Source of the DNA: an uncultured archaeon
Lineage (GTDB): Archaea; Nanobdellota; Nanobdellia; Woesearchaeales; CAIVOO01
Direction: 5' to 3'
Length of the DNA stretch: 38,187 nt
NCBI GenBank assembly: GCA_963845175.1
Contig: CAWJRI010000013.1
Coordinates: forward strand, 1 to 38,187
Shown: piece by piece, positions 1 through 38,187 of the stretch
How positions within the stretch are numbered: the first letter of the stretch is position 1
Layout: the number at the start of each line of letters is the position of its first letter
The notes under the pieces: model-generated
Database searches by the model: none
What the model was told of the DNA's origin: nothing
The model's input: the letters and a program-made list of their open reading frames with translations, nothing else
Made by a program: the position numbers and the translations under genes

Positions 1-1162
1 CATAAGCGTTCGATCTTCGCGAGGATCGAGTCTGCCGTAGCGACCCAGACGAACGGCTTCGCCCTTTTGTTGTGAGCGGCGACGAACTGCTCGATCTTGT
101 CCACGAGGTCCTTGACGCTGCGGAAGGAGCCGCGGCGAATCGCCTTCTGGGTGATCAGCCCGAACCATCGTTCCACCTGGTTGAGCCAGGAGGCATAGGT
201 GGGGACGAAATGCGCATGGAACCTCGGGTGGCGAGCGAACCACGCCTTGACCTTGGCGTGCTTGTGCGTGCTGTAGTTGTCCATCACCAGGTACACATCA
301 AGCTCGGGGGGAACGTTGACTTCGATCTGCTTCAGGAAAGCAAGGAACTCTTGGTTTCGATGACGTGGCTTGCAGTCTGTTAGGATCTGGCCATTGGCGA
401 TGTCCAGCGCGGCGAACAGCGTCGTGGTCCCATGCCGCTCGTAGTCGTGCGTGACCCCCTCGACGTAGCCCAGCCCCAGGGGCAGTAGCGGCTGGCTACG
501 CTCCAGAGCCTGACACTGGCTCTTCTCGTCCACACACAGAACCACCGCGTTTTGCGGCGGATTCAAATACAAACCAACGATGTCTCGCAGCTTCTCGATG
601 AAAAACGGATCCGTCGAGAGCTTGAACGTTTCCTGGCGGTGCGGCTTCAGCCCGAAGGCCGACCACACACGGTGCACCGTAGACTTGGAAATCCCACTCT
701 GCTCGGCCATGTCGCGACAGCTCCACTGGGTCGCCCCTTCGGGCTTGCTGTGAAGTGTCTTGCTGACCAGCTCGGCCACCCGCTCGTCGTCGATGCTCCG
801 CGGGCGCCCGGATCGGTACTCATCGTAGAGCCCTTCGATCCCCTGGCGGACGAACCGCTCCCGCCACTTGCTCACCGTCTCCCGACTGACGCCCAGTGCC
901 TTGCTGATCGCCAAGTTCTGCGCGCCCTCAGCAGCCTCAAGCACGATTTTCGCCCTCATCACCAACCCATGGGGAAGGCTTTGGGATCTGGCGAAGGCCT
1001 CCAGTTGCTCCCGCTGCTGCTCATGCAGACTTACCCGTCGTGTCGCACTCACCGTTCGCATCGATGACCTCCCCGGGTGACTCTGACAGAAGCGGCGGGA
1101 ACAAACTACTAGACATAAGATAAGCTATTTATGGGACATGAACTTACGGGACACCACACTAG
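1..1162 (-). mobile_element. IS630-family insertion sequence (left end present, right end beyond window start)
   Basis: Contains the IS630 transposase. The putative terminal IR reads CTAGTGTGGTGTCCCGTAAGTT on the minus strand (1162-1141) and begins with the CTAG/TA site typical of IS630. The region is much more GC-rich than the rest of the window. Confidence 0.9.
3..1061 (-). CDS. IS630-family DDE transposase (stop codon just outside window; missing from ORF track)
   Basis: Manual translation from ATG 1061, preceded by GGAGG: MRTVSATRR...VSKWRERF...RSGRPR (HTH), VLCVDEKSQCQALER, HDYERHGTTTLFAALD, VMDNYSTHK, PTYASWLNQVERWF, KPFVWVATADSILAKIERL. Confidence 0.95.
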   Translation of the reverse strand, partial: MRTVSATRRVSLHEQQREQLEAFARSQSLPHGLVMRAKIVLEAAEGAQNLAISKALGVSRETVSKWRERFVRQGIEGLYDEYRSGRPRSIDDERVAELVSKTLHSKPEGATQWSCRDMAEQSGISKSTVHRVWSAFGLKPHRQETFKLSTDPFFIEKLRDIVGLYLNPPQNAVVLCVDEKSQCQALERSQPLLPLGLGYVEGVTHDYERHGTTTLFAALDIANGQILTDCKPRHRNQEFLAFLKQIEVNVPPELDVYLVMDNYSTHKHAKVKAWFARHPRFHAHFVPTYASWLNQVERWFGLITQKAIRRGSFRSVKDLVDKIEQFVAAHNKRAKPFVWVATADSILAKIERL

Positions 1163-1279
1163 GCTGTTCCTGTTCATGACCTTGATCCTCCTGTAACTAT
1201 TGGTTTGGTTCAGGAGGATCTTACATTAAAACACGGTATAACCTTTTCCGGCCGCCAGCATAGCTGGCGGTTAGGGATT

Positions 1280-1525
1280 CAATCTACAGAACCATTTGCG
1301 GCAAAAGGTTATAGCATATGTGCTCTTGACCCAGGCGCAAGCATGCTTGAGTTATACAAAAAAAATCTTTTTAGATATGCAAATGTCAGATACGAAATGG
1401 AATCATTCGAAACTTGGGCTTGGTCCGGGGCTCCGTTTGATTTGATAATCTCCGGGACAGCATTCCATTGGGTAGCCGAGACCGGCCATCGACAACTAAC
1501 AGACATCCTTCGTCCAAATGGCTCA
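1280..1525 (+). pseudogene. Internal fragment of a class I SAM-dependent methyltransferase
   Basis: ICALDPGASML...SFETW...FDLIISGTAFHW...ILRPNG are typical post-motif-I segments. The Gly-rich motif I and the C-terminus are absent. Confidence 0.7.
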
Positions 1526-1580
1526 GCACCACTACTTGCCTACCAGACTCCTTGATTGGACCGAGAGCCTGCTCGCGCTG
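1518..1580 (+). pseudogene. FRG-domain fragment (~20 codons)
   Basis: MAQHHYLPTRLLDWTESLL matches the FRG signature QH(Y/H)GLPTRLLDW(T/S). Confidence 0.7.
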
Positions 1581-2900
1581 CTTCATTTGAAGATGGTTAA
1601 CGCTCCTGTCGCAACTGTTTTCACGACTCACGCGACAATGCTCGGCAGGTCAATTGCATCGTCGAGAGACCTTTATTCAATTCTTGACAAGATAGACCCT
1701 GACAGGGAGGCTTACAATTACGGAATCTGGACAAAGCACCAGCTTGAGAAGCAGGGAGCTTTGCAGGCAGAGATATTCACAACTGTTTCAGAAATAACAG
1801 GGATAGAGGCAGAGCACATCCTGAAGAAAAAGCCGGATGTCCTGCTTCCGAACGGTCTTGACATGGAGGAGTTCCCGAGCTTTGAGGATGTCTCGATAAA
1901 GCATTCGGAAATGAAATTCAGGTTCAAGGAATTTATCCTCTACTATTTCTTTCCGTATTACTCATTTGACTTGGATGAAACATACATTTTATTCACGTTC
2001 GCAAGGTACGAGTTCCACAACAAGGGCATTGATGTGTTTTTGAAGGCGCTGGCGAAATTAAACAACAGGCTGAAGGAGGAAAACAGCAAAAGGACATTTG
2101 TGGCATTCTTTTTCATACCTGCCGGAATCAAGAACATAAAGCCCGAGCTTGTCGAGAACAGGGAATATTACGGAGACGTAAAAGAATCTGTTGACGAGTA
2201 CAAGGAAAAGATAAGGAATAACATACTGATAAATCTGCTTTCCCAAAAAAAGATTGCAAAGGAAACAATTTTTCCTGAGGAGTTTCTCTCGGAAACAAAG
2301 AAAAAGATACTCAGGTTTGCAAAGGGCGGAAAGCCGTTCATGTGCACGCATGACCTGTTTGACGAGGGGAGCGACCCGATTTTAAATTTATTCAGGGCAA
2401 CTGGGCTGGACAACATGGAGGATGACAGGGTTAAGGTTGTGTTTTACCCGACATACATGTCCGGCGCAGACGGCTTGCTTGACCTGAGCTATTACGACGC
2501 GATAATCGGCGGGCACATGGGTGTTTTCCCGTCAATCTACGAGCCGTGGGGCTACACCCCCCTTGAGGCAGGCGCGCTCGGAGTTGCGTCTGTCACAACT
2601 GATCTGGCTGGCTTCGGCAGGTTCATCAACCAGCAGCGGCCAAAGGACATATGCAACGAAACAAGCTGCGACCTGACGAAGGAGCAGGGAATTTTCGTGT
2701 GCAGAAGGCACAACAAAACAGAGGAGGAGACAGTTAATGAGCTGTTTGATGTGCTTTATTTCTATTCAAAGCTTTCAAAGGAGGAAAGAATAAATAATAA
2801 AATAGAGGCAAGGAGGCTGGCTGGCCTGGCTGACTGGAAGCATTTGTTCAATAATTACATCCAGGCGTACAACGCAGCTGTCGACAAAAAATGGAGCTGA
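1575..2900 (+). CDS. Glycogen synthase, GT3 family, 5'-truncated here
   Basis: VATVFTTHATMLGR, RYEFHNKGIDVF, DRVKVVFYPTY and GVFPSIYEPWGYTPLE are GT3 motifs. The normal N-terminal part is replaced by the FRG fragment. Confidence 0.9.
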   Translation, partial: ALLHLKMVNAPVATVFTTHATMLGRSIASSRDLYSILDKIDPDREAYNYGIWTKHQLEKQGALQAEIFTTVSEITGIEAEHILKKKPDVLLPNGLDMEEFPSFEDVSIKHSEMKFRFKEFILYYFFPYYSFDLDETYILFTFARYEFHNKGIDVFLKALAKLNNRLKEENSKRTFVAFFFIPAGIKNIKPELVENREYYGDVKESVDEYKEKIRNNILINLLSQKKIAKETIFPEEFLSETKKKILRFAKGGKPFMCTHDLFDEGSDPILNLFRATGLDNMEDDRVKVVFYPTYMSGADGLLDLSYYDAIIGGHMGVFPSIYEPWGYTPLEAGALGVASVTTDLAGFGRFINQQRPKDICNETSCDLTKEQGIFVCRRHNKTEEETVNELFDVLYFYSKLSKEERINNKIEARRLAGLADWKHLFNNYIQAYNAAVDKKWS

Positions 2901-3826
2901 GAAAGGATTATATTTTAGACAGGTGGGTGATTGTTTCAGAGGCAAGAGGGCAGAGGCCTCACGAATTCAAGGAGGTTGAAGCAAAGGAAACTTCTGTGTG
3001 CTTTTTCTGCCCCGGCAACGAAAAGATGACCCCGCCTGAGATTTCAAGGGTTGGCGACGAGAAAAACTGGAAAATAAGGATTTTTCCCAACAAGTTCGCG
3101 GCTGCCAAGGAGGAGGGCGTTTCTGAGATAAAGACGCACAACAGGTTTTTCACTTTCTCTGATTCATTTGGAAAGCATGAGGTTATTGTCGAGACACCTG
3201 ACCATTCAAAGCAGATGGCTGATTTGAGCGTTGATGAAATCAAGGAGGTCCTGCAGGTTTATGTTGACAGGATTAATGAAATCTCCAAGATTGAGGGAGT
3301 TAAGCATGTGAATGTCTTCAAGAACCACGGCGGAGAAGCTGGAACTTCCATTGTTCACTCTCATACACAGGTAATTGCAAACAACTTTGTGCCTTCGCTT
3401 GTCAGGGAGGAGCTTGAAGCAATCAAGAGGCATCATTCATGCCCCTACTGCGACATTATCAACATTGAGAAAGGGTCCTATCGCAGGTGTTTTGAAAATG
3501 AATTGTTTGCCGCTTTCACGCCCTACGCTTCAAGATTCCACTATGAAATTTGGATTTTCCCGAAGCATCACATTAATTCAATCACAAGAATGGACAATAA
3601 TCTTTTGTGGCACATGGCTGAGATACTGAAGAAAGTATTAGTCAAATTGAAGGAGCTGGGTGCGCCTTACAACTTTTTCCTGCATTACCACAATGACCCT
3701 GCCTACCATTTCCACATAGAAGTCTGCCCTCGCTTGGCGATTTGGGCAGGCTACGAACTTGGAACAAATGCCTGCATTAATTCTGTTACGCCAGAAGAAG
3801 CTGCGAAGTTCTACAGGGGAGAATAA
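2891..3826 (+). CDS. galT: GalT-family hexose-1-phosphate nucleotidyltransferase
   Basis: CFFCPGNE, IFPNKF, GKHEVIVETPDH, NHGGEAGTSIVHSHTQ (HxHxQ catalytic motif), HFHIEVCPR. The start overlaps the GT3 stop. Confidence 0.9.
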   Translation: MELRKDYILDRWVIVSEARGQRPHEFKEVEAKETSVCFFCPGNEKMTPPEISRVGDEKNWKIRIFPNKFAAAKEEGVSEIKTHNRFFTFSDSFGKHEVIVETPDHSKQMADLSVDEIKEVLQVYVDRINEISKIEGVKHVNVFKNHGGEAGTSIVHSHTQVIANNFVPSLVREELEAIKRHHSCPYCDIINIEKGSYRRCFENELFAAFTPYASRFHYEIWIFPKHHINSITRMDNNLLWHMAEILKKVLVKLKELGAPYNFFLHYHNDPAYHFHIEVCPRLAIWAGYELGTNACINSVTPEEAAKFYRGE

Positions 3827-3889
3827 ACTTCATTTACCCGTGACTTTAAATGGACCATCTACTATGCCACGTGGACCTATCAAATGATA

Positions 3890-5089
3890 CTATGGTGCAG
3901 GCTCTTCATAGCACAGATTCGGATTGTATGGTGCAGGCTCTTCATAGCACAGATTCGGATTGTTTTCCTTGAGAATATCCTTGTAAACAAAAGTCTTGAC
4001 GCGTTCATTTATGACAAATGGGTTGCCTTCGCCTATTATTTGTGCCATTGCTGAAAACTTTGTATCCATTGTATGCAAAAATTCAAGCAAATCAGTTATT
4101 TTTTTCTCACCGCTTGCCTCAACAAACATGTTCAGCTCCTCCGCTGTCGGCACAAGATTGTCTTTATCTATGTGATGTCCCCTGCATATTCCTTTCTGTA
4201 CAATCGAAACAAGATATGGCTTCTCATTCGGATTGTTTGCCTGCGCAAATTTAACAAACTTCATCCTTAAATTATCCGGGGCAAAAATCGCAAGAGAAGC
4301 GTAATTTGGGACGCAGAAAAGTTTATCATCTGCAGACCTAAAATCCCCTGCATAGTGCGAAAGAAGCTGCTCAATATATTCGTTGCTGAATTCATAGCCG
4401 CCTGTTCTCAGTCCGGCGTTGTCTATCTTCACATTTTCATTTATTTTGTCGCCGAGGTCTGTTTTCTTCAGAAGATTTTTAAGGTCTTTATTGTCCACCA
4501 AATCTATGAAATTTTCCTTTGGCACGACTGCGATTGGATTGAACTGCTCTGTGAATTTTAAGTAAGGCAGCAAATACTCAAGCGAATCCCTCATTCCAAT
4601 CCCGCGGAGATAATATCGCTTGGCAAGTTCGTTTGCCTCTTCAAGTGTCTTTGGCTGTTTAAATTCAGGCTCTGATTCTTTTTCTTCAGACATTTTTTCT
4701 TCAATCCCCCCTTGGTCAGCAATATTCATTATGTCTTTCATTGCTCTTTTGCTTATGATAAAATTTTCAAGCGCGAGATACCAGTTGCCTCCAATTATCT
4801 TGATTGCCCCTCCAATTGCCCCGAGCGATTCGAGAATTTTCTGCTTTGGCACCGGACCGATATATTCTTTGGCTCCAACAGGGCCGATGTATTTTTCTTT
4901 GCCTTTTCCAGAAGGAACAATTATCCTTACTGAAGGAATTTCTTCCCCTACTTTTTTCTTTTTTCCACCAAAAACTGCGCCGCCTTCTATTATCTCATTT
5001 TTTGCTTTTTCCATTTCTTCTTGAAATTGCTCTGGAGATTTAGAACCTGCATCTTCTGGTGGTTCTCCGGGTTCCATTGAGTTTGCCAT
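3890..5089 (-). CDS. Hypothetical protein, 399 aa
   Basis: Long ORF with host-like codon use and a TATA-like element upstream. No family recognised. Confidence 0.7.
   Translation of the reverse strand: MANSMEPGEPPEDAGSKSPEQFQEEMEKAKNEIIEGGAVFGGKKKKVGEEIPSVRIIVPSGKGKEKYIGPVGAKEYIGPVPKQKILESLGAIGGAIKIIGGNWYLALENFIISKRAMKDIMNIADQGGIEEKMSEEKESEPEFKQPKTLEEANELAKRYYLRGIGMRDSLEYLLPYLKFTEQFNPIAVVPKENFIDLVDNKDLKNLLKKTDLGDKINENVKIDNAGLRTGGYEFSNEYIEQLLSHYAGDFRSADDKLFCVPNYASLAIFAPDNLRMKFVKFAQANNPNEKPYLVSIVQKGICRGHHIDKDNLVPTAEELNMFVEASGEKKITDLLEFLHTMDTKFSAMAQIIGEGNPFVINERVKTFVYKDILKENNPNLCYEEPAPYNPNLCYEEPAP
3891..3962. repeat. Perfect 36-bp tandem duplication
   Basis: tatggtgcaggctcttcatagcacagattcggattg at 3891-3926 and 3927-3962; it duplicates NPNLCYEEPAP at the C-terminus. 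Confidence 0.95.
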
Positions 5090-5135
5090 ATTGCAAAGAA
5101 GTGCACACTTGTATTTATAGTTTACTTCTTAAAAG

Positions 5136-5270
5136 TAGATAAATATTACAATATTGTAAATATCTAACAAAAAGCCACAGGCCAAAGCCTGTGGCATTCA
5201 TTACAAAAAGCTTTATTGGGCAATCCGTCCTGTATTTTCAGATACAGGTATTCTGACGACTTTTTGTAAT
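5136..5270. repeat. Cluster of palindromes/hairpins in a divergent intergenic region
   Basis: TTACAATATTGTAA palindrome (5146-5159); GCCACAGGC-caaa-GCCTGTGGC (5174-5195); ATTACAAAAAG...CTTTTTGTAAT (5200-5210/5260-5270) enclosing CCTGTAT...ATACAGG. Confidence 0.8.
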
Positions 5271-5307
5271 AAAAAAATTTATATACTTATTAGTATTTAC
5301 TAACTCC

Positions 5308-5475
5308 ATGGTAAGATTTGTTTGCCAGAAATGCACTTTCAAGTTTAGTCCGAGGAATCCTGCAAACAGGGATCCGCCGTCAAAGTGCCCCTACTGCGAC
5401 ACACCGGGAAGCGTTCTTATCGAGCAGAGCGCAGACGAATTAGTGAAGGATATCGACGATATGATTGAGCGTTAG
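5308..5475 (+). CDS. Small zinc-ribbon protein, 55 aa (not in ORF track)
   Basis: MVRFVCQKCTFKF...SKCPYCDTPG...DDMIER has two CxxC knuckles. The ATG lies 23 nt after TTTATATA (5278-5285). Confidence 0.85.
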   Translation: MVRFVCQKCTFKFSPRNPANRDPPSKCPYCDTPGSVLIEQSADELVKDIDDMIER

Positions 5476-5480
5476 AAATT

Positions 5481-5864
5481 CTACAGATCTACAACAAGCA
5501 TCTTTGACCTGTGAACCTTGTCGAGAAATCCTGCTGCTGACCTTGTCGTCTTTATGTCTTTCATTCTCTCCTTTATGCGGTCGAAGAAACCCATCAATTT
5601 CCTGGTTGATTCATCTTCCTTGTCCATCCTTATCACAAGAATCTCGTCCCAGTCGCCTGTCAGCCCCATGTTGTTTTTCTTAGCAAGCGAGCGCATCTCA
5701 GTCACCATCTGCTCTGAAAGCGCTTCAGAGTCATTCAGGGCCCTTGAAAGCGAGACTTTCCTGTCAAGCCCATCATTGAAATAAAGGTTGAATTCAGCAG
5801 AATTATCCTTAATATTGAAGTCGACCAACTCTATCTTTTGGGGGATGACGTTCACTATTATCAT
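5481..5864 (-). CDS. Hypothetical protein (~127 aa; alternative start 5888)
   Basis: ORF with protein-like composition; no family recognised. Confidence 0.7.
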   Translation of the reverse strand: MIIVNVIPQKIELVDFNIKDNSAEFNLYFNDGLDRKVSLSRALNDSEALSEQMVTEMRSLAKKNNMGLTGDWDEILVIRMDKEDESTRKLMGFFDRIKERMKDIKTTRSAAGFLDKVHRSKMLVVDL

Positions 5865-5925
5865 TACACTAACGAATAGTGATGACATATAAAAATGTTT
5901 CGCTTGTTTTATATATGCTTGCTAT

Positions 5926-6474
5926 CTAAACCTTACTCATCAGCTTCTTGAAAAAAAAATTCTTGTCCTCAAGATACACAAAGAATGAAGTGACTCCATA
6001 GCCAAGAAGGCTGCCTGCCACCACGTCGCTCAGATAATGCACATCTAGATAAATCCTAGAAAAAGAGATTAATACAGCCAGTGCGAGCCAGCAGTACTTG
6101 AATGTCTTGAAATTCCTGTTTATGACAGGCACTGCTGAAAACACAGATGAAGCATGCCCGCTTGGAAAGCTGTATTTTGCTATTATTGTTGTCGGCCTCA
6201 TCCTTGGAATTGTCCACTGCATTGTCTGCATCAGAAGCTCTGAAATTCCAAGTCCAAGCAGCATCACAGGAATCCAGCGCTTCTGTCTTTTCCAGAGAAA
6301 AACTGCAACAATAAGTATCGGGATTAATATCCATGAGCCGATGAAACTGAATGCTGCCATCACGCTGTCAAGAATAGGGTTCCTGAAATTCTGGATTAGC
6401 AAAAAATATTTGTCAAGGAAAAAACTCAGCGCAAGAACAGCTGCCCAGATTAGGAATATCCATCTCTTTTTCAT
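5926..6474 (-). CDS. PAP2-family membrane phosphatase
   Basis: PRMRP, YSFPSGH and SRIYLDVHYLSDV motifs; several TM segments. Confidence 0.92.
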   Translation of the reverse strand: MKKRWIFLIWAAVLALSFFLDKYFLLIQNFRNPILDSVMAAFSFIGSWILIPILIVAVFLWKRQKRWIPVMLLGLGISELLMQTMQWTIPRMRPTTIIAKYSFPSGHASSVFSAVPVINRNFKTFKYCWLALAVLISFSRIYLDVHYLSDVVAGSLLGYGVTSFFVYLEDKNFFFKKLMSKV

Positions 6475-7343
6475 ATTTTTGTCAGCACAAGTGGCTTTTC
6501 GCCGACAACAACAGAATGCTCTGCCTGGCTGACCATCCCCTTGTTTTTCTCAATAAGCTGCGGATAAAGAATAAGCATCTTGTTCTTGTCCATCTCCTTC
6601 AATGCAAGATTCACCCTGAACTTCGGGAACTTGAACCATCTGGAGGCGAAAGGCAGTCCTTCATATTCCATCATCTGCCCCAGTATCTGCCTCGCTGTCA
6701 TGTCCCTCAGCGGTTTTAGTTGAATTAATTGGAATATTTCTGCGTTGTGTCCTTCGACAATCATCCCTGCGCCGTCTGTTGCGAACGGTTCAATTGCGAT
6801 TATCTGCCCGTCCTCAAGCTTTGTCTTGTCCTTGCTGTCATAATTTGGAACCGACGGCTCTGCGTGAAAATTATTTATCTCAAGCCCATGCCCTGAAAGA
6901 TTTCTGATTGGCTTGAACCCATATTTTGAAATTGTCTCCTCAATTGCTTTTCCGATTTCTCCAAGAGTTGTGCCTGGCGTTGAAAGTTTTATTGCATTTG
7001 CAAGCGCTTCTTCTGAAGCCTTGATTAATTCAGAGTATTTGCCTGACAAATCAATTGTGCAGGCTGTGTCTCCGATTGCTCCTTCATATACAACACCAAC
7101 ATCAAGCTTAACCAATTCGTCCTTGAATTTTCTTTCATCGCCTATTTCAGGCGTCTGGTGAGCTGCAACTTCATTGAGAGAAATGTTGACTGGAAATGCC
7201 GGCCTTGCGCCTTTCTTTACTATTTCTGCCTCTATCTTTTCTGCAACTTCAAGAATAGAAGCGTCTTTCTTAATCCAATTTTTGCCGAACTCCAGCACTT
7301 CAGCTGCTATTTTTCCTGCTTTTTTCCACGGTTCGAGGTCCAT
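6471..7343 (-). CDS. map: Methionine aminopeptidase type II
   Basis: AFPVNISLNEVAAHQTP, KLDVGV...GAIGDTA, NLSGHGL, AIEPFAT, VSQAEHSV. Confidence 0.97.
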   Translation of the reverse strand: MDLEPWKKAGKIAAEVLEFGKNWIKKDASILEVAEKIEAEIVKKGARPAFPVNISLNEVAAHQTPEIGDERKFKDELVKLDVGVVYEGAIGDTACTIDLSGKYSELIKASEEALANAIKLSTPGTTLGEIGKAIEETISKYGFKPIRNLSGHGLEINNFHAEPSVPNYDSKDKTKLEDGQIIAIEPFATDGAGMIVEGHNAEIFQLIQLKPLRDMTARQILGQMMEYEGLPFASRWFKFPKFRVNLALKEMDKNKMLILYPQLIEKNKGMVSQAEHSVVVGEKPLVLTKI

Positions 7344-7375
7344 GGACAGAATTATTTAATATTTCTTTATAAATT

Positions 7376-7870
7376 TTAGTAAATCACGCCAATCAGCACG
7401 CCGTTGACCTGGCTGAATCTCACTTTGCCGGGGTCAGCTGAGGGATTGTTGTCGCCCTTGACAATTGCATACCAGCCATCGCTGTCGTAACCAATTTCAA
7501 TTATTCTGTGGATAACGAGCCCACTAACATAAGGAGATGCGTAAGAAATGATGTCACCAGTTTTTAGTTCCGAGTAAGAAGCTGGCTTTATCTCTATCCC
7601 GTTTGAATCTGAATCAAGCAGAGGGTCCATTGATTTTGTGTCTGTGAATGAAGACCAGGAAGCGTCCGCAACATCCAAAACGACCTTGTTCTGGTAGACA
7701 TGGATCTGGTCCTCCTTGATGTGATCAGCAGGCGATAAAACATCCTGTGCTGTGCCAAAGAAAGGGAATGTTTTCAGCGCGTTTGAATCGTTTATGGTGG
7801 CAACTAAGCTTGTAGACAGCGCTCCTGCAAGGAAAACTGCTATAAAAGCTATAATTGTAAATTTATTCAT
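7376..7870 (-). CDS. Signal peptidase I-like (S26) protein
   Basis: N-terminal TM; TKSMDP (catalytic Ser), GDIISY, VIHRII (His), KGDNN..AD. Confidence 0.8.
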   Translation of the reverse strand: MNKFTIIAFIAVFLAGALSTSLVATINDSNALKTFPFFGTAQDVLSPADHIKEDQIHVYQNKVVLDVADASWSSFTDTKSMDPLLDSDSNGIEIKPASYSELKTGDIISYASPYVSGLVIHRIIEIGYDSDGWYAIVKGDNNPSADPGKVRFSQVNGVLIGVIY

Positions 7871-7949
7871 TTATAACCACCTTAGAACTAATCTATATAT
7901 TCCAGTATATAAATCTTTCTATTTTTAACCACTAAAGAGTAGTCAAGAA

Positions 7950-8057
7950 CTAAGCTTTAACTCTTTGTCTCTTCCGCTTCTCGCGCTTGATCCTTTTTTT
8001 CTGCCATTTCCAGCGCATCTGCCCTTTCTTTTTCCAGCGTCTTGAGCTTCGTTTCAT
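7950..8057 (-). CDS. rpl41e: Ribosomal protein L41e (eL41/eS32), 35 aa (not in ORF track)
   Basis: MKRSSRRWKKKGQMRWKWQKKRIKREKRKRQRVKA matches the archaeal L41e pattern. The ATG lies 23 nt after TTTATAAA (8087-8080). Confidence 0.92.
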   Translation of the reverse strand: MKRSSRRWKKKGQMRWKWQKKRIKREKRKRQRVKA

Positions 8058-8091
8058 ATTCATCACGGATTTGAGGTTATTTATAAAATTA

Positions 8092-8215
8092 TGCCCCGGC
8101 CGGGATTTGAACCCGGGTCATCGGATCGAAAATCCGAGATGATTGATTGTCCAAACTTATAAAAAAGTTACTTTCAAACTTTTCTAAAAAGTTTTCCGGA
8201 CTACACCACCGGGGC
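8092..8215 (-). tRNA. tRNA-Glu(UUC) with a 49-nt intron in the D-loop (8147-8195)
   Basis: Spliced sequence GCCCCGGTGGTGTAGTCCGG|TCAATCATCTCGGATTTTCGATCCGATGACCCGGGTTCAAATCCCGGCCGGGGCA. Splice motif: GTCC/GGAC helix, bulges GG|A and AA|T, AAACTT/AAGTTT stem. Confidence 0.93.
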
Positions 8216-8266
8216 GATAGTATCAAGGGCTAAATTCCACATTTAAAAAGGTTTTGTTTTGTTTGT

Positions 8267-9011
8267 CTAAATCTGAATTTTCGAGAACATGTAGCTCCCG
8301 ATGGCGAGCAGAATTGCTGCGATAGACACTAGCACCAAAAGGTCTATAGATAGCCCATAGTGAAAAACTCCTGAAAACGCACCTCTAACTCCGTCAACTC
8401 CATAAGAGAGTGGGTTAATGCCCACTATCACATCCAATATTTTCGACAGGCCCTGCATCGGAAAAAGGGCGCCTGACAGGAAGAACAGTGGCATGACCAA
8501 GAAATTCATTATCAATTGAAAACCGTGGAAGTCCTGCATTCGCGATGCAATTGCTGTGCCTAACGCAGTGAATATTAAGGCCACAAGTACCATAAATATT
8601 AACGCAATTAAAAACGAGCTGATGCTCGGCACTTTGAAACCCACAAATAACGATAGGAGCAGCACGACAATCGCCTGAAAGATTGCAACAGTGGCGCCCC
8701 CGATTGTCCTGCCTGCCATAATCTGAAGGCGGGAAACAGGAGCCACCAGTGTTTCCTTCAAAAATCCGAACTGCCTGTCCCAGATTATTTCAATTCCTGA
8801 AGACAATGCCGTGAACAAAATGCTCATTGCAATAATTCCTGGGACAAAAATTGATGTAATTTCCCTGGCCTGCCTTCTGGAAAATAGGGCCAAAACCAAA
8901 GCCAAGCGCAAGCAAAAACAACAAAGGCTGTCCAAGTGCGCCAATCACTCTGGATCTTGAACGGAAGTATCTTTTCATCTGCCTCAGCCACATTATATAG
9001 ATTGCTCCCAT
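8267..9011 (-). CDS. ABC-2 type exporter permease; one frameshift near 8846-8852
   Basis: ORF 8790-9011 (MGAIYIMWLRQMKRYFRS...) continues into 8267-8944 (VPGIIAMSILF, DRQFGFLKETLVAPVSR, FLSGALFP, NPLSYGVDGVR) across a T-run. Confidence 0.88.
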
Positions 9012-9012
9012 T

Positions 9013-9804
9013 TTACCTGTTCCTCGCCCCGAGTCTCATTCTCATATTCTCAGTTGGCGTTGATTCCTCATCCCTTATCGCGTGCCCTGTAAGCTTGAAA
9101 AACGCATCTTCCAGATTTCTTGTTTGTTGTGTTCTTTTTAAGCTTTTTTGCAGTTCCTATGTCTATTATTTTCCCATAATCAATGATGGCAATATTGTCT
9201 GCAATCGTTCAGCCTCTTCCATGTAATGCGTTGTGAAAAACACAGTGATATTCTCTTTCTTATTTAATTTTTTGACATAATCCCAAATATGGTTTCTTGT
9301 CTGTGGGTCAAGCCCGATTGTCGGCTCGTCGAGAAAAAGTATTTTTGGATGATGGAGAAAACCGCGCGCAATTTCAAGCCTTCGCTTCATTCCGCCTGAA
9401 AATGTCTTTACCAGGCTGTCTCTCCTGTCCCAGAGCTCGACAAATTTAAGCAGCTCCTCTATCCTGCGCCTGAGCAATTTTTTCGGCACTTTGTAAAGAA
9501 TGCCGTGAAACTCTAGGTTCTCGTATGCAGTTAGTTCGTCGTCAGAGCTCGGGTCCTGAAAAACAATGCCGAAGCTTTTCCTCACAGTATTTTTTTCTTT
9601 GACTGGGTCTGCGCCGTTAAGCGACAAAGAGCCGCTGGAAGGCTCCAAAAGAGTTGTGAGCATCTTTATTGTTGTTGTCTTGCCTGCGCCGTTCGGCCCG
9701 AGAAAAGCGAAAATCTCGCCTTCGTTAACACTAAATGAAATATTATCGACTGCAGTTAATTTGTGGAACTTCTTTGTTAAGTTACTGACTTGTATTGAAA
9801 TCAT
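9013..9804 (-). CDS. ABC exporter ATP-binding subunit (DrrA-like); two frameshifts near 9205 and 9125
   Basis: GPNGAGKTT, FSGGMKRR, LFLDEPT, TTHYMEEAE. The C-terminus (IADNIAIIDYGKII... and NLEDAFFKLTG) lies in shifted frames. The true start is ATG 9804; the ORF-track extension runs through a tRNA. Confidence 0.88.
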
Positions 9805-9838
9805 TTGTTCAGTGCTCCTTTCTGTGGTAAAGTGAATA

Positions 9839-9936
9839 TGGGCCCGCGGAGATTTGAACTCCGGACCACTGGCTCTCTTAAGCTCCAATGGCGGCCATAT
9901 AAGACCAGCGCTCCAACCAGGCTGAGCTACGGGCCC
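9839..9936 (-). tRNA. tRNA-Ile(UAU) with a 23-nt intron at 37/38 (9875-9897)
   Basis: GGGCCCGTAGCTCAGCCTGGTTGGAGCGCTGGTCT-TAT-A|intron|AGCCAGTGGTCCGGAGTTCAAATCTCCGCGGGCCCA. BHB helix CTTA/TAAG with bulges TA|T and AG|A. Acceptor and T arms are identical to tRNA-Ile(GAU) at 18465-18538. Confidence 0.92.
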
Positions 9937-9997
9937 AATGATATTCAAAACTTTAATATTTGTTTATAAAACTTTCGCGAATGAGAAAAATAATCTA

Positions 9998-10070
9998 TGC
10001 GCCGGCCGGGATTCGGACCCGGGTCACAAGCTTGGCAAGCTTGTGTCATAACCAACTAGACTACCGGCGC
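9998..10070 (-). tRNA. tRNA-Gly(GCC)
   Basis: Cloverleaf GCGCCGG...CAAGC-TT-GCC-AA-GCTTG...CCGGCGCA; the T-loop reads TCCGAAT. Confidence 0.93.
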
Positions 10071-10165
10071 AGATAACAGACAAACGCTTAATCGACATAT
10101 ATAAATATTTCTATATTTCGCAAAACCATAAAGCTTAAAAGGTGGGAGATGCAATTTATGGCGCA

Positions 10166-10864
10166 ATGAAAAAATTGGTGTTTTTAGCTGCGGTCCTGCT
10201 GTTATTAATGGGCTGCACCCAAAAGGTGGTTGAAGAAAAAAATATAACTGAAGCTCCGGTAAAGGAAGTTCCAACGGAATTAAAGAATTATGTTTATTAT
10301 GGCAATGAAAACGGGAGCGCAATGTTTGATGTTCTGACAGAATCAGGCAAAGTATTAAACTATTATCTATGGGTAAAAAACAGCGGTGCTGAGGAAAAAT
10401 GCAAGGTGCTTAGGCACGAAGGCGATTTCACGTTCTTGGACAGAAATTATGAGTGGCTCAGCCCCGGCCAAAATAAAATCAGGCTTATCAGCATAGTCCC
10501 ACCTACATATTTGATTGGAAACATGACTATCAGCGACAAAGAAGTTATCTGTGTGGCCGGGAATCTTACTGCAAATTACACGCCTTCATTCAGGATGAGG
10601 TTCTGGAGCTTGTATGACAAGTACGGCGACTGGAATCCAAATTTAGTTGTATTGAAAAAGAATGAAGAGAGTAAATACGAAAAAGACGGTCTGTTGTTGA
10701 ATTTCAAGCTGCTGGACATCCAATACGAGAAATGCCAGCTGGCACTTAACAACCAGACATTCTGGATGAATGAAAAGGGCACAAAAGATTTCGGCAACTT
10801 CACACTTATTCTTGGCAGAGCGTATTCTTACAGCGAATGTGATTTTGTTGTGATGAATAAATAG
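10166..10864 (+). CDS. Putative secreted lipoprotein
   Basis: MKKLVFLAAVLLLLMGC is a lipobox-like signal; several N-x-S/T sequons follow. Confidence 0.8.
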   Translation: MKKLVFLAAVLLLLMGCTQKVVEEKNITEAPVKEVPTELKNYVYYGNENGSAMFDVLTESGKVLNYYLWVKNSGAEEKCKVLRHEGDFTFLDRNYEWLSPGQNKIRLISIVPPTYLIGNMTISDKEVICVAGNLTANYTPSFRMRFWSLYDKYGDWNPNLVVLKKNEESKYEKDGLLLNFKLLDIQYEKCQLALNNQTFWMNEKGTKDFGNFTLILGRAYSYSECDFVVMNK

Positions 10865-10877
10865 AAAAGTAATATAA

Positions 10878-10965
10878 AATAACCCCAACTCGCAAGCTTA
10901 AAGAAAACTCCGACTGAAGTCGAAATTTTCAGACTTTTTCTTTCGAAAAATCGTCCGGGATTATT
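10878..10965. repeat. Palindromic repeat family A copy with a 53-bp nested insert containing a family B hairpin
   Basis: aataaccccaactcgcaagc[10898-10950]tcgtccgggattatt matches the copies at 18417-18451 and 18592-18626. Confidence 0.85.
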
Positions 10966-10982
10966 TGTATTGGATTTAGAAT

Positions 10983-11136
10983 ATGGGCCCGCCCGGATCG
11001 AAGCGGAGCAAATTTTACTAAAATTTGATTAAAGGTGATGCGGCTAAAGCGCATTACGCAAATTCTAACAAAGAATGAAAGATTTGCGGTAGCTATTATG
11101 CCCTCGAACAAATAAATCGAATGGGCCCGCCCGGAT
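10983..11136. repeat. 16-bp direct repeat of the tRNA-Val 3' end flanking ~120 bp of hairpins
   Basis: atgggcccgcccggat at 10983-10998 and 11121-11136. Confidence 0.88.
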
Positions 11137-11209
11137 TCGAACCGGGGACCTTCGCCTTTCTGAGCATATGCTTGTAAGGGCGACGTCATAACCGCTAGAC
11201 TACGGGCCC
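11122..11209 (-). tRNA. tRNA-Val(UAC) with a 15-nt intron at 37/38 (11158-11172)
   Basis: TCGCC-CT-TAC-A|AGCATATGCTCAGAA|A-GGCGA, with a relaxed BHB (one mismatch in the central helix) and a normal T arm. Confidence 0.92.
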
Positions 11210-11285
11210 GACAGGCATTTAAGATTTAGAATTGTTTAAAAAGGTTTTGAAAATTAAAAGAAATTTAATAAAAAAAATAAAAAAT

Positions 11286-11849
11286 TTATCTCATGCAGCT
11301 TTTACCTTTGACTACATAAATTCTCTGGTTAAAGCAGGCTTTGCCGTCTTTCATTGGAAGCGCAAGCATTTCTACAACATTCTTTTCCGGCACATTAAAT
11401 ACGACATTTGCATTCTGTGCTCCGCTTGTCGTGTCTTTCCAATAGCTGACTTTTCCGTCAGTGTCTGTCATGTAAAACCAGACGCCCTCTATTCCTGCAA
11501 CTCCCTGCCCTTTCAGTGTCAAGGCAACGCTGTCTGCGCCGATTGCGCATGTTCCAGGAACATAGCCAATTGCATTGTTGATTGGGCACATCTGTATCTC
11601 TTCAGGTTTTCCCCCTGCAGATGATGGTCCTGGTGTTGTTGGCGTTGATATAGCTGGCGTTTGCGGTCCTGTTGGTTGGACAGGTGCTGGCGCAGGTTTC
11701 ATCAATGCCTTGACAAGCAGGATAAGCACTACAATCACAATTATTGCTATTACAATTCCTGTAATATATCTGCCTTTCTCTTCTTTTTTAGCAGGCTTTG
11801 CTTCCTTTGCTGGTTTAGCTTCCACTGCTTTCTTTTTCTTCTTTGCCAT
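11286..11849 (-). CDS. Single-pass membrane protein
   Basis: Lys-rich N-tail, one TM helix, Pro/Thr linker and a small Cys-containing beta domain. Confidence 0.8.
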   Translation of the reverse strand: MAKKKKKAVEAKPAKEAKPAKKEEKGRYITGIVIAIIVIVVLILLVKALMKPAPAPVQPTGPQTPAISTPTTPGPSSAGGKPEEIQMCPINNAIGYVPGTCAIGADSVALTLKGQGVAGIEGVWFYMTDTDGKVSYWKDTTSGAQNANVVFNVPEKNVVEMLALPMKDGKACFNQRIYVVKGKSCMR

Positions 11850-11971
11850 CAGAACAACCTCCTTTTTCTTTTTTTTTGAATATGAATTAATACAAACTCA
11901 GAACAAAGATATATTTAAATCTATCGTTTTTTTGGGTTAAATTTATAAATAAAGAATATTAAAAAAATATT

Positions 11972-12706
11972 ATGGCAGTAAACGAAGACATCATGAACAT
12001 GCTCCTGAAAGAAGATGATATCAGCTGGCAGTCCATTATTTATGAGCTTGTTAGGACAGAGCAGATAGATCCCTGGGACATTGACATTTCGCTGCTTTCG
12101 CAGAAATACATAGAGGTTGTCAAGAAATTGCATGAGTTTGATTTCAGGCTGTCTGGCAAGGTTCTGCTTGCTGCGGCAATTCTGCTGCACATAAAATCAG
12201 TAAGGTTCATTGAAACTGACATAACCAACCTTAACAACCTGATGAATCCGCCTGCGGCGCTTGATGAAGACAGCTACTACGAACAGCTGCCTCTGAAAAA
12301 TCTTCCAATGGACAAAATCACATTGATTCCAAAAACGCCTCAGCCGAGAAAGAGAAAGGTTTCTGTCTACGACCTGATTGACGCGCTGACAAAGGCGCTG
12401 GAAGTCAGGAGAAGGAGGGTTTTAAGGGATGTTGATGTGCCTGAAATGATTGTGCCTGAAAAAAGGGTTGACATAACAAAAGTGATTTATGAGCTTTACC
12501 AGCAGATAAAGAAGATGTTTGGCTCAAAGGACAAGGTTTTTTTCACAGACCTTATCGGTAACAGCGGAACAAAGGAGGACAAGGTCTACACGTTCGTGCC
12601 ATTGCTCCACCTGACAAACCAGGGCAAGATAGACCTGGCGCAGGAGGTTGATTTCGGCGACATAGAAGTGAAGCTTCCCGGCGCGAAAGAGGTAAAAAAT
12701 GCCTGA
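11972..12706 (+). CDS. scpA: Segregation and condensation protein A (kleisin)
   Basis: IDPWDIDI, SGKVLLAAAILLHIKS, RKVSVYDLIDAL, FVPLLHL...KIDLAQEVDFGDI. Confidence 0.92.
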   Translation: MAVNEDIMNMLLKEDDISWQSIIYELVRTEQIDPWDIDISLLSQKYIEVVKKLHEFDFRLSGKVLLAAAILLHIKSVRFIETDITNLNNLMNPPAALDEDSYYEQLPLKNLPMDKITLIPKTPQPRKRKVSVYDLIDALTKALEVRRRRVLRDVDVPEMIVPEKRVDITKVIYELYQQIKKMFGSKDKVFFTDLIGNSGTKEDKVYTFVPLLHLTNQGKIDLAQEVDFGDIEVKLPGAKEVKNA

Positions 12707-13100
12707 GAAGGAAAAGGAGATGCAGGAGAAGTATTTCGAAATGCAGATTATCGGACAGCAGATGAAGCAGCTTCAGCAGCAGGCGATGGCTGTCGAAACC
12801 CAGATTGCTGAATTGGATATTTCAATGGACGGGATTAAAAATATCAAGAAAGCAAATGTGGACGATGCTGTCATGTTTCCAATAACTCCCGGAATTTTCC
12901 TGAGGGGCTCGCTTAAGGACAACAGGAAATGCATTGTCAATGTCGGCGCAGGGACTGCCGTCGAAAAAACAATAGAGGACGCGGCTGAGATGCTTGAGTC
13001 GCAGAAGCAGGAGCTTGCAAGGTTCAGGGAGGAGATTTTCAAAAACCTCCAGCTGCTTGAGAAGCGCGCGATGGAGCTGGAAGAAGAATTTCAAAAGTAA
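12699..13100 (+). CDS. pfdA: Prefoldin alpha subunit
   Basis: Coiled coils flanking FPITPGIFLRG...IVNVGAGTAVEKT. Confidence 0.93.
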   Translation: MPEKEKEMQEKYFEMQIIGQQMKQLQQQAMAVETQIAELDISMDGIKNIKKANVDDAVMFPITPGIFLRGSLKDNRKCIVNVGAGTAVEKTIEDAAEMLESQKQELARFREEIFKNLQLLEKRAMELEEEFQK

Positions 13101-13132
13101 AATAATTATTTTTATTCACGAGGTTCATAAAA

Positions 13133-14317
13133 ATGTTTAAGTTTCTTAAGGACAAACTGAAGAAGGCTGTTTCTATATTTTCAAAAAAGGTTGAAGAAGA
13201 AGTAGAGGAAAAGCCGAAGAAAGCTAAGGCATTAAAAAAAGAAAAAAAGCTGAAGGCAAAAGCTGAGAAACCAAAGGCCAAAGAAATCAAGCCGAAGAAA
13301 GAGAAAAAAGTTGAGGAAAAGAAAGAAGAAAAAATTGAGGAGAAGCCTGATGAAAAAGGGTTTTTTGCAAAGCTCAAGGATAAGTTTACTGGCGAAGAAA
13401 AGGCTGAAGAAGGGAAGGAAGAAGTTGAAGAAAAAAAAGGATTCTTTGAAAGAGTCGGCGAGGTTTTCACGACAAAAACGCTTTCTGAAGGCAAGTTTGA
13501 GGAGATATTCAGCGAGCTTGAGATGGCTATGCTTGAGAACAATGTCGCGCTTTCTGTCATCGAGAAAATAAAAAAAGACATGAGCGAGAAGCTTGTGAAC
13601 CAGAAATTAAGAAGAGGGCAGATTGAAGACACAATTGAAAATTCACTTAAGGAAAGCATCGAAGGGCTGATGAAAGAAAAGGAGGATTTCCTGAAAAAAA
13701 TAAGGGATGTCCTGAAGGAGAAAAGGCCGTGTGTCGTGTGTTTCTTTGGAATCAACGGCTCCGGAAAAACTACAACAATCGCAAAGCTCGCGAATCTGCT
13801 GAAGAAAAATAATTTTACCTGCGTACTTGCTGCAGCTGACACATTCAGGGCAGCTGCGATTGACCAGCTGCAGAAGCACGGCGACAAGCTGGGGATAAAA
13901 GTCATAAAGCAGGAGTATGGCTCAGATGCCGCTGCTGTTGCGTTCGACGCAATCGAGCACGCAAAGGCGCACAGGATTGATGTGGTGCTGATTGACACAG
14001 CAGGAAGGAGCCACTCAAATGCCAACCTGATGGACGAACTGGCAAAGATAATGAGGGTGACGAAGCCGGACATAAAGGTGTTTGTCGGCGATTCTCTGAC
14101 AGGCAATGATATGGTTGAGCAGGCTGAGATTTACACAGAGAAGACAGGCATCGATGGCATTGTGCTGGCAAAGGCAGATGTCGACGAGAAAGGCGGCGCA
14201 ATCATTTCTGTTTCTTACGTGACGAGAAAGCCGATTTATTATCTTGGCGTCGGGCAGGCGTACGACGATATTGAGAAGTTCGACGAAAAGAAAATTATGA
14301 AGAATCTATTCGGATAA
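13133..14317 (+). CDS. ftsY: SRP receptor FtsY
   Basis: GINGSGKTT, DTFRAAA, DTAGR, AKAD..KGG, LGVGQAYDD; charged N-terminal extension. Confidence 0.97.
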   Translation: MFKFLKDKLKKAVSIFSKKVEEEVEEKPKKAKALKKEKKLKAKAEKPKAKEIKPKKEKKVEEKKEEKIEEKPDEKGFFAKLKDKFTGEEKAEEGKEEVEEKKGFFERVGEVFTTKTLSEGKFEEIFSELEMAMLENNVALSVIEKIKKDMSEKLVNQKLRRGQIEDTIENSLKESIEGLMKEKEDFLKKIRDVLKEKRPCVVCFFGINGSGKTTTIAKLANLLKKNNFTCVLAAADTFRAAAIDQLQKHGDKLGIKVIKQEYGSDAAAVAFDAIEHAKAHRIDVVLIDTAGRSHSNANLMDELAKIMRVTKPDIKVFVGDSLTGNDMVEQAEIYTEKTGIDGIVLAKADVDEKGGAIISVSYVTRKPIYYLGVGQAYDDIEKFDEKKIMKNLFG

Positions 14318-14348
14318 TTGCGAAGAATTTATGGTTTTTGTAGAAACA

Positions 14349-14356
14349 TTTATTAA
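14349..14356 (+). promoter_or_regulatory. TATA box of the pheA transcription unit
   Basis: TTTATTAA preceded by a BRE-like GAAA; 23 nt before ATG 14379, the same spacing as other leaderless genes in the window. Confidence 0.75.
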
Positions 14357-14378
14357 CAAGCAAAACATATAATATTCT

Positions 14379-14420
14379 ATGGCTGAATCAAATTTTTTTG
14401 GTTTTGAATTCTTTTGCTAA
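14379..14420 (+). CDS. Putative Phe-rich leader peptide MAESNFFGFEFFC (pheL-like uORF)
   Basis: ATG GCT GAA TCA AAT TTT TTT GGT TTT GAA TTC TTT TGC TAA: 5 of 13 codons are Phe, and it lies directly upstream of prephenate dehydratase. Confidence 0.7.
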   Translation: MAESNFFGFEFFC

Positions 14421-14529
14421 TTCCGCCCCTCATAAGCTTTTTCTCAATGCGGCTGGTTTGAAAAACCGCTCTGCCGCCGGCGAAAACAGGGGCTTGTTCT
14501 GAATCATACAAATCATGGAGGCAAACAAA

Positions 14530-15369
14530 ATGAAAATCGCTTATTTAGGGCCGAAAGGAACGTTCACAGAGGATGCGGCGAAGATGGCTGCGAAAAGATT
14601 GAATAGAGCAGAGCTAGTGCATATGAGATCAATAGATTCTGTCGCAAGAAGTGTGGCTGGAAAAGAGGCAAAGCTTGGGGTGATGGCCTGCTACAACTAT
14701 CTCGAAGGGCTTGTGCAGGAGTGCCTTGACTTGGTTTACGAAAACAACCTAAAGATTGTCGGCGCAGAAAGGGTTTATGTAAAGTTTGCGATTGGTATGA
14801 AAAATGGAAACGCCGACTTTGGCAGGGTCTACTCGCATCAGAAGGCGCTGGCGCAGTGCTCAAATTATCTGTTCCAAAACTATCCGAAGGCACAGCAGAT
14901 TCCTGTTGCGAGCACTTCAAAAGCAGTGGAGGAGGCAGTCAATAACGGCGGGCTTGCTATAGCAAAGAAAGAAGCGTTGAAGAACATTGCAGTTCTGGCA
15001 GAAGACGTGGGAAACAAAAAGCACGGAAGAAAAAACTTCACTGACTTTTACGTTGTTGCCAGAGACTACTGCAGCGAAATTCCGGAAAATCCGCTGACAA
15101 TGGTTGCGATAACGCCGCGAATTGACAGGCCAATGCTTTTGCATGACTTGTTGGGAAAGATTGATTTGAACATTGAAAAAATACATTCAAGGCCTGCAAT
15201 AGACAAAGTTAATTTGGGCAACAACGGCGAGCCGCAGATGTTTTACCTGGAGATTGCCAGCCACATAGAATCAGATGAATTCAAGAAATGCATGGACGAA
15301 ATTAATGCGCTGGAGAAAGGCAAAATAACAGTCAGGATACTCGGCTCGTATGAAAAGCTGGGGAACTGA
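14530..15369 (+). CDS. pheA: Prephenate dehydratase-like protein with ACT domain (alternative start 14515)
   Basis: IAYLGPKGTFTE, YSHQKALAQC..YL, ASTSKA, IHSRP, FYLEI, RILGSY. GGAGG lies at 14517-14521 before ATG 14530. Confidence 0.88.
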   Translation: MKIAYLGPKGTFTEDAAKMAAKRLNRAELVHMRSIDSVARSVAGKEAKLGVMACYNYLEGLVQECLDLVYENNLKIVGAERVYVKFAIGMKNGNADFGRVYSHQKALAQCSNYLFQNYPKAQQIPVASTSKAVEEAVNNGGLAIAKKEALKNIAVLAEDVGNKKHGRKNFTDFYVVARDYCSEIPENPLTMVAITPRIDRPMLLHDLLGKIDLNIEKIHSRPAIDKVNLGNNGEPQMFYLEIASHIESDEFKKCMDEINALEKGKITVRILGSYEKLGN

Positions 15370-15444
15370 TTTTTTATTTTTTATAAAACACAAACATTTA
15401 TATATGGCAGATATACTAATTTCTTGAAAATAAAAGGTGTTTTA

Positions 15445-18039
15445 ATGAGAAAAACCTTGATTTTATTAGTTTTGGCTTTATTACTTGTCAGCATAGGTGT
15501 TTCTGCAACTATTTCAGACGAAATTTCAAGCAGCGTTGCTGGCTTCGGAGGCAAGGTCTGGGATGTTCTGAAAGGTATTTACAATTTCTTCAGCAGCGGC
15601 ATGACTGGATTTGTTGCTTATACAGGCAAGACTAATGTGACGACAAATTATACACATTCTGAAGATCCGCTGACAAGTGACATGGTCGGCTACTGGAAAC
15701 TTAACGGAAATGCGAATGATGAGACTTCAAATCACAATGACGGAACAGTTTACGGAGCAACGCCTACAACTGACTGCGTTTTCGGGACTGGGAACTGCGC
15801 TTATAGTTTTGATGGGGCAAACAATCACATAACTGTGGCAGATAATAGTGCCCTGGACTTATCTACTAATTTCGCAATTGAGTTTTGGGTAAAAACGAGC
15901 TCAGGCGTCCAATCAGGCATCATAGATAGAACAGACGAAAACGGAACGCAGAATTTTTGGGGTTATGGCGTCTGGATGAATGCTGGAGGACATGTCTACT
16001 TTTATGATGATGTCGGTGGGTGGCAAACATCAGCAGGGACAATAAACAATGGCTCTTGGCATCATGTGGCAGTAACATTAGCAGGAGGAAGCGGGTGTGT
16101 ATATATTGATGGCAGGTGTGACACGGCAATTAATGGCAGTGCAAATTCAAATTCCCTGCCTTTGTTGATTGGCAGCGGAAGAGACGCAAGCAATAACCCC
16201 CTCTATTTCCTCAATGGAATAATAGATCAAGTAATCATCTACAACAGAAGCTTGACTGCGCAAGAAATCAACGAAAGTTATACAAGAGAGATAGCAACAG
16301 TAACAACAAACAAGACAACGAATCTGACAATCTGGGACACAACTGACAATTCACCTGCAATTGTAAATCAGAATGTCTATGTATATGCAAATTACACGGG
16401 AAATGGTCATCCAATAGATGATTCAGTTGGAAGCTGCACATTTAGCCTCACAAGTGCTGCAATGCATTACAATTCTGTTTCAAAGCTCTACTTTTACAAC
16501 GGCAGTTCCCATGTACCATTACATATAAACTACACAATCAACTGTTCTTCGGCAGATTACAATGCGCTGACGCTGTCCGACCAATTGAGTATTGTGAGTT
16601 CAAGGATAAACATCACGAATGTGCTTCCATATGCAAAAACAAAAAATTCAGTAAAAATCAACTGGACAACAAACATCCCTGGCAACTCCACAATAAAATA
16701 CGGAATCACAAAGGCGCTTGCCTCTCATGTCTCAAGCGCTTCAAAGGTTACAAAACATTCTATATCATTGTCTGGCTTGTCGAATGCGACCAGATACTAT
16801 TACAACGTAACCTCATATAATTCTTCAGTTAATTATGCTGTTTCTGGTCCTTACAATTTCACGACAAAAATAAACGATGTTGCACCAATAATTTCAGGTG
16901 TGGTCTCTCATGTGATAGATTCAGAATCTGCAAGAATGACTTGGAACAATTCAGAGCCTGCGAACAGCAGGATATCTTACTCAAAGAATTCTGTGAACTT
17001 TACTCTGAATCAGTCGGATACGAGCTACCGCAGCAACGGTTCGATTACAATTTCTGGGCTTGAAAACTACACAACTTATTACTACAAGATAAAGGCATGC
17101 GATGTTGACGGAGACTGCTCCACATCAAGCATATACAACTTCAGGACGCTGCAGACATCACAGGCGCCTTCTGCAGTTCATGTGCCAGGAACAGGTGAGG
17201 GGCTGCAGCTGCCGCAAATAACCTCTTTCACCCTTACAGAAACTCCTCATCAGTCAACGCTTACACCCGGAGGAAGGTTCATATTTGATATCGACGGAAA
17301 CAGACATGAAATGAAAATGCTTAACGTGCTTGTGGATCGCGTCACGGTGCTGTTCAGCTCCGAACAGCTGAATTTAACATTTAACAAAGGAGAAACAAAA
17401 AAGGTTGACCTTGATGGAGACGGGGTGAATGACATAGAAGTCACCATAAATGACATAATCCTAACAAAGATTATTTTTACAATAAACACAATCAAAGAAG
17501 CAGCAGCGCCTCAAGGAGAAACTGTTCCTGAAAAAACAAATGAAGAAGAAAAGAATGTAACAAAGGAAATGCCCACTGAGCTGGCTGGGACTGGAAAAGG
17601 TTCTTCAATAATTGAAAAGCTGAAATTGGCTTCACTAATATTTGCTGCATTAATTATTGCTGCAGTCATAGGCATAGGCGGTTATTACACTTATCAGAAA
17701 ACTGCCACAGTTGATGTCAGGGAAGCAGCAACTCCAGAGGAAATGGAAAAGATAAATCAGCTGCCAAAGCCCCAGCTGGAAGTGCTGATTGATGATGTCA
17801 AATCAATGCTAAGGGCAAAGGCAACAGAAGATGATGTGAGGGCCCGCCTCGAGGGTGCAAGGCTCTCAAAAAGCGTAATTGATGCGTTGCTCTATGAAAT
17901 AAAAACAGGATTCAGCAGGCTTGACAAGCTGGTACTTTACTTAAAGCTGCAGAAGGTCAGGGGAAAATCAGTGGATAAAATCAGGGGCAGGCTGGCAAGG
18001 GTTGAATGGTCTGAAGAAATACTGAAGCTGCTAGAATAA
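15445..18039 (+). CDS. Membrane-anchored surface glycoprotein: LamG + Ig-like + 2 FN3-like domains + TM + cytoplasmic helical domain
   Basis: Signal peptide; VGYWKLNGNAND...WHHVAVT...GIIDQVIIYNRSLTAQEI (LamG-like); WTTNIPGNSTIKYG...LSNATRYYY (FN3-like, twice); TM IFAALIIAAVIGIGGYY. Confidence 0.88.
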   Translation: MRKTLILLVLALLLVSIGVSATISDEISSSVAGFGGKVWDVLKGIYNFFSSGMTGFVAYTGKTNVTTNYTHSEDPLTSDMVGYWKLNGNANDETSNHNDGTVYGATPTTDCVFGTGNCAYSFDGANNHITVADNSALDLSTNFAIEFWVKTSSGVQSGIIDRTDENGTQNFWGYGVWMNAGGHVYFYDDVGGWQTSAGTINNGSWHHVAVTLAGGSGCVYIDGRCDTAINGSANSNSLPLLIGSGRDASNNPLYFLNGIIDQVIIYNRSLTAQEINESYTREIATVTTNKTTNLTIWDTTDNSPAIVNQNVYVYANYTGNGHPIDDSVGSCTFSLTSAAMHYNSVSKLYFYNGSSHVPLHINYTINCSSADYNALTLSDQLSIVSSRINITNVLPYAKTKNSVKINWTTNIPGNSTIKYGITKALASHVSSASKVTKHSISLSGLSNATRYYYNVTSYNSSVNYAVSGPYNFTTKINDVAPIISGVVSHVIDSESARMTWNNSEPANSRISYSKNSVNFTLNQSDTSYRSNGSITISGLENYTTYYYKIKACDVDGDCSTSSIYNFRTLQTSQAPSAVHVPGTGEGLQLPQITSFTLTETPHQSTLTPGGRFIFDIDGNRHEMKMLNVLVDRVTVLFSSEQLNLTFNKGETKKVDLDGDGVNDIEVTINDIILTKIIFTINTIKEAAAPQGETVPEKTNEEEKNVTKEMPTELAGTGKGSSIIEKLKLASLIFAALIIAAVIGIGGYYTYQKTATVDVREAATPEEMEKINQLPKPQLEVLIDDVKSMLRAKATEDDVRARLEGARLSKSVIDALLYEIKTGFSRLDKLVLYLKLQKVRGKSVDKIRGRLARVEWSEEILKLLE

Positions 18040-18080
18040 ATTTATAAATAAATGGTGTTTTTTAAACAAAAAGAGGCAAA

Positions 18081-18380
18081 ATGGTAAATAAGGAATTGGA
18101 AGAGCTTGAACTTGATGTTGAAAAATACAGAGTGAGGGTTGAGGAGAGGCGCTCTTTCCTTAGTTTTGAGAATGCATTTTTCGTTCCTTTGTTTGCAATA
18201 CTTGTGCTTCTTTCGCTGACGAAGACGAGGACAGACATAATCTATTACATGTTTCTGCTTGCGATTGCGCTGATAATCATTGATTTGGTTTATTCGGTTG
18301 TTCTTTACAGAAGAATGAATAACAAAAGCAAGCTGCTTGATGCAGTCATAAAAGCGAAGCTGAAAAAGCTGCATGGTTAG
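18081..18380 (+). CDS. Small two-TM membrane protein
   Basis: Two hydrophobic segments; GAGG upstream of the ATG. Confidence 0.75.
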   Translation: MVNKELEELELDVEKYRVRVEERRSFLSFENAFFVPLFAILVLLSLTKTRTDIIYYMFLLAIALIIIDLVYSVVLYRRMNNKSKLLDAVIKAKLKKLHG

Positions 18381-18399
18381 AATTCTGGGATAATAAAAA

Positions 18400-18474
18400 T
18401 ATGGGCCCGCGATAAAGATAATCCCGACTCGTGAACTCGTCTGGGATTATCAGACCGCGTGCTATGGGCCCGCG
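18400..18474. repeat. 12-bp direct repeat of the tRNA-Ile 3' end flanking a family A palindrome (18417-18451)
   Basis: tatgggcccgcg at 18400-18411 and 18463-18474; gataatcccgactcgtgaactcgtctgggattatc lies between them. Confidence 0.85.
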
Positions 18475-18538
18475 GAGATTTGAACTCCGGACCTCTACGT
18501 TATCAGCGTAGCGCTCTACCAGACTAAGCTACGGGCCC
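18465..18538 (-). tRNA. tRNA-Ile(GAU)
   Basis: GGGCCCGTAGCTTAGTCTGGTAGAGCGCTACG-CT-GAT-AA-CGTAGAGGTCCGGAGTTCAAATCTCCGCGGGCCCA. Confidence 0.96.
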
Positions 18539-18591
18539 CAATGCGTTAAAACTCATCTGCCTTCTTTATAAATATTTTGCAAAAATGCAAA

Positions 18592-18673
18592 AATAATCCC
18601 GACTCGCAAGCTCATCTGGGATTATTGAGCATTTAAAAAGGCAAAATTTCGACTCCATCGGAATTTTGCCTTT
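18592..18673. repeat. Family A palindrome (18592-18626) and family B hairpin (18637-18673) downstream of tRNA-Leu
   Basis: aataatcccgactcgcaagctcatctgggattatt; aaaggcaaaatttcgactccatcggaattttgccttt. Confidence 0.85.
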
Positions 18674-18679
18674 ATCAAA

Positions 18680-18765
18680 TGCGGGGGAAGGGATTTGAAC
18701 CCTCGGATCCACTAAGGAACAGGATCTTAAGTCCTGCGCGTTTGGCCAGGCTTCGCTACCCCCGC
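18680..18765 (-). tRNA. tRNA-Leu(UAA)
   Basis: GCGGGGG acceptor, CAGGA-CT-TAA-GA-TCCTG anticodon arm, long variable arm, TTCAAAT T-loop. Confidence 0.95.
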
Positions 18766-18920
18766 AAATTTACGCTGCCCGTAACTTGTTACGGACCAGT
18801 AAATCCGCAGATTTACACTGTCTGTAAAGCTATATTGCTGCAATATATTTTAAAAACCTTTTCATTTTAGAAAGGTTTTTAAATCAAAGATTGTTCTTAA
18901 TATATGAAAAGGTGTTTATA

Positions 18921-21900
18921 GTGGGTGGTAAGATTCCCAAGTTAGCTGGAATAGTGCTAGTGGTAGTTCTAATAGCTGTTTCTGTATTCTTTTTGTGCAA
19001 AAATGGGCCTGTTAAAAGCAGTTTGAAAATCAGCTATTCGCTTCCAAATTCCCAAAATAAGGTAACTGGATTCGCTGTTGAAAACGCCACAGGAGAGGTA
19101 AAAAATCTCGTGCTTGAGGATGGCGCGAAGATTGATTATGGAAGCCAGGCAATTGATTTGAGCGGTGTTGATTTGGAAAGCGCTGTCAAGATAACAAACA
19201 CATCTGTCTACGTTGATTCCAAATCTGCGCCTGAGCTGAACAAGCCTGCAAGGCTGACTTTCTACAATGTAACAATTTCAGACCCTGTTATTTTGGAAGA
19301 CGGGAAAAAATGCCCAAATAATGTTTGCTCCAATATTGTTTTTGAAAATGAAGTTTTGAGCTTTGATGTTGCGCATTTCACCAATTTCACATACAACGCA
19401 AACACCAATCTGACCATATGGGACGAAACAGACAGCGGAAGGCCTTACGAAGGCCAGCTGAAGTATGTCAATGATGTTGTCCTGTTCTTTGCAAACTACA
19501 CAAATGAAGCAGGAAATGCGTTGACTCCGACAGGTAATGCAGGCAAATGCAACATATCCTTTGCTGGCTCCGCAAACAATGCAATGGCATATGATGGTAC
19601 AAAACATGTTTACACATATTCAAAAAGCTTTTACCCGAAAGGCGACTGGAAATACAATGTCAGCTGTGTTGCAACAGGGCATACTCTGCTGAATGTGTCA
19701 GACAACGCAACAATTAAAAATAAAATAACATGCGACGCAAGGCCCGATGCAGACACCTGCACAATCATAAACTCGTACCCAATTCTCAAAGAAACAGTCA
19801 TAAATTCAGCTGACATCGGCGCCAAAAACCTAGTGATTGACAGCGGTGGGAAAATCTATTCCAGCCCAGGCAATATAAACCTTACAATCAACCTGACAGG
19901 AAATCTGACAATCAATAATGGAGGGTTGATTAATACTAGTGCGGCATATACTGGGAACGTACTTGACCCTGGTCATTCAGGCGATATAAAAATATTTGCC
20001 AATGTTATTAAAGTTTCTGGAAGCATTTTGAGCGAGGGCAGTTATGGATGGGGCGGACATTATTATCAGCAGTGTGGCCAGGATTATTACGCTTACCATG
20101 GTGGCTATGCCGGAAAAATAATATTAAATGCATCTGAAGTTTATATTTATGGTTCTGGTTCGTTGAGATCAATGGGAAATGATGCTCCATCATCCTCTAA
20201 TCCTTCATGGTATGATGCAGGCCATGGCAATGAAATTAACATAAATGCAACAAAAACATATATTTATGCCGGGGCTTTATTATCTACAGTAGGAGGAAAT
20301 AATGTTAACTATGACGGTTCTGGATGCGGGATGGCGGAAGGAGGTCTTGGAGGCAATATAAGGATAAATTCAAATTCTGTGAACATTGACAGCGCATCAA
20401 TTAATTTGAGCGGGGGTATCTCTCATTATGGCGCTCCTGGATATGGCGGCATCCTGAACATAACAGCCAACACAATTTTATACAAAGGATCTACCACTGC
20501 AACAGGCCAGTCGTCTTACTATGACGGACAAATCCATTTCAACTTCAATAATAACATGACAAGGCTTTCTGGCTACTCCTACAGCCCTGTTGCATGGATA
20601 GAAAATTCCAACCATTGCGCTTATTCAAGCGGAACTTTCTTTAATACAAGCCTGGTGGACAACACAAACTGGATAATAGACAATTACAATTGCCATCTTT
20701 CAGGCAGCCACACATTGAATAATATTGTAATGAAAAATAGCGGAAACGTCACTGGCTCAGGACTGAGCCTGAAAGTCAACAATAACTTTAATTCATCAAA
20801 TTCAGCGTACATAACAGGGCTGAATCTGCTGAACATAAGCAAGAACGCGACAATAATCTCAGGAACACTTGGTCTTGGTAACGCTGCAAATCTGCAGGTC
20901 GCCGATGTGCTGAAAGTCTCTTCAGGCGCAACTCTTCAGGGGTTCAAGAGCCTTGACCCGGACATGATAAATATCTCGGGAAATCTGGTTGTATCAGTCA
21001 ACAACGCAAACATCTCCGGAAAAAACCTAATTGTGGGAAGCACAGGGCAGATTTATTCAAGCCCCATTTCGTATTCATTCAAAATAAACGTGAGTGAAAA
21101 TTTAACTGTTAAGAGTGGCGGGAAAATCCACACATACAATTTAACCTGGGCAGTTGATATGCCTGTTAATACAGCACGCAGTGCTGGGAGTATGACAATT
21201 CTGGCAAAAAACATCAATATTAGCGGAGAAATTGATTCTCTGGGGCCCGGATTTACGAAATCAATTTCTGATGCTTCGCGTGACTACTGTGCCGACAATG
21301 TGTCTAAAGCAGGCAACATACAGATAAATGCCGCCAATAATATTTATTTAAATGGAATTATACAAGCCGTTGGATACAGCAGACTATCTGGGTGTTATTG
21401 GGTTTGCGGCGGCGGGGGCGGAAGCATCGGTCTGCATGCTAACAAAAATATAATTATTTATCCAAATTCGAAAATAAACTCAACCGGAGGCATTGGCACT
21501 CACACTGCATGTTATAGTTACGGGAACGCAGGCGGGGCAGGAGGGAATATCTCTTTAAGTGCAAAGAATATTTCTGCCAAATCGCTTCTTAAAATAAATG
21601 CGCGCGGCGGAGATGCCGCCGAAGGCTGGCCTATTGGAGGCAATGGAGGGTCTGTTAAAATCAATGCAACAGGCAGCATTCTAAATATCTCAACAGGAAT
21701 TATTGACACTAGAGCAGGAACGGTAGTCGGTACTCAAGGCTATTCTGGCAATGTATTCCTAATATCACCAAAAACAATTCTAAGTATAATAAACATAACA
21801 ACAACCGGATACAACTCTTCTTACGATGGAAATATCAAATTCACAAGATTGTGCGGCTGGAACAGGGGAACTTATGCTCCGTCTGCAAACTACAATATTA

Positions 21901-24900
21901 TAAATGGTTATGGGGATTCAGATCATGACGCGATTTATGATGACTCTTTAGTAACTGTGTGCGGCATCTACAAGGACAACTGCCCAAATAATTTCAACCC
22001 TGGACAAGAGGACTCCAATCACAACGGATTCGGCGATGTATGCGATGCCACAATTTATTACACAGTCCAGAATCAGAATACAAGCCAGGATTCAAACAAC
22101 CTGGTTGACATTGACAACCAGCCGACTGCAATATGGGCTCTTTACAAAACAGGAGTGGGCATGCCAATACCTGCAAATGTTTTCTTTAATTTCTACAGAG
22201 AGGGCATTTTAATAGCAGGGCTTTCATGTTTTGGAAATACAAACTGCACCTATAACACCACGCAATCCATTGGCACCCATAACATAACAATCGAAGCTAA
22301 CTCAACAATATACCCGTATACAAGTGTTTCTTTTAATTTCACTGTCACAAACATATTAGTTTCAAGGAAATTGAGCGGCGCAACCAATTATCTTTTCAAT
22401 GGATACAATACAACAAGGAACTTGATATTATCAATCTCAGGAAACATGTCATATATTCACAATAACAAAAGACTTGATCAGAACCAGCAATACGAACTGT
22501 GGATTGATGGCGTGAAGAATGCGTCTTCTGTAACAATGGCTAATGGAGTGTATCAGACTAATTTAAATGTTGGAAACATTCTTGGAAACCACATTGCAAA
22601 AATAAACATCTCGCAGGCAACGGGGCTTTACGGCGAAACATCTGTTCTTTACACTGTCTGGATGGGCACTGGCCTGACAAATTATCTTGTGCAGAAGCAG
22701 CCTGGGGCAACAGACAACCAGGTTGATATCGACGACAAGAATGTGAGCATAAACATTACCTACATTAATGATACATCAGGTCCAATCCCCGGAACAATAA
22801 ACATCACAGTAAACAATGTCCTGAAAAGCTGCCCTCCGGCAAAAAGCTGTGGACAATTATTCAGTCTCGGTACGGGAAAGAATATCCCTGCCTTGGGAAC
22901 TTACACTGTTTATTTCACTGCAAGAAACAATTCAGCTTATTACAGACCGCAAACTACAACTGCCGGACAGTATCAAATAAGAGTAAGGAACATAACAATA
23001 ACGGAAACTATAACGCCTGACCATGCCCAGCCAGGCCAGCTGATTACTGTGAGTGGAAGGGCGTTTTACGCTGATAATAATGAGAATGTAACAAACAAAT
23101 ATCTGTCAATATACGTCAACGGAACATTCAATAAATCAGTGCAAACAAATACTGTTGGTGTTTACACGCACACCTTCCATGCATATCCTGTGCAGGACGC
23201 GGGAATTTACAATGTCAGCGTCAATTACACCGACACGAATGGAATAGGCGGCAAGTCAGTAAAATTGTTCGGCATATTTACACCAACGAAAGTTTCAGTC
23301 ATCAACTGGACATACAACAAGACAACTGCTGTGTTCAACATAAGCGCGAATTACTCGAGAGCTGACACGAACCAGCCAATCAGCGGAAACTGGAATGTTA
23401 TCCTCAAAAATACAAAAATTCCCTCGATAAACGCGACAAAACAATGCTATGGCAAGAATATTTGCACACTCTCTTTCAAGCTCGGAACAGGAGCAGGGGT
23501 TGATTTAAGAGGAGGAAACACAACAATAATTGTCAGTGCCAAAAACGAATCAGCTTATTTCAATTCAAGCTCATACTCCTTCCTGAAGTACCTGGAGGAA
23601 AAAAATACTACTGTAAAATTATGGGTGCAGAGCCGTGTGGTAACTGACAAGGTTTCGGCGCCCTATTCGCTAAACATCACAGCTGTTCTGAACAACACAG
23701 GATTCGGAACAGCCTACAACCCGATAATTTATGTGACTTATTTTGATTCGGGATTTTCTTCGCCGAACAGCATCCTTCCCTGCACTGCAAATCTCACCCC
23801 TTCAGACCTCGGCGGGAACATCTGCAGGCTTAATTTCACAATCAACATTTCTGCAGCTACTGGCGAGGGCAATTATATTATTTATTGGAAAGCAAATTTC
23901 ACAAACAATGATAAAAGCACTAAACTGTCCTCTCCTGCGACAAAAAGCACAATAAATATCTCAGGGATCGCAACAGTTGCCCTGGAGACACCTTTCAAGA
24001 GAACTATAAGCCACAGGACAACAGCATATTTCGTTACAGAAATTAATAACACAGGAACAACAACAGCAAGGCACGTTAATGTAACATTCAGCAATCGCGG
24101 GCTGCCGCAAAGCTGGGTTAACTGGACATGGTATAATTTTGGTAGAAATCACGATTCCAACGGTCTGCTGGATTTGATATGCGACCAAATCACAATAAAT
24201 GGAGGAGGAACCTCATACTGCACTGCCGATGAATGGGGAAAGGCATACGAACCATTAAACATCACTGTCTCTGTGCCTGCCGGAACAAGCCCGGGAAATT
24301 ACATAGGAATATTGAATTTCAGCTACTGCTTCGGCCCTTCATGCTCGCAAAAACATTACAGGGAAATGCTCCTGAACATCAGCGTTCCCCTGGACAACAG
24401 CTGGTATCAATATCCAAAAATCTCGTACAAAACAGTCGGGCTGAACATACCTGGAACTATTGAGACAATTTTTGTAAACAATACAGGCAATGTCAACGAA
24501 AATTTCACAATAGCTTATGGAAAGAATTTAACTCAATCATATCCTAAGTTTGCCCCTGAGGACAATCCCTCCACAATTTTTGCGCCGAAGAATTCTTTGG
24601 TTAGTTTTTCATTGGTTCATGGCGCATTTACAACTGCAAAAAACTATGTTCTTGAAGTAAATATTACAAATGCCACTGCTAATCCTCAATTAAACACCAC
24701 GTTAATTTACTTGACAGTTGTTAACGTTCCTCCAAGCATTACCATCACAAAAGTAAGTGAAAATCCTGTTGATGTCAACAGGCAGATTAACATCACTGCA
24801 AATATAACAAATGACGACAACTCCCCGCAAAACACAGTCAAAGCCTGGGGTGTTTTCAACCATTCGTCGGGAATTTCTTATAAAACACCAGTACAATCAT

Positions 24901-27900
24901 TTACAGTTAGTCCGGGAAACTACATTACCAAAACATTCTCATATAGCCCTCAGCTCAACGGAACATACAAAGTCACTATCTTTGCCAACGACACCGGCAA
25001 CAGGATTGGAAACACATCAGTTTTCTTCAGCACCTGGGGCTACACAACATTAAACATCACAAGAAACATGTCAGCAGTAAAGATTTACAATGTGACGCAG
25101 GCTGATTCGAAAAAATTCAGCTTCAACCTCACAGTGAAAAACATCGGGCATGCAAGGGCATACATCACTAACCTGACTGCGTTTGTGCCGAGCGGCTGGC
25201 TGGCAACAATCACCAGAATCGGAACAATTGTTATAAATCAGATAAAATCAGCAGTCATAAACATAACTGTCCCTGCGACAACAAAGCCCGGCTTGTATTA
25301 TGTCTATCCAAAAGCAGTTTGGAGGCAGGCAAATGGAACAATTGTAGGCAATCTTGGCGAAAGCATCAATGTGAATGTGACATCTACGCAGCGCCTTTCA
25401 CTTGGCAACTACCTAAATTCAACCAGCGTAGACCACGGCACAACAAAGAAAACAAATTTCACACTGAATTCGATAGGCAACACAAACCTGACAGATGCCC
25501 ACATAACCTGTTCAGGAGTGGAATGCGGAACATTTGGCATCATTCTCAGCCCAAGCTACATCGCGAACATTGCAGGAGGGAATTATAAAAGAATAAACCT
25601 GACAATCAGCGTGCCAAGGGGTCAGGCATGGCTGGCTGGCGGATACTTTGTGACAATCGGCGCATCAAATGCGTATGATTCAAAGAGCTACTCGCTGAAC
25701 ATCATTGTTCCAAAAGATGAAACTTATGCGTCAAAAAGCAACATCACGATAAACACAGTCTCAAAATACAAAAGCGTCTATTATTACAGGATAAACAACA
25801 CAGGAAACGTAAATGAAAGCCTTGTGTTCAACCTGACAGGGGCGCAGGTGACTCCAATAATAAACCTGCTGAAAAATGGAACATTGATAACAGCCCAGCA
25901 GCACTATGACCTTGGCCTCAACTACACTGCACCAGACATATCAGGAACAAACGTTAGAAATGGCAACCTGACAATAAGGGGACCGGTAAATAAAATAATT
26001 CCAATAATATTCAACACCTACGGCGTTGTCTTGGGTGTGAAAAACATCTCAAAGACAAGCAACATTATTGCAGGCAACAAACTGGTTTTCAGGTTTAACA
26101 TAAGCCTGGCTGGCACGCCGCTGATGGCAAACGTTTCCTATAAAATCTATATTAGTGGAAACAAGGCAACAATAAATTACAAAAGAATCTCAAACAATGA
26201 CACAATACTAAATTTCACTGCGCCTGCTGCAAGGGACGGAAGGCGCAATAACCTGACGCTTGAAACCACCTACAACAGCAACATCGGCGTGCTCGTCTTC
26301 AACACGACACTGGTGAATGCCCTGCTTTACAGGGATGTGACGCCTCCTTCAGTAATCGACGAATACTCGCCTTCGGTTGAGCTGGGGAATAACATAACAA
26401 TGGAGATTAATACCACAGACAACATCAACATCAGCAGGGCAATTGCAGTTGTAAATGGAATTACGTATGCGCTGGCAACAACAAATGGTTACACATACAA
26501 ATATACATTCGCAACGCCTGCAAAGGGGGATTATGACATAACATACAAAATCAATGACACGACAAACAACCTGAGGACATATTCCGAATACTTTGAGGTG
26601 TTTGAATACAAGCACCTGTACGGTGTTGTTAATGACTACAAGAATGTCAGCACCATTTTCAAATTCTACAGGCCAAACAGCACGCAGTTGCTTTACAATT
26701 ATACAACAAACCATATTTACAACCTGACTGTGCACAAGAGGAATTATGACATAATTATAGCATTCACAAACTCAACCCTCACTCTAAGAGGAGTTAACGC
26801 AACAATTCTGCCTGATGATTTCCTCAAAATGGGAAAAGTTCCGTCAACAATAAGGGTTACGCCTAGCGTAAAGACGCTTAATGGAATAGGGGGCAGCATA
26901 AATCTTTCAAACATAAACGGGCTTTTGATGTTTGAATTCAACCCAAATGATATAGCTGACCTGAACAGACTGGGCATATGGAAATGCAGCAGCTGGAACA
27001 TGGCAAGCGAAAGCTGTTCAAGCAGCTGGACAAAAATCACCAGCACTGTGATAAACAATCATATATATGCAATTCTTACGTCGCTTTCCGCCTATATTTT
27101 CGGCCAGGATAACAGTGTGGCAGCAACCACCGTAACAAATGTAGGTGGCGGGGGCGGAGGAGGGGGTCCATCAATATCGCAAATCGCACAGCTTGTGAAT
27201 GAAAGCAAGCAAATACTTCAAGAGATTAAAAAACAAGCTATCAGGGGGTTGTCGGTAGACACCACAGATGTGTCTGTTGAGCTTTATCCAGGAGAAAGTG
27301 CATCAACAATAATAAAATTGGTAAATACGAGAAATGAAACAGTCACAGCACATATAAAAGTTTCGGGTGATGCTGCAAATTATACGACCGTATCGCCGGA
27401 AAGTGTTGTACTGGCAAAAGGTGAGGAAGCCGGATTTGACGTTGAAATAAATATCCCAAAAACAGAACTAGAATCAGGAATGAAATACGGAAGAATCATA
27501 CTTTCAGCCGGCGAAGAGGAAACAGACATTCCAGTTAAAATAAGGCTTCTTGCACCTGTGGGAATGGAGCCGAAGATTACCGTAGAACCGCTTTCAACAA
27601 ATGTTGTGCCTGGGGAAAACCTGAAAGTCCAGTTTGAAATTACTCATCCGATTGAAATTCCAAGATTATATAATGTAAGCCTTGAGCTGGTAAACACGCA
27701 GTTTGGTGCAGTAATCTCTGAAATTTCACAAAAATATGCAATCGGCAAGACAACGGTTGATTCGCTTACATTAAATGTTCCTCAAAACGCTGCACTTGGG
27801 GAATATTATGTAAAGGGAACGCTGTATTACAATGAAAGCGGCGTAATAAAAAGTGTAACAGATGCAAAACCAGTAAGTATTGTCAAGCCGCTGACAGAAA

Positions 27901-29525
27901 GAATCAAGACATTTGCATTTACGAAAGTTGCGTTCCTGACAGTCTGGCAGATTGTACTTATTATTATTTGTTTAGGTGTGATTGCAAGTGCTGTGCAGGA
28001 ATACAGGGTAGTTATGAAGAAGAAGAAGAAATACCAATTCATTGTAGATTATGAAACGCTTCCAGAACCAGGGCCGAGGTCTGCCTGCGTCGGAGTCGTA
28101 GCTGAAACCAACAAGAGGGCTTTTATTGATATTGACAAGTTAACAATGCACACAATAGTTGCGGGCGCAACAGGAGGCGGAAAGACTATAGCTGCGCAGG
28201 ACATTGTGGAGGAATGCCTGCTGAAGAACATATCTGTGGTTGTCTTTGACCCAACTGCCCAGTGGACCGGCTTCCTGAGAAAATGCGACGACAAAAAAAT
28301 GATGAGGCTTTACAGCAAATTCGGCCTTTCGCCAAAGGCAGCCCGCGCATTCAACGGAAGCATACATGAGGTGACAAATCCGAGGGAGGTGCTTGACCTC
28401 AAGAAGTTCATGAAGCCGGGCGAAATAAATATAATCGCCATAAACAAGCTCGAGCCTGAGGAGATTGACATATTTGTCGCAAACACAGTCAGGGAGATAT
28501 TCAGGATGAATCTTCCTGAATCCCCAGATCTGAAGACGTTGATAGTCTATGACGAAGTGCACCGCCTCCTGCCGAAGTACGGCGGGTCTGGCGAGGGAAT
28601 CATACAGCTTGAAAGGGGATGCAGGGAATTCAGGAAGTGGGGCGTTGGCGTGCTGCTCATCTCGCAGGTGTTGTCTGACTTCGTAGGCGAGATAAAGGCG
28701 AACATAAACACAGAAATGCAGATGAGGACCAGGCATGAAGGGGATTTGACAAGGATATCGCGCAAATACGGCGAATACATACTGCAGAACCTAGTAAGGG
28801 CGGGCGTCGGAACTGGAATGATTGAAAACGCCGAATGGAACAAGGGCCATCCATATCTTGTGACGTTCAGGCCGATACTGCACGCCACAAAGAGGCTGAC
28901 AGACGATGAACTTGAAAAATATAATAAATATGACAACATAGTCGAGGACATAAGAAATGAAATTGAACAGCTGAAAGATTCCAATGTTGATGTTTATGAC
29001 CTTGAAATCGAGCTGAACCTTGCGCTTGGCAAGCTCAAGTCAGGCAATTTTGAGATGGTTGAGATTTATCTTGACGGCATAAAACCAAGGATTCAGAAGC
29101 ACTGGCAGGCGCTTGGAAAGACGCCGAAGAAGCGTGAAATAAAGCTTGTGCCTGAAGAGGAAATTAAAAAAGAAATAGAAGAGGCAAAGAAGGCAAGAGA
29201 AGCTTACCTCACAAGGCTGAGAAAAGTTCCTGAGGTGGAGCTCGGCCAAGCTCTAAGAGAAGTAGTTGGAGAGTCTACGAAAAAGCCTGCTGAGGCTGAT
29301 AAAAAACCAGCTGAAAAGGGAGAAGTTTCAATCCGCGATCTCGTAAACCATTACAATGGTTTGAGGAAAAAGGTCTTGGAAATAAATGACAAGATAAAGC
29401 TGCGCGATGCCGCAACAAAACTGACAAAAACTGCAGAGGATGTTAAGAAAGCCATGCAGACAAACAACAGGGATGATATTGTCAGGCTGAAAAAAGACCT
29501 TGAGGAAATAGAAAAAGGTTTATAA
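18921..29525 (+). CDS. Giant (~3,530 aa) surface protein fused via a TM helix to a cytoplasmic HerA/FtsK/VirB4-like (DUF87-type) ATPase
   Basis: Probable GTG start after AGGTG. N-terminal anchor; Gly-rich repeats; thrombospondin type-3-like DNCPNNFNPGQEDSNHNGFGDVCD; many Ig/CARDB-like units; poly-Gly linker; TM ~27940-27995; Walker A GATGGGKT (~28164-28187); VVVFDPT; Walker B IVYDEVH; FRKWGVGVLLISQ. Confidence 0.9.
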   Translation: MGGKIPKLAGIVLVVVLIAVSVFFLCKNGPVKSSLKISYSLPNSQNKVTGFAVENATGEVKNLVLEDGAKIDYGSQAIDLSGVDLESAVKITNTSVYVDSKSAPELNKPARLTFYNVTISDPVILEDGKKCPNNVCSNIVFENEVLSFDVAHFTNFTYNANTNLTIWDETDSGRPYEGQLKYVNDVVLFFANYTNEAGNALTPTGNAGKCNISFAGSANNAMAYDGTKHVYTYSKSFYPKGDWKYNVSCVATGHTLLNVSDNATIKNKITCDARPDADTCTIINSYPILKETVINSADIGAKNLVIDSGGKIYSSPGNINLTINLTGNLTINNGGLINTSAAYTGNVLDPGHSGDIKIFANVIKVSGSILSEGSYGWGGHYYQQCGQDYYAYHGGYAGKIILNASEVYIYGSGSLRSMGNDAPSSSNPSWYDAGHGNEININATKTYIYAGALLSTVGGNNVNYDGSGCGMAEGGLGGNIRINSNSVNIDSASINLSGGISHYGAPGYGGILNITANTILYKGSTTATGQSSYYDGQIHFNFNNNMTRLSGYSYSPVAWIENSNHCAYSSGTFFNTSLVDNTNWIIDNYNCHLSGSHTLNNIVMKNSGNVTGSGLSLKVNNNFNSSNSAYITGLNLLNISKNATIISGTLGLGNAANLQVADVLKVSSGATLQGFKSLDPDMINISGNLVVSVNNANISGKNLIVGSTGQIYSSPISYSFKINVSENLTVKSGGKIHTYNLTWAVDMPVNTARSAGSMTILAKNINISGEIDSLGPGFTKSISDASRDYCADNVSKAGNIQINAANNIYLNGIIQAVGYSRLSGCYWVCGGGGGSIGLHANKNIIIYPNSKINSTGGIGTHTACYSYGNAGGAGGNISLSAKNISAKSLLKINARGGDAAEGWPIGGNGGSVKINATGSILNISTGIIDTRAGTVVGTQGYSGNVFLISPKTILSIINITTTGYNSSYDGNIKFTRLCGWNRGTYAPSANYNIINGYGDSDHDAIYDDSLVTVCGIYKDNCPNNFNPGQEDSNHNGFGDVCDATIYYTVQNQNTSQDSNNLVDIDNQPTAIWALYKTGVGMPIPANVFFNFYREGILIAGLSCFGNTNCTYNTTQSIGTHNITIEANSTIYPYTSVSFNFTVTNILVSRKLSGATNYLFNGYNTTRNLILSISGNMSYIHNNKRLDQNQQYELWIDGVKNASSVTMANGVYQTNLNVGNILGNHIAKINISQATGLYGETSVLYTVWMGTGLTNYLVQKQPGATDNQVDIDDKNVSINITYINDTSGPIPGTINITVNNVLKSCPPAKSCGQLFSLGTGKNIPALGTYTVYFTARNNSAYYRPQTTTAGQYQIRVRNITITETITPDHAQPGQLITVSGRAFYADNNENVTNKYLSIYVNGTFNKSVQTNTVGVYTHTFHAYPVQDAGIYNVSVNYTDTNGIGGKSVKLFGIFTPTKVSVINWTYNKTTAVFNISANYSRADTNQPISGNWNVILKNTKIPSINATKQCYGKNICTLSFKLGTGAGVDLRGGNTTIIVSAKNESAYFNSSSYSFLKYLEEKNTTVKLWVQSRVVTDKVSAPYSLNITAVLNNTGFGTAYNPIIYVTYFDSGFSSPNSILPCTANLTPSDLGGNICRLNFTINISAATGEGNYIIYWKANFTNNDKSTKLSSPATKSTINISGIATVALETPFKRTISHRTTAYFVTEINNTGTTTARHVNVTFSNRGLPQSWVNWTWYNFGRNHDSNGLLDLICDQITINGGGTSYCTADEWGKAYEPLNITVSVPAGTSPGNYIGILNFSYCFGPSCSQKHYREMLLNISVPLDNSWYQYPKISYKTVGLNIPGTIETIFVNNTGNVNENFTIAYGKNLTQSYPKFAPEDNPSTIFAPKNSLVSFSLVHGAFTTAKNYVLEVNITNATANPQLNTTLIYLTVVNVPPSITITKVSENPVDVNRQINITANITNDDNSPQNTVKAWGVFNHSSGISYKTPVQSFTVSPGNYITKTFSYSPQLNGTYKVTIFANDTGNRIGNTSVFFSTWGYTTLNITRNMSAVKIYNVTQADSKKFSFNLTVKNIGHARAYITNLTAFVPSGWLATITRIGTIVINQIKSAVINITVPATTKPGLYYVYPKAVWRQANGTIVGNLGESINVNVTSTQRLSLGNYLNSTSVDHGTTKKTNFTLNSIGNTNLTDAHITCSGVECGTFGIILSPSYIANIAGGNYKRINLTISVPRGQAWLAGGYFVTIGASNAYDSKSYSLNIIVPKDETYASKSNITINTVSKYKSVYYYRINNTGNVNESLVFNLTGAQVTPIINLLKNGTLITAQQHYDLGLNYTAPDISGTNVRNGNLTIRGPVNKIIPIIFNTYGVVLGVKNISKTSNIIAGNKLVFRFNISLAGTPLMANVSYKIYISGNKATINYKRISNNDTILNFTAPAARDGRRNNLTLETTYNSNIGVLVFNTTLVNALLYRDVTPPSVIDEYSPSVELGNNITMEINTTDNINISRAIAVVNGITYALATTNGYTYKYTFATPAKGDYDITYKINDTTNNLRTYSEYFEVFEYKHLYGVVNDYKNVSTIFKFYRPNSTQLLYNYTTNHIYNLTVHKRNYDIIIAFTNSTLTLRGVNATILPDDFLKMGKVPSTIRVTPSVKTLNGIGGSINLSNINGLLMFEFNPNDIADLNRLGIWKCSSWNMASESCSSSWTKITSTVINNHIYAILTSLSAYIFGQDNSVAATTVTNVGGGGGGGGPSISQIAQLVNESKQILQEIKKQAIRGLSVDTTDVSVELYPGESASTIIKLVNTRNETVTAHIKVSGDAANYTTVSPESVVLAKGEEAGFDVEINIPKTELESGMKYGRIILSAGEEETDIPVKIRLLAPVGMEPKITVEPLSTNVVPGENLKVQFEITHPIEIPRLYNVSLELVNTQFGAVISEISQKYAIGKTTVDSLTLNVPQNAALGEYYVKGTLYYNESGVIKSVTDAKPVSIVKPLTERIKTFAFTKVAFLTVWQIVLIIICLGVIASAVQEYRVVMKKKKKYQFIVDYETLPEPGPRSACVGVVAETNKRAFIDIDKLTMHTIVAGATGGGKTIAAQDIVEECLLKNISVVVFDPTAQWTGFLRKCDDKKMMRLYSKFGLSPKAARAFNGSIHEVTNPREVLDLKKFMKPGEINIIAINKLEPEEIDIFVANTVREIFRMNLPESPDLKTLIVYDEVHRLLPKYGGSGEGIIQLERGCREFRKWGVGVLLISQVLSDFVGEIKANINTEMQMRTRHEGDLTRISRKYGEYILQNLVRAGVGTGMIENAEWNKGHPYLVTFRPILHATKRLTDDELEKYNKYDNIVEDIRNEIEQLKDSNVDVYDLEIELNLALGKLKSGNFEMVEIYLDGIKPRIQKHWQALGKTPKKREIKLVPEEEIKKEIEEAKKAREAYLTRLRKVPEVELGQALREVVGESTKKPAEADKKPAEKGEVSIRDLVNHYNGLRKKVLEINDKIKLRDAATKLTKTAEDVKKAMQTNNRDDIVRLKKDLEEIEKGL

Positions 29526-29560
29526 AAAAGAAATGATTAACTTCAAAAAAAGAGGCGAAA

Positions 29561-30640
29561 ATGGGATTATTCACAAGGAAAACAAAAACAGATATTGAGG
29601 AGATGATAGCTGCGCCTGAAGAGGAAGAGGCGCCCAAGGAAGAAGTTAATGCTCATTCTGAAATAAGAATTTCAGCGAAGATTGAAAAGCTTGGGGCGCA
29701 GATTGAGGCACTGAACGAGCTCAGAAAGGTCAATGAAGAAAGATTCAGCAGGCTCAACGAGCAGATAGGCGAGATAAGGGATAATCTATTTCAGAAAGAG
29801 AAAGACATAAAGGACATAGAAATTAAGGCGGTTAGGGCGCATGACCTTGTGGAAAGCGTTCAGCCACAGCAGCTTGGAGGCATGGTCCAGAAAGAGGACG
29901 CAAAAATAGAGTCGCTGAGAGCGGGTGTCGAGGGCAGCAGGGCGCTGCTTGATAATGTTGTTGAGGATTTGAAGGACATAAGAAGAAGGATTGAGATGTT
30001 CAGGGGTGTGGAGCAGGTTATCAAGCTCAGCCAGGATGTTAAAAATGACCTTATAGGCGTTGAAAAGGTGAGGGTTGATGCAGAGCGCCATGCTGACAAG
30101 GTTTCAGGCATATTCACAGAGGTTGAGCGCAGGTTCAAGGATTTCGCTGACCTGAAAAATAGGATAGGTGATATTGAATCATCATTCAAATCAGTGCTCA
30201 AGGAGTTCGACGAGATGCGGACAAAGGTTTCTGAGATTGTAAGCTCTGAGCAGCTGAACAGGCTGAAGGATGAGATTCACAGCGAAAACTCGTCAATAAT
30301 ATTAAACCTTAACAAGCTGAAAAGTGAGTTTGAACAGCTGAATAAGCCGGCTGTAAAACCAGAGGATTTCAGGGTCGCGATGTCTAGGGTGAGGGAAATG
30401 GTAAGGAGGGGAAAGAGTGACGAAGATATTGTCGCGTTCCTAAGCATATTCAAACTTCAGCCGAGCATAGAGGCATTCATAGTCAATGACTGCAGAAATC
30501 CCGAGAGCGTTCTAATGAGGATTGTGGATTTCATAAGAAAGGAGCGCTCCATCGGAAGGGTTGACGAGGAAATCAAAGAAGCTGTTCTTTCAAAAGGCTG
30601 GTCAAGAGAAGTTGCGGACCTGGCATTAAGCTTTGCCTAG
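29561..30640 (+). CDS. Cytoplasmic coiled-coil protein with C-terminal helical domain
   Basis: MGLF start, long heptad region, C-terminal ...EEIKEAVLSKGWSREVADLAL; 35 bp after the giant gene, with GAGG upstream. Confidence 0.85.
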   Translation: MGLFTRKTKTDIEEMIAAPEEEEAPKEEVNAHSEIRISAKIEKLGAQIEALNELRKVNEERFSRLNEQIGEIRDNLFQKEKDIKDIEIKAVRAHDLVESVQPQQLGGMVQKEDAKIESLRAGVEGSRALLDNVVEDLKDIRRRIEMFRGVEQVIKLSQDVKNDLIGVEKVRVDAERHADKVSGIFTEVERRFKDFADLKNRIGDIESSFKSVLKEFDEMRTKVSEIVSSEQLNRLKDEIHSENSSIILNLNKLKSEFEQLNKPAVKPEDFRVAMSRVREMVRRGKSDEDIVAFLSIFKLQPSIEAFIVNDCRNPESVLMRIVDFIRKERSIGRVDEEIKEAVLSKGWSREVADLALSFA

Positions 30641-31134
30641 TACCTGTACAAATTCAAGAATGATTTTACTGCCGTATGAAGGTTGGTGGTGTCTGTCTTA
30701 AGGCTGTTCTCAAATTTCTGCGTGTAAATCTTGTAGACATACTTGTCAACCAGCGTCCTTATGAAGAATAAAACAGGCTTCTGCTCCCATCTCTGGGCAT
30801 AGTCTGTTTCAAGGTAAGCGTCAAAATTTATCGCTATTTCGCCCTTATTCATCCTGCGCTTCTTCTTGTCTATCTCTATGTCAACTTCCTTTACATTCAT
30901 CATAATTATCTTCATCACAATCCTGTTCTGCACATAATCAGAAACCTTCCTGTTAGGCTCGAGCCTCATCTCAATATATTTCCCCTCCTGCTTGACATAT
31001 TCGATTGTTTCCTTTTCAACCTTGTCGTAGCCGTTCTCCTTTAGCCAGTCGTCAATTATTTTATACAAGTCCAGAACGCTGAACAAGCCGTCGTATTTCA
31101 GCAACATTCCTTTTATTACGAGTCTTTTTTCCAT
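30637..31134 (-). CDS. Hypothetical protein, paralog of 31137-31667
   Basis: Ungapped similarity to its neighbour (G.F.....Y..I..W.KE..YD; NKG; DY..R.E.KP). Confidence 0.88.
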   Translation of the reverse strand: MEKRLVIKGMLLKYDGLFSVLDLYKIIDDWLKENGYDKVEKETIEYVKQEGKYIEMRLEPNRKVSDYVQNRIVMKIIMMNVKEVDIEIDKKKRRMNKGEIAINFDAYLETDYAQRWEQKPVLFFIRTLVDKYVYKIYTQKFENSLKTDTTNLHTAVKSFLNLYRY

Positions 31135-31136
31135 TG

Positions 31137-31667
31137 TTAAAATGCGCTGTAAGCGGTCTCCATATTTAATATTTTCTTTATTTCAGTATGAAGCGTGTAT
31201 ACCTCATAGTAAAGCGTATCCACAGGACCAAGCATCAGCTTCATCCAAAGTATATTGTCAATTAGGAGATTATAAAGCTGGATATAAAAAGGCTTTTCCT
31301 CAAATCTTTTCTCGTAATCAAAAACAACCTCCATGTTTATTACAACCGTCATCCTGCCTTTATTTAATTTTTGTTTTTTCCCGTCCTTTACAACCTCAAC
31401 ATCAGTCATGTCCCAGATATGCAGGTCAACACTAACTTTGTACATTATCCATTCTGACTGCTTTCTTTCGCCCTTGAAAGATATTTCAACCTCAGGACCT
31501 TTTGGGGTTGCCTTGTGCTTGTAGGCTGTTTCGTGAACATCGTAAAGCCTTTCCTTAAACCAGCTGTAGATGCCTCTGTAAAATTTGTCATAATCGAAGA
31601 CTCCAGAAAACTTTATCTCACTTATTGTCTCCTTTACACTTGGTATCTTTTTTTTGGGAATAGCCAT
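31137..31667 (-). CDS. Hypothetical protein, paralog of 30637-31134
   Basis: Same shared motifs; 2-bp spacing suggests translational coupling. Confidence 0.88.
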   Translation of the reverse strand: MAIPKKKIPSVKETISEIKFSGVFDYDKFYRGIYSWFKERLYDVHETAYKHKATPKGPEVEISFKGERKQSEWIMYKVSVDLHIWDMTDVEVVKDGKKQKLNKGRMTVVINMEVVFDYEKRFEEKPFYIQLYNLLIDNILWMKLMLGPVDTLYYEVYTLHTEIKKILNMETAYSAF

Positions 31668-31683
31668 TTTTAATCTTGAATAC

Positions 31684-31821
31684 GCGCGGTCACGCGCTTA
31701 ACTATTATGACACTTGTCTAATAATTTCCCACGAAAATGCACTCATTTTCGGGGCCCAGAAAATCTCTGATTTTCTTGGGCTTTTTGATCAAACTTTTTC
31801 GTTTTCTAAAGAAAAAGTTTG
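31684..31821. repeat. Array of five consecutive hairpins in an intergenic spacer
   Basis: gcgcg/cgcgc; tatta.gaca/tgtctaata; cgaaaatg/cattttcg; gccca-gaaaatc/gattttc-t-tgggc; caaactttttc/gaaaaagtttg. Confidence 0.8.
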
Positions 31822-31823
31822 TT

Positions 31824-33668
31824 TTAGTAGTTCAGCATTACTTCGACATCACTGCCGAATATCGTTTTAAGATTCTCAAGAGTTTTTTCCTTCAGGTAAA
31901 CCTTTGGCGGCATCTCAAGAGACGCAAGCGCCTTTTCAAGCTCTTCAAGATTGGATTCCTTCAGATCCTTGAATGTCCCCTCTTTTGTGACCTTCGCTCT
32001 TGTTATATCTTTTTCTGCCTGCTTTATATCATGAATTATGAACGCTTCATCACCCAAAAGCACAACCTCGCCGAATGTTTCGCCGTGCTTGACCCTGATT
32101 CTCGCTTTTTCAAACTCCTTTCCTTTTTTCCTCTGCATGTATTCTATGACAAACCTGATGAACTGGGCAGATTCCTTTTTCACTTTTGCGACTTCTGTCT
32201 TTGTCAGCTTCTTCTGGTCGTAATCCTTCTTCGCCTTCAGCACATCTTTCATGATTCTCGCGTATTTTTCAGGTATCTTTCCTGTTGAAACCATTGCATT
32301 GTTGAAAAGCTCAATTACTTCCTCCTCCTTTGCCCTTTCGATTCCCTCAAGCGTTAGCACGTCCCTCACAATGGATATAATTGTCTCGTAAATCTGCACC
32401 ATGCTCTCCTCTTCCTTTCTTTTTTCTATCTGCGAGAAGAGCTTCTTCAGCCTTACAAGGTATTTATCACAATTTGAAATCAAGTCATCAAGCTCCTTGC
32501 CTGACACATTTTTTAATGTGCCATGCTCAAGCTGTTTTCTGACGAGTATTGCCTTTTCAAGTATTTTGATATAAGATTCCTCAAGTAGTTTTTCCTTCTG
32601 CACGAAAATCTCCCTCATTACAACAGGAGTTTCCTTTGGCGTCGGCGGAGGAACGCCGTACATCATCAATGCAGCCTGGCTTGGAGTGAGTATTGCGTAG
32701 AAAAGATCTTCCATGGCAATCTCATTTATTTTCATGGCAATTCTCTTCAGCACCTGCTCGCCTGTTGACATGTACATCTCAATTGCTTCGCCAGACGGCT
32801 TTATCCTTCCCATCTTCAAAAGCTGTTTCCAGGGCATGAACACTCCTCTATCATAAAACGGCACGCCATCCCTTAGGAAAGTGAAGATTATCGGATTTGC
32901 CTCTTTTATGTTCTCCCAGAAATCAGTCAGGATGTAGACCTGGATGTTTAATTTATTTTTTATCCCAGTTAACTCGCCTGCCTCAAGCCCCATTCCGATT
33001 ATGATTGCCCTTAGCTTGTCCTTCAGCTCAGCCCTTGTCATCCGCTTAACATCTGTGTCGTCTATGACAAGAAATACGTCAATGTCAGATTCCGGCGTCG
33101 CCTTGCCCTGAACAAGCGAGCCTGCAAGAACATAGGCAACAATGTATTTCTCGAACTTCTTGAGCGTCATTGTCTTGTGGATTTCAGCTATTTTTATTGC
33201 AGAAAGCATTCCTGTGTCATGTATGGGCGCTGCCATTGCTATCATCTGCAAAATCTCGTATTTGCCGTCGTAGCATGCCTGCCACAAATCAGAAATCAGA
33301 AGAACCTGCGGAGCGATGTTCTCGTCAATCCCTTTTGCAGTCTCCTCAATTATCTTTGTGAGCTTCTCGTTAAGCTCATATTTGCTCATTTTTGTCGAAT
33401 CAGAATCATCAACAAGCACAAGAACGTGAATCTTGTTCTTGTCTATCTGCTCGCCTTCCTGCGGTTTTGGCGGAGGCAGCAGCGCAACCCCCATTATGTA
33501 GCTTTCAAACTTCTTTACAATCTCCTTCGAGAACTTGTCAAGCTTCTCCTTTATCTTCTTGAGCTTCTCCTTCACTTCCTTTGGAAGCTCCGGAAGCTTC
33601 TCTTGAGCTTCTTCTGCTGGCTTTGCCTCATAATCCAGCCCCTCTTCTTTTTTGTTATCATCTGCCAT
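31824..33668 (-). CDS. Tandem pol-beta nucleotidyltransferase domains fused to HEPN-like domain(s)
   Basis: GSLVQGKATPESDIDVFLVIDD (33122-33078) with a degenerate N-terminal copy (IHVLVLVDD); helical region DLFYAILTPSQAALM...RKQLEH (Rx4H at 32540-32523). Confidence 0.82.
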   Translation of the reverse strand: MADDNKKEEGLDYEAKPAEEAQEKLPELPKEVKEKLKKIKEKLDKFSKEIVKKFESYIMGVALLPPPKPQEGEQIDKNKIHVLVLVDDSDSTKMSKYELNEKLTKIIEETAKGIDENIAPQVLLISDLWQACYDGKYEILQMIAMAAPIHDTGMLSAIKIAEIHKTMTLKKFEKYIVAYVLAGSLVQGKATPESDIDVFLVIDDTDVKRMTRAELKDKLRAIIIGMGLEAGELTGIKNKLNIQVYILTDFWENIKEANPIIFTFLRDGVPFYDRGVFMPWKQLLKMGRIKPSGEAIEMYMSTGEQVLKRIAMKINEIAMEDLFYAILTPSQAALMMYGVPPPTPKETPVVMREIFVQKEKLLEESYIKILEKAILVRKQLEHGTLKNVSGKELDDLISNCDKYLVRLKKLFSQIEKRKEEESMVQIYETIISIVRDVLTLEGIERAKEEEVIELFNNAMVSTGKIPEKYARIMKDVLKAKKDYDQKKLTKTEVAKVKKESAQFIRFVIEYMQRKKGKEFEKARIRVKHGETFGEVVLLGDEAFIIHDIKQAEKDITRAKVTKEGTFKDLKESNLEELEKALASLEMPPKVYLKEKTLENLKTIFGSDVEVMLNY

Positions 33669-33760
33669 ATTAGGACCATTTATAAATTATATATATAAAG
33701 CTTTTGTTTTTTACTGCAAAATAGAAAAATTTATAAAATGAAGGACGCAATCCACATGTT

Positions 33761-34462
33761 ATGGCAGAGAACGCATTGGAAGATAAAGTGAATAAGTTGG
33801 CAGAGTTAGCTGAGCCTAAGAAAGAGGAAGAAAGAGGCACGCTGGCAAATCGGGTAAGTGAAGCTATCAGGAAGTCAGTTATTTACACAATGGGCAAAGT
33901 GCGCGGTGTTGATGATGAAGGCATGCCAAAGGATTTTGCAATTGGCGAATATAATAAGGAAGAAAGATTCTTCAAAGGTGGATATGACACAGTTAAAAAG
34001 ATAGTGTATAATGTGGCTGAAACTCTGGTTACCTATCTTCTGCCGAAAAAGAGCAAAGAAGAGCGCAAAAAATTCATGGACACGCTGAAAGATGCAAAGA
34101 TGTTCCCTGATTTTGTTTTGGCAAAGTTCGGGATTGATATTGAGAAATTTAAAGGAGATTTAATGATGAATGGAAAAAATATAATGCAAAGCGAAAATCT
34201 TCAAAAAATAATTAGGGCAGTAGGACAACATTTCTCCGAAAGTGAGGTTGAAGAAGTAAAAAAAGAAATAACAAATTATGGGTTTGAATTTAAGGATAAA
34301 TTATATGGGCTTGCTGAAAAAGCATTGGGAAAATTAGGCTACAAGCTAGAGCCAAAAAATGTACGTGAGCCAAGCGAAGTTGTTGGTCTTTTGGAAATGG
34401 CATATGGCAAAAAGATTGCAAAGAAGCATTTAGAAGACATACCTTATTTGAAAGCTGCTTAA
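33761..34462 (+). CDS. Hypothetical protein, 233 aa
   Basis: Charged helical ORF with a TATA box 24 nt upstream. Confidence 0.8.
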   Translation: MAENALEDKVNKLAELAEPKKEEERGTLANRVSEAIRKSVIYTMGKVRGVDDEGMPKDFAIGEYNKEERFFKGGYDTVKKIVYNVAETLVTYLLPKKSKEERKKFMDTLKDAKMFPDFVLAKFGIDIEKFKGDLMMNGKNIMQSENLQKIIRAVGQHFSESEVEEVKKEITNYGFEFKDKLYGLAEKALGKLGYKLEPKNVREPSEVVGLLEMAYGKKIAKKHLEDIPYLKAA

Positions 34463-35247
34463 ATTCTATTGACAACCTTAATCAGATAAATTCTTGAGAA
34501 TGTTATTGCAAGCGTTGTAAGGATTACTCCTGCGACGAGACCTGCAATTGTGTTGAGGCTGAAAATTCCCCAGCTGACGAGATAGACTGCTGCAAACAGC
34601 ACAATGATTATTAGATAGGTCAGAAGCAGAAGATGCGCCTTCTTTATTGTGGCATTGAACAGCTTCTTCATTATTTCCCTGAACTTTCCGTGGACAGAAT
34701 AGGAAGCCAGCTCAAAGTACGCAAGCAGAGCCAGAAGAATGCATGTTATTATTGTTATAGGGCTGCCTGACACACTATAAAGAATGTTGTGGAAGCTGAT
34801 TCTGAAAAATGCGTAGACAATCAGCATAAACAATGCCCACCAGACTGCGCTGTGCAGGGCGAATGTGGCGAAGTGCCTGAAAAAATTAATTTTAATTTTA
34901 TTGATTCTGAAGCCCAGCCACCAGCTTACTGACTGCATCACAACCCACACAAAAAACATGGCAAGCACGAAGTAAATGAGCATGCTGACGATGAAGCCAA
35001 TCTGCGGGCTAAGCGAAGGAACCTGCGAAAGCATCCCGAAAACATTATCAGCAGGCTGGACATTCTGCAGCATATCTTTTGTGGCTGCTCCTGAAAGGCT
35101 GTTTATCTTGTCCATTATTCCTATGACAAAGAAAAGATAGACCATGCCGAACAAAAGCATAAAAACAAAATCAACAAGTGAATTTAACGCGAAAAGCCCT
35201 GGCCTCTTTTTGATTGACCTCGATGATTCAGCGAATTCCTTGAGCAT
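34459..35247 (-). CDS. Multi-pass membrane protein
   Basis: About six hydrophobic segments; no family recognised. Confidence 0.82.
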   Translation of the reverse strand: MLKEFAESSRSIKKRPGLFALNSLVDFVFMLLFGMVYLFFVIGIMDKINSLSGAATKDMLQNVQPADNVFGMLSQVPSLSPQIGFIVSMLIYFVLAMFFVWVVMQSVSWWLGFRINKIKINFFRHFATFALHSAVWWALFMLIVYAFFRISFHNILYSVSGSPITIITCILLALLAYFELASYSVHGKFREIMKKLFNATIKKAHLLLLTYLIIIVLFAAVYLVSWGIFSLNTIAGLVAGVILTTLAITFSRIYLIKVVNRI

Positions 35248-35355
35248 AACACATCATTTGAAAACCGCGTTTTTAAATCTTTCTAAATATTGAAGCTTAA
35301 TTACGTTCCTTTTTAAATCATAACCTTTTTAAACCCTTTATATATTCTTTAAAGC

Positions 35356-37242
35356 ATGGCAAAGAAAGTTGGGGGAAAGGAGCTTAGCTTCAAGGACACT
35401 TCTGAGATAGCAATCTCCAAGAAGATAGCAGACCAAGTTATAGGACAAGAGGATGCTGTTGAAGTTGTCAAGAAGGCTGCAAAGCAGAGAAGGCACGTTC
35501 TCCTGATCGGCGAGCCAGGCACAGGGAAGTCAATGCTCGGGCTTGCGCTGGCTGAATTGCTGCCAAAGGAGAAACTTGTTGACATCATTTCTTATCATAA
35601 TCCAAACGATGAAAACCAGCCAATAATAAAGACAACTGCTGCAGGGCAGGGAAGGGATATTGTCGCGAAATCAAAGATTGATTCAAATGTCTATTTCAAG
35701 AACCAGAACATACTGATTTTCGCAGTTGCTATAATTGCGATGATTGCACCGTGGTGGGCAAGAAGCTATTACAAGTCAGATATTATATTTGCCGCGTTCT
35801 TTCTCGGAGGAATCGTATTTCTGCTTGGAGCTGTAATGTTTATTTCATTCGGAAAGAGGATGAATGTGAAAGATATGTCTCCGCATGTCATAGTTGATAA
35901 TTTCAACAAGGAGCAGGTGCCTTTCCTTGACGCGACAGGTGCACATGCAGGCGCCCTGCTTGGTGATGTCCTTCACGATCCATTCCAGACAGGCGGATTG
36001 GGAACTCCGGCGCACGAAAGAGTTGTGGCTGGAATGATTCACAAGGCGAATCTTGGAGTGCTGTTTATTGACGAGATTGCAACACTTGCGCCGGCAACTC
36101 AGCAGGAACTGCTGACTTCGTTGCAGGAAGGAAAGTACGCGATTACAGGGCAAAGTGAGAGAAGCGCAGGCGCAATGGTCAGGACAGAGCCGGTGCCATG
36201 CCAGTTTGTCCTTGTTGCAGCAGGAAATGCAGAGACAATAAAAAACATGCATCCTGCCCTAAGGTCAAGAATAAGAGGATATGGCTATGAGGTTTACATG
36301 CGCGACACAATGCCTGATACTCCTTCAAATAGGAAAAAGCTGGCTATTTTTGTTGCGCAGGAGATTAAAAAAGACAAAAAAATACCTGCGTTCTCAAGAA
36401 AAGCGGTTGAGTCAATTGTCCAGGAAGCAAGGAAGATGGCAAATAGGAAAAGCCATCTTACATTAAGATTAAGGGAGCTTGGCGGATTAGTGAGAGCTGC
36501 AGGCGATGTTGCTGTAGAGGAAAAATCTAAATTAGTTGAGCCTGAACACATTGAAAAGGCAAAGAAGATAGCAAGGACGCTTGAACAGCAGATGGCTGAC
36601 AAATACATTGATATGAAGAAACAGTATGAAGTTATCAGGGTTTCTGGAAAAGAAATTGGAAGGGTCAATGGAATGGCTGTAATTGGCGGGGCAGATACCT
36701 ATTCAGGAATAATCCTGCCGATTGAGGCTGAAGTCACGCCTGGCGGAAATGAAAGGAAGATAATTGCGACAGGAAAGCTTGGAGCGATTGCAAAGGAGGC
36801 AATCCAAAATGTCTCTGCGATAATCAAGAAATACTTTGGAGAGGATATCAAGGAGAAATATGACATTTATGTGCAGTTCCTGCAGACATATGAAGGTGTT
36901 GAAGGTGACTCTGCATCAATTGCAGTTGCAACAGCAATCATATCTGCGCTGAAGAAGATTCCAGTGAAGCAGGACCATGCAATGACAGGTTCGCTGTCTG
37001 TGAGAGGTGAGGTGCTTCCTGTCGGCGGTGTAAGCTCGAAAGTGGAGGCTGCGATTGACGCAGGAATAAAGAAAATAATTGTCCCAAAAGCGAACCTGCA
37101 GGACATTGTGCTTGACAAGGCTAAATTAAGCAAGATAAAGATACTTCCTGTCGAGAAGATTTCTGAAGTGCTGAAGGAAGTGATGGACTGGACAGGCAAG
37201 AAGGATGTCCTGAAGAAGATAATGCAGGTGAATGGCGGATAG
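35356..37242 (+). CDS. lonB: Archaeal membrane-bound Lon protease
   Basis: GEPGTGKS, two TM helices inside the AAA+ domain, [28 protein letters not shown] (Ser), PVGGVSSK (Lys). Confidence 0.97.
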
Positions 37243-37277
37243 AAAGATTTATAAACAAAAATTGAGTTGATACTTAT

Positions 37278-37450
37278 ATGAAAAAGGAATTTCAGCATAA
37301 ATGCATTGAATGCGGAAGTGAGAATGTTATCTACGACCCTGACTTGAATGAAGTAACCTGCAACGACTGCTCAACAATATTTGAAGAGCTGACGCCTGAA
37401 GAAGAAAAAGAGGAAGAGGAAGTCAGCAGGAAGAGAGTGCCGAAGAAGCA

Positions 37451-37454
<4 letters not shown>
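37278..37454 (+). CDS. Stand-alone TFIIB-type zinc-ribbon protein, 58 aa (not in ORF track)
   Basis: CIECGSENVIYDPDLNEVTCNDC followed by an acidic then basic tail. The ATG lies 23 nt after TTTATAAA (37248-37255). Confidence 0.85.

Positions 37455-38187
<733 letters not shown>

What the first reader, a model, noticed from the sequence alone, without database searches (positions are those of the whole stretch)
14349..14532. Candidate ribosome-mediated Phe attenuator (pheL-like) in an archaeon
Seen: TTTATTAA lies exactly 23 nt before an ATG, the leaderless spacing of six other genes here. That ATG opens MAESNFFGFEFFC*, with 5 Phe among the last 8 sense codons including two FF pairs, ending 109 nt before pheA. 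The spacer is unusually GC-rich and can fold in competing ways: GCCCCT(14425-30) with AGGGGC(14488-93); GCGGC(14449-53) with GCCGC(14473-77) around GGTTT/AAACC; or CCGC(14423-26) with GCGG(14449-52). A U-tract sits at 14438-42, and pheA has its own GGAGG. Known: Phe-rich leader peptides attenuate enterobacterial pheA, and archaea couple transcription and translation; archaeal leader-peptide attenuation is at most sparsely documented to my knowledge. Inference: ribosome stalling on Phe codons switches pheA on through oligo-U/aCPSF1 termination or SD accessibility. There is no bacterial hairpin-plus-U terminator, so the mechanism could be new.
Basis: partly seen in the sequence, partly recalled or inferred. 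Interest (0 to 1): 0.88.

Follow-up and report, generated by a model that had tools for sequence, protein, structure and literature searches.

The report
Archaeal phenylalanine-sensing leader peptide and hairpin
A tiny phenylalanine-rich reading frame and a conserved folded RNA sit in front of a phenylalanine-synthesis gene in a group of small-genome archaea, which looks like amino-acid sensing by a translating ribosome, a kind of control so far described for bacteria.

Summary
The TATA box, the 13-codon frame MAESNFFGFEFFC and pheA lie exactly where stated.

The same arrangement recurs at 27 loci: 24 in 23 genomes of 17 families of the same archaeal order, and 3 on metagenome contigs. Each has a TATA box about 30 nt before an ATG. 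Each has a 12-25-codon frame with 3-7 Phe codons near its end (115 in frame against 40 and 49 off frame). Each is followed by one conserved hairpin.

It covaries strongly and matches no Rfam family.

The genes behind it are pheA, or, in genomes where no pheA was found, unknown small proteins. All are poor in Phe. That fits switching on under Phe shortage.

I found no bacterial-type terminator/antiterminator, no consistent masking of the ribosome-binding site and no open shifted frame. The sensor is well supported. How the hairpin passes on the signal is open. No expression data exist.

The parts
14349..14356 (+). TATA box (TTTATTAA) of the leader transcript. It starts 30 nt before the uORF ATG.
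   Evidence: Genome-wide peak of TATA octamers at exactly 30 nt before long-ORF ATGs (103 of 1168). A TATA-like motif lies 27-36 nt before the uORF ATG in 27 of 27 loci, at exactly 30 in 15. The transcription start is inferred, not measured.
14379..14420 (+). Leaderless uORF MAESNFFGFEFFC* (leader peptide). Phe codons at 14394-14399, 14403-14405 and 14409-14414.
   Evidence: Conserved as a Phe-rich short ORF in 27 of 27 loci. It is the only Phe-rich TATA-linked short ORF in this genome.
14421..14424 (+). Spacer (UUCC) between the stop codon and P1. The last Phe codon (14412) lies 13 nt before P1.
   Evidence: the distance from last Phe codon to P1 is 12-20 nt in 26 of 27 loci (one at 8), and 13-17 nt in 22 of 27.
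14423..14505 (+). Conserved structured RNA element, the whole covariance-model match.
   Evidence: Model R2 scores 56.5 bits, E 9.2e-9, and this is the only hit in the genome. Covariation. No Rfam match.
14425..14430 (+). P1, 5' strand (GCCCCU).
   Evidence: Pairs with 14488-14493. All 7 P1 columns show compensatory changes.
14431..14435 (+). J12 internal-loop strand (C-AUAA). AUAA is near-invariant.
   Evidence: Alignments A5 and A6. The sequence signature resembles the UAA/GAN internal loop (PMC2615604, passages).
14438..14442 (+). Internal U5 tract inside the hairpin (5' side, between P1 and P2).
   Evidence: Not conserved as a run of 5 or more U in most loci, by my reading of the sequences.
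14449..14453 (+). P2, 5' strand (GCGGC).
   Evidence: Pairs with 14473-14477. P2 columns covary (7 of 7; 5 of 7 in the held-out set).
14455..14467 (+). P3 hairpin: GGU (14455-57), loop UUGAAAA (14458-64), ACC (14465-67). The loop resembles an anticodon loop.
   Evidence: YUGAAAA is kept even in 4 loci found by the model without the exact motif. The stem covaries (GGC/GCC in L096). The tRNA-Phe(GAA) of relative G031 has the loop CUGAAGA.
14473..14477 (+). P2, 3' strand (GCCGC).
14482..14487 (+). J21 internal-loop strand (GAAAAC). GAAA is near-invariant.
   Evidence: Alignments A5 and A6.
14488..14493 (+). P1, 3' strand (AGGGGC).
14494..14505 (+). Conserved 3' tail (UUG-UUC-UGA-AUC). UUC is at 14497-99 and is directly followed by UGA at 14500-02.
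   Evidence: the first TTC after P1' is followed directly by a stop (after 0-1 further Phe codons) in 11 of 25 loci, against a 3.7% null. By my count of the offsets, TTC starts 0-3 nt after P1' in about 20 of 25.
14517..14521 (+). Shine-Dalgarno sequence (GGAGG) of pheA.
   Evidence: An SD-like motif was located before the downstream start in all 25 loci modelled.
14530..15369 (+). pheA (prephenate dehydratase, 279 aa), the regulated gene. Its Phe content is 2.9%.
   Evidence: PF00800, E 2.9e-38. NCBIfam prephenate dehydratase models match below their cut-offs. Phe content.

Best explanation
This is a cis-acting regulatory leader that senses phenylalanine through the ribosome.

How I think it works:
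1. Transcription starts at or next to the ATG at 14379 (inferred from the TATA box 30 nt upstream), so the 13-codon frame is translated as a leaderless first cistron.
2. When charged tRNA-Phe is scarce, ribosomes stall on the five Phe codons at the end of that frame (inferred).
3. The last Phe codon sits a fixed 13-17 nt before the base of a conserved hairpin at 14423-14505 (shown). A ribosome waiting there therefore lies flush against an intact hairpin. A ribosome that runs on to the stop codon would reach into P1 in most loci (predicted).
4. The hairpin consists of P1, an AUAA/GAAA internal loop, P2, and P3 with an anticodon-loop-like YUGAAAA apex. It is followed by a UUCU(R)A tail. I take the hairpin plus tail to be the effector.
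5. Its state, or its accessibility to a factor that recognises the conserved loop and tail, decides whether the SD-led second cistron is expressed. That cistron is pheA here, and an unknown Phe-poor protein in genomes where no pheA was found.
6. Expression goes up when Phe is short.

Shown: the conserved leaderless uORF, the in-frame Phe codons, the covarying hairpin, the fixed spacing, and the Phe-poor products.

Inferred: the stalling itself, the direction of the response, and the whole transduction step. The transduction is not a bacterial terminator/antiterminator switch. My preferred version, at about 35%, is that a stalled ribosome sterically excludes a hairpin-binding factor.
For: Recurrence:
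- The motif GGTYTGAAAAACC occurs at 69 places in 62 of 401 genomes of the order. The reversed control occurs about 50 times by my count of the table.
- All 69 places were fetched. 20 of them have a Phe-rich uORF ending 24-46 nt upstream, and 49 do not.
- Model R2 found 4 more loci without the exact motif.
- All 5 metagenome pheA relatives carry the element, 4 in full and 1 cut off by a contig end.

The uORF across 27 loci:
- 12-25 codons long.
- 115 Phe codons in frame against 40 and 49 in the other two frames.
- 83 TTT and 32 TTC.
- The peptides share little apart from Phe.
- A TATA-like motif lies 27-36 nt before the ATG in all 27, at exactly 30 in 15. That matches the genome-wide leaderless peak.
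- Among 331 TATA-linked short ORFs in this genome plus G031, the only two Phe-rich ones are these leaders.

Structure:
- 15 of 20 single-sequence folds give the same nested architecture.
- In alignment A5 (19 sequences), 86.7% of cells pair against 66.0% when shuffled. 14 of 17 pairs show compensatory changes. The covariation score is 0.558 against 0.202 (0 of 500 shuffles reach it). Slid partners pair in at most 49.4% of cells.
- RNAalifold recovers P1, P2 and P3 on its own.
- In six sequences not used to build R2, 86.6% of cells pair against 64.3%, with 13 of 17 compensatory pairs.

Spacing: the last Phe codon lies 13-17 nt before P1 in 22 of 27 loci. [quoted passage not shown]

Regulated genes and direction:
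- Leader-linked pheA proteins contain 0.3-3.6% Phe. pheA homologues without a leader in the same order contain 3.7-5.2%.
- The 12 unknown downstream proteins contain 0-2.8% Phe.
- The genome median is 4.5% and the 5th percentile 1.9%.
- No PDT domain was found in 10 of 10 genomes where the element precedes an unknown protein.

Specificity:
- Chance matches to the motif in other phyla score at most 29.4 bits.
- No hits in about 130 genomes of other orders of the class.
Against: - There are no expression data of any kind. The transcription start, uORF translation, stalling and the response to Phe are all inferred.
- The CM-based alignments are fitted to the structure, and related sequences inflate the shuffle tests.
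- The invariance of the 13-nt motif in 20 loci is partly ascertainment, because I searched with it. Only the 4 model-found loci and the metagenome loci test it.
- The own element folds no better than shuffles (z = -1.03).
- No transduction mechanism is supported. There are no conserved alternative pairings and no consistent SD occlusion.
- By thermodynamic prediction, a ribosome at the stop codon leaves P1 mostly intact in about a third of loci. 'Melting at termination' therefore cannot be universal.
- A ribosome stalled at an early Phe codon would be too far from the hairpin to touch it.
- No candidate trans-acting factor was identified.
Confidence: 0.75

Rival explanations
1. Classical bacterial-type transcription attenuation. 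Competing hairpins would form either an antiterminator or a terminator, with oligo-U or aCPSF1 termination before pheA.
For: - A Phe-rich leader peptide precedes pheA, as in enterobacterial pheL (recalled).
- A U5 run lies at 14438-42.
- A pyrimidine/U-rich tail (UUCU..) starts 0-3 nt after the hairpin in about 20 of 25 loci. This loosely resembles a hairpin-plus-U terminator.
Against: - The helices are nested, not alternative.
- The uORF 3' region shows no complementarity to any segment of the element or tail beyond what base composition gives. Differences from shuffled targets are -0.9 to +0.8 kcal/mol.
- No terminator-like site lies in 14300-14530.
- The internal U-run and a tail of 4 or more U are each absent from many loci.
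- Neither a stalled nor a departed ribosome would prevent P1 from forming, so a terminator made of this hairpin would not respond in the right direction.
Confidence: 0.1
2. Translational attenuation, as in the mycobacterial leaderless poly-Cys sORFs or ermC. The free leader would fold so as to hide the pheA Shine-Dalgarno site, and a stalled ribosome would free it.
For: - At this locus the SD is predicted 3% unpaired in the free RNA and 58% unpaired with a ribosome on the last Phe codon. Here UUCC at 14421-24 pairs with GGAG.
- The architecture (leaderless sORF, cognate codons, SD-led second cistron) matches 10.1101/834739 (abstract and discussion read).
Against: - Across 25 loci the effect is small and inconsistent. 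SD unpaired probability rises from 0.29 to 0.40. For the ribosome-binding window it rises from 0.45 to 0.49, Wilcoxon p = 0.07.
- The element-to-start distance varies from 16 to 116 nt, and G001 has two extra hairpins inserted.
- This model does not explain the conserved hairpin and loop sequence.
Confidence: 0.12
3. The hairpin is chiefly an operator for a trans-acting factor that recognises a mimic of the tRNA-Phe anticodon arm, such as PheRS or another tRNA-Phe-binding protein. This would resemble the E. coli ThrRS operator (recalled). The uORF would be secondary.
For: - The 7-nt loop Y-U-G-A-A-A-A matches 6 of 7 positions of the real tRNA-Phe anticodon loop of relative G031 (CUGAAGA).
- The loop stays constant while its stem covaries.
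- By my reading, a second UYUGAAAA-like copy lies in the tail of several loci (for example L096 and L098). That would suit a factor with two binding sites.
Against: - The P3 stem is only 3-4 bp and is unlike the tRNA anticodon stem.
- The element lies 16-116 nt from the ribosome-binding site and does not overlap it.
- The regulated genes are not aminoacyl-tRNA synthetases.
- The uORF is present in 27 of 27 loci at a fixed distance, so it is not dispensable.
- No factor was identified.
Confidence: 0.2
4. A riboswitch that binds phenylalanine (or a related metabolite) directly, next to an incidental small ORF.
For: - It is a conserved, covarying RNA with near-invariant internal-loop nucleotides (AUAA/GAAA) upstream of a Phe gene.
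Against: - It is a simple rod with no multi-helix junction or evident pocket.
- The uORF, with its in-frame Phe codons and fixed spacing, is conserved as strictly as the RNA.
- There is no expression platform.
Confidence: 0.04
5. The short ORF encodes a functional Phe-rich micropeptide, or the transcript is a stand-alone small RNA, and pheA merely lies next to it.
For: - It has its own promoter and a conserved short ORF.
Against: - The peptides share little beyond Phe.
- The element always lies directly upstream of, and on the same strand as, an SD-led gene with no TATA of its own. That gene is pheA in 12 genomes.
- The downstream proteins are Phe-poor.
Confidence: 0.03

Closest known systems
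Enterobacterial pheA attenuator (pheL leader peptide; Rfam Phe_leader, accession recalled as RF01859) and other ribosome-mediated amino-acid attenuators (trpL, hisL, leuL)
   Same: - A short ORF rich in codons for the very amino acid made by the downstream gene.
- The Phe codons are clustered near the end of the ORF.
- The expected logic is the same: stalling raises expression.
   Different: - The domain is Archaea.
- The leader ORF is leaderless (TATA at -30) rather than SD-led.
- There is no terminator/antiterminator pair and no GC hairpin plus U-run.
- Instead there is one sequence- and structure-conserved hairpin placed at a fixed distance from the last Phe codon.
- No Rfam model matches.
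Mycobacterial leaderless polycysteine sORF attenuators, the 'Cys ribulon' (Canestrari et al., 10.1101/834739; abstract and discussion read)
   Same: - A leaderless sensory sORF as the first cistron.
- A tract of cognate codons.
- An SD-led downstream gene.
- The same sensor placed before different genes, so that the ribosome coordinates a regulon.
   Different: - There, stalled ribosomes block a duplex that hides the RBS. Here that is not consistently predicted.
- Here a conserved structured RNA accompanies every sORF.
- The amino acid is Phe, and the organisms are archaea.
E. coli thrS operator, a tRNA anticodon-arm mimic bound by its synthetase (recalled)
   Same: - An mRNA hairpin whose 7-nt loop carries the cognate anticodon with the Y-U-NNN-R-A loop signature. 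It matches 6 of 7 positions of the tRNA-Phe loop.
   Different: - It is not at the RBS.
- It does not regulate a synthetase gene.
- The stem is short.
- It is coupled to a leader peptide.
- Binding was not tested.
UAA/GAN internal-loop motif of rRNAs, introns and riboswitches (PMC2615604, passages)
   Same: - UAA lies opposite GAA between two helices in the correct orientation: P1-[A]UAA-P2 ... P2'-GAA[A]-P1'.
- It is near-invariant across loci.
   Different: - Here the loop is 4 x 4 nt, with one extra A on each strand.
- The three-dimensional fold and any A-minor partner are unknown.
Programmed translational bypassing (phage T4 gene 60; PMC7026636, passages) and sORF-plus-hairpin ribosome shunting (cauliflower mosaic virus; recalled)
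   Same: - A short ORF ends just before a stable hairpin.
- A stop codon follows a potential take-off codon.
- A matching codon (UUC) lies immediately 3' of the hairpin, preceded by a purine-rich strand.
   Different: - The UUC after the hairpin is mostly followed at once by a stop, so no fused protein would result.
- The gap is about 90 nt, against 50 nt in gene 60.
- The downstream gene has its own SD.
- Shunting after normal termination would respond in the wrong direction.

Membership tests
Bacterial ribosome-mediated (leader-peptide) transcription attenuators, including Rfam Phe_leader | Short upstream ORF enriched in codons of the regulated amino acid | tested here: met
   5 of 13 codons here. 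3-7 Phe codons in 27 of 27 loci, 115 in frame against 40 and 49 off frame.
Bacterial ribosome-mediated (leader-peptide) transcription attenuators, including Rfam Phe_leader | Mutually exclusive antiterminator and terminator hairpins, with leader-ORF sequence pairing into the structure | tested here: not met
   The helices are nested. The uORF 3' end has no complementarity to any segment beyond composition.
Bacterial ribosome-mediated (leader-peptide) transcription attenuators, including Rfam Phe_leader | Intrinsic terminator (GC-rich hairpin followed by a U-run) before the structural gene | tested here: not met
   No terminator-like site between 14300 and 14530. The tail is UUCU-like, not a U-run.
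Bacterial ribosome-mediated (leader-peptide) transcription attenuators, including Rfam Phe_leader | Match to the Rfam covariance model | tested here: not met
   No family reaches its gathering score in the window except tRNAs. At E up to 10 in 14200-14700 there are only two weak matches to unrelated families (caiA and TUG1_2, far below their gathering scores).
Leaderless sensory sORF attenuators ('ribulon', mycobacteria) | The sORF starts at the transcript's 5' end | tested here: inconclusive
   A TATA at -30 as for 103 long ORFs predicts a leaderless start. No 5'-end data exist, and no RNA run was listed.
Leaderless sensory sORF attenuators ('ribulon', mycobacteria) | A stalled ribosome relieves a duplex that hides the downstream RBS | tested here: inconclusive
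   Predicted at this locus (0.03 to 0.58) but not across 25 loci. These are thermodynamic models only.
Leaderless sensory sORF attenuators ('ribulon', mycobacteria) | The same sensor placed before several different genes | tested here: met
   12 genomes have it before pheA. 12 loci in 11 genomes have it before unknown proteins, two of them in one genome, G319.
T-box riboswitches | Specifier codon, T-box sequence and antiterminator bulge; Rfam T-box model | tested here: not met
   No Rfam hit. The conserved loop carries the anticodon GAA, not the codon.
tRNA anticodon-arm mimic operators (ThrRS type) | Hairpin loop that reproduces the cognate anticodon loop | tested here: met
   YUGAAAA against CUGAAGA of the G031 tRNA-Phe, 6 of 7 positions.
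tRNA anticodon-arm mimic operators (ThrRS type) | Bound by the cognate synthetase, in competition with ribosome binding at the RBS | not testable with these tools
   Binding cannot be computed here. The element lies 16-116 nt upstream of the start.
UAA/GAN internal loop | 5'-UAA-3' opposite 5'-GAN-3' between two helices | tested here: met
   AUAA/GAAA is near-invariant in A5 and A6. Motif definition from PMC2615604.
UAA/GAN internal loop | Cross-strand A stack and an A-minor tertiary contact | not testable with these tools
   No RNA 3D prediction is available.
Programmed translational bypassing (gene 60 type) | [quoted passage not shown] | tested here: met
   Phe codons end the uORF. TTC lies within 14 nt after P1' in 21 of 25 loci.
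Programmed translational bypassing (gene 60 type) | Translation resumes into a second open reading frame | tested here: not met
   A stop follows the TTC, directly or after further Phe codons, in 11 of 25 loci, and within 7 codons in most of the others.

The most novel reading that the evidence does not exclude
Shortage of Phe triggers a ribosome hop. A ribosome carrying peptidyl-tRNA-Phe, with an unfilled ('hungry') Phe codon in its A site, is parked against the hairpin base. It takes off, skips the folded hairpin and lands on the conserved UUC immediately 3' of P1'.

The next codon there is usually a stop, which needs no tRNA. The ribosome therefore terminates downstream of the hairpin and can reinitiate at the SD-led gene. 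Ribosomes that finish the uORF normally would be blocked by the hairpin.

In this reading the anticodon-like P3 loop and the purine-rich P1' strand would assist take-off and landing. It would be a regulatory, starvation-gated translational bypass in Archaea.
Probability: 0.06. Interest if true: 0.97.

Novelty: new variant of a known kind. Interest (0 to 1): 0.88.

Why it matters
Amino-acid sensing by a ribosome stalled on a leader peptide is a textbook bacterial mechanism. In seven full-text searches (the last two addressed RNA motifs and bypassing) I found no paper describing such an element in Archaea.

Here the sensor is conserved across 17 families of a small-genome archaeal order. It is wired to a new structured RNA rather than to a terminator/antiterminator. 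It also controls genes other than pheA in genomes where no pheA was found.

If confirmed, three things would follow:
- Translation-coupled metabolite sensing exists in Archaea, with archaeal promoters and leaderless mRNAs.
- There would be a defined natural system for studying how an archaeal ribosome talks to downstream RNA.
- A set of unknown, Phe-poor proteins would be flagged as the Phe-starvation response of likely auxotrophic, host-dependent archaea.

It also offers a new RNA family for annotation.

Tried and rejected
- **Plain MAFFT alignment with RNAalifold.** It found only P3 (3 pairs) because the helices were out of register. I therefore seeded a covariance model from three sequences that were in register.
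- **Scan of all species genomes with a gapped pattern.** I used those only as a specificity control; the best scored 29.4 bits.
- **Masking of the SD or ribosome-binding window.** Not consistent across loci.
- **Pairing of the uORF 3' end with P1, P2, P3, J21 or the tail.** No excess over shuffled targets.
- **Duplexes between the 5' flank and the tail or RBS.** Energies ranged from -4.8 to -17.5 kcal/mol with no common register.
- **Frameshifting at hungry Phe codons followed by reading through the hairpin.** A shifted frame is open through the hairpin in only 4 of 25 loci.
- **Analogous leaders for other amino acids.** Among 331 TATA-linked short ORFs in this genome and G031, 23 have 4 or more of one residue in the last 9. 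None apart from the two Phe leaders lies before a recognisable cognate gene.
- **Identifying the unknown downstream proteins.** No hit in Pfam (8 of the 12 scanned), in NCBIfam (8 scanned) or in the ESM Atlas (one protein).
- **tRNA-Phe of the window's own genome.** Not assembled; ARAGORN found only 11 tRNAs. I used G031 instead.
- **Expression data.** No RNA holder was listed for the region.
- **More distant pheA homologues in the order.** They have neither the uORF nor the hairpin.
Full report
**1. The observation**

- TTTATTAA lies at 14349-56 and the ATG at 14379.
- The frame 14379-14420 reads MAESNFFGFEFFC*.
- 109 nt follow before the pheA ATG at 14530.
- GGAGG lies at 14517-21 and a U5 run at 14438-42.

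The downstream gene is a prephenate dehydratase (PF00800, E 2.9e-38). The upstream gene is the SRP receptor FtsY.

The organism is an archaeon with a small genome. Evidence is a prefoldin gene, a long, probably intron-containing tRNA gene, and an assembly of 687 kb estimated 65% complete. Its order holds at least 136 families of genomes of 0.6-2.7 Mb. That it is a DPANN lineage is my inference. No tool named it.

In this genome plus the closed genome of relative G031, strong TATA octamers start exactly 30 nt before the first ATG of 103 long ORFs, a very sharp peak. 246 other ORFs carry an SD-like motif instead, and only 6 carry both. The uORF has the promoter geometry of a real leaderless first cistron. 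pheA has the SD of an internal cistron.

**2. Comparative test of the uORF**

pheA homologues were found in 21 of 61 related genomes.
- The four closest relatives (84, 56, 50 and 40% identity; three other families) all have a TATA box, a Phe-rich short ORF and a shared 13-nt motif, GGTYTGAAAAACC, downstream of it.
- Seven more distant homologues abut an upstream coding region and have no leader. I did not identify that upstream gene by any search.
- Other distant homologues have neither a Phe-rich uORF nor the motif.

The motif occurs at 69 places in 62 of 401 genomes of the order, against about 50 hits for the reversed control by my count.
- I fetched all 69 places.
- 20 have a Phe-rich uORF ending 24-46 nt upstream.
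- The other 49 are scattered, mostly inside coding sequence. This agrees with the excess over the control.

**3. The RNA**

Single-sequence folds of the 20 loci recover one nested architecture in 15 of 20. In order it consists of:
- P1 (about 7 bp).
- An internal loop with AUAA on the 5' side and GAAA on the 3' side.
- P2 (4-9 bp).
- A variable internal loop.
- P3, a 3-4-bp stem closing the 7-nt loop YUGAAAA.

MAFFT could not align the helices. I therefore built a covariance model from three sequences that were in register, with a hand-written structure. I aligned 19 loci to it and rebuilt the model as R2.

On that alignment:
- 86.7% of cells pair, against 66.0% when shuffled.
- 14 of 17 pairs show changes on both sides.
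- The covariation score is 0.558 against 0.202 (0 of 500 shuffles reach it).
- Sliding the partners by 1-3 columns drops pairing to 32-49%.

RNAalifold, run independently on the same alignment, predicts P1, P2 and P3, with 10 of 13 pairs compensatory. The alignment is fitted to the structure, so I also tested six loci that played no part in building R2. There, 86.6% of cells pair against 64.3%, with 13 of 17 compensatory pairs.

Searching with R2:
- One hit in the own genome (56.5 bits).
- 9 of 151 genomes of the order, four of them without the exact motif. In those four the loop core UGAAAA persists, while the stem changes (GGC/GCC in L096) or the loop gains a base.
- All five metagenome pheA relatives match, one cut off by the contig end.
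- None of about 130 genomes from other orders of the class match.
- Chance occurrences of ATAA..motif..GAAA in other phyla score at most 29.4 bits.
- Rfam has no matching family.

The own element alone is not thermodynamically unusual (z = -1.03).

The AUAA/GAAA loop has the sequence signature and orientation of the UAA/GAN motif, a GNRA-like internal loop that usually makes A-minor contacts (PMC2615604, passages). That is a resemblance only.

The P3 loop has the general form of an anticodon loop as I recall it (Y32, U33, NNN, R37, A38). It differs from the real tRNA-Phe(GAA) loop of G031 (CUGAAGA) only at position 37. The stems are unrelated.

**4. Statistics of the uORF (27 loci)**

- Length is 12-25 codons.
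- There are 115 Phe codons in frame against 40 and 49 in the other frames, split 83 TTT and 32 TTC.
- A TATA-like motif lies 27-36 nt before the ATG in all 27, at exactly 30 in 15.
- The stop lies -1 to 14 nt before P1.
- The distance from the last Phe codon to P1 is tighter: 12-20 nt in 26 of 27 loci (one at 8), and 13-17 nt in 22 of 27.

[quoted passage not shown] That is 12-13 nt from the A-site codon. A ribosome waiting for Phe-tRNA at the last Phe codon would therefore sit flush against an intact P1.

With the ribosome at the stop codon, P1 is predicted mostly open in about two thirds of loci and intact in the rest.

In this genome and G031, only these leaders are Phe-rich among 331 TATA-linked short ORFs. 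I saw no comparable leader for another amino acid.

**5. What is regulated, and in which direction**

Twelve genomes have the element before pheA. Twelve loci in eleven genomes have it before small proteins (85-240 aa) that give no Pfam, NCBIfam or Atlas hit. Several of these have an N-terminal hydrophobic segment, and some share a Cys-rich C-terminal region.

All products are poor in Phe:

| Group | Phe content |
|---|---|
| Unknown downstream proteins | 0-2.8% |
| pheA with the leader | 0.3-3.6% |
| pheA without a leader, same order | 3.7-5.2% |
| Genome median / 5th percentile | 4.5% / 1.9% |

Proteins that must be made when an amino acid is scarce tend to avoid that amino acid (established idea, recalled). 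This argues for induction under Phe shortage.

No PDT domain was found in 10 of 10 genomes where the element precedes an unknown protein; 8 of them are at least 94% complete. The eleventh, G013, had no match to the pheA protein.

Chorismate synthase and CM_2 chorismate mutase were not found in this genome, G001, G031 (closed, 99% complete) or G020. A class I/II aminotransferase is present in all of them. pheA here therefore seems to serve a shortened route to Phe.

**6. Mechanism**

The following were tested and not supported:
- Alternative terminator/antiterminator pairing.
- A bacterial-type terminator.
- Consistent SD occlusion, although it is predicted for this particular locus.
- Frameshifted reading through the hairpin.

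The distance from the element to the start codon varies from 16 to 116 nt, and G001 carries two extra perfect hairpins in between. So the decision is probably taken at the hairpin rather than at the RBS.

The tail is a further conserved feature. TTC begins 0-3 nt after P1' in about 20 of 25 loci. In 11 of 25 it is followed, directly or after another Phe codon, by a stop, against 3.7% expected (nominal p about 7e-9; the loci are not all independent). In several loci the tail reads like a second copy of the loop sequence, UYUGAAAA (my reading).

My preferred reading is an inference, at about 35% within the overall model. The hairpin plus tail is recognised by a factor that lowers downstream expression, and a ribosome parked against P1 keeps that factor off. 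This accounts for three things: the fixed spacing to the last Phe codon rather than to the stop, the conserved loop and tail sequences, and the loci where termination would not melt P1.

Alternatives:
- Hairpin integrity or mRNA stabilisation by the stalled ribosome.
- Translational attenuation.
- A starvation-gated hop to the UUC-stop, which is the boldest (see the novel case).

**7. Comparison and novelty**

The sensor works like bacterial leader peptides. It is most like the leaderless poly-Cys sORF 'ribulon' of mycobacteria (10.1101/834739, abstract and discussion read). It fails the defining structural tests of bacterial attenuators and matches no Rfam model.

Seven full-text searches (the last two addressed RNA motifs and bypassing) returned no description of an amino-acid-sensing leader peptide in Archaea or of this RNA.

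**Verdict.** This is a real, conserved element restricted to one order among the genomes searched. It is a new variant of a known kind of control, and its transduction step is unknown. All functional statements remain predictions until expression data exist. No RNA run was listed for the region.

Noticed in passing
window 14530-15369; genomes G000, G001, G031, G020: pheA and a class I/II aminotransferase are present, but chorismate synthase (PF01264) and CM_2 chorismate mutase (PF01817) were not found. This includes the closed, 99%-complete G031. G014 has both. It suggests a last-steps-only route to Phe that depends on imported prephenate or a similar precursor.
   Followed up: partly
L025, L046, L055, L059, L061, L062, L064, L065, L074, L095, L097, L098 (downstream ORFs): Unknown proteins of 85-240 aa lie behind the same leader in genomes where no pheA was found. 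They contain 0-2.8% Phe and match no family. L064, L065, L098 and a second ORF in L046 share a Cys-rich C-terminal region. L061 and L074 share another segment. Six have an N-terminal hydrophobic stretch.
   Followed up: partly
L003/L031 (G001), between the element and the pheA SD: The same-genus relative carries about 60 extra nt forming two perfect hairpins (12-bp and 10-bp stems) between the tail and the SD. These are absent from the window. They may be an inserted palindromic element.
   Followed up: no
whole genome G000 and G031: Promoter and start-codon architecture is sharply split in two. A TATA octamer lies exactly 30 nt before the ATG (leaderless) for 103 long ORFs, or an SD-like motif is present instead (246 ORFs). 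Only 6 have both.
   Followed up: partly
window 18891-29525 (+): A single 3544-aa ORF lies just downstream of two tRNA genes. It was not examined.
   Followed up: no
window 15424-18039 (+): The gene after pheA encodes an 871-aa protein with Laminin_G_3, purple-acid-phosphatase-N and fibronectin-III-like domains, probably a surface protein.
   Followed up: no
window 11122-11209 (-) and 9838-9937 (-): Rfam finds five tRNAs, but ARAGORN calls only four and misses the 88-nt one at 11122-11209. The tRNA-Ile(TAT) gene is 100 nt long, which suggests an intron.
   Followed up: no
G031:C1:635609-635698: ARAGORN calls a second, 90-nt 'tRNA-Phe(GAA)' with an odd long variable arm and mismatched acceptor stem. 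It may be a false call or an unusual tRNA-like gene.
   Followed up: no

Follow-up and report, generated by a model that had tools for sequence, protein, structure and literature searches.

A giant gene for a membrane-anchored ATPase and the coiled-coil gene directly downstream of it form a conserved functional pair, a conclusion supported by synteny and co-occurrence in related genomes. We call the two genes P2 and P3, and the coiled-coil family P3cc. Probably these two make up the whole conserved unit, an ATPase ring machinery with P3cc as its scaffold, to which a third gene, P1, would be optional. The window (the whole stretch of DNA analysed, 38,187 nucleotides) stems from a tiny symbiotic-type archaeon. 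The first-pass annotation had placed P1, P2 and P3 on the + strand, as the ORF list confirms, and had joined them through shared domains into one trans-envelope machine. The functional link stands for P2 and P3, on grounds of synteny and co-occurrence rather than shared domains, but not for P1. The P2-P3 pairing, for which that annotation did not argue, is the strongest of the links. The features are as follows.

15445-18039, + strand: P1 gene, 864 aa from the ATG at 15445 (ORF list, translation); the alternative TTG start at 15424 gives 871 aa, and P1 residue numbers use the 871-aa frame
15811..16272, + strand: LamG domain of P1 (Laminin_G_3, Pfam PF13385, E=3.7e-23, 82.8 bits against a cut-off of 27.6)
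16318..16593, + strand: domain A as present in P1; the domain is a generic extracellular module (~100 aa; BLASTP, genome searches, shuffle test)
16630..17157, + strand: two FN3-like domains of P1 (Pfam Pur_ac_phosph_N, E=1.3e-10; fn3, E=1.7e-5)
17605..17694, + strand: transmembrane helix of P1 (hydropathy)
17776..18036, + strand: cytoplasmic tail of P1 with two three-helix repeats, GWx2 (profile matches, structure model)
18081..18380, + strand: 99-aa ORF between P1 and P2 with two hydrophobic helices, no family assigned
18465..18538, - strand: tRNA-Ile (GAT), antisense to P1, P2 and P3 (ARAGORN; Rfam, 73.2 bits)
18679..18766, - strand: tRNA-Leu (TAA), antisense to P1, P2 and P3 (ARAGORN; Rfam, 56.4 bits)
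18891..29525, + strand: P2 gene, SPEARE-type giant surface protein of 3544 aa (ORF list, Pfam, hydropathy, homologue searches)
19404..19715, + strand: P2 copy of domain A (BLASTP, genome searches, shuffle test)
25113..25316, + strand: NPCBM_assoc domain of P2, CARDB-like, Ig-type (PF10633, 37.3 bits against a cut-off of 24.4)
27144..27167, + strand: run of eight glycines in P2, residues 2752-2759, preceding the last Ig-like domains and the transmembrane helix (sequence)
27909..28013, + strand: C-proximal transmembrane helix of P2, residues 3007-3041 (hydropathy)
28014..29210, + strand: cytoplasmic ATPase of P2, FtsK-HerA superfamily, DUF87 (Pfam, PDB matches, motifs, alignment)
28164-28187, + strand: Walker A motif of P2, GATGGGKT
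28539-28556, + strand: Walker B motif of P2, LIVYDE
29211..29522, + strand: variable C-terminal tail of P2 (alignment), charged and by eye helical
29561..30640, + strand: P3, cytoplasmic P3cc family protein of 359 aa (92 homologues, synteny, co-occurrence)
29648..30340, + strand: long-helix core of P3, residues 30-260 (model helices 30-97, 102-226 and 229-260)
30356..30637, + strand: GWx2 tail of P3, residues 266-359 (profile match, structure model)

The giant ATPase and its coiled-coil partner

From the amino to the carboxy terminus, P2 consists of an anchor helix, an ectodomain of ~2965 aa, a transmembrane helix, the cytoplasmic ATPase and the charged helical tail. The ectodomain is heavily sequon-rich and adhesin-like, and NPCBM_assoc is its sole Pfam match above cut-off. 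The ATPase matches DUF87 with 36 bits (cut-off 23.2) and HerA_C with 29.5 bits (cut-off 22), and is 46-53% identical to 13 orthologues, with ~80 invariant columns in the alignment. The cytoplasmic domain is common to 256 proteins of 1949-6202 aa, and in all 37 ORFs examined the ATPase is membrane-anchored behind an ectodomain. Hydropathy and modelling bear out the topology originally assigned to P2, as well as to P1 (type-I surface protein) and P3 (cytoplasmic, helical).

The P3cc family comprises 92 homologues with a conserved core that contains 10 invariant columns. The P3 model has a mean pLDDT of 72.7 and no significant Foldseek match, the best being generic long-helix proteins (E=0.015 or weaker), so that "scaffold" is a reading of the shape.

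Among 41 relatives, P3cc was found in 11 genomes, all within the 12 that have a strong ATPase match, and in none of the remaining 29. In a sample of 201 genomes from the phylum, P3cc occurs in 34 of 37 ATPase-positive genomes versus 7 of 164 others (three genomes have the ATPase alone, seven P3cc alone), counts that overstate the significance because genomes within one order are not independent. The P3cc gene lies at most 3 kb downstream of the ATPase gene, on the same strand, in 28 of the 34 genomes (read from place tables). Thirty-five loci were fetched, and P3cc is downstream in 29 of the 30 that include downstream sequence. In G040 the P3cc gene is upstream of the giant gene. The adjacency is kept across operon forms, short or giant, with or without the proteins S and X described below. 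P3cc is a conserved but undescribed operon partner of the giant ATPase gene.

The surface protein P1 and the shared domains

Hydropathy divides P1 into a signal or anchor helix (hydrophobic segment at residues 3-34), an ectodomain, one transmembrane helix (segment at 728-757) and a 114-aa cytoplasmic tail. Every one of its 27 N-glycosylation sequons is N-terminal to the transmembrane helix. To judge from these sequence features, P1 is a type-I surface protein. Its LamG domain was not found in P0096, a relative whose tail is 88% identical.

P1 ends 850 bp upstream of P2, whereas P2 and P3 are 35 bp apart. The first-pass annotation had left out what lies between P1 and P2, namely the 99-aa ORF, which is almost identical in metagenome contig L046, and the two antisense tRNA genes. 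The order P1, 99-aa ORF, tRNAs, P2 is preserved in a metagenome contig of 89% nucleotide identity, which is weak evidence because that contig is a close relative.

The extracellular domain said to be shared by P1 and P2 is indeed homologous. Residues 299-390 of P1 and 172-275 of P2 align with a BLASTP E of 7e-9 and recover the motif string originally described (TNLTIWD.TD ... ANYT ... G.C). The Smith-Waterman score is 129 versus 33.5 +/- 6.3 for shuffled sequences, and none of 1000 shuffles scored as high. As a specific tie between the two genes, the domain fails. A third copy lies elsewhere in the genome, in a 2187-aa frame (G000:C1:48289-48585(-)), and searches of 41 related genomes located the domain 52 times, in 25 of them; of the 49 occurrences beyond the window's own genome, not one is in an ATPase gene. 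Many unlinked surface proteins contain this generic module.

The second proposed tie, between the tails of P1 and P3, likewise reflects real homology. Residues 785-871 of P1 and P3 from residue 270 (30368) share 18 of 87 ungapped positions, the number earlier counted over 85 aa; no other offset gives more than 9. Pairwise BLASTP by itself is borderline (E=0.035), but the Smith-Waterman score of 77 compares with 28.4 +/- 5.0 for shuffled sequences (0 of 1000 as high), and an independent profile, built on nine tails of other organisms to the exclusion of the window's own protein and the relative at 88%, matches the P3 tail with E=7.1e-10 over profile positions 8-98. With an 11-sequence tail profile, the next best of the genome's 3625 frames has E=0.15. 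AlphaFold models of the two tails are alike in layout, with two three-helix units each (P1 tail, 114 aa: pLDDT 84.7, helices 27-40/45-54/59-71 and 75-88/93-102/107-113).

The GW module is tied to the giant ATPase system. It was found at the carboxy terminus of 7 of 120 giants by an iterated profile, whose own members score well by construction, and of 3 of 120 by an independent two-repeat profile. The three giants with two-repeat GW, P0108-P0110, are those whose ATPases come nearest to that of P2, and in G024 a GW repeat is present both on the giant's carboxy terminus and on its P3cc. Among the 92 P3cc members, only P3 and its 83% relative P0004 have the GWx2 tail. The P3 tail is nearer to P1-family tails elsewhere, for which P0098 gives E=1.4e-12 over 90 aa, than to those of the giants, for which P0109 gives E=6.7e-6, and therefore simple transfer of the module from the end of P2 to P3 is not the whole story. 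The tail shared by P1 and P3 is a movable module, and no proof of a three-part machine.

In relatives, the canonical operon has a type-I surface protein, S, directly upstream of the ATPase gene (18 of 24 loci), which the S gene overlaps or abuts. Among the 24 loci with upstream sequence, 18 have a module called YY on the S tail. The ATPase tail bears YY at 5 loci, protein X at 6 and the P3cc tail at 1, and in L063 it is on S, ATPase and X alike. The XN module is found on X as well as on the ATPase tail, while XC stands alone as a protein in short operons and forms the extreme carboxy terminus of 30 of 120 giants. Three lineages (G000, G024 and G002) have GW or YY on their P3cc. Giant-plus-short ATPase pairs are present in the relatives G036 and G039. 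Because operon members in relatives recurrently have tail modules in common, tail-mediated assembly is plausible, and docking through these modules may take place. Module scans found none of GW, YY, XN and XC on the P2 tail. The window as a whole has no S, X, YY, XN or XC, which may be merely unassembled, since its genome is 65% complete; GWx2 is found on P1 and P3 instead.

Ring, adaptor and alternatives

FtsK, VirD4 and the type VII protein EccC are pumping ATPases that are anchored in the membrane. We suggest that the ATPase domains of the giants would form a HerA/FtsK-type ring beneath the membrane, which would hold the ectodomains in place where the host is contacted. Hydrolysis of ATP might move a polymer, DNA or protein, or do mechanical work, and P3cc may serve as a cytoplasmic scaffold or adaptor on the ring. 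The cytoplasmic ends bear small interchangeable helical modules (GW, YY, XN, XC) on carriers that differ by lineage, two-repeat GW being on P3 in the window's lineage and on the giant itself in P2's three nearest relatives. P1 is probably a surface adhesin with LamG and FN3 domains that is transcribed separately, and it belongs to a family whose GWx2 tail also occurs where the ATPase system is missing. P1 may be recruited to the giant's site through that module, but not as a required part.

The original proposal of a single machine could be rescued if P1 docked on P3, and by way of P3 on the ATPase, by GWx2-GWx2 contact and so replaced S. Sharing of helical modules, the suggested means of assembly, does recur in relatives' operons, and the window has GWx2 on two proteins where S, X and their modules are missing. 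A single-repeat GW profile from other organisms matched only P1 and P3 at E<0.1 among the 3625 frames, and there is the weak evidence of the preserved gene order. We nevertheless consider this model unlikely. P1 is not a conserved member of the ATPase system: P1-type tails are present in G001 and G003-G006, genomes that are 82-99% complete and in which searches found no ATPase and no P3cc. Seven genomes have a P1-type tail at E<=1e-5, and just one of them has the ATPase. Of the 35 loci examined, none of the 34 besides the window's has a GW-tailed surface protein adjoining the ATPase. In contrast to the S genes, P1 is set apart by the 850 bp and the tRNAs, and with S proteins it shares just the generic domain A (2 of 8). 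The genome also encodes a third, unlinked GW protein (G000:C12:50287-51120), and the P3 tail scores 27.7 bits against P1's own tail versus 49.3 bits against P1-family tails elsewhere.

It is less likely still that P3cc is a neighbour with a job of its own, for example in cell division or membrane remodelling, and GW a general membrane-proximal or localisation module. The seven genomes with P3cc alone would fit, as would GW tails on giants without ATPase (G027, 2604 aa; G024:C2, 5420 aa) and a weak Foldseek match of the P3 model to Vipp1 (E=0.088). However, the adjacency survives differing operon forms, P3cc was found in 0 of 29 relatives without a strong ATPase match, and tail modules reached P3cc in three lineages.

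That P2 contains a plain HerA-type helicase for DNA repair or defence, fused by chance to a surface protein, is hardly credible despite DUF87, HerA_C and PDB matches to HerA chains, anti-phage ones included (E=1.5e-5 to 2e-3): scores for the HerA equivalogs of NCBIfam are 20-26 bits where the cut-offs are 800-970, only 51 residues separate the transmembrane helix from the start of Walker A, which leaves no room for HerA's N-terminal barrel, the scanned flanking ORFs have no Pfam match to any HerA partner (4 of the 5 downstream of P3 match no family), and the membrane anchoring is found throughout the 37 ORFs examined.

Comparison with known systems

In shape, the GW repeat resembles RecX repeats, which are also tandem three-helix units of ~40 aa. 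The corresponding matches are all below significance: Pfam RecX_HTH2 on the relative P0099 (E=3.4e-4), RecX 3d5l_B as the top row of VIA-align (Z 4.6, rmsd 2.6, 49 residues) and an Atlas cluster (score 0.78) with RecX_HTH1 in 17% of members. The window's own GW tails have no Pfam match and a Foldseek E of 5.6, and nothing suggests a RecA-related function.

With the FtsK-HerA superfamily (HerA, FtsK, VirB4, VirD4/TrwB, CedD), P2 shares the P-loop core with Walker A and B, but it differs by its giant ectodomain within one chain. Weak matches extend across the superfamily (DUF87, HerA_C, TrwB_AAD_bind, FtsK_SpoIIIE and NCBIfam CedD, E=1.1e-7), and no family-specific NCBIfam cut-off is reached.

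By sequence and architecture, P2 is a member of the DPANN family published under the names SPEARE and "giant membrane-anchored extracellular proteins". SPEARE proteins of Nanohaloarchaeota are described as very long and mostly extracytoplasmic, with a transmembrane helix near the carboxy terminus and a conserved cytoplasmic end, and relatives in Woesearchaeota have been reported (PMC6642349). P2 is alike in each respect, its cytoplasmic end being the most conserved part. These 503 aa are 49% identical to P0118 over 99% of the length (E=4.5e-155); P0118 is RLG14629.1, on a 9424-bp contig, which the same paper names as a SPEARE match from "9 kbp ... deep sea hydrothermal vent sediments". The Pfam ResIII match behind the "restriction enzyme" reading is also found on P2 (25.1 bits). 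Unlike SPEARE, P2 has no serine protease, toxin-like or endonuclease domain detectable with Pfam, and LamG is on the neighbouring P1 rather than on P2 itself. The main-text passages on SPEARE do not mention a coiled-coil partner gene.

We reject an endonuclease reading of P2, for which Pfam found no such domain, in agreement with the rejection of that reading for giant proteins in PMC10266531. The proteins SVXNc_0300 and BNXNv_0298 are described there with a Sec signal, an Ig-rich ectodomain, a transmembrane helix, a cytosolic VirB4/TraG-like ATPase and a coiled-coil tip, and P2 has the same order of parts. The passages on these two proteins make no mention of P3cc or the tail modules, and their type IV secretion reading gets no backing in the window from another component of such a system. 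Downstream of the two genes, the next gene encodes a second ATPase of the same class, whereas in the window P3cc follows directly after P2.

Shared domains and gene layout of the window

The surface protein P1, the giant ectodomain-ATPase protein P2 and the coiled-coil protein P3 are encoded on the same strand of a contig from an assembly of 687 kb (20 contigs, 65% complete), and the protein matches of the window are labelled Woesearchaeota or Nanobdellota.

Features of the window
9838-9937, minus strand: tRNA gene (ARAGORN)
9997-10071, minus strand: tRNA gene (ARAGORN)
11122-11209, minus strand: tRNA gene, found by Rfam and missed by ARAGORN
15445-18039, plus strand: P1, with N-terminal hydrophobic helix, LamG, domain A, two FN3-like domains, transmembrane (TM) helix at residues 728-757 and 114-aa cytoplasmic tail
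18081-18380, plus strand: 99-aa ORF with two hydrophobic helices in the P1-to-tRNA interval; no Pfam match
18465-18538, minus strand: tRNA gene (ARAGORN)
18679-18766, minus strand: tRNA gene (ARAGORN)
18891-29525, plus strand: P2, 3544 aa, with anchor helix, ectodomain of about 2965 aa, TM helix at residues 3007-3041 and 503-aa cytoplasmic part
29561-30640, plus strand: P3, 359 aa, without hydrophobic helix

The P3 gene starts 35 bp downstream of the P2 gene, and P1 and P2 are separated by the 99-aa ORF and two antisense tRNA genes. The protein encoded by the small ORF is nearly unchanged in a metagenome contig of 89% DNA identity, which makes a genuine small membrane protein probable. This 1068-bp contig, the one contig found with a single tail as query, keeps the order of P1 end, small ORF, tRNAs and P2 start; since it stems from too close a relative, we do not count it as independent support. 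At 100 nt, the tRNA-Ile(TAT) call is long enough to suggest an intron. Downstream of P3, two adjoining small genes on the opposite strand, 30637-31134(-) and 31137-31667(-), encode paralogues of 165 and 176 aa (26% identity, E=3e-17), neither with a Pfam match.

The first-pass annotation had linked the three proteins through an extracellular module shared by P1 and P2 (domain A) and a cytoplasmic tail shared by P1 and P3, and had read them as a putative trans-envelope machine. Both likenesses are real. The two copies of domain A align with a BLASTP E-value of 7e-9 and a Smith-Waterman score of 129, compared with 33.5 +/- 6.3 for shuffled sequences. For the tails, the pairwise match is marginal (18 of 87 ungapped positions identical, E=0.035), and a profile check supports it, as nine tails from other organisms match the P3 tail over its whole length with E=7.1e-10. 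As a specific link, domain A did not hold up. With the P2 copy as query it occurs at 52 places in 25 of 41 related genomes, in frames of 391-5280 aa and sometimes in tandem, and none of the 49 places outside the window's genome lies in an ATPase-bearing ORF. The annotation had itself held that occurrence in many unlinked proteins would speak against the link, and this is what is found for domain A. A third copy in the same genome lies in one of four further long open frames (1977-4788 aa), none of which has an ATPase match.

Long frames elsewhere in the assembly
C1:44083-50643, minus strand: frame with domain A
C11:13186-20178, plus strand: long frame
C12:20803-35166, plus strand: long frame
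C19:14610-20540, minus strand: long frame

Conserved pairing of the ATPase gene with a coiled-coil gene

The pairing of P2 and P3 is conserved. P3 belongs to a coiled-coil family, here called P3cc, which is defined by P3 residues of about 1-260 and has 92 members at E<=1e-3. Among the 41 relatives, 12 genomes have a strong ATPase match, and these include all 11 genomes with P3cc, which is absent from the remaining 29; in a phylum sample of 201 genomes, P3cc is present in 34 of 37 ATPase-positive genomes versus 7 of 164 others. Judged from place tables, the P3cc gene lies on the same strand and at most 3 kb downstream in 28 of these 34 genomes. Of 35 loci that were fetched, partly from the same genomes and, like all related genomes, non-independent samples, 30 include downstream sequence, and P3cc follows the ATPase gene in 29 of them. 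One genome (G040) is an exception, with P3cc just upstream of the giant gene. A fusion of P3cc to the giant was considered and rejected, as the P3cc profile matches none of 120 giants.

The P3cc core of about 250 aa contains ten invariant positions (F4, R61, E67, G70, R73, A93, D95, P102, G149 and D179), defined as columns of the family alignment A1 with P3 as query and first row. Among the 92 members, the C-terminal 90 residues of P3 are common only to P3 and the 83%-identical P0004. In the predicted structure, six short helices come after three long ones. A Foldseek search with the P3 fold returned generic long-helix proteins only (best E=0.015), a PDB profile search with A1 gave coiled-coil noise only, Pfam on 26 members gave scattered coiled-coil families only, and the Atlas clusters that hold P3cc are hypothetical proteins.

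Cytoplasmic tail modules

The tails in this ATPase system are modular. Where the ATPase protein is of a short form (about 1200-1400 aa), it is part of a regular operon with the order S, ATPase protein, X and P3cc, in which S is a type-I surface protein whose cytoplasmic tail measures about 105-210 aa and X is a cytosolic protein. Four cytoplasmic module profiles (GW, YY, XN and XC) were built from the operon loci. Upstream sequence is available for 24 loci, and in 18 of these YY is on the S tail; it is also on the ATPase tail in 5 loci, on X in 6 and on one P3cc, and one locus (L063) has it on three operon members. XN occurs on ATPase tails and on X, with a Pfam DUF5752 match in one X protein (31 bits, cut-off 23). 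In the short operons XC resides on X, whereas in 30 of 120 giants (listed out of 256), RLG14629.1 among them, it forms the very end of the chain. Giant-type loci, the window included, lack S and X, and P3cc directly follows the giant gene; module scans of P2 found none of the four modules.

Two further arrangements were seen at the operon loci. L041 (G143:C7), at 5445-7510, and L059, at 1602-3269, each contain four tandem small genes with one DUF5752-like XN per gene, some with a C-terminal TM helix; these arrays lie upstream of an ATPase gene without S protein. In L047, L048, L051, L054, L056, L058 and L063, the next large same-strand ORF after P3cc is a surface-type protein of about 1300-2100 aa. 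Such an ORF, with an N-terminal hydrophobic helix, is present in 7 of 19 loci in one locus set and may represent an additional regular component of the operon.

GW, the module shared by P1 and P3, consists of two repeats of about 40 aa in their tails, each predicted to be a three-helix unit. The tail family is rare: phmmer with the P1 tail against 1.84 billion representatives returned 12 proteins at E<=0.001. Besides the tails of the P1 family, GW is found on ATPase-less giants (G027, 2604 aa; G024:C2, 5420 aa; three repeats each) and on a third protein of the window's genome, unlinked to the window:

C12:50287-51120, plus strand: 278-aa type-I membrane protein with a single GW as short cytoplasmic tail

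A weak ATPase similarity beside it (C12:51102-51503, E=0.0049) was considered as a second SPEARE-like locus and rejected, since it belongs to a small unrelated ORF. Of the 120 ATPase giants listed (out of 256), 7 end in GW according to an iterated profile and 3 according to an independent two-repeat profile. Among the matches listed, the three closest to the P2 ATPase (P0108-P0110) carry two GW repeats at their own C-terminus. The module is thus in cis on the nearest relatives of P2 and, in the window, on the adjacent partner P3. A complication is that the P3 tail resembles P1-family tails from other organisms more closely than it resembles those of P0108-P0110 or of P1 itself. In G024, GW is on both the giant C-terminus and its P3cc, and in G002, from the same family as the window's genome, a reading frame located between the ATPase gene and P3cc holds a GW repeat and an XC module. 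At that locus (L027, G002:C50, about 1620-2235), the ATPase ORF ends in low-complexity, Arg/Gly-rich sequence, and GW and XC are encoded in an overlapping frame, which means either a frameshift in the ATPase tail (real or from assembly) or a small overlapping gene.

A possible likeness of GW to RecX repeats is weak (VIA Z 4.6, Foldseek E=5.6): the best Pfam RecX_HTH match, on the relative P0099, scores 21.2 bits with a cut-off of 26, and the window's own tails have none. In fold searches with the tail, the best Foldseek match in PDB had E=0.79 and none reached E<=0.001, no VIA-align wide match had Z>=5, and the best named Atlas cluster scores 0.78. Pfam on the tails and both domain A copies gave nothing near cut-off, the P3 tail having a weak DUF2226 match (E=0.027). 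Complex prediction of the P3 tail (256-359, 2-row alignment) with the P1 tail (15 rows) scored 0.00, which speaks neither for nor against an interaction.

The relatives of P1 measure about 1000-1120 aa and combine domain A with a beta-helix region, FN3 domains, a juxtamembrane domain and a TM helix, ending in two GW repeats. P1-type tails occur at E<=1e-5 in G000 (the window's genome), G001, G003-G006 and G027, and only G000 has ATPase and P3cc as well. We considered P1 as an orthologue of S and rejected this, as it shares domain A alone, and with only 2 of 8 S proteins. The proposed three-gene machine is partly supported: the pairing of P2 and P3 is conserved, whereas the membership of P1 is weakened by this lack of orthology, by the intervening tRNA genes and by its relatives without ATPase and P3cc.

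Reasoning from the FtsK-HerA superfamily, we suggest that the cytoplasmic ATPase domains would form a ring, which could couple ATP hydrolysis to polymer movement or mechanical work at the host contact, with P3cc as putative scaffold or adaptor. A tentative extension, which we consider unlikely, is a tail code in which the SPEARE-type motor is a hub. Adhesins from genes of their own would attach to the ATPase ring and the coiled-coil scaffold by matching small helical tail modules, YY in the canonical operon and GW in the window, and lineages would rewire the coupling by moving modules among adhesin tails, P3cc, X and the C-terminus of the giant. On this reading, P1 would be a client of the P2-P3 motor, perhaps together with the small C12 protein that carries GW. 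Among the candidates for host attachment and exploitation by DPANN archaea, giant SPEARE-type proteins stand out most. P3cc and the tail modules common to operon members are concrete, testable interaction candidates, and together they offer a route to predicting, for any one genome, which of its surface proteins cooperate with the motor.

Comparison with SPEARE proteins and related ATPases

By Pfam, the cytoplasmic part of P2 is DUF87/HerA_C (DUF87 36 bits, cut-off 23.2), and its Walker A and B motifs are intact. Solved HerA chains match it weakly, and NCBIfam matches are all sub-threshold, spread over CedD, HerA, VirB4 and TraD. P2 differs from HerA in falling below the equivalog cut-offs (NF040819, 25.6 bits versus 970; NF040937, 20.2 versus 800), and the flanking ORFs scanned have no match to a nuclease family, as for a HerA-NurA type partner. 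It likewise stays below the cut-offs for type IV secretion ATPases (TrwB_AAD_bind, 19.5 bits versus 20.5; VirB4_plasma, 22.5 versus 590; TraC, 19.6 versus 567), and the neighbouring ORFs scanned match no T4SS family.

The closest comparison is with SPEARE proteins. PMC6642349 describes the topology that we find in P2, in which the bulk of the chain is extracellular, a TM helix lies close to the C-terminus and the C-terminal region is cytoplasmic, and calls the intracellular part the most conserved. The hydrophobic helices of P2 are at residues 8-41 and 3007-3041, and 135 of its 137 N-x-S/T sequons precede residue 2982. Its cytoplasmic 503 aa match RLG14629.1 (P0118, on a 9.4-kb contig), named as a SPEARE match in PMC6642349, with 49% identity over 99% of the query (E=4.5e-155). 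The domain recurs at E<=1e-5 in 256 proteins, which are 1949-6202 aa long. Apart from P2, 119 of them are listed, with 44-61% identity to it, and source labels among the matches listed include Woesearchaeota, Pacearchaeota, Nanohaloarchaea, Aenigmatarchaeota and Micrarchaeota.

A difference concerns LamG, of which, according to PMC6642349, all members have at least one copy along with other adhesion domains. Pfam at E<=0.01 does not find it in P2, where NPCBM_assoc is the sole above-cut-off ectodomain match; in the window LamG is carried by P1 instead, and many listed P2 relatives likewise lack PF13385 in precomputed Pfam lists. The ectodomain also has an Asp/Asn-rich stretch at 21915-22050 (P2 residues about 1009-1050), DSDHD...NCPNNFNPGQEDSNHNGFGDVCD, which by eye resembles thrombospondin type-3 calcium-binding repeats, and for which no Pfam match was reported.

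The endonuclease- and protease-type domains ascribed to SPEARE have no Pfam match in P2, which shows just a helicase-type ResIII match (25.1 bits). PMC10266531 disputes these domains family-wide, rejecting both and interpreting the conserved region as an ATPase of VirB4/TraG type with a coiled coil behind it; the last 104 aa of P2, charged and, judged by eye, helical, lie where that paper places a coiled-coil tip. The two papers disagree on function, with DNA degradation and invasion proposed in PMC6642349 and a type IV-like secretion "straw" in PMC10266531. Neither P3cc nor the tail modules were found described in the literature searched. The P2 gene is a new member of the published SPEARE family, and the coiled-coil partner and shuffled tail modules, which we did not find in print in the literature searched, extend that family.
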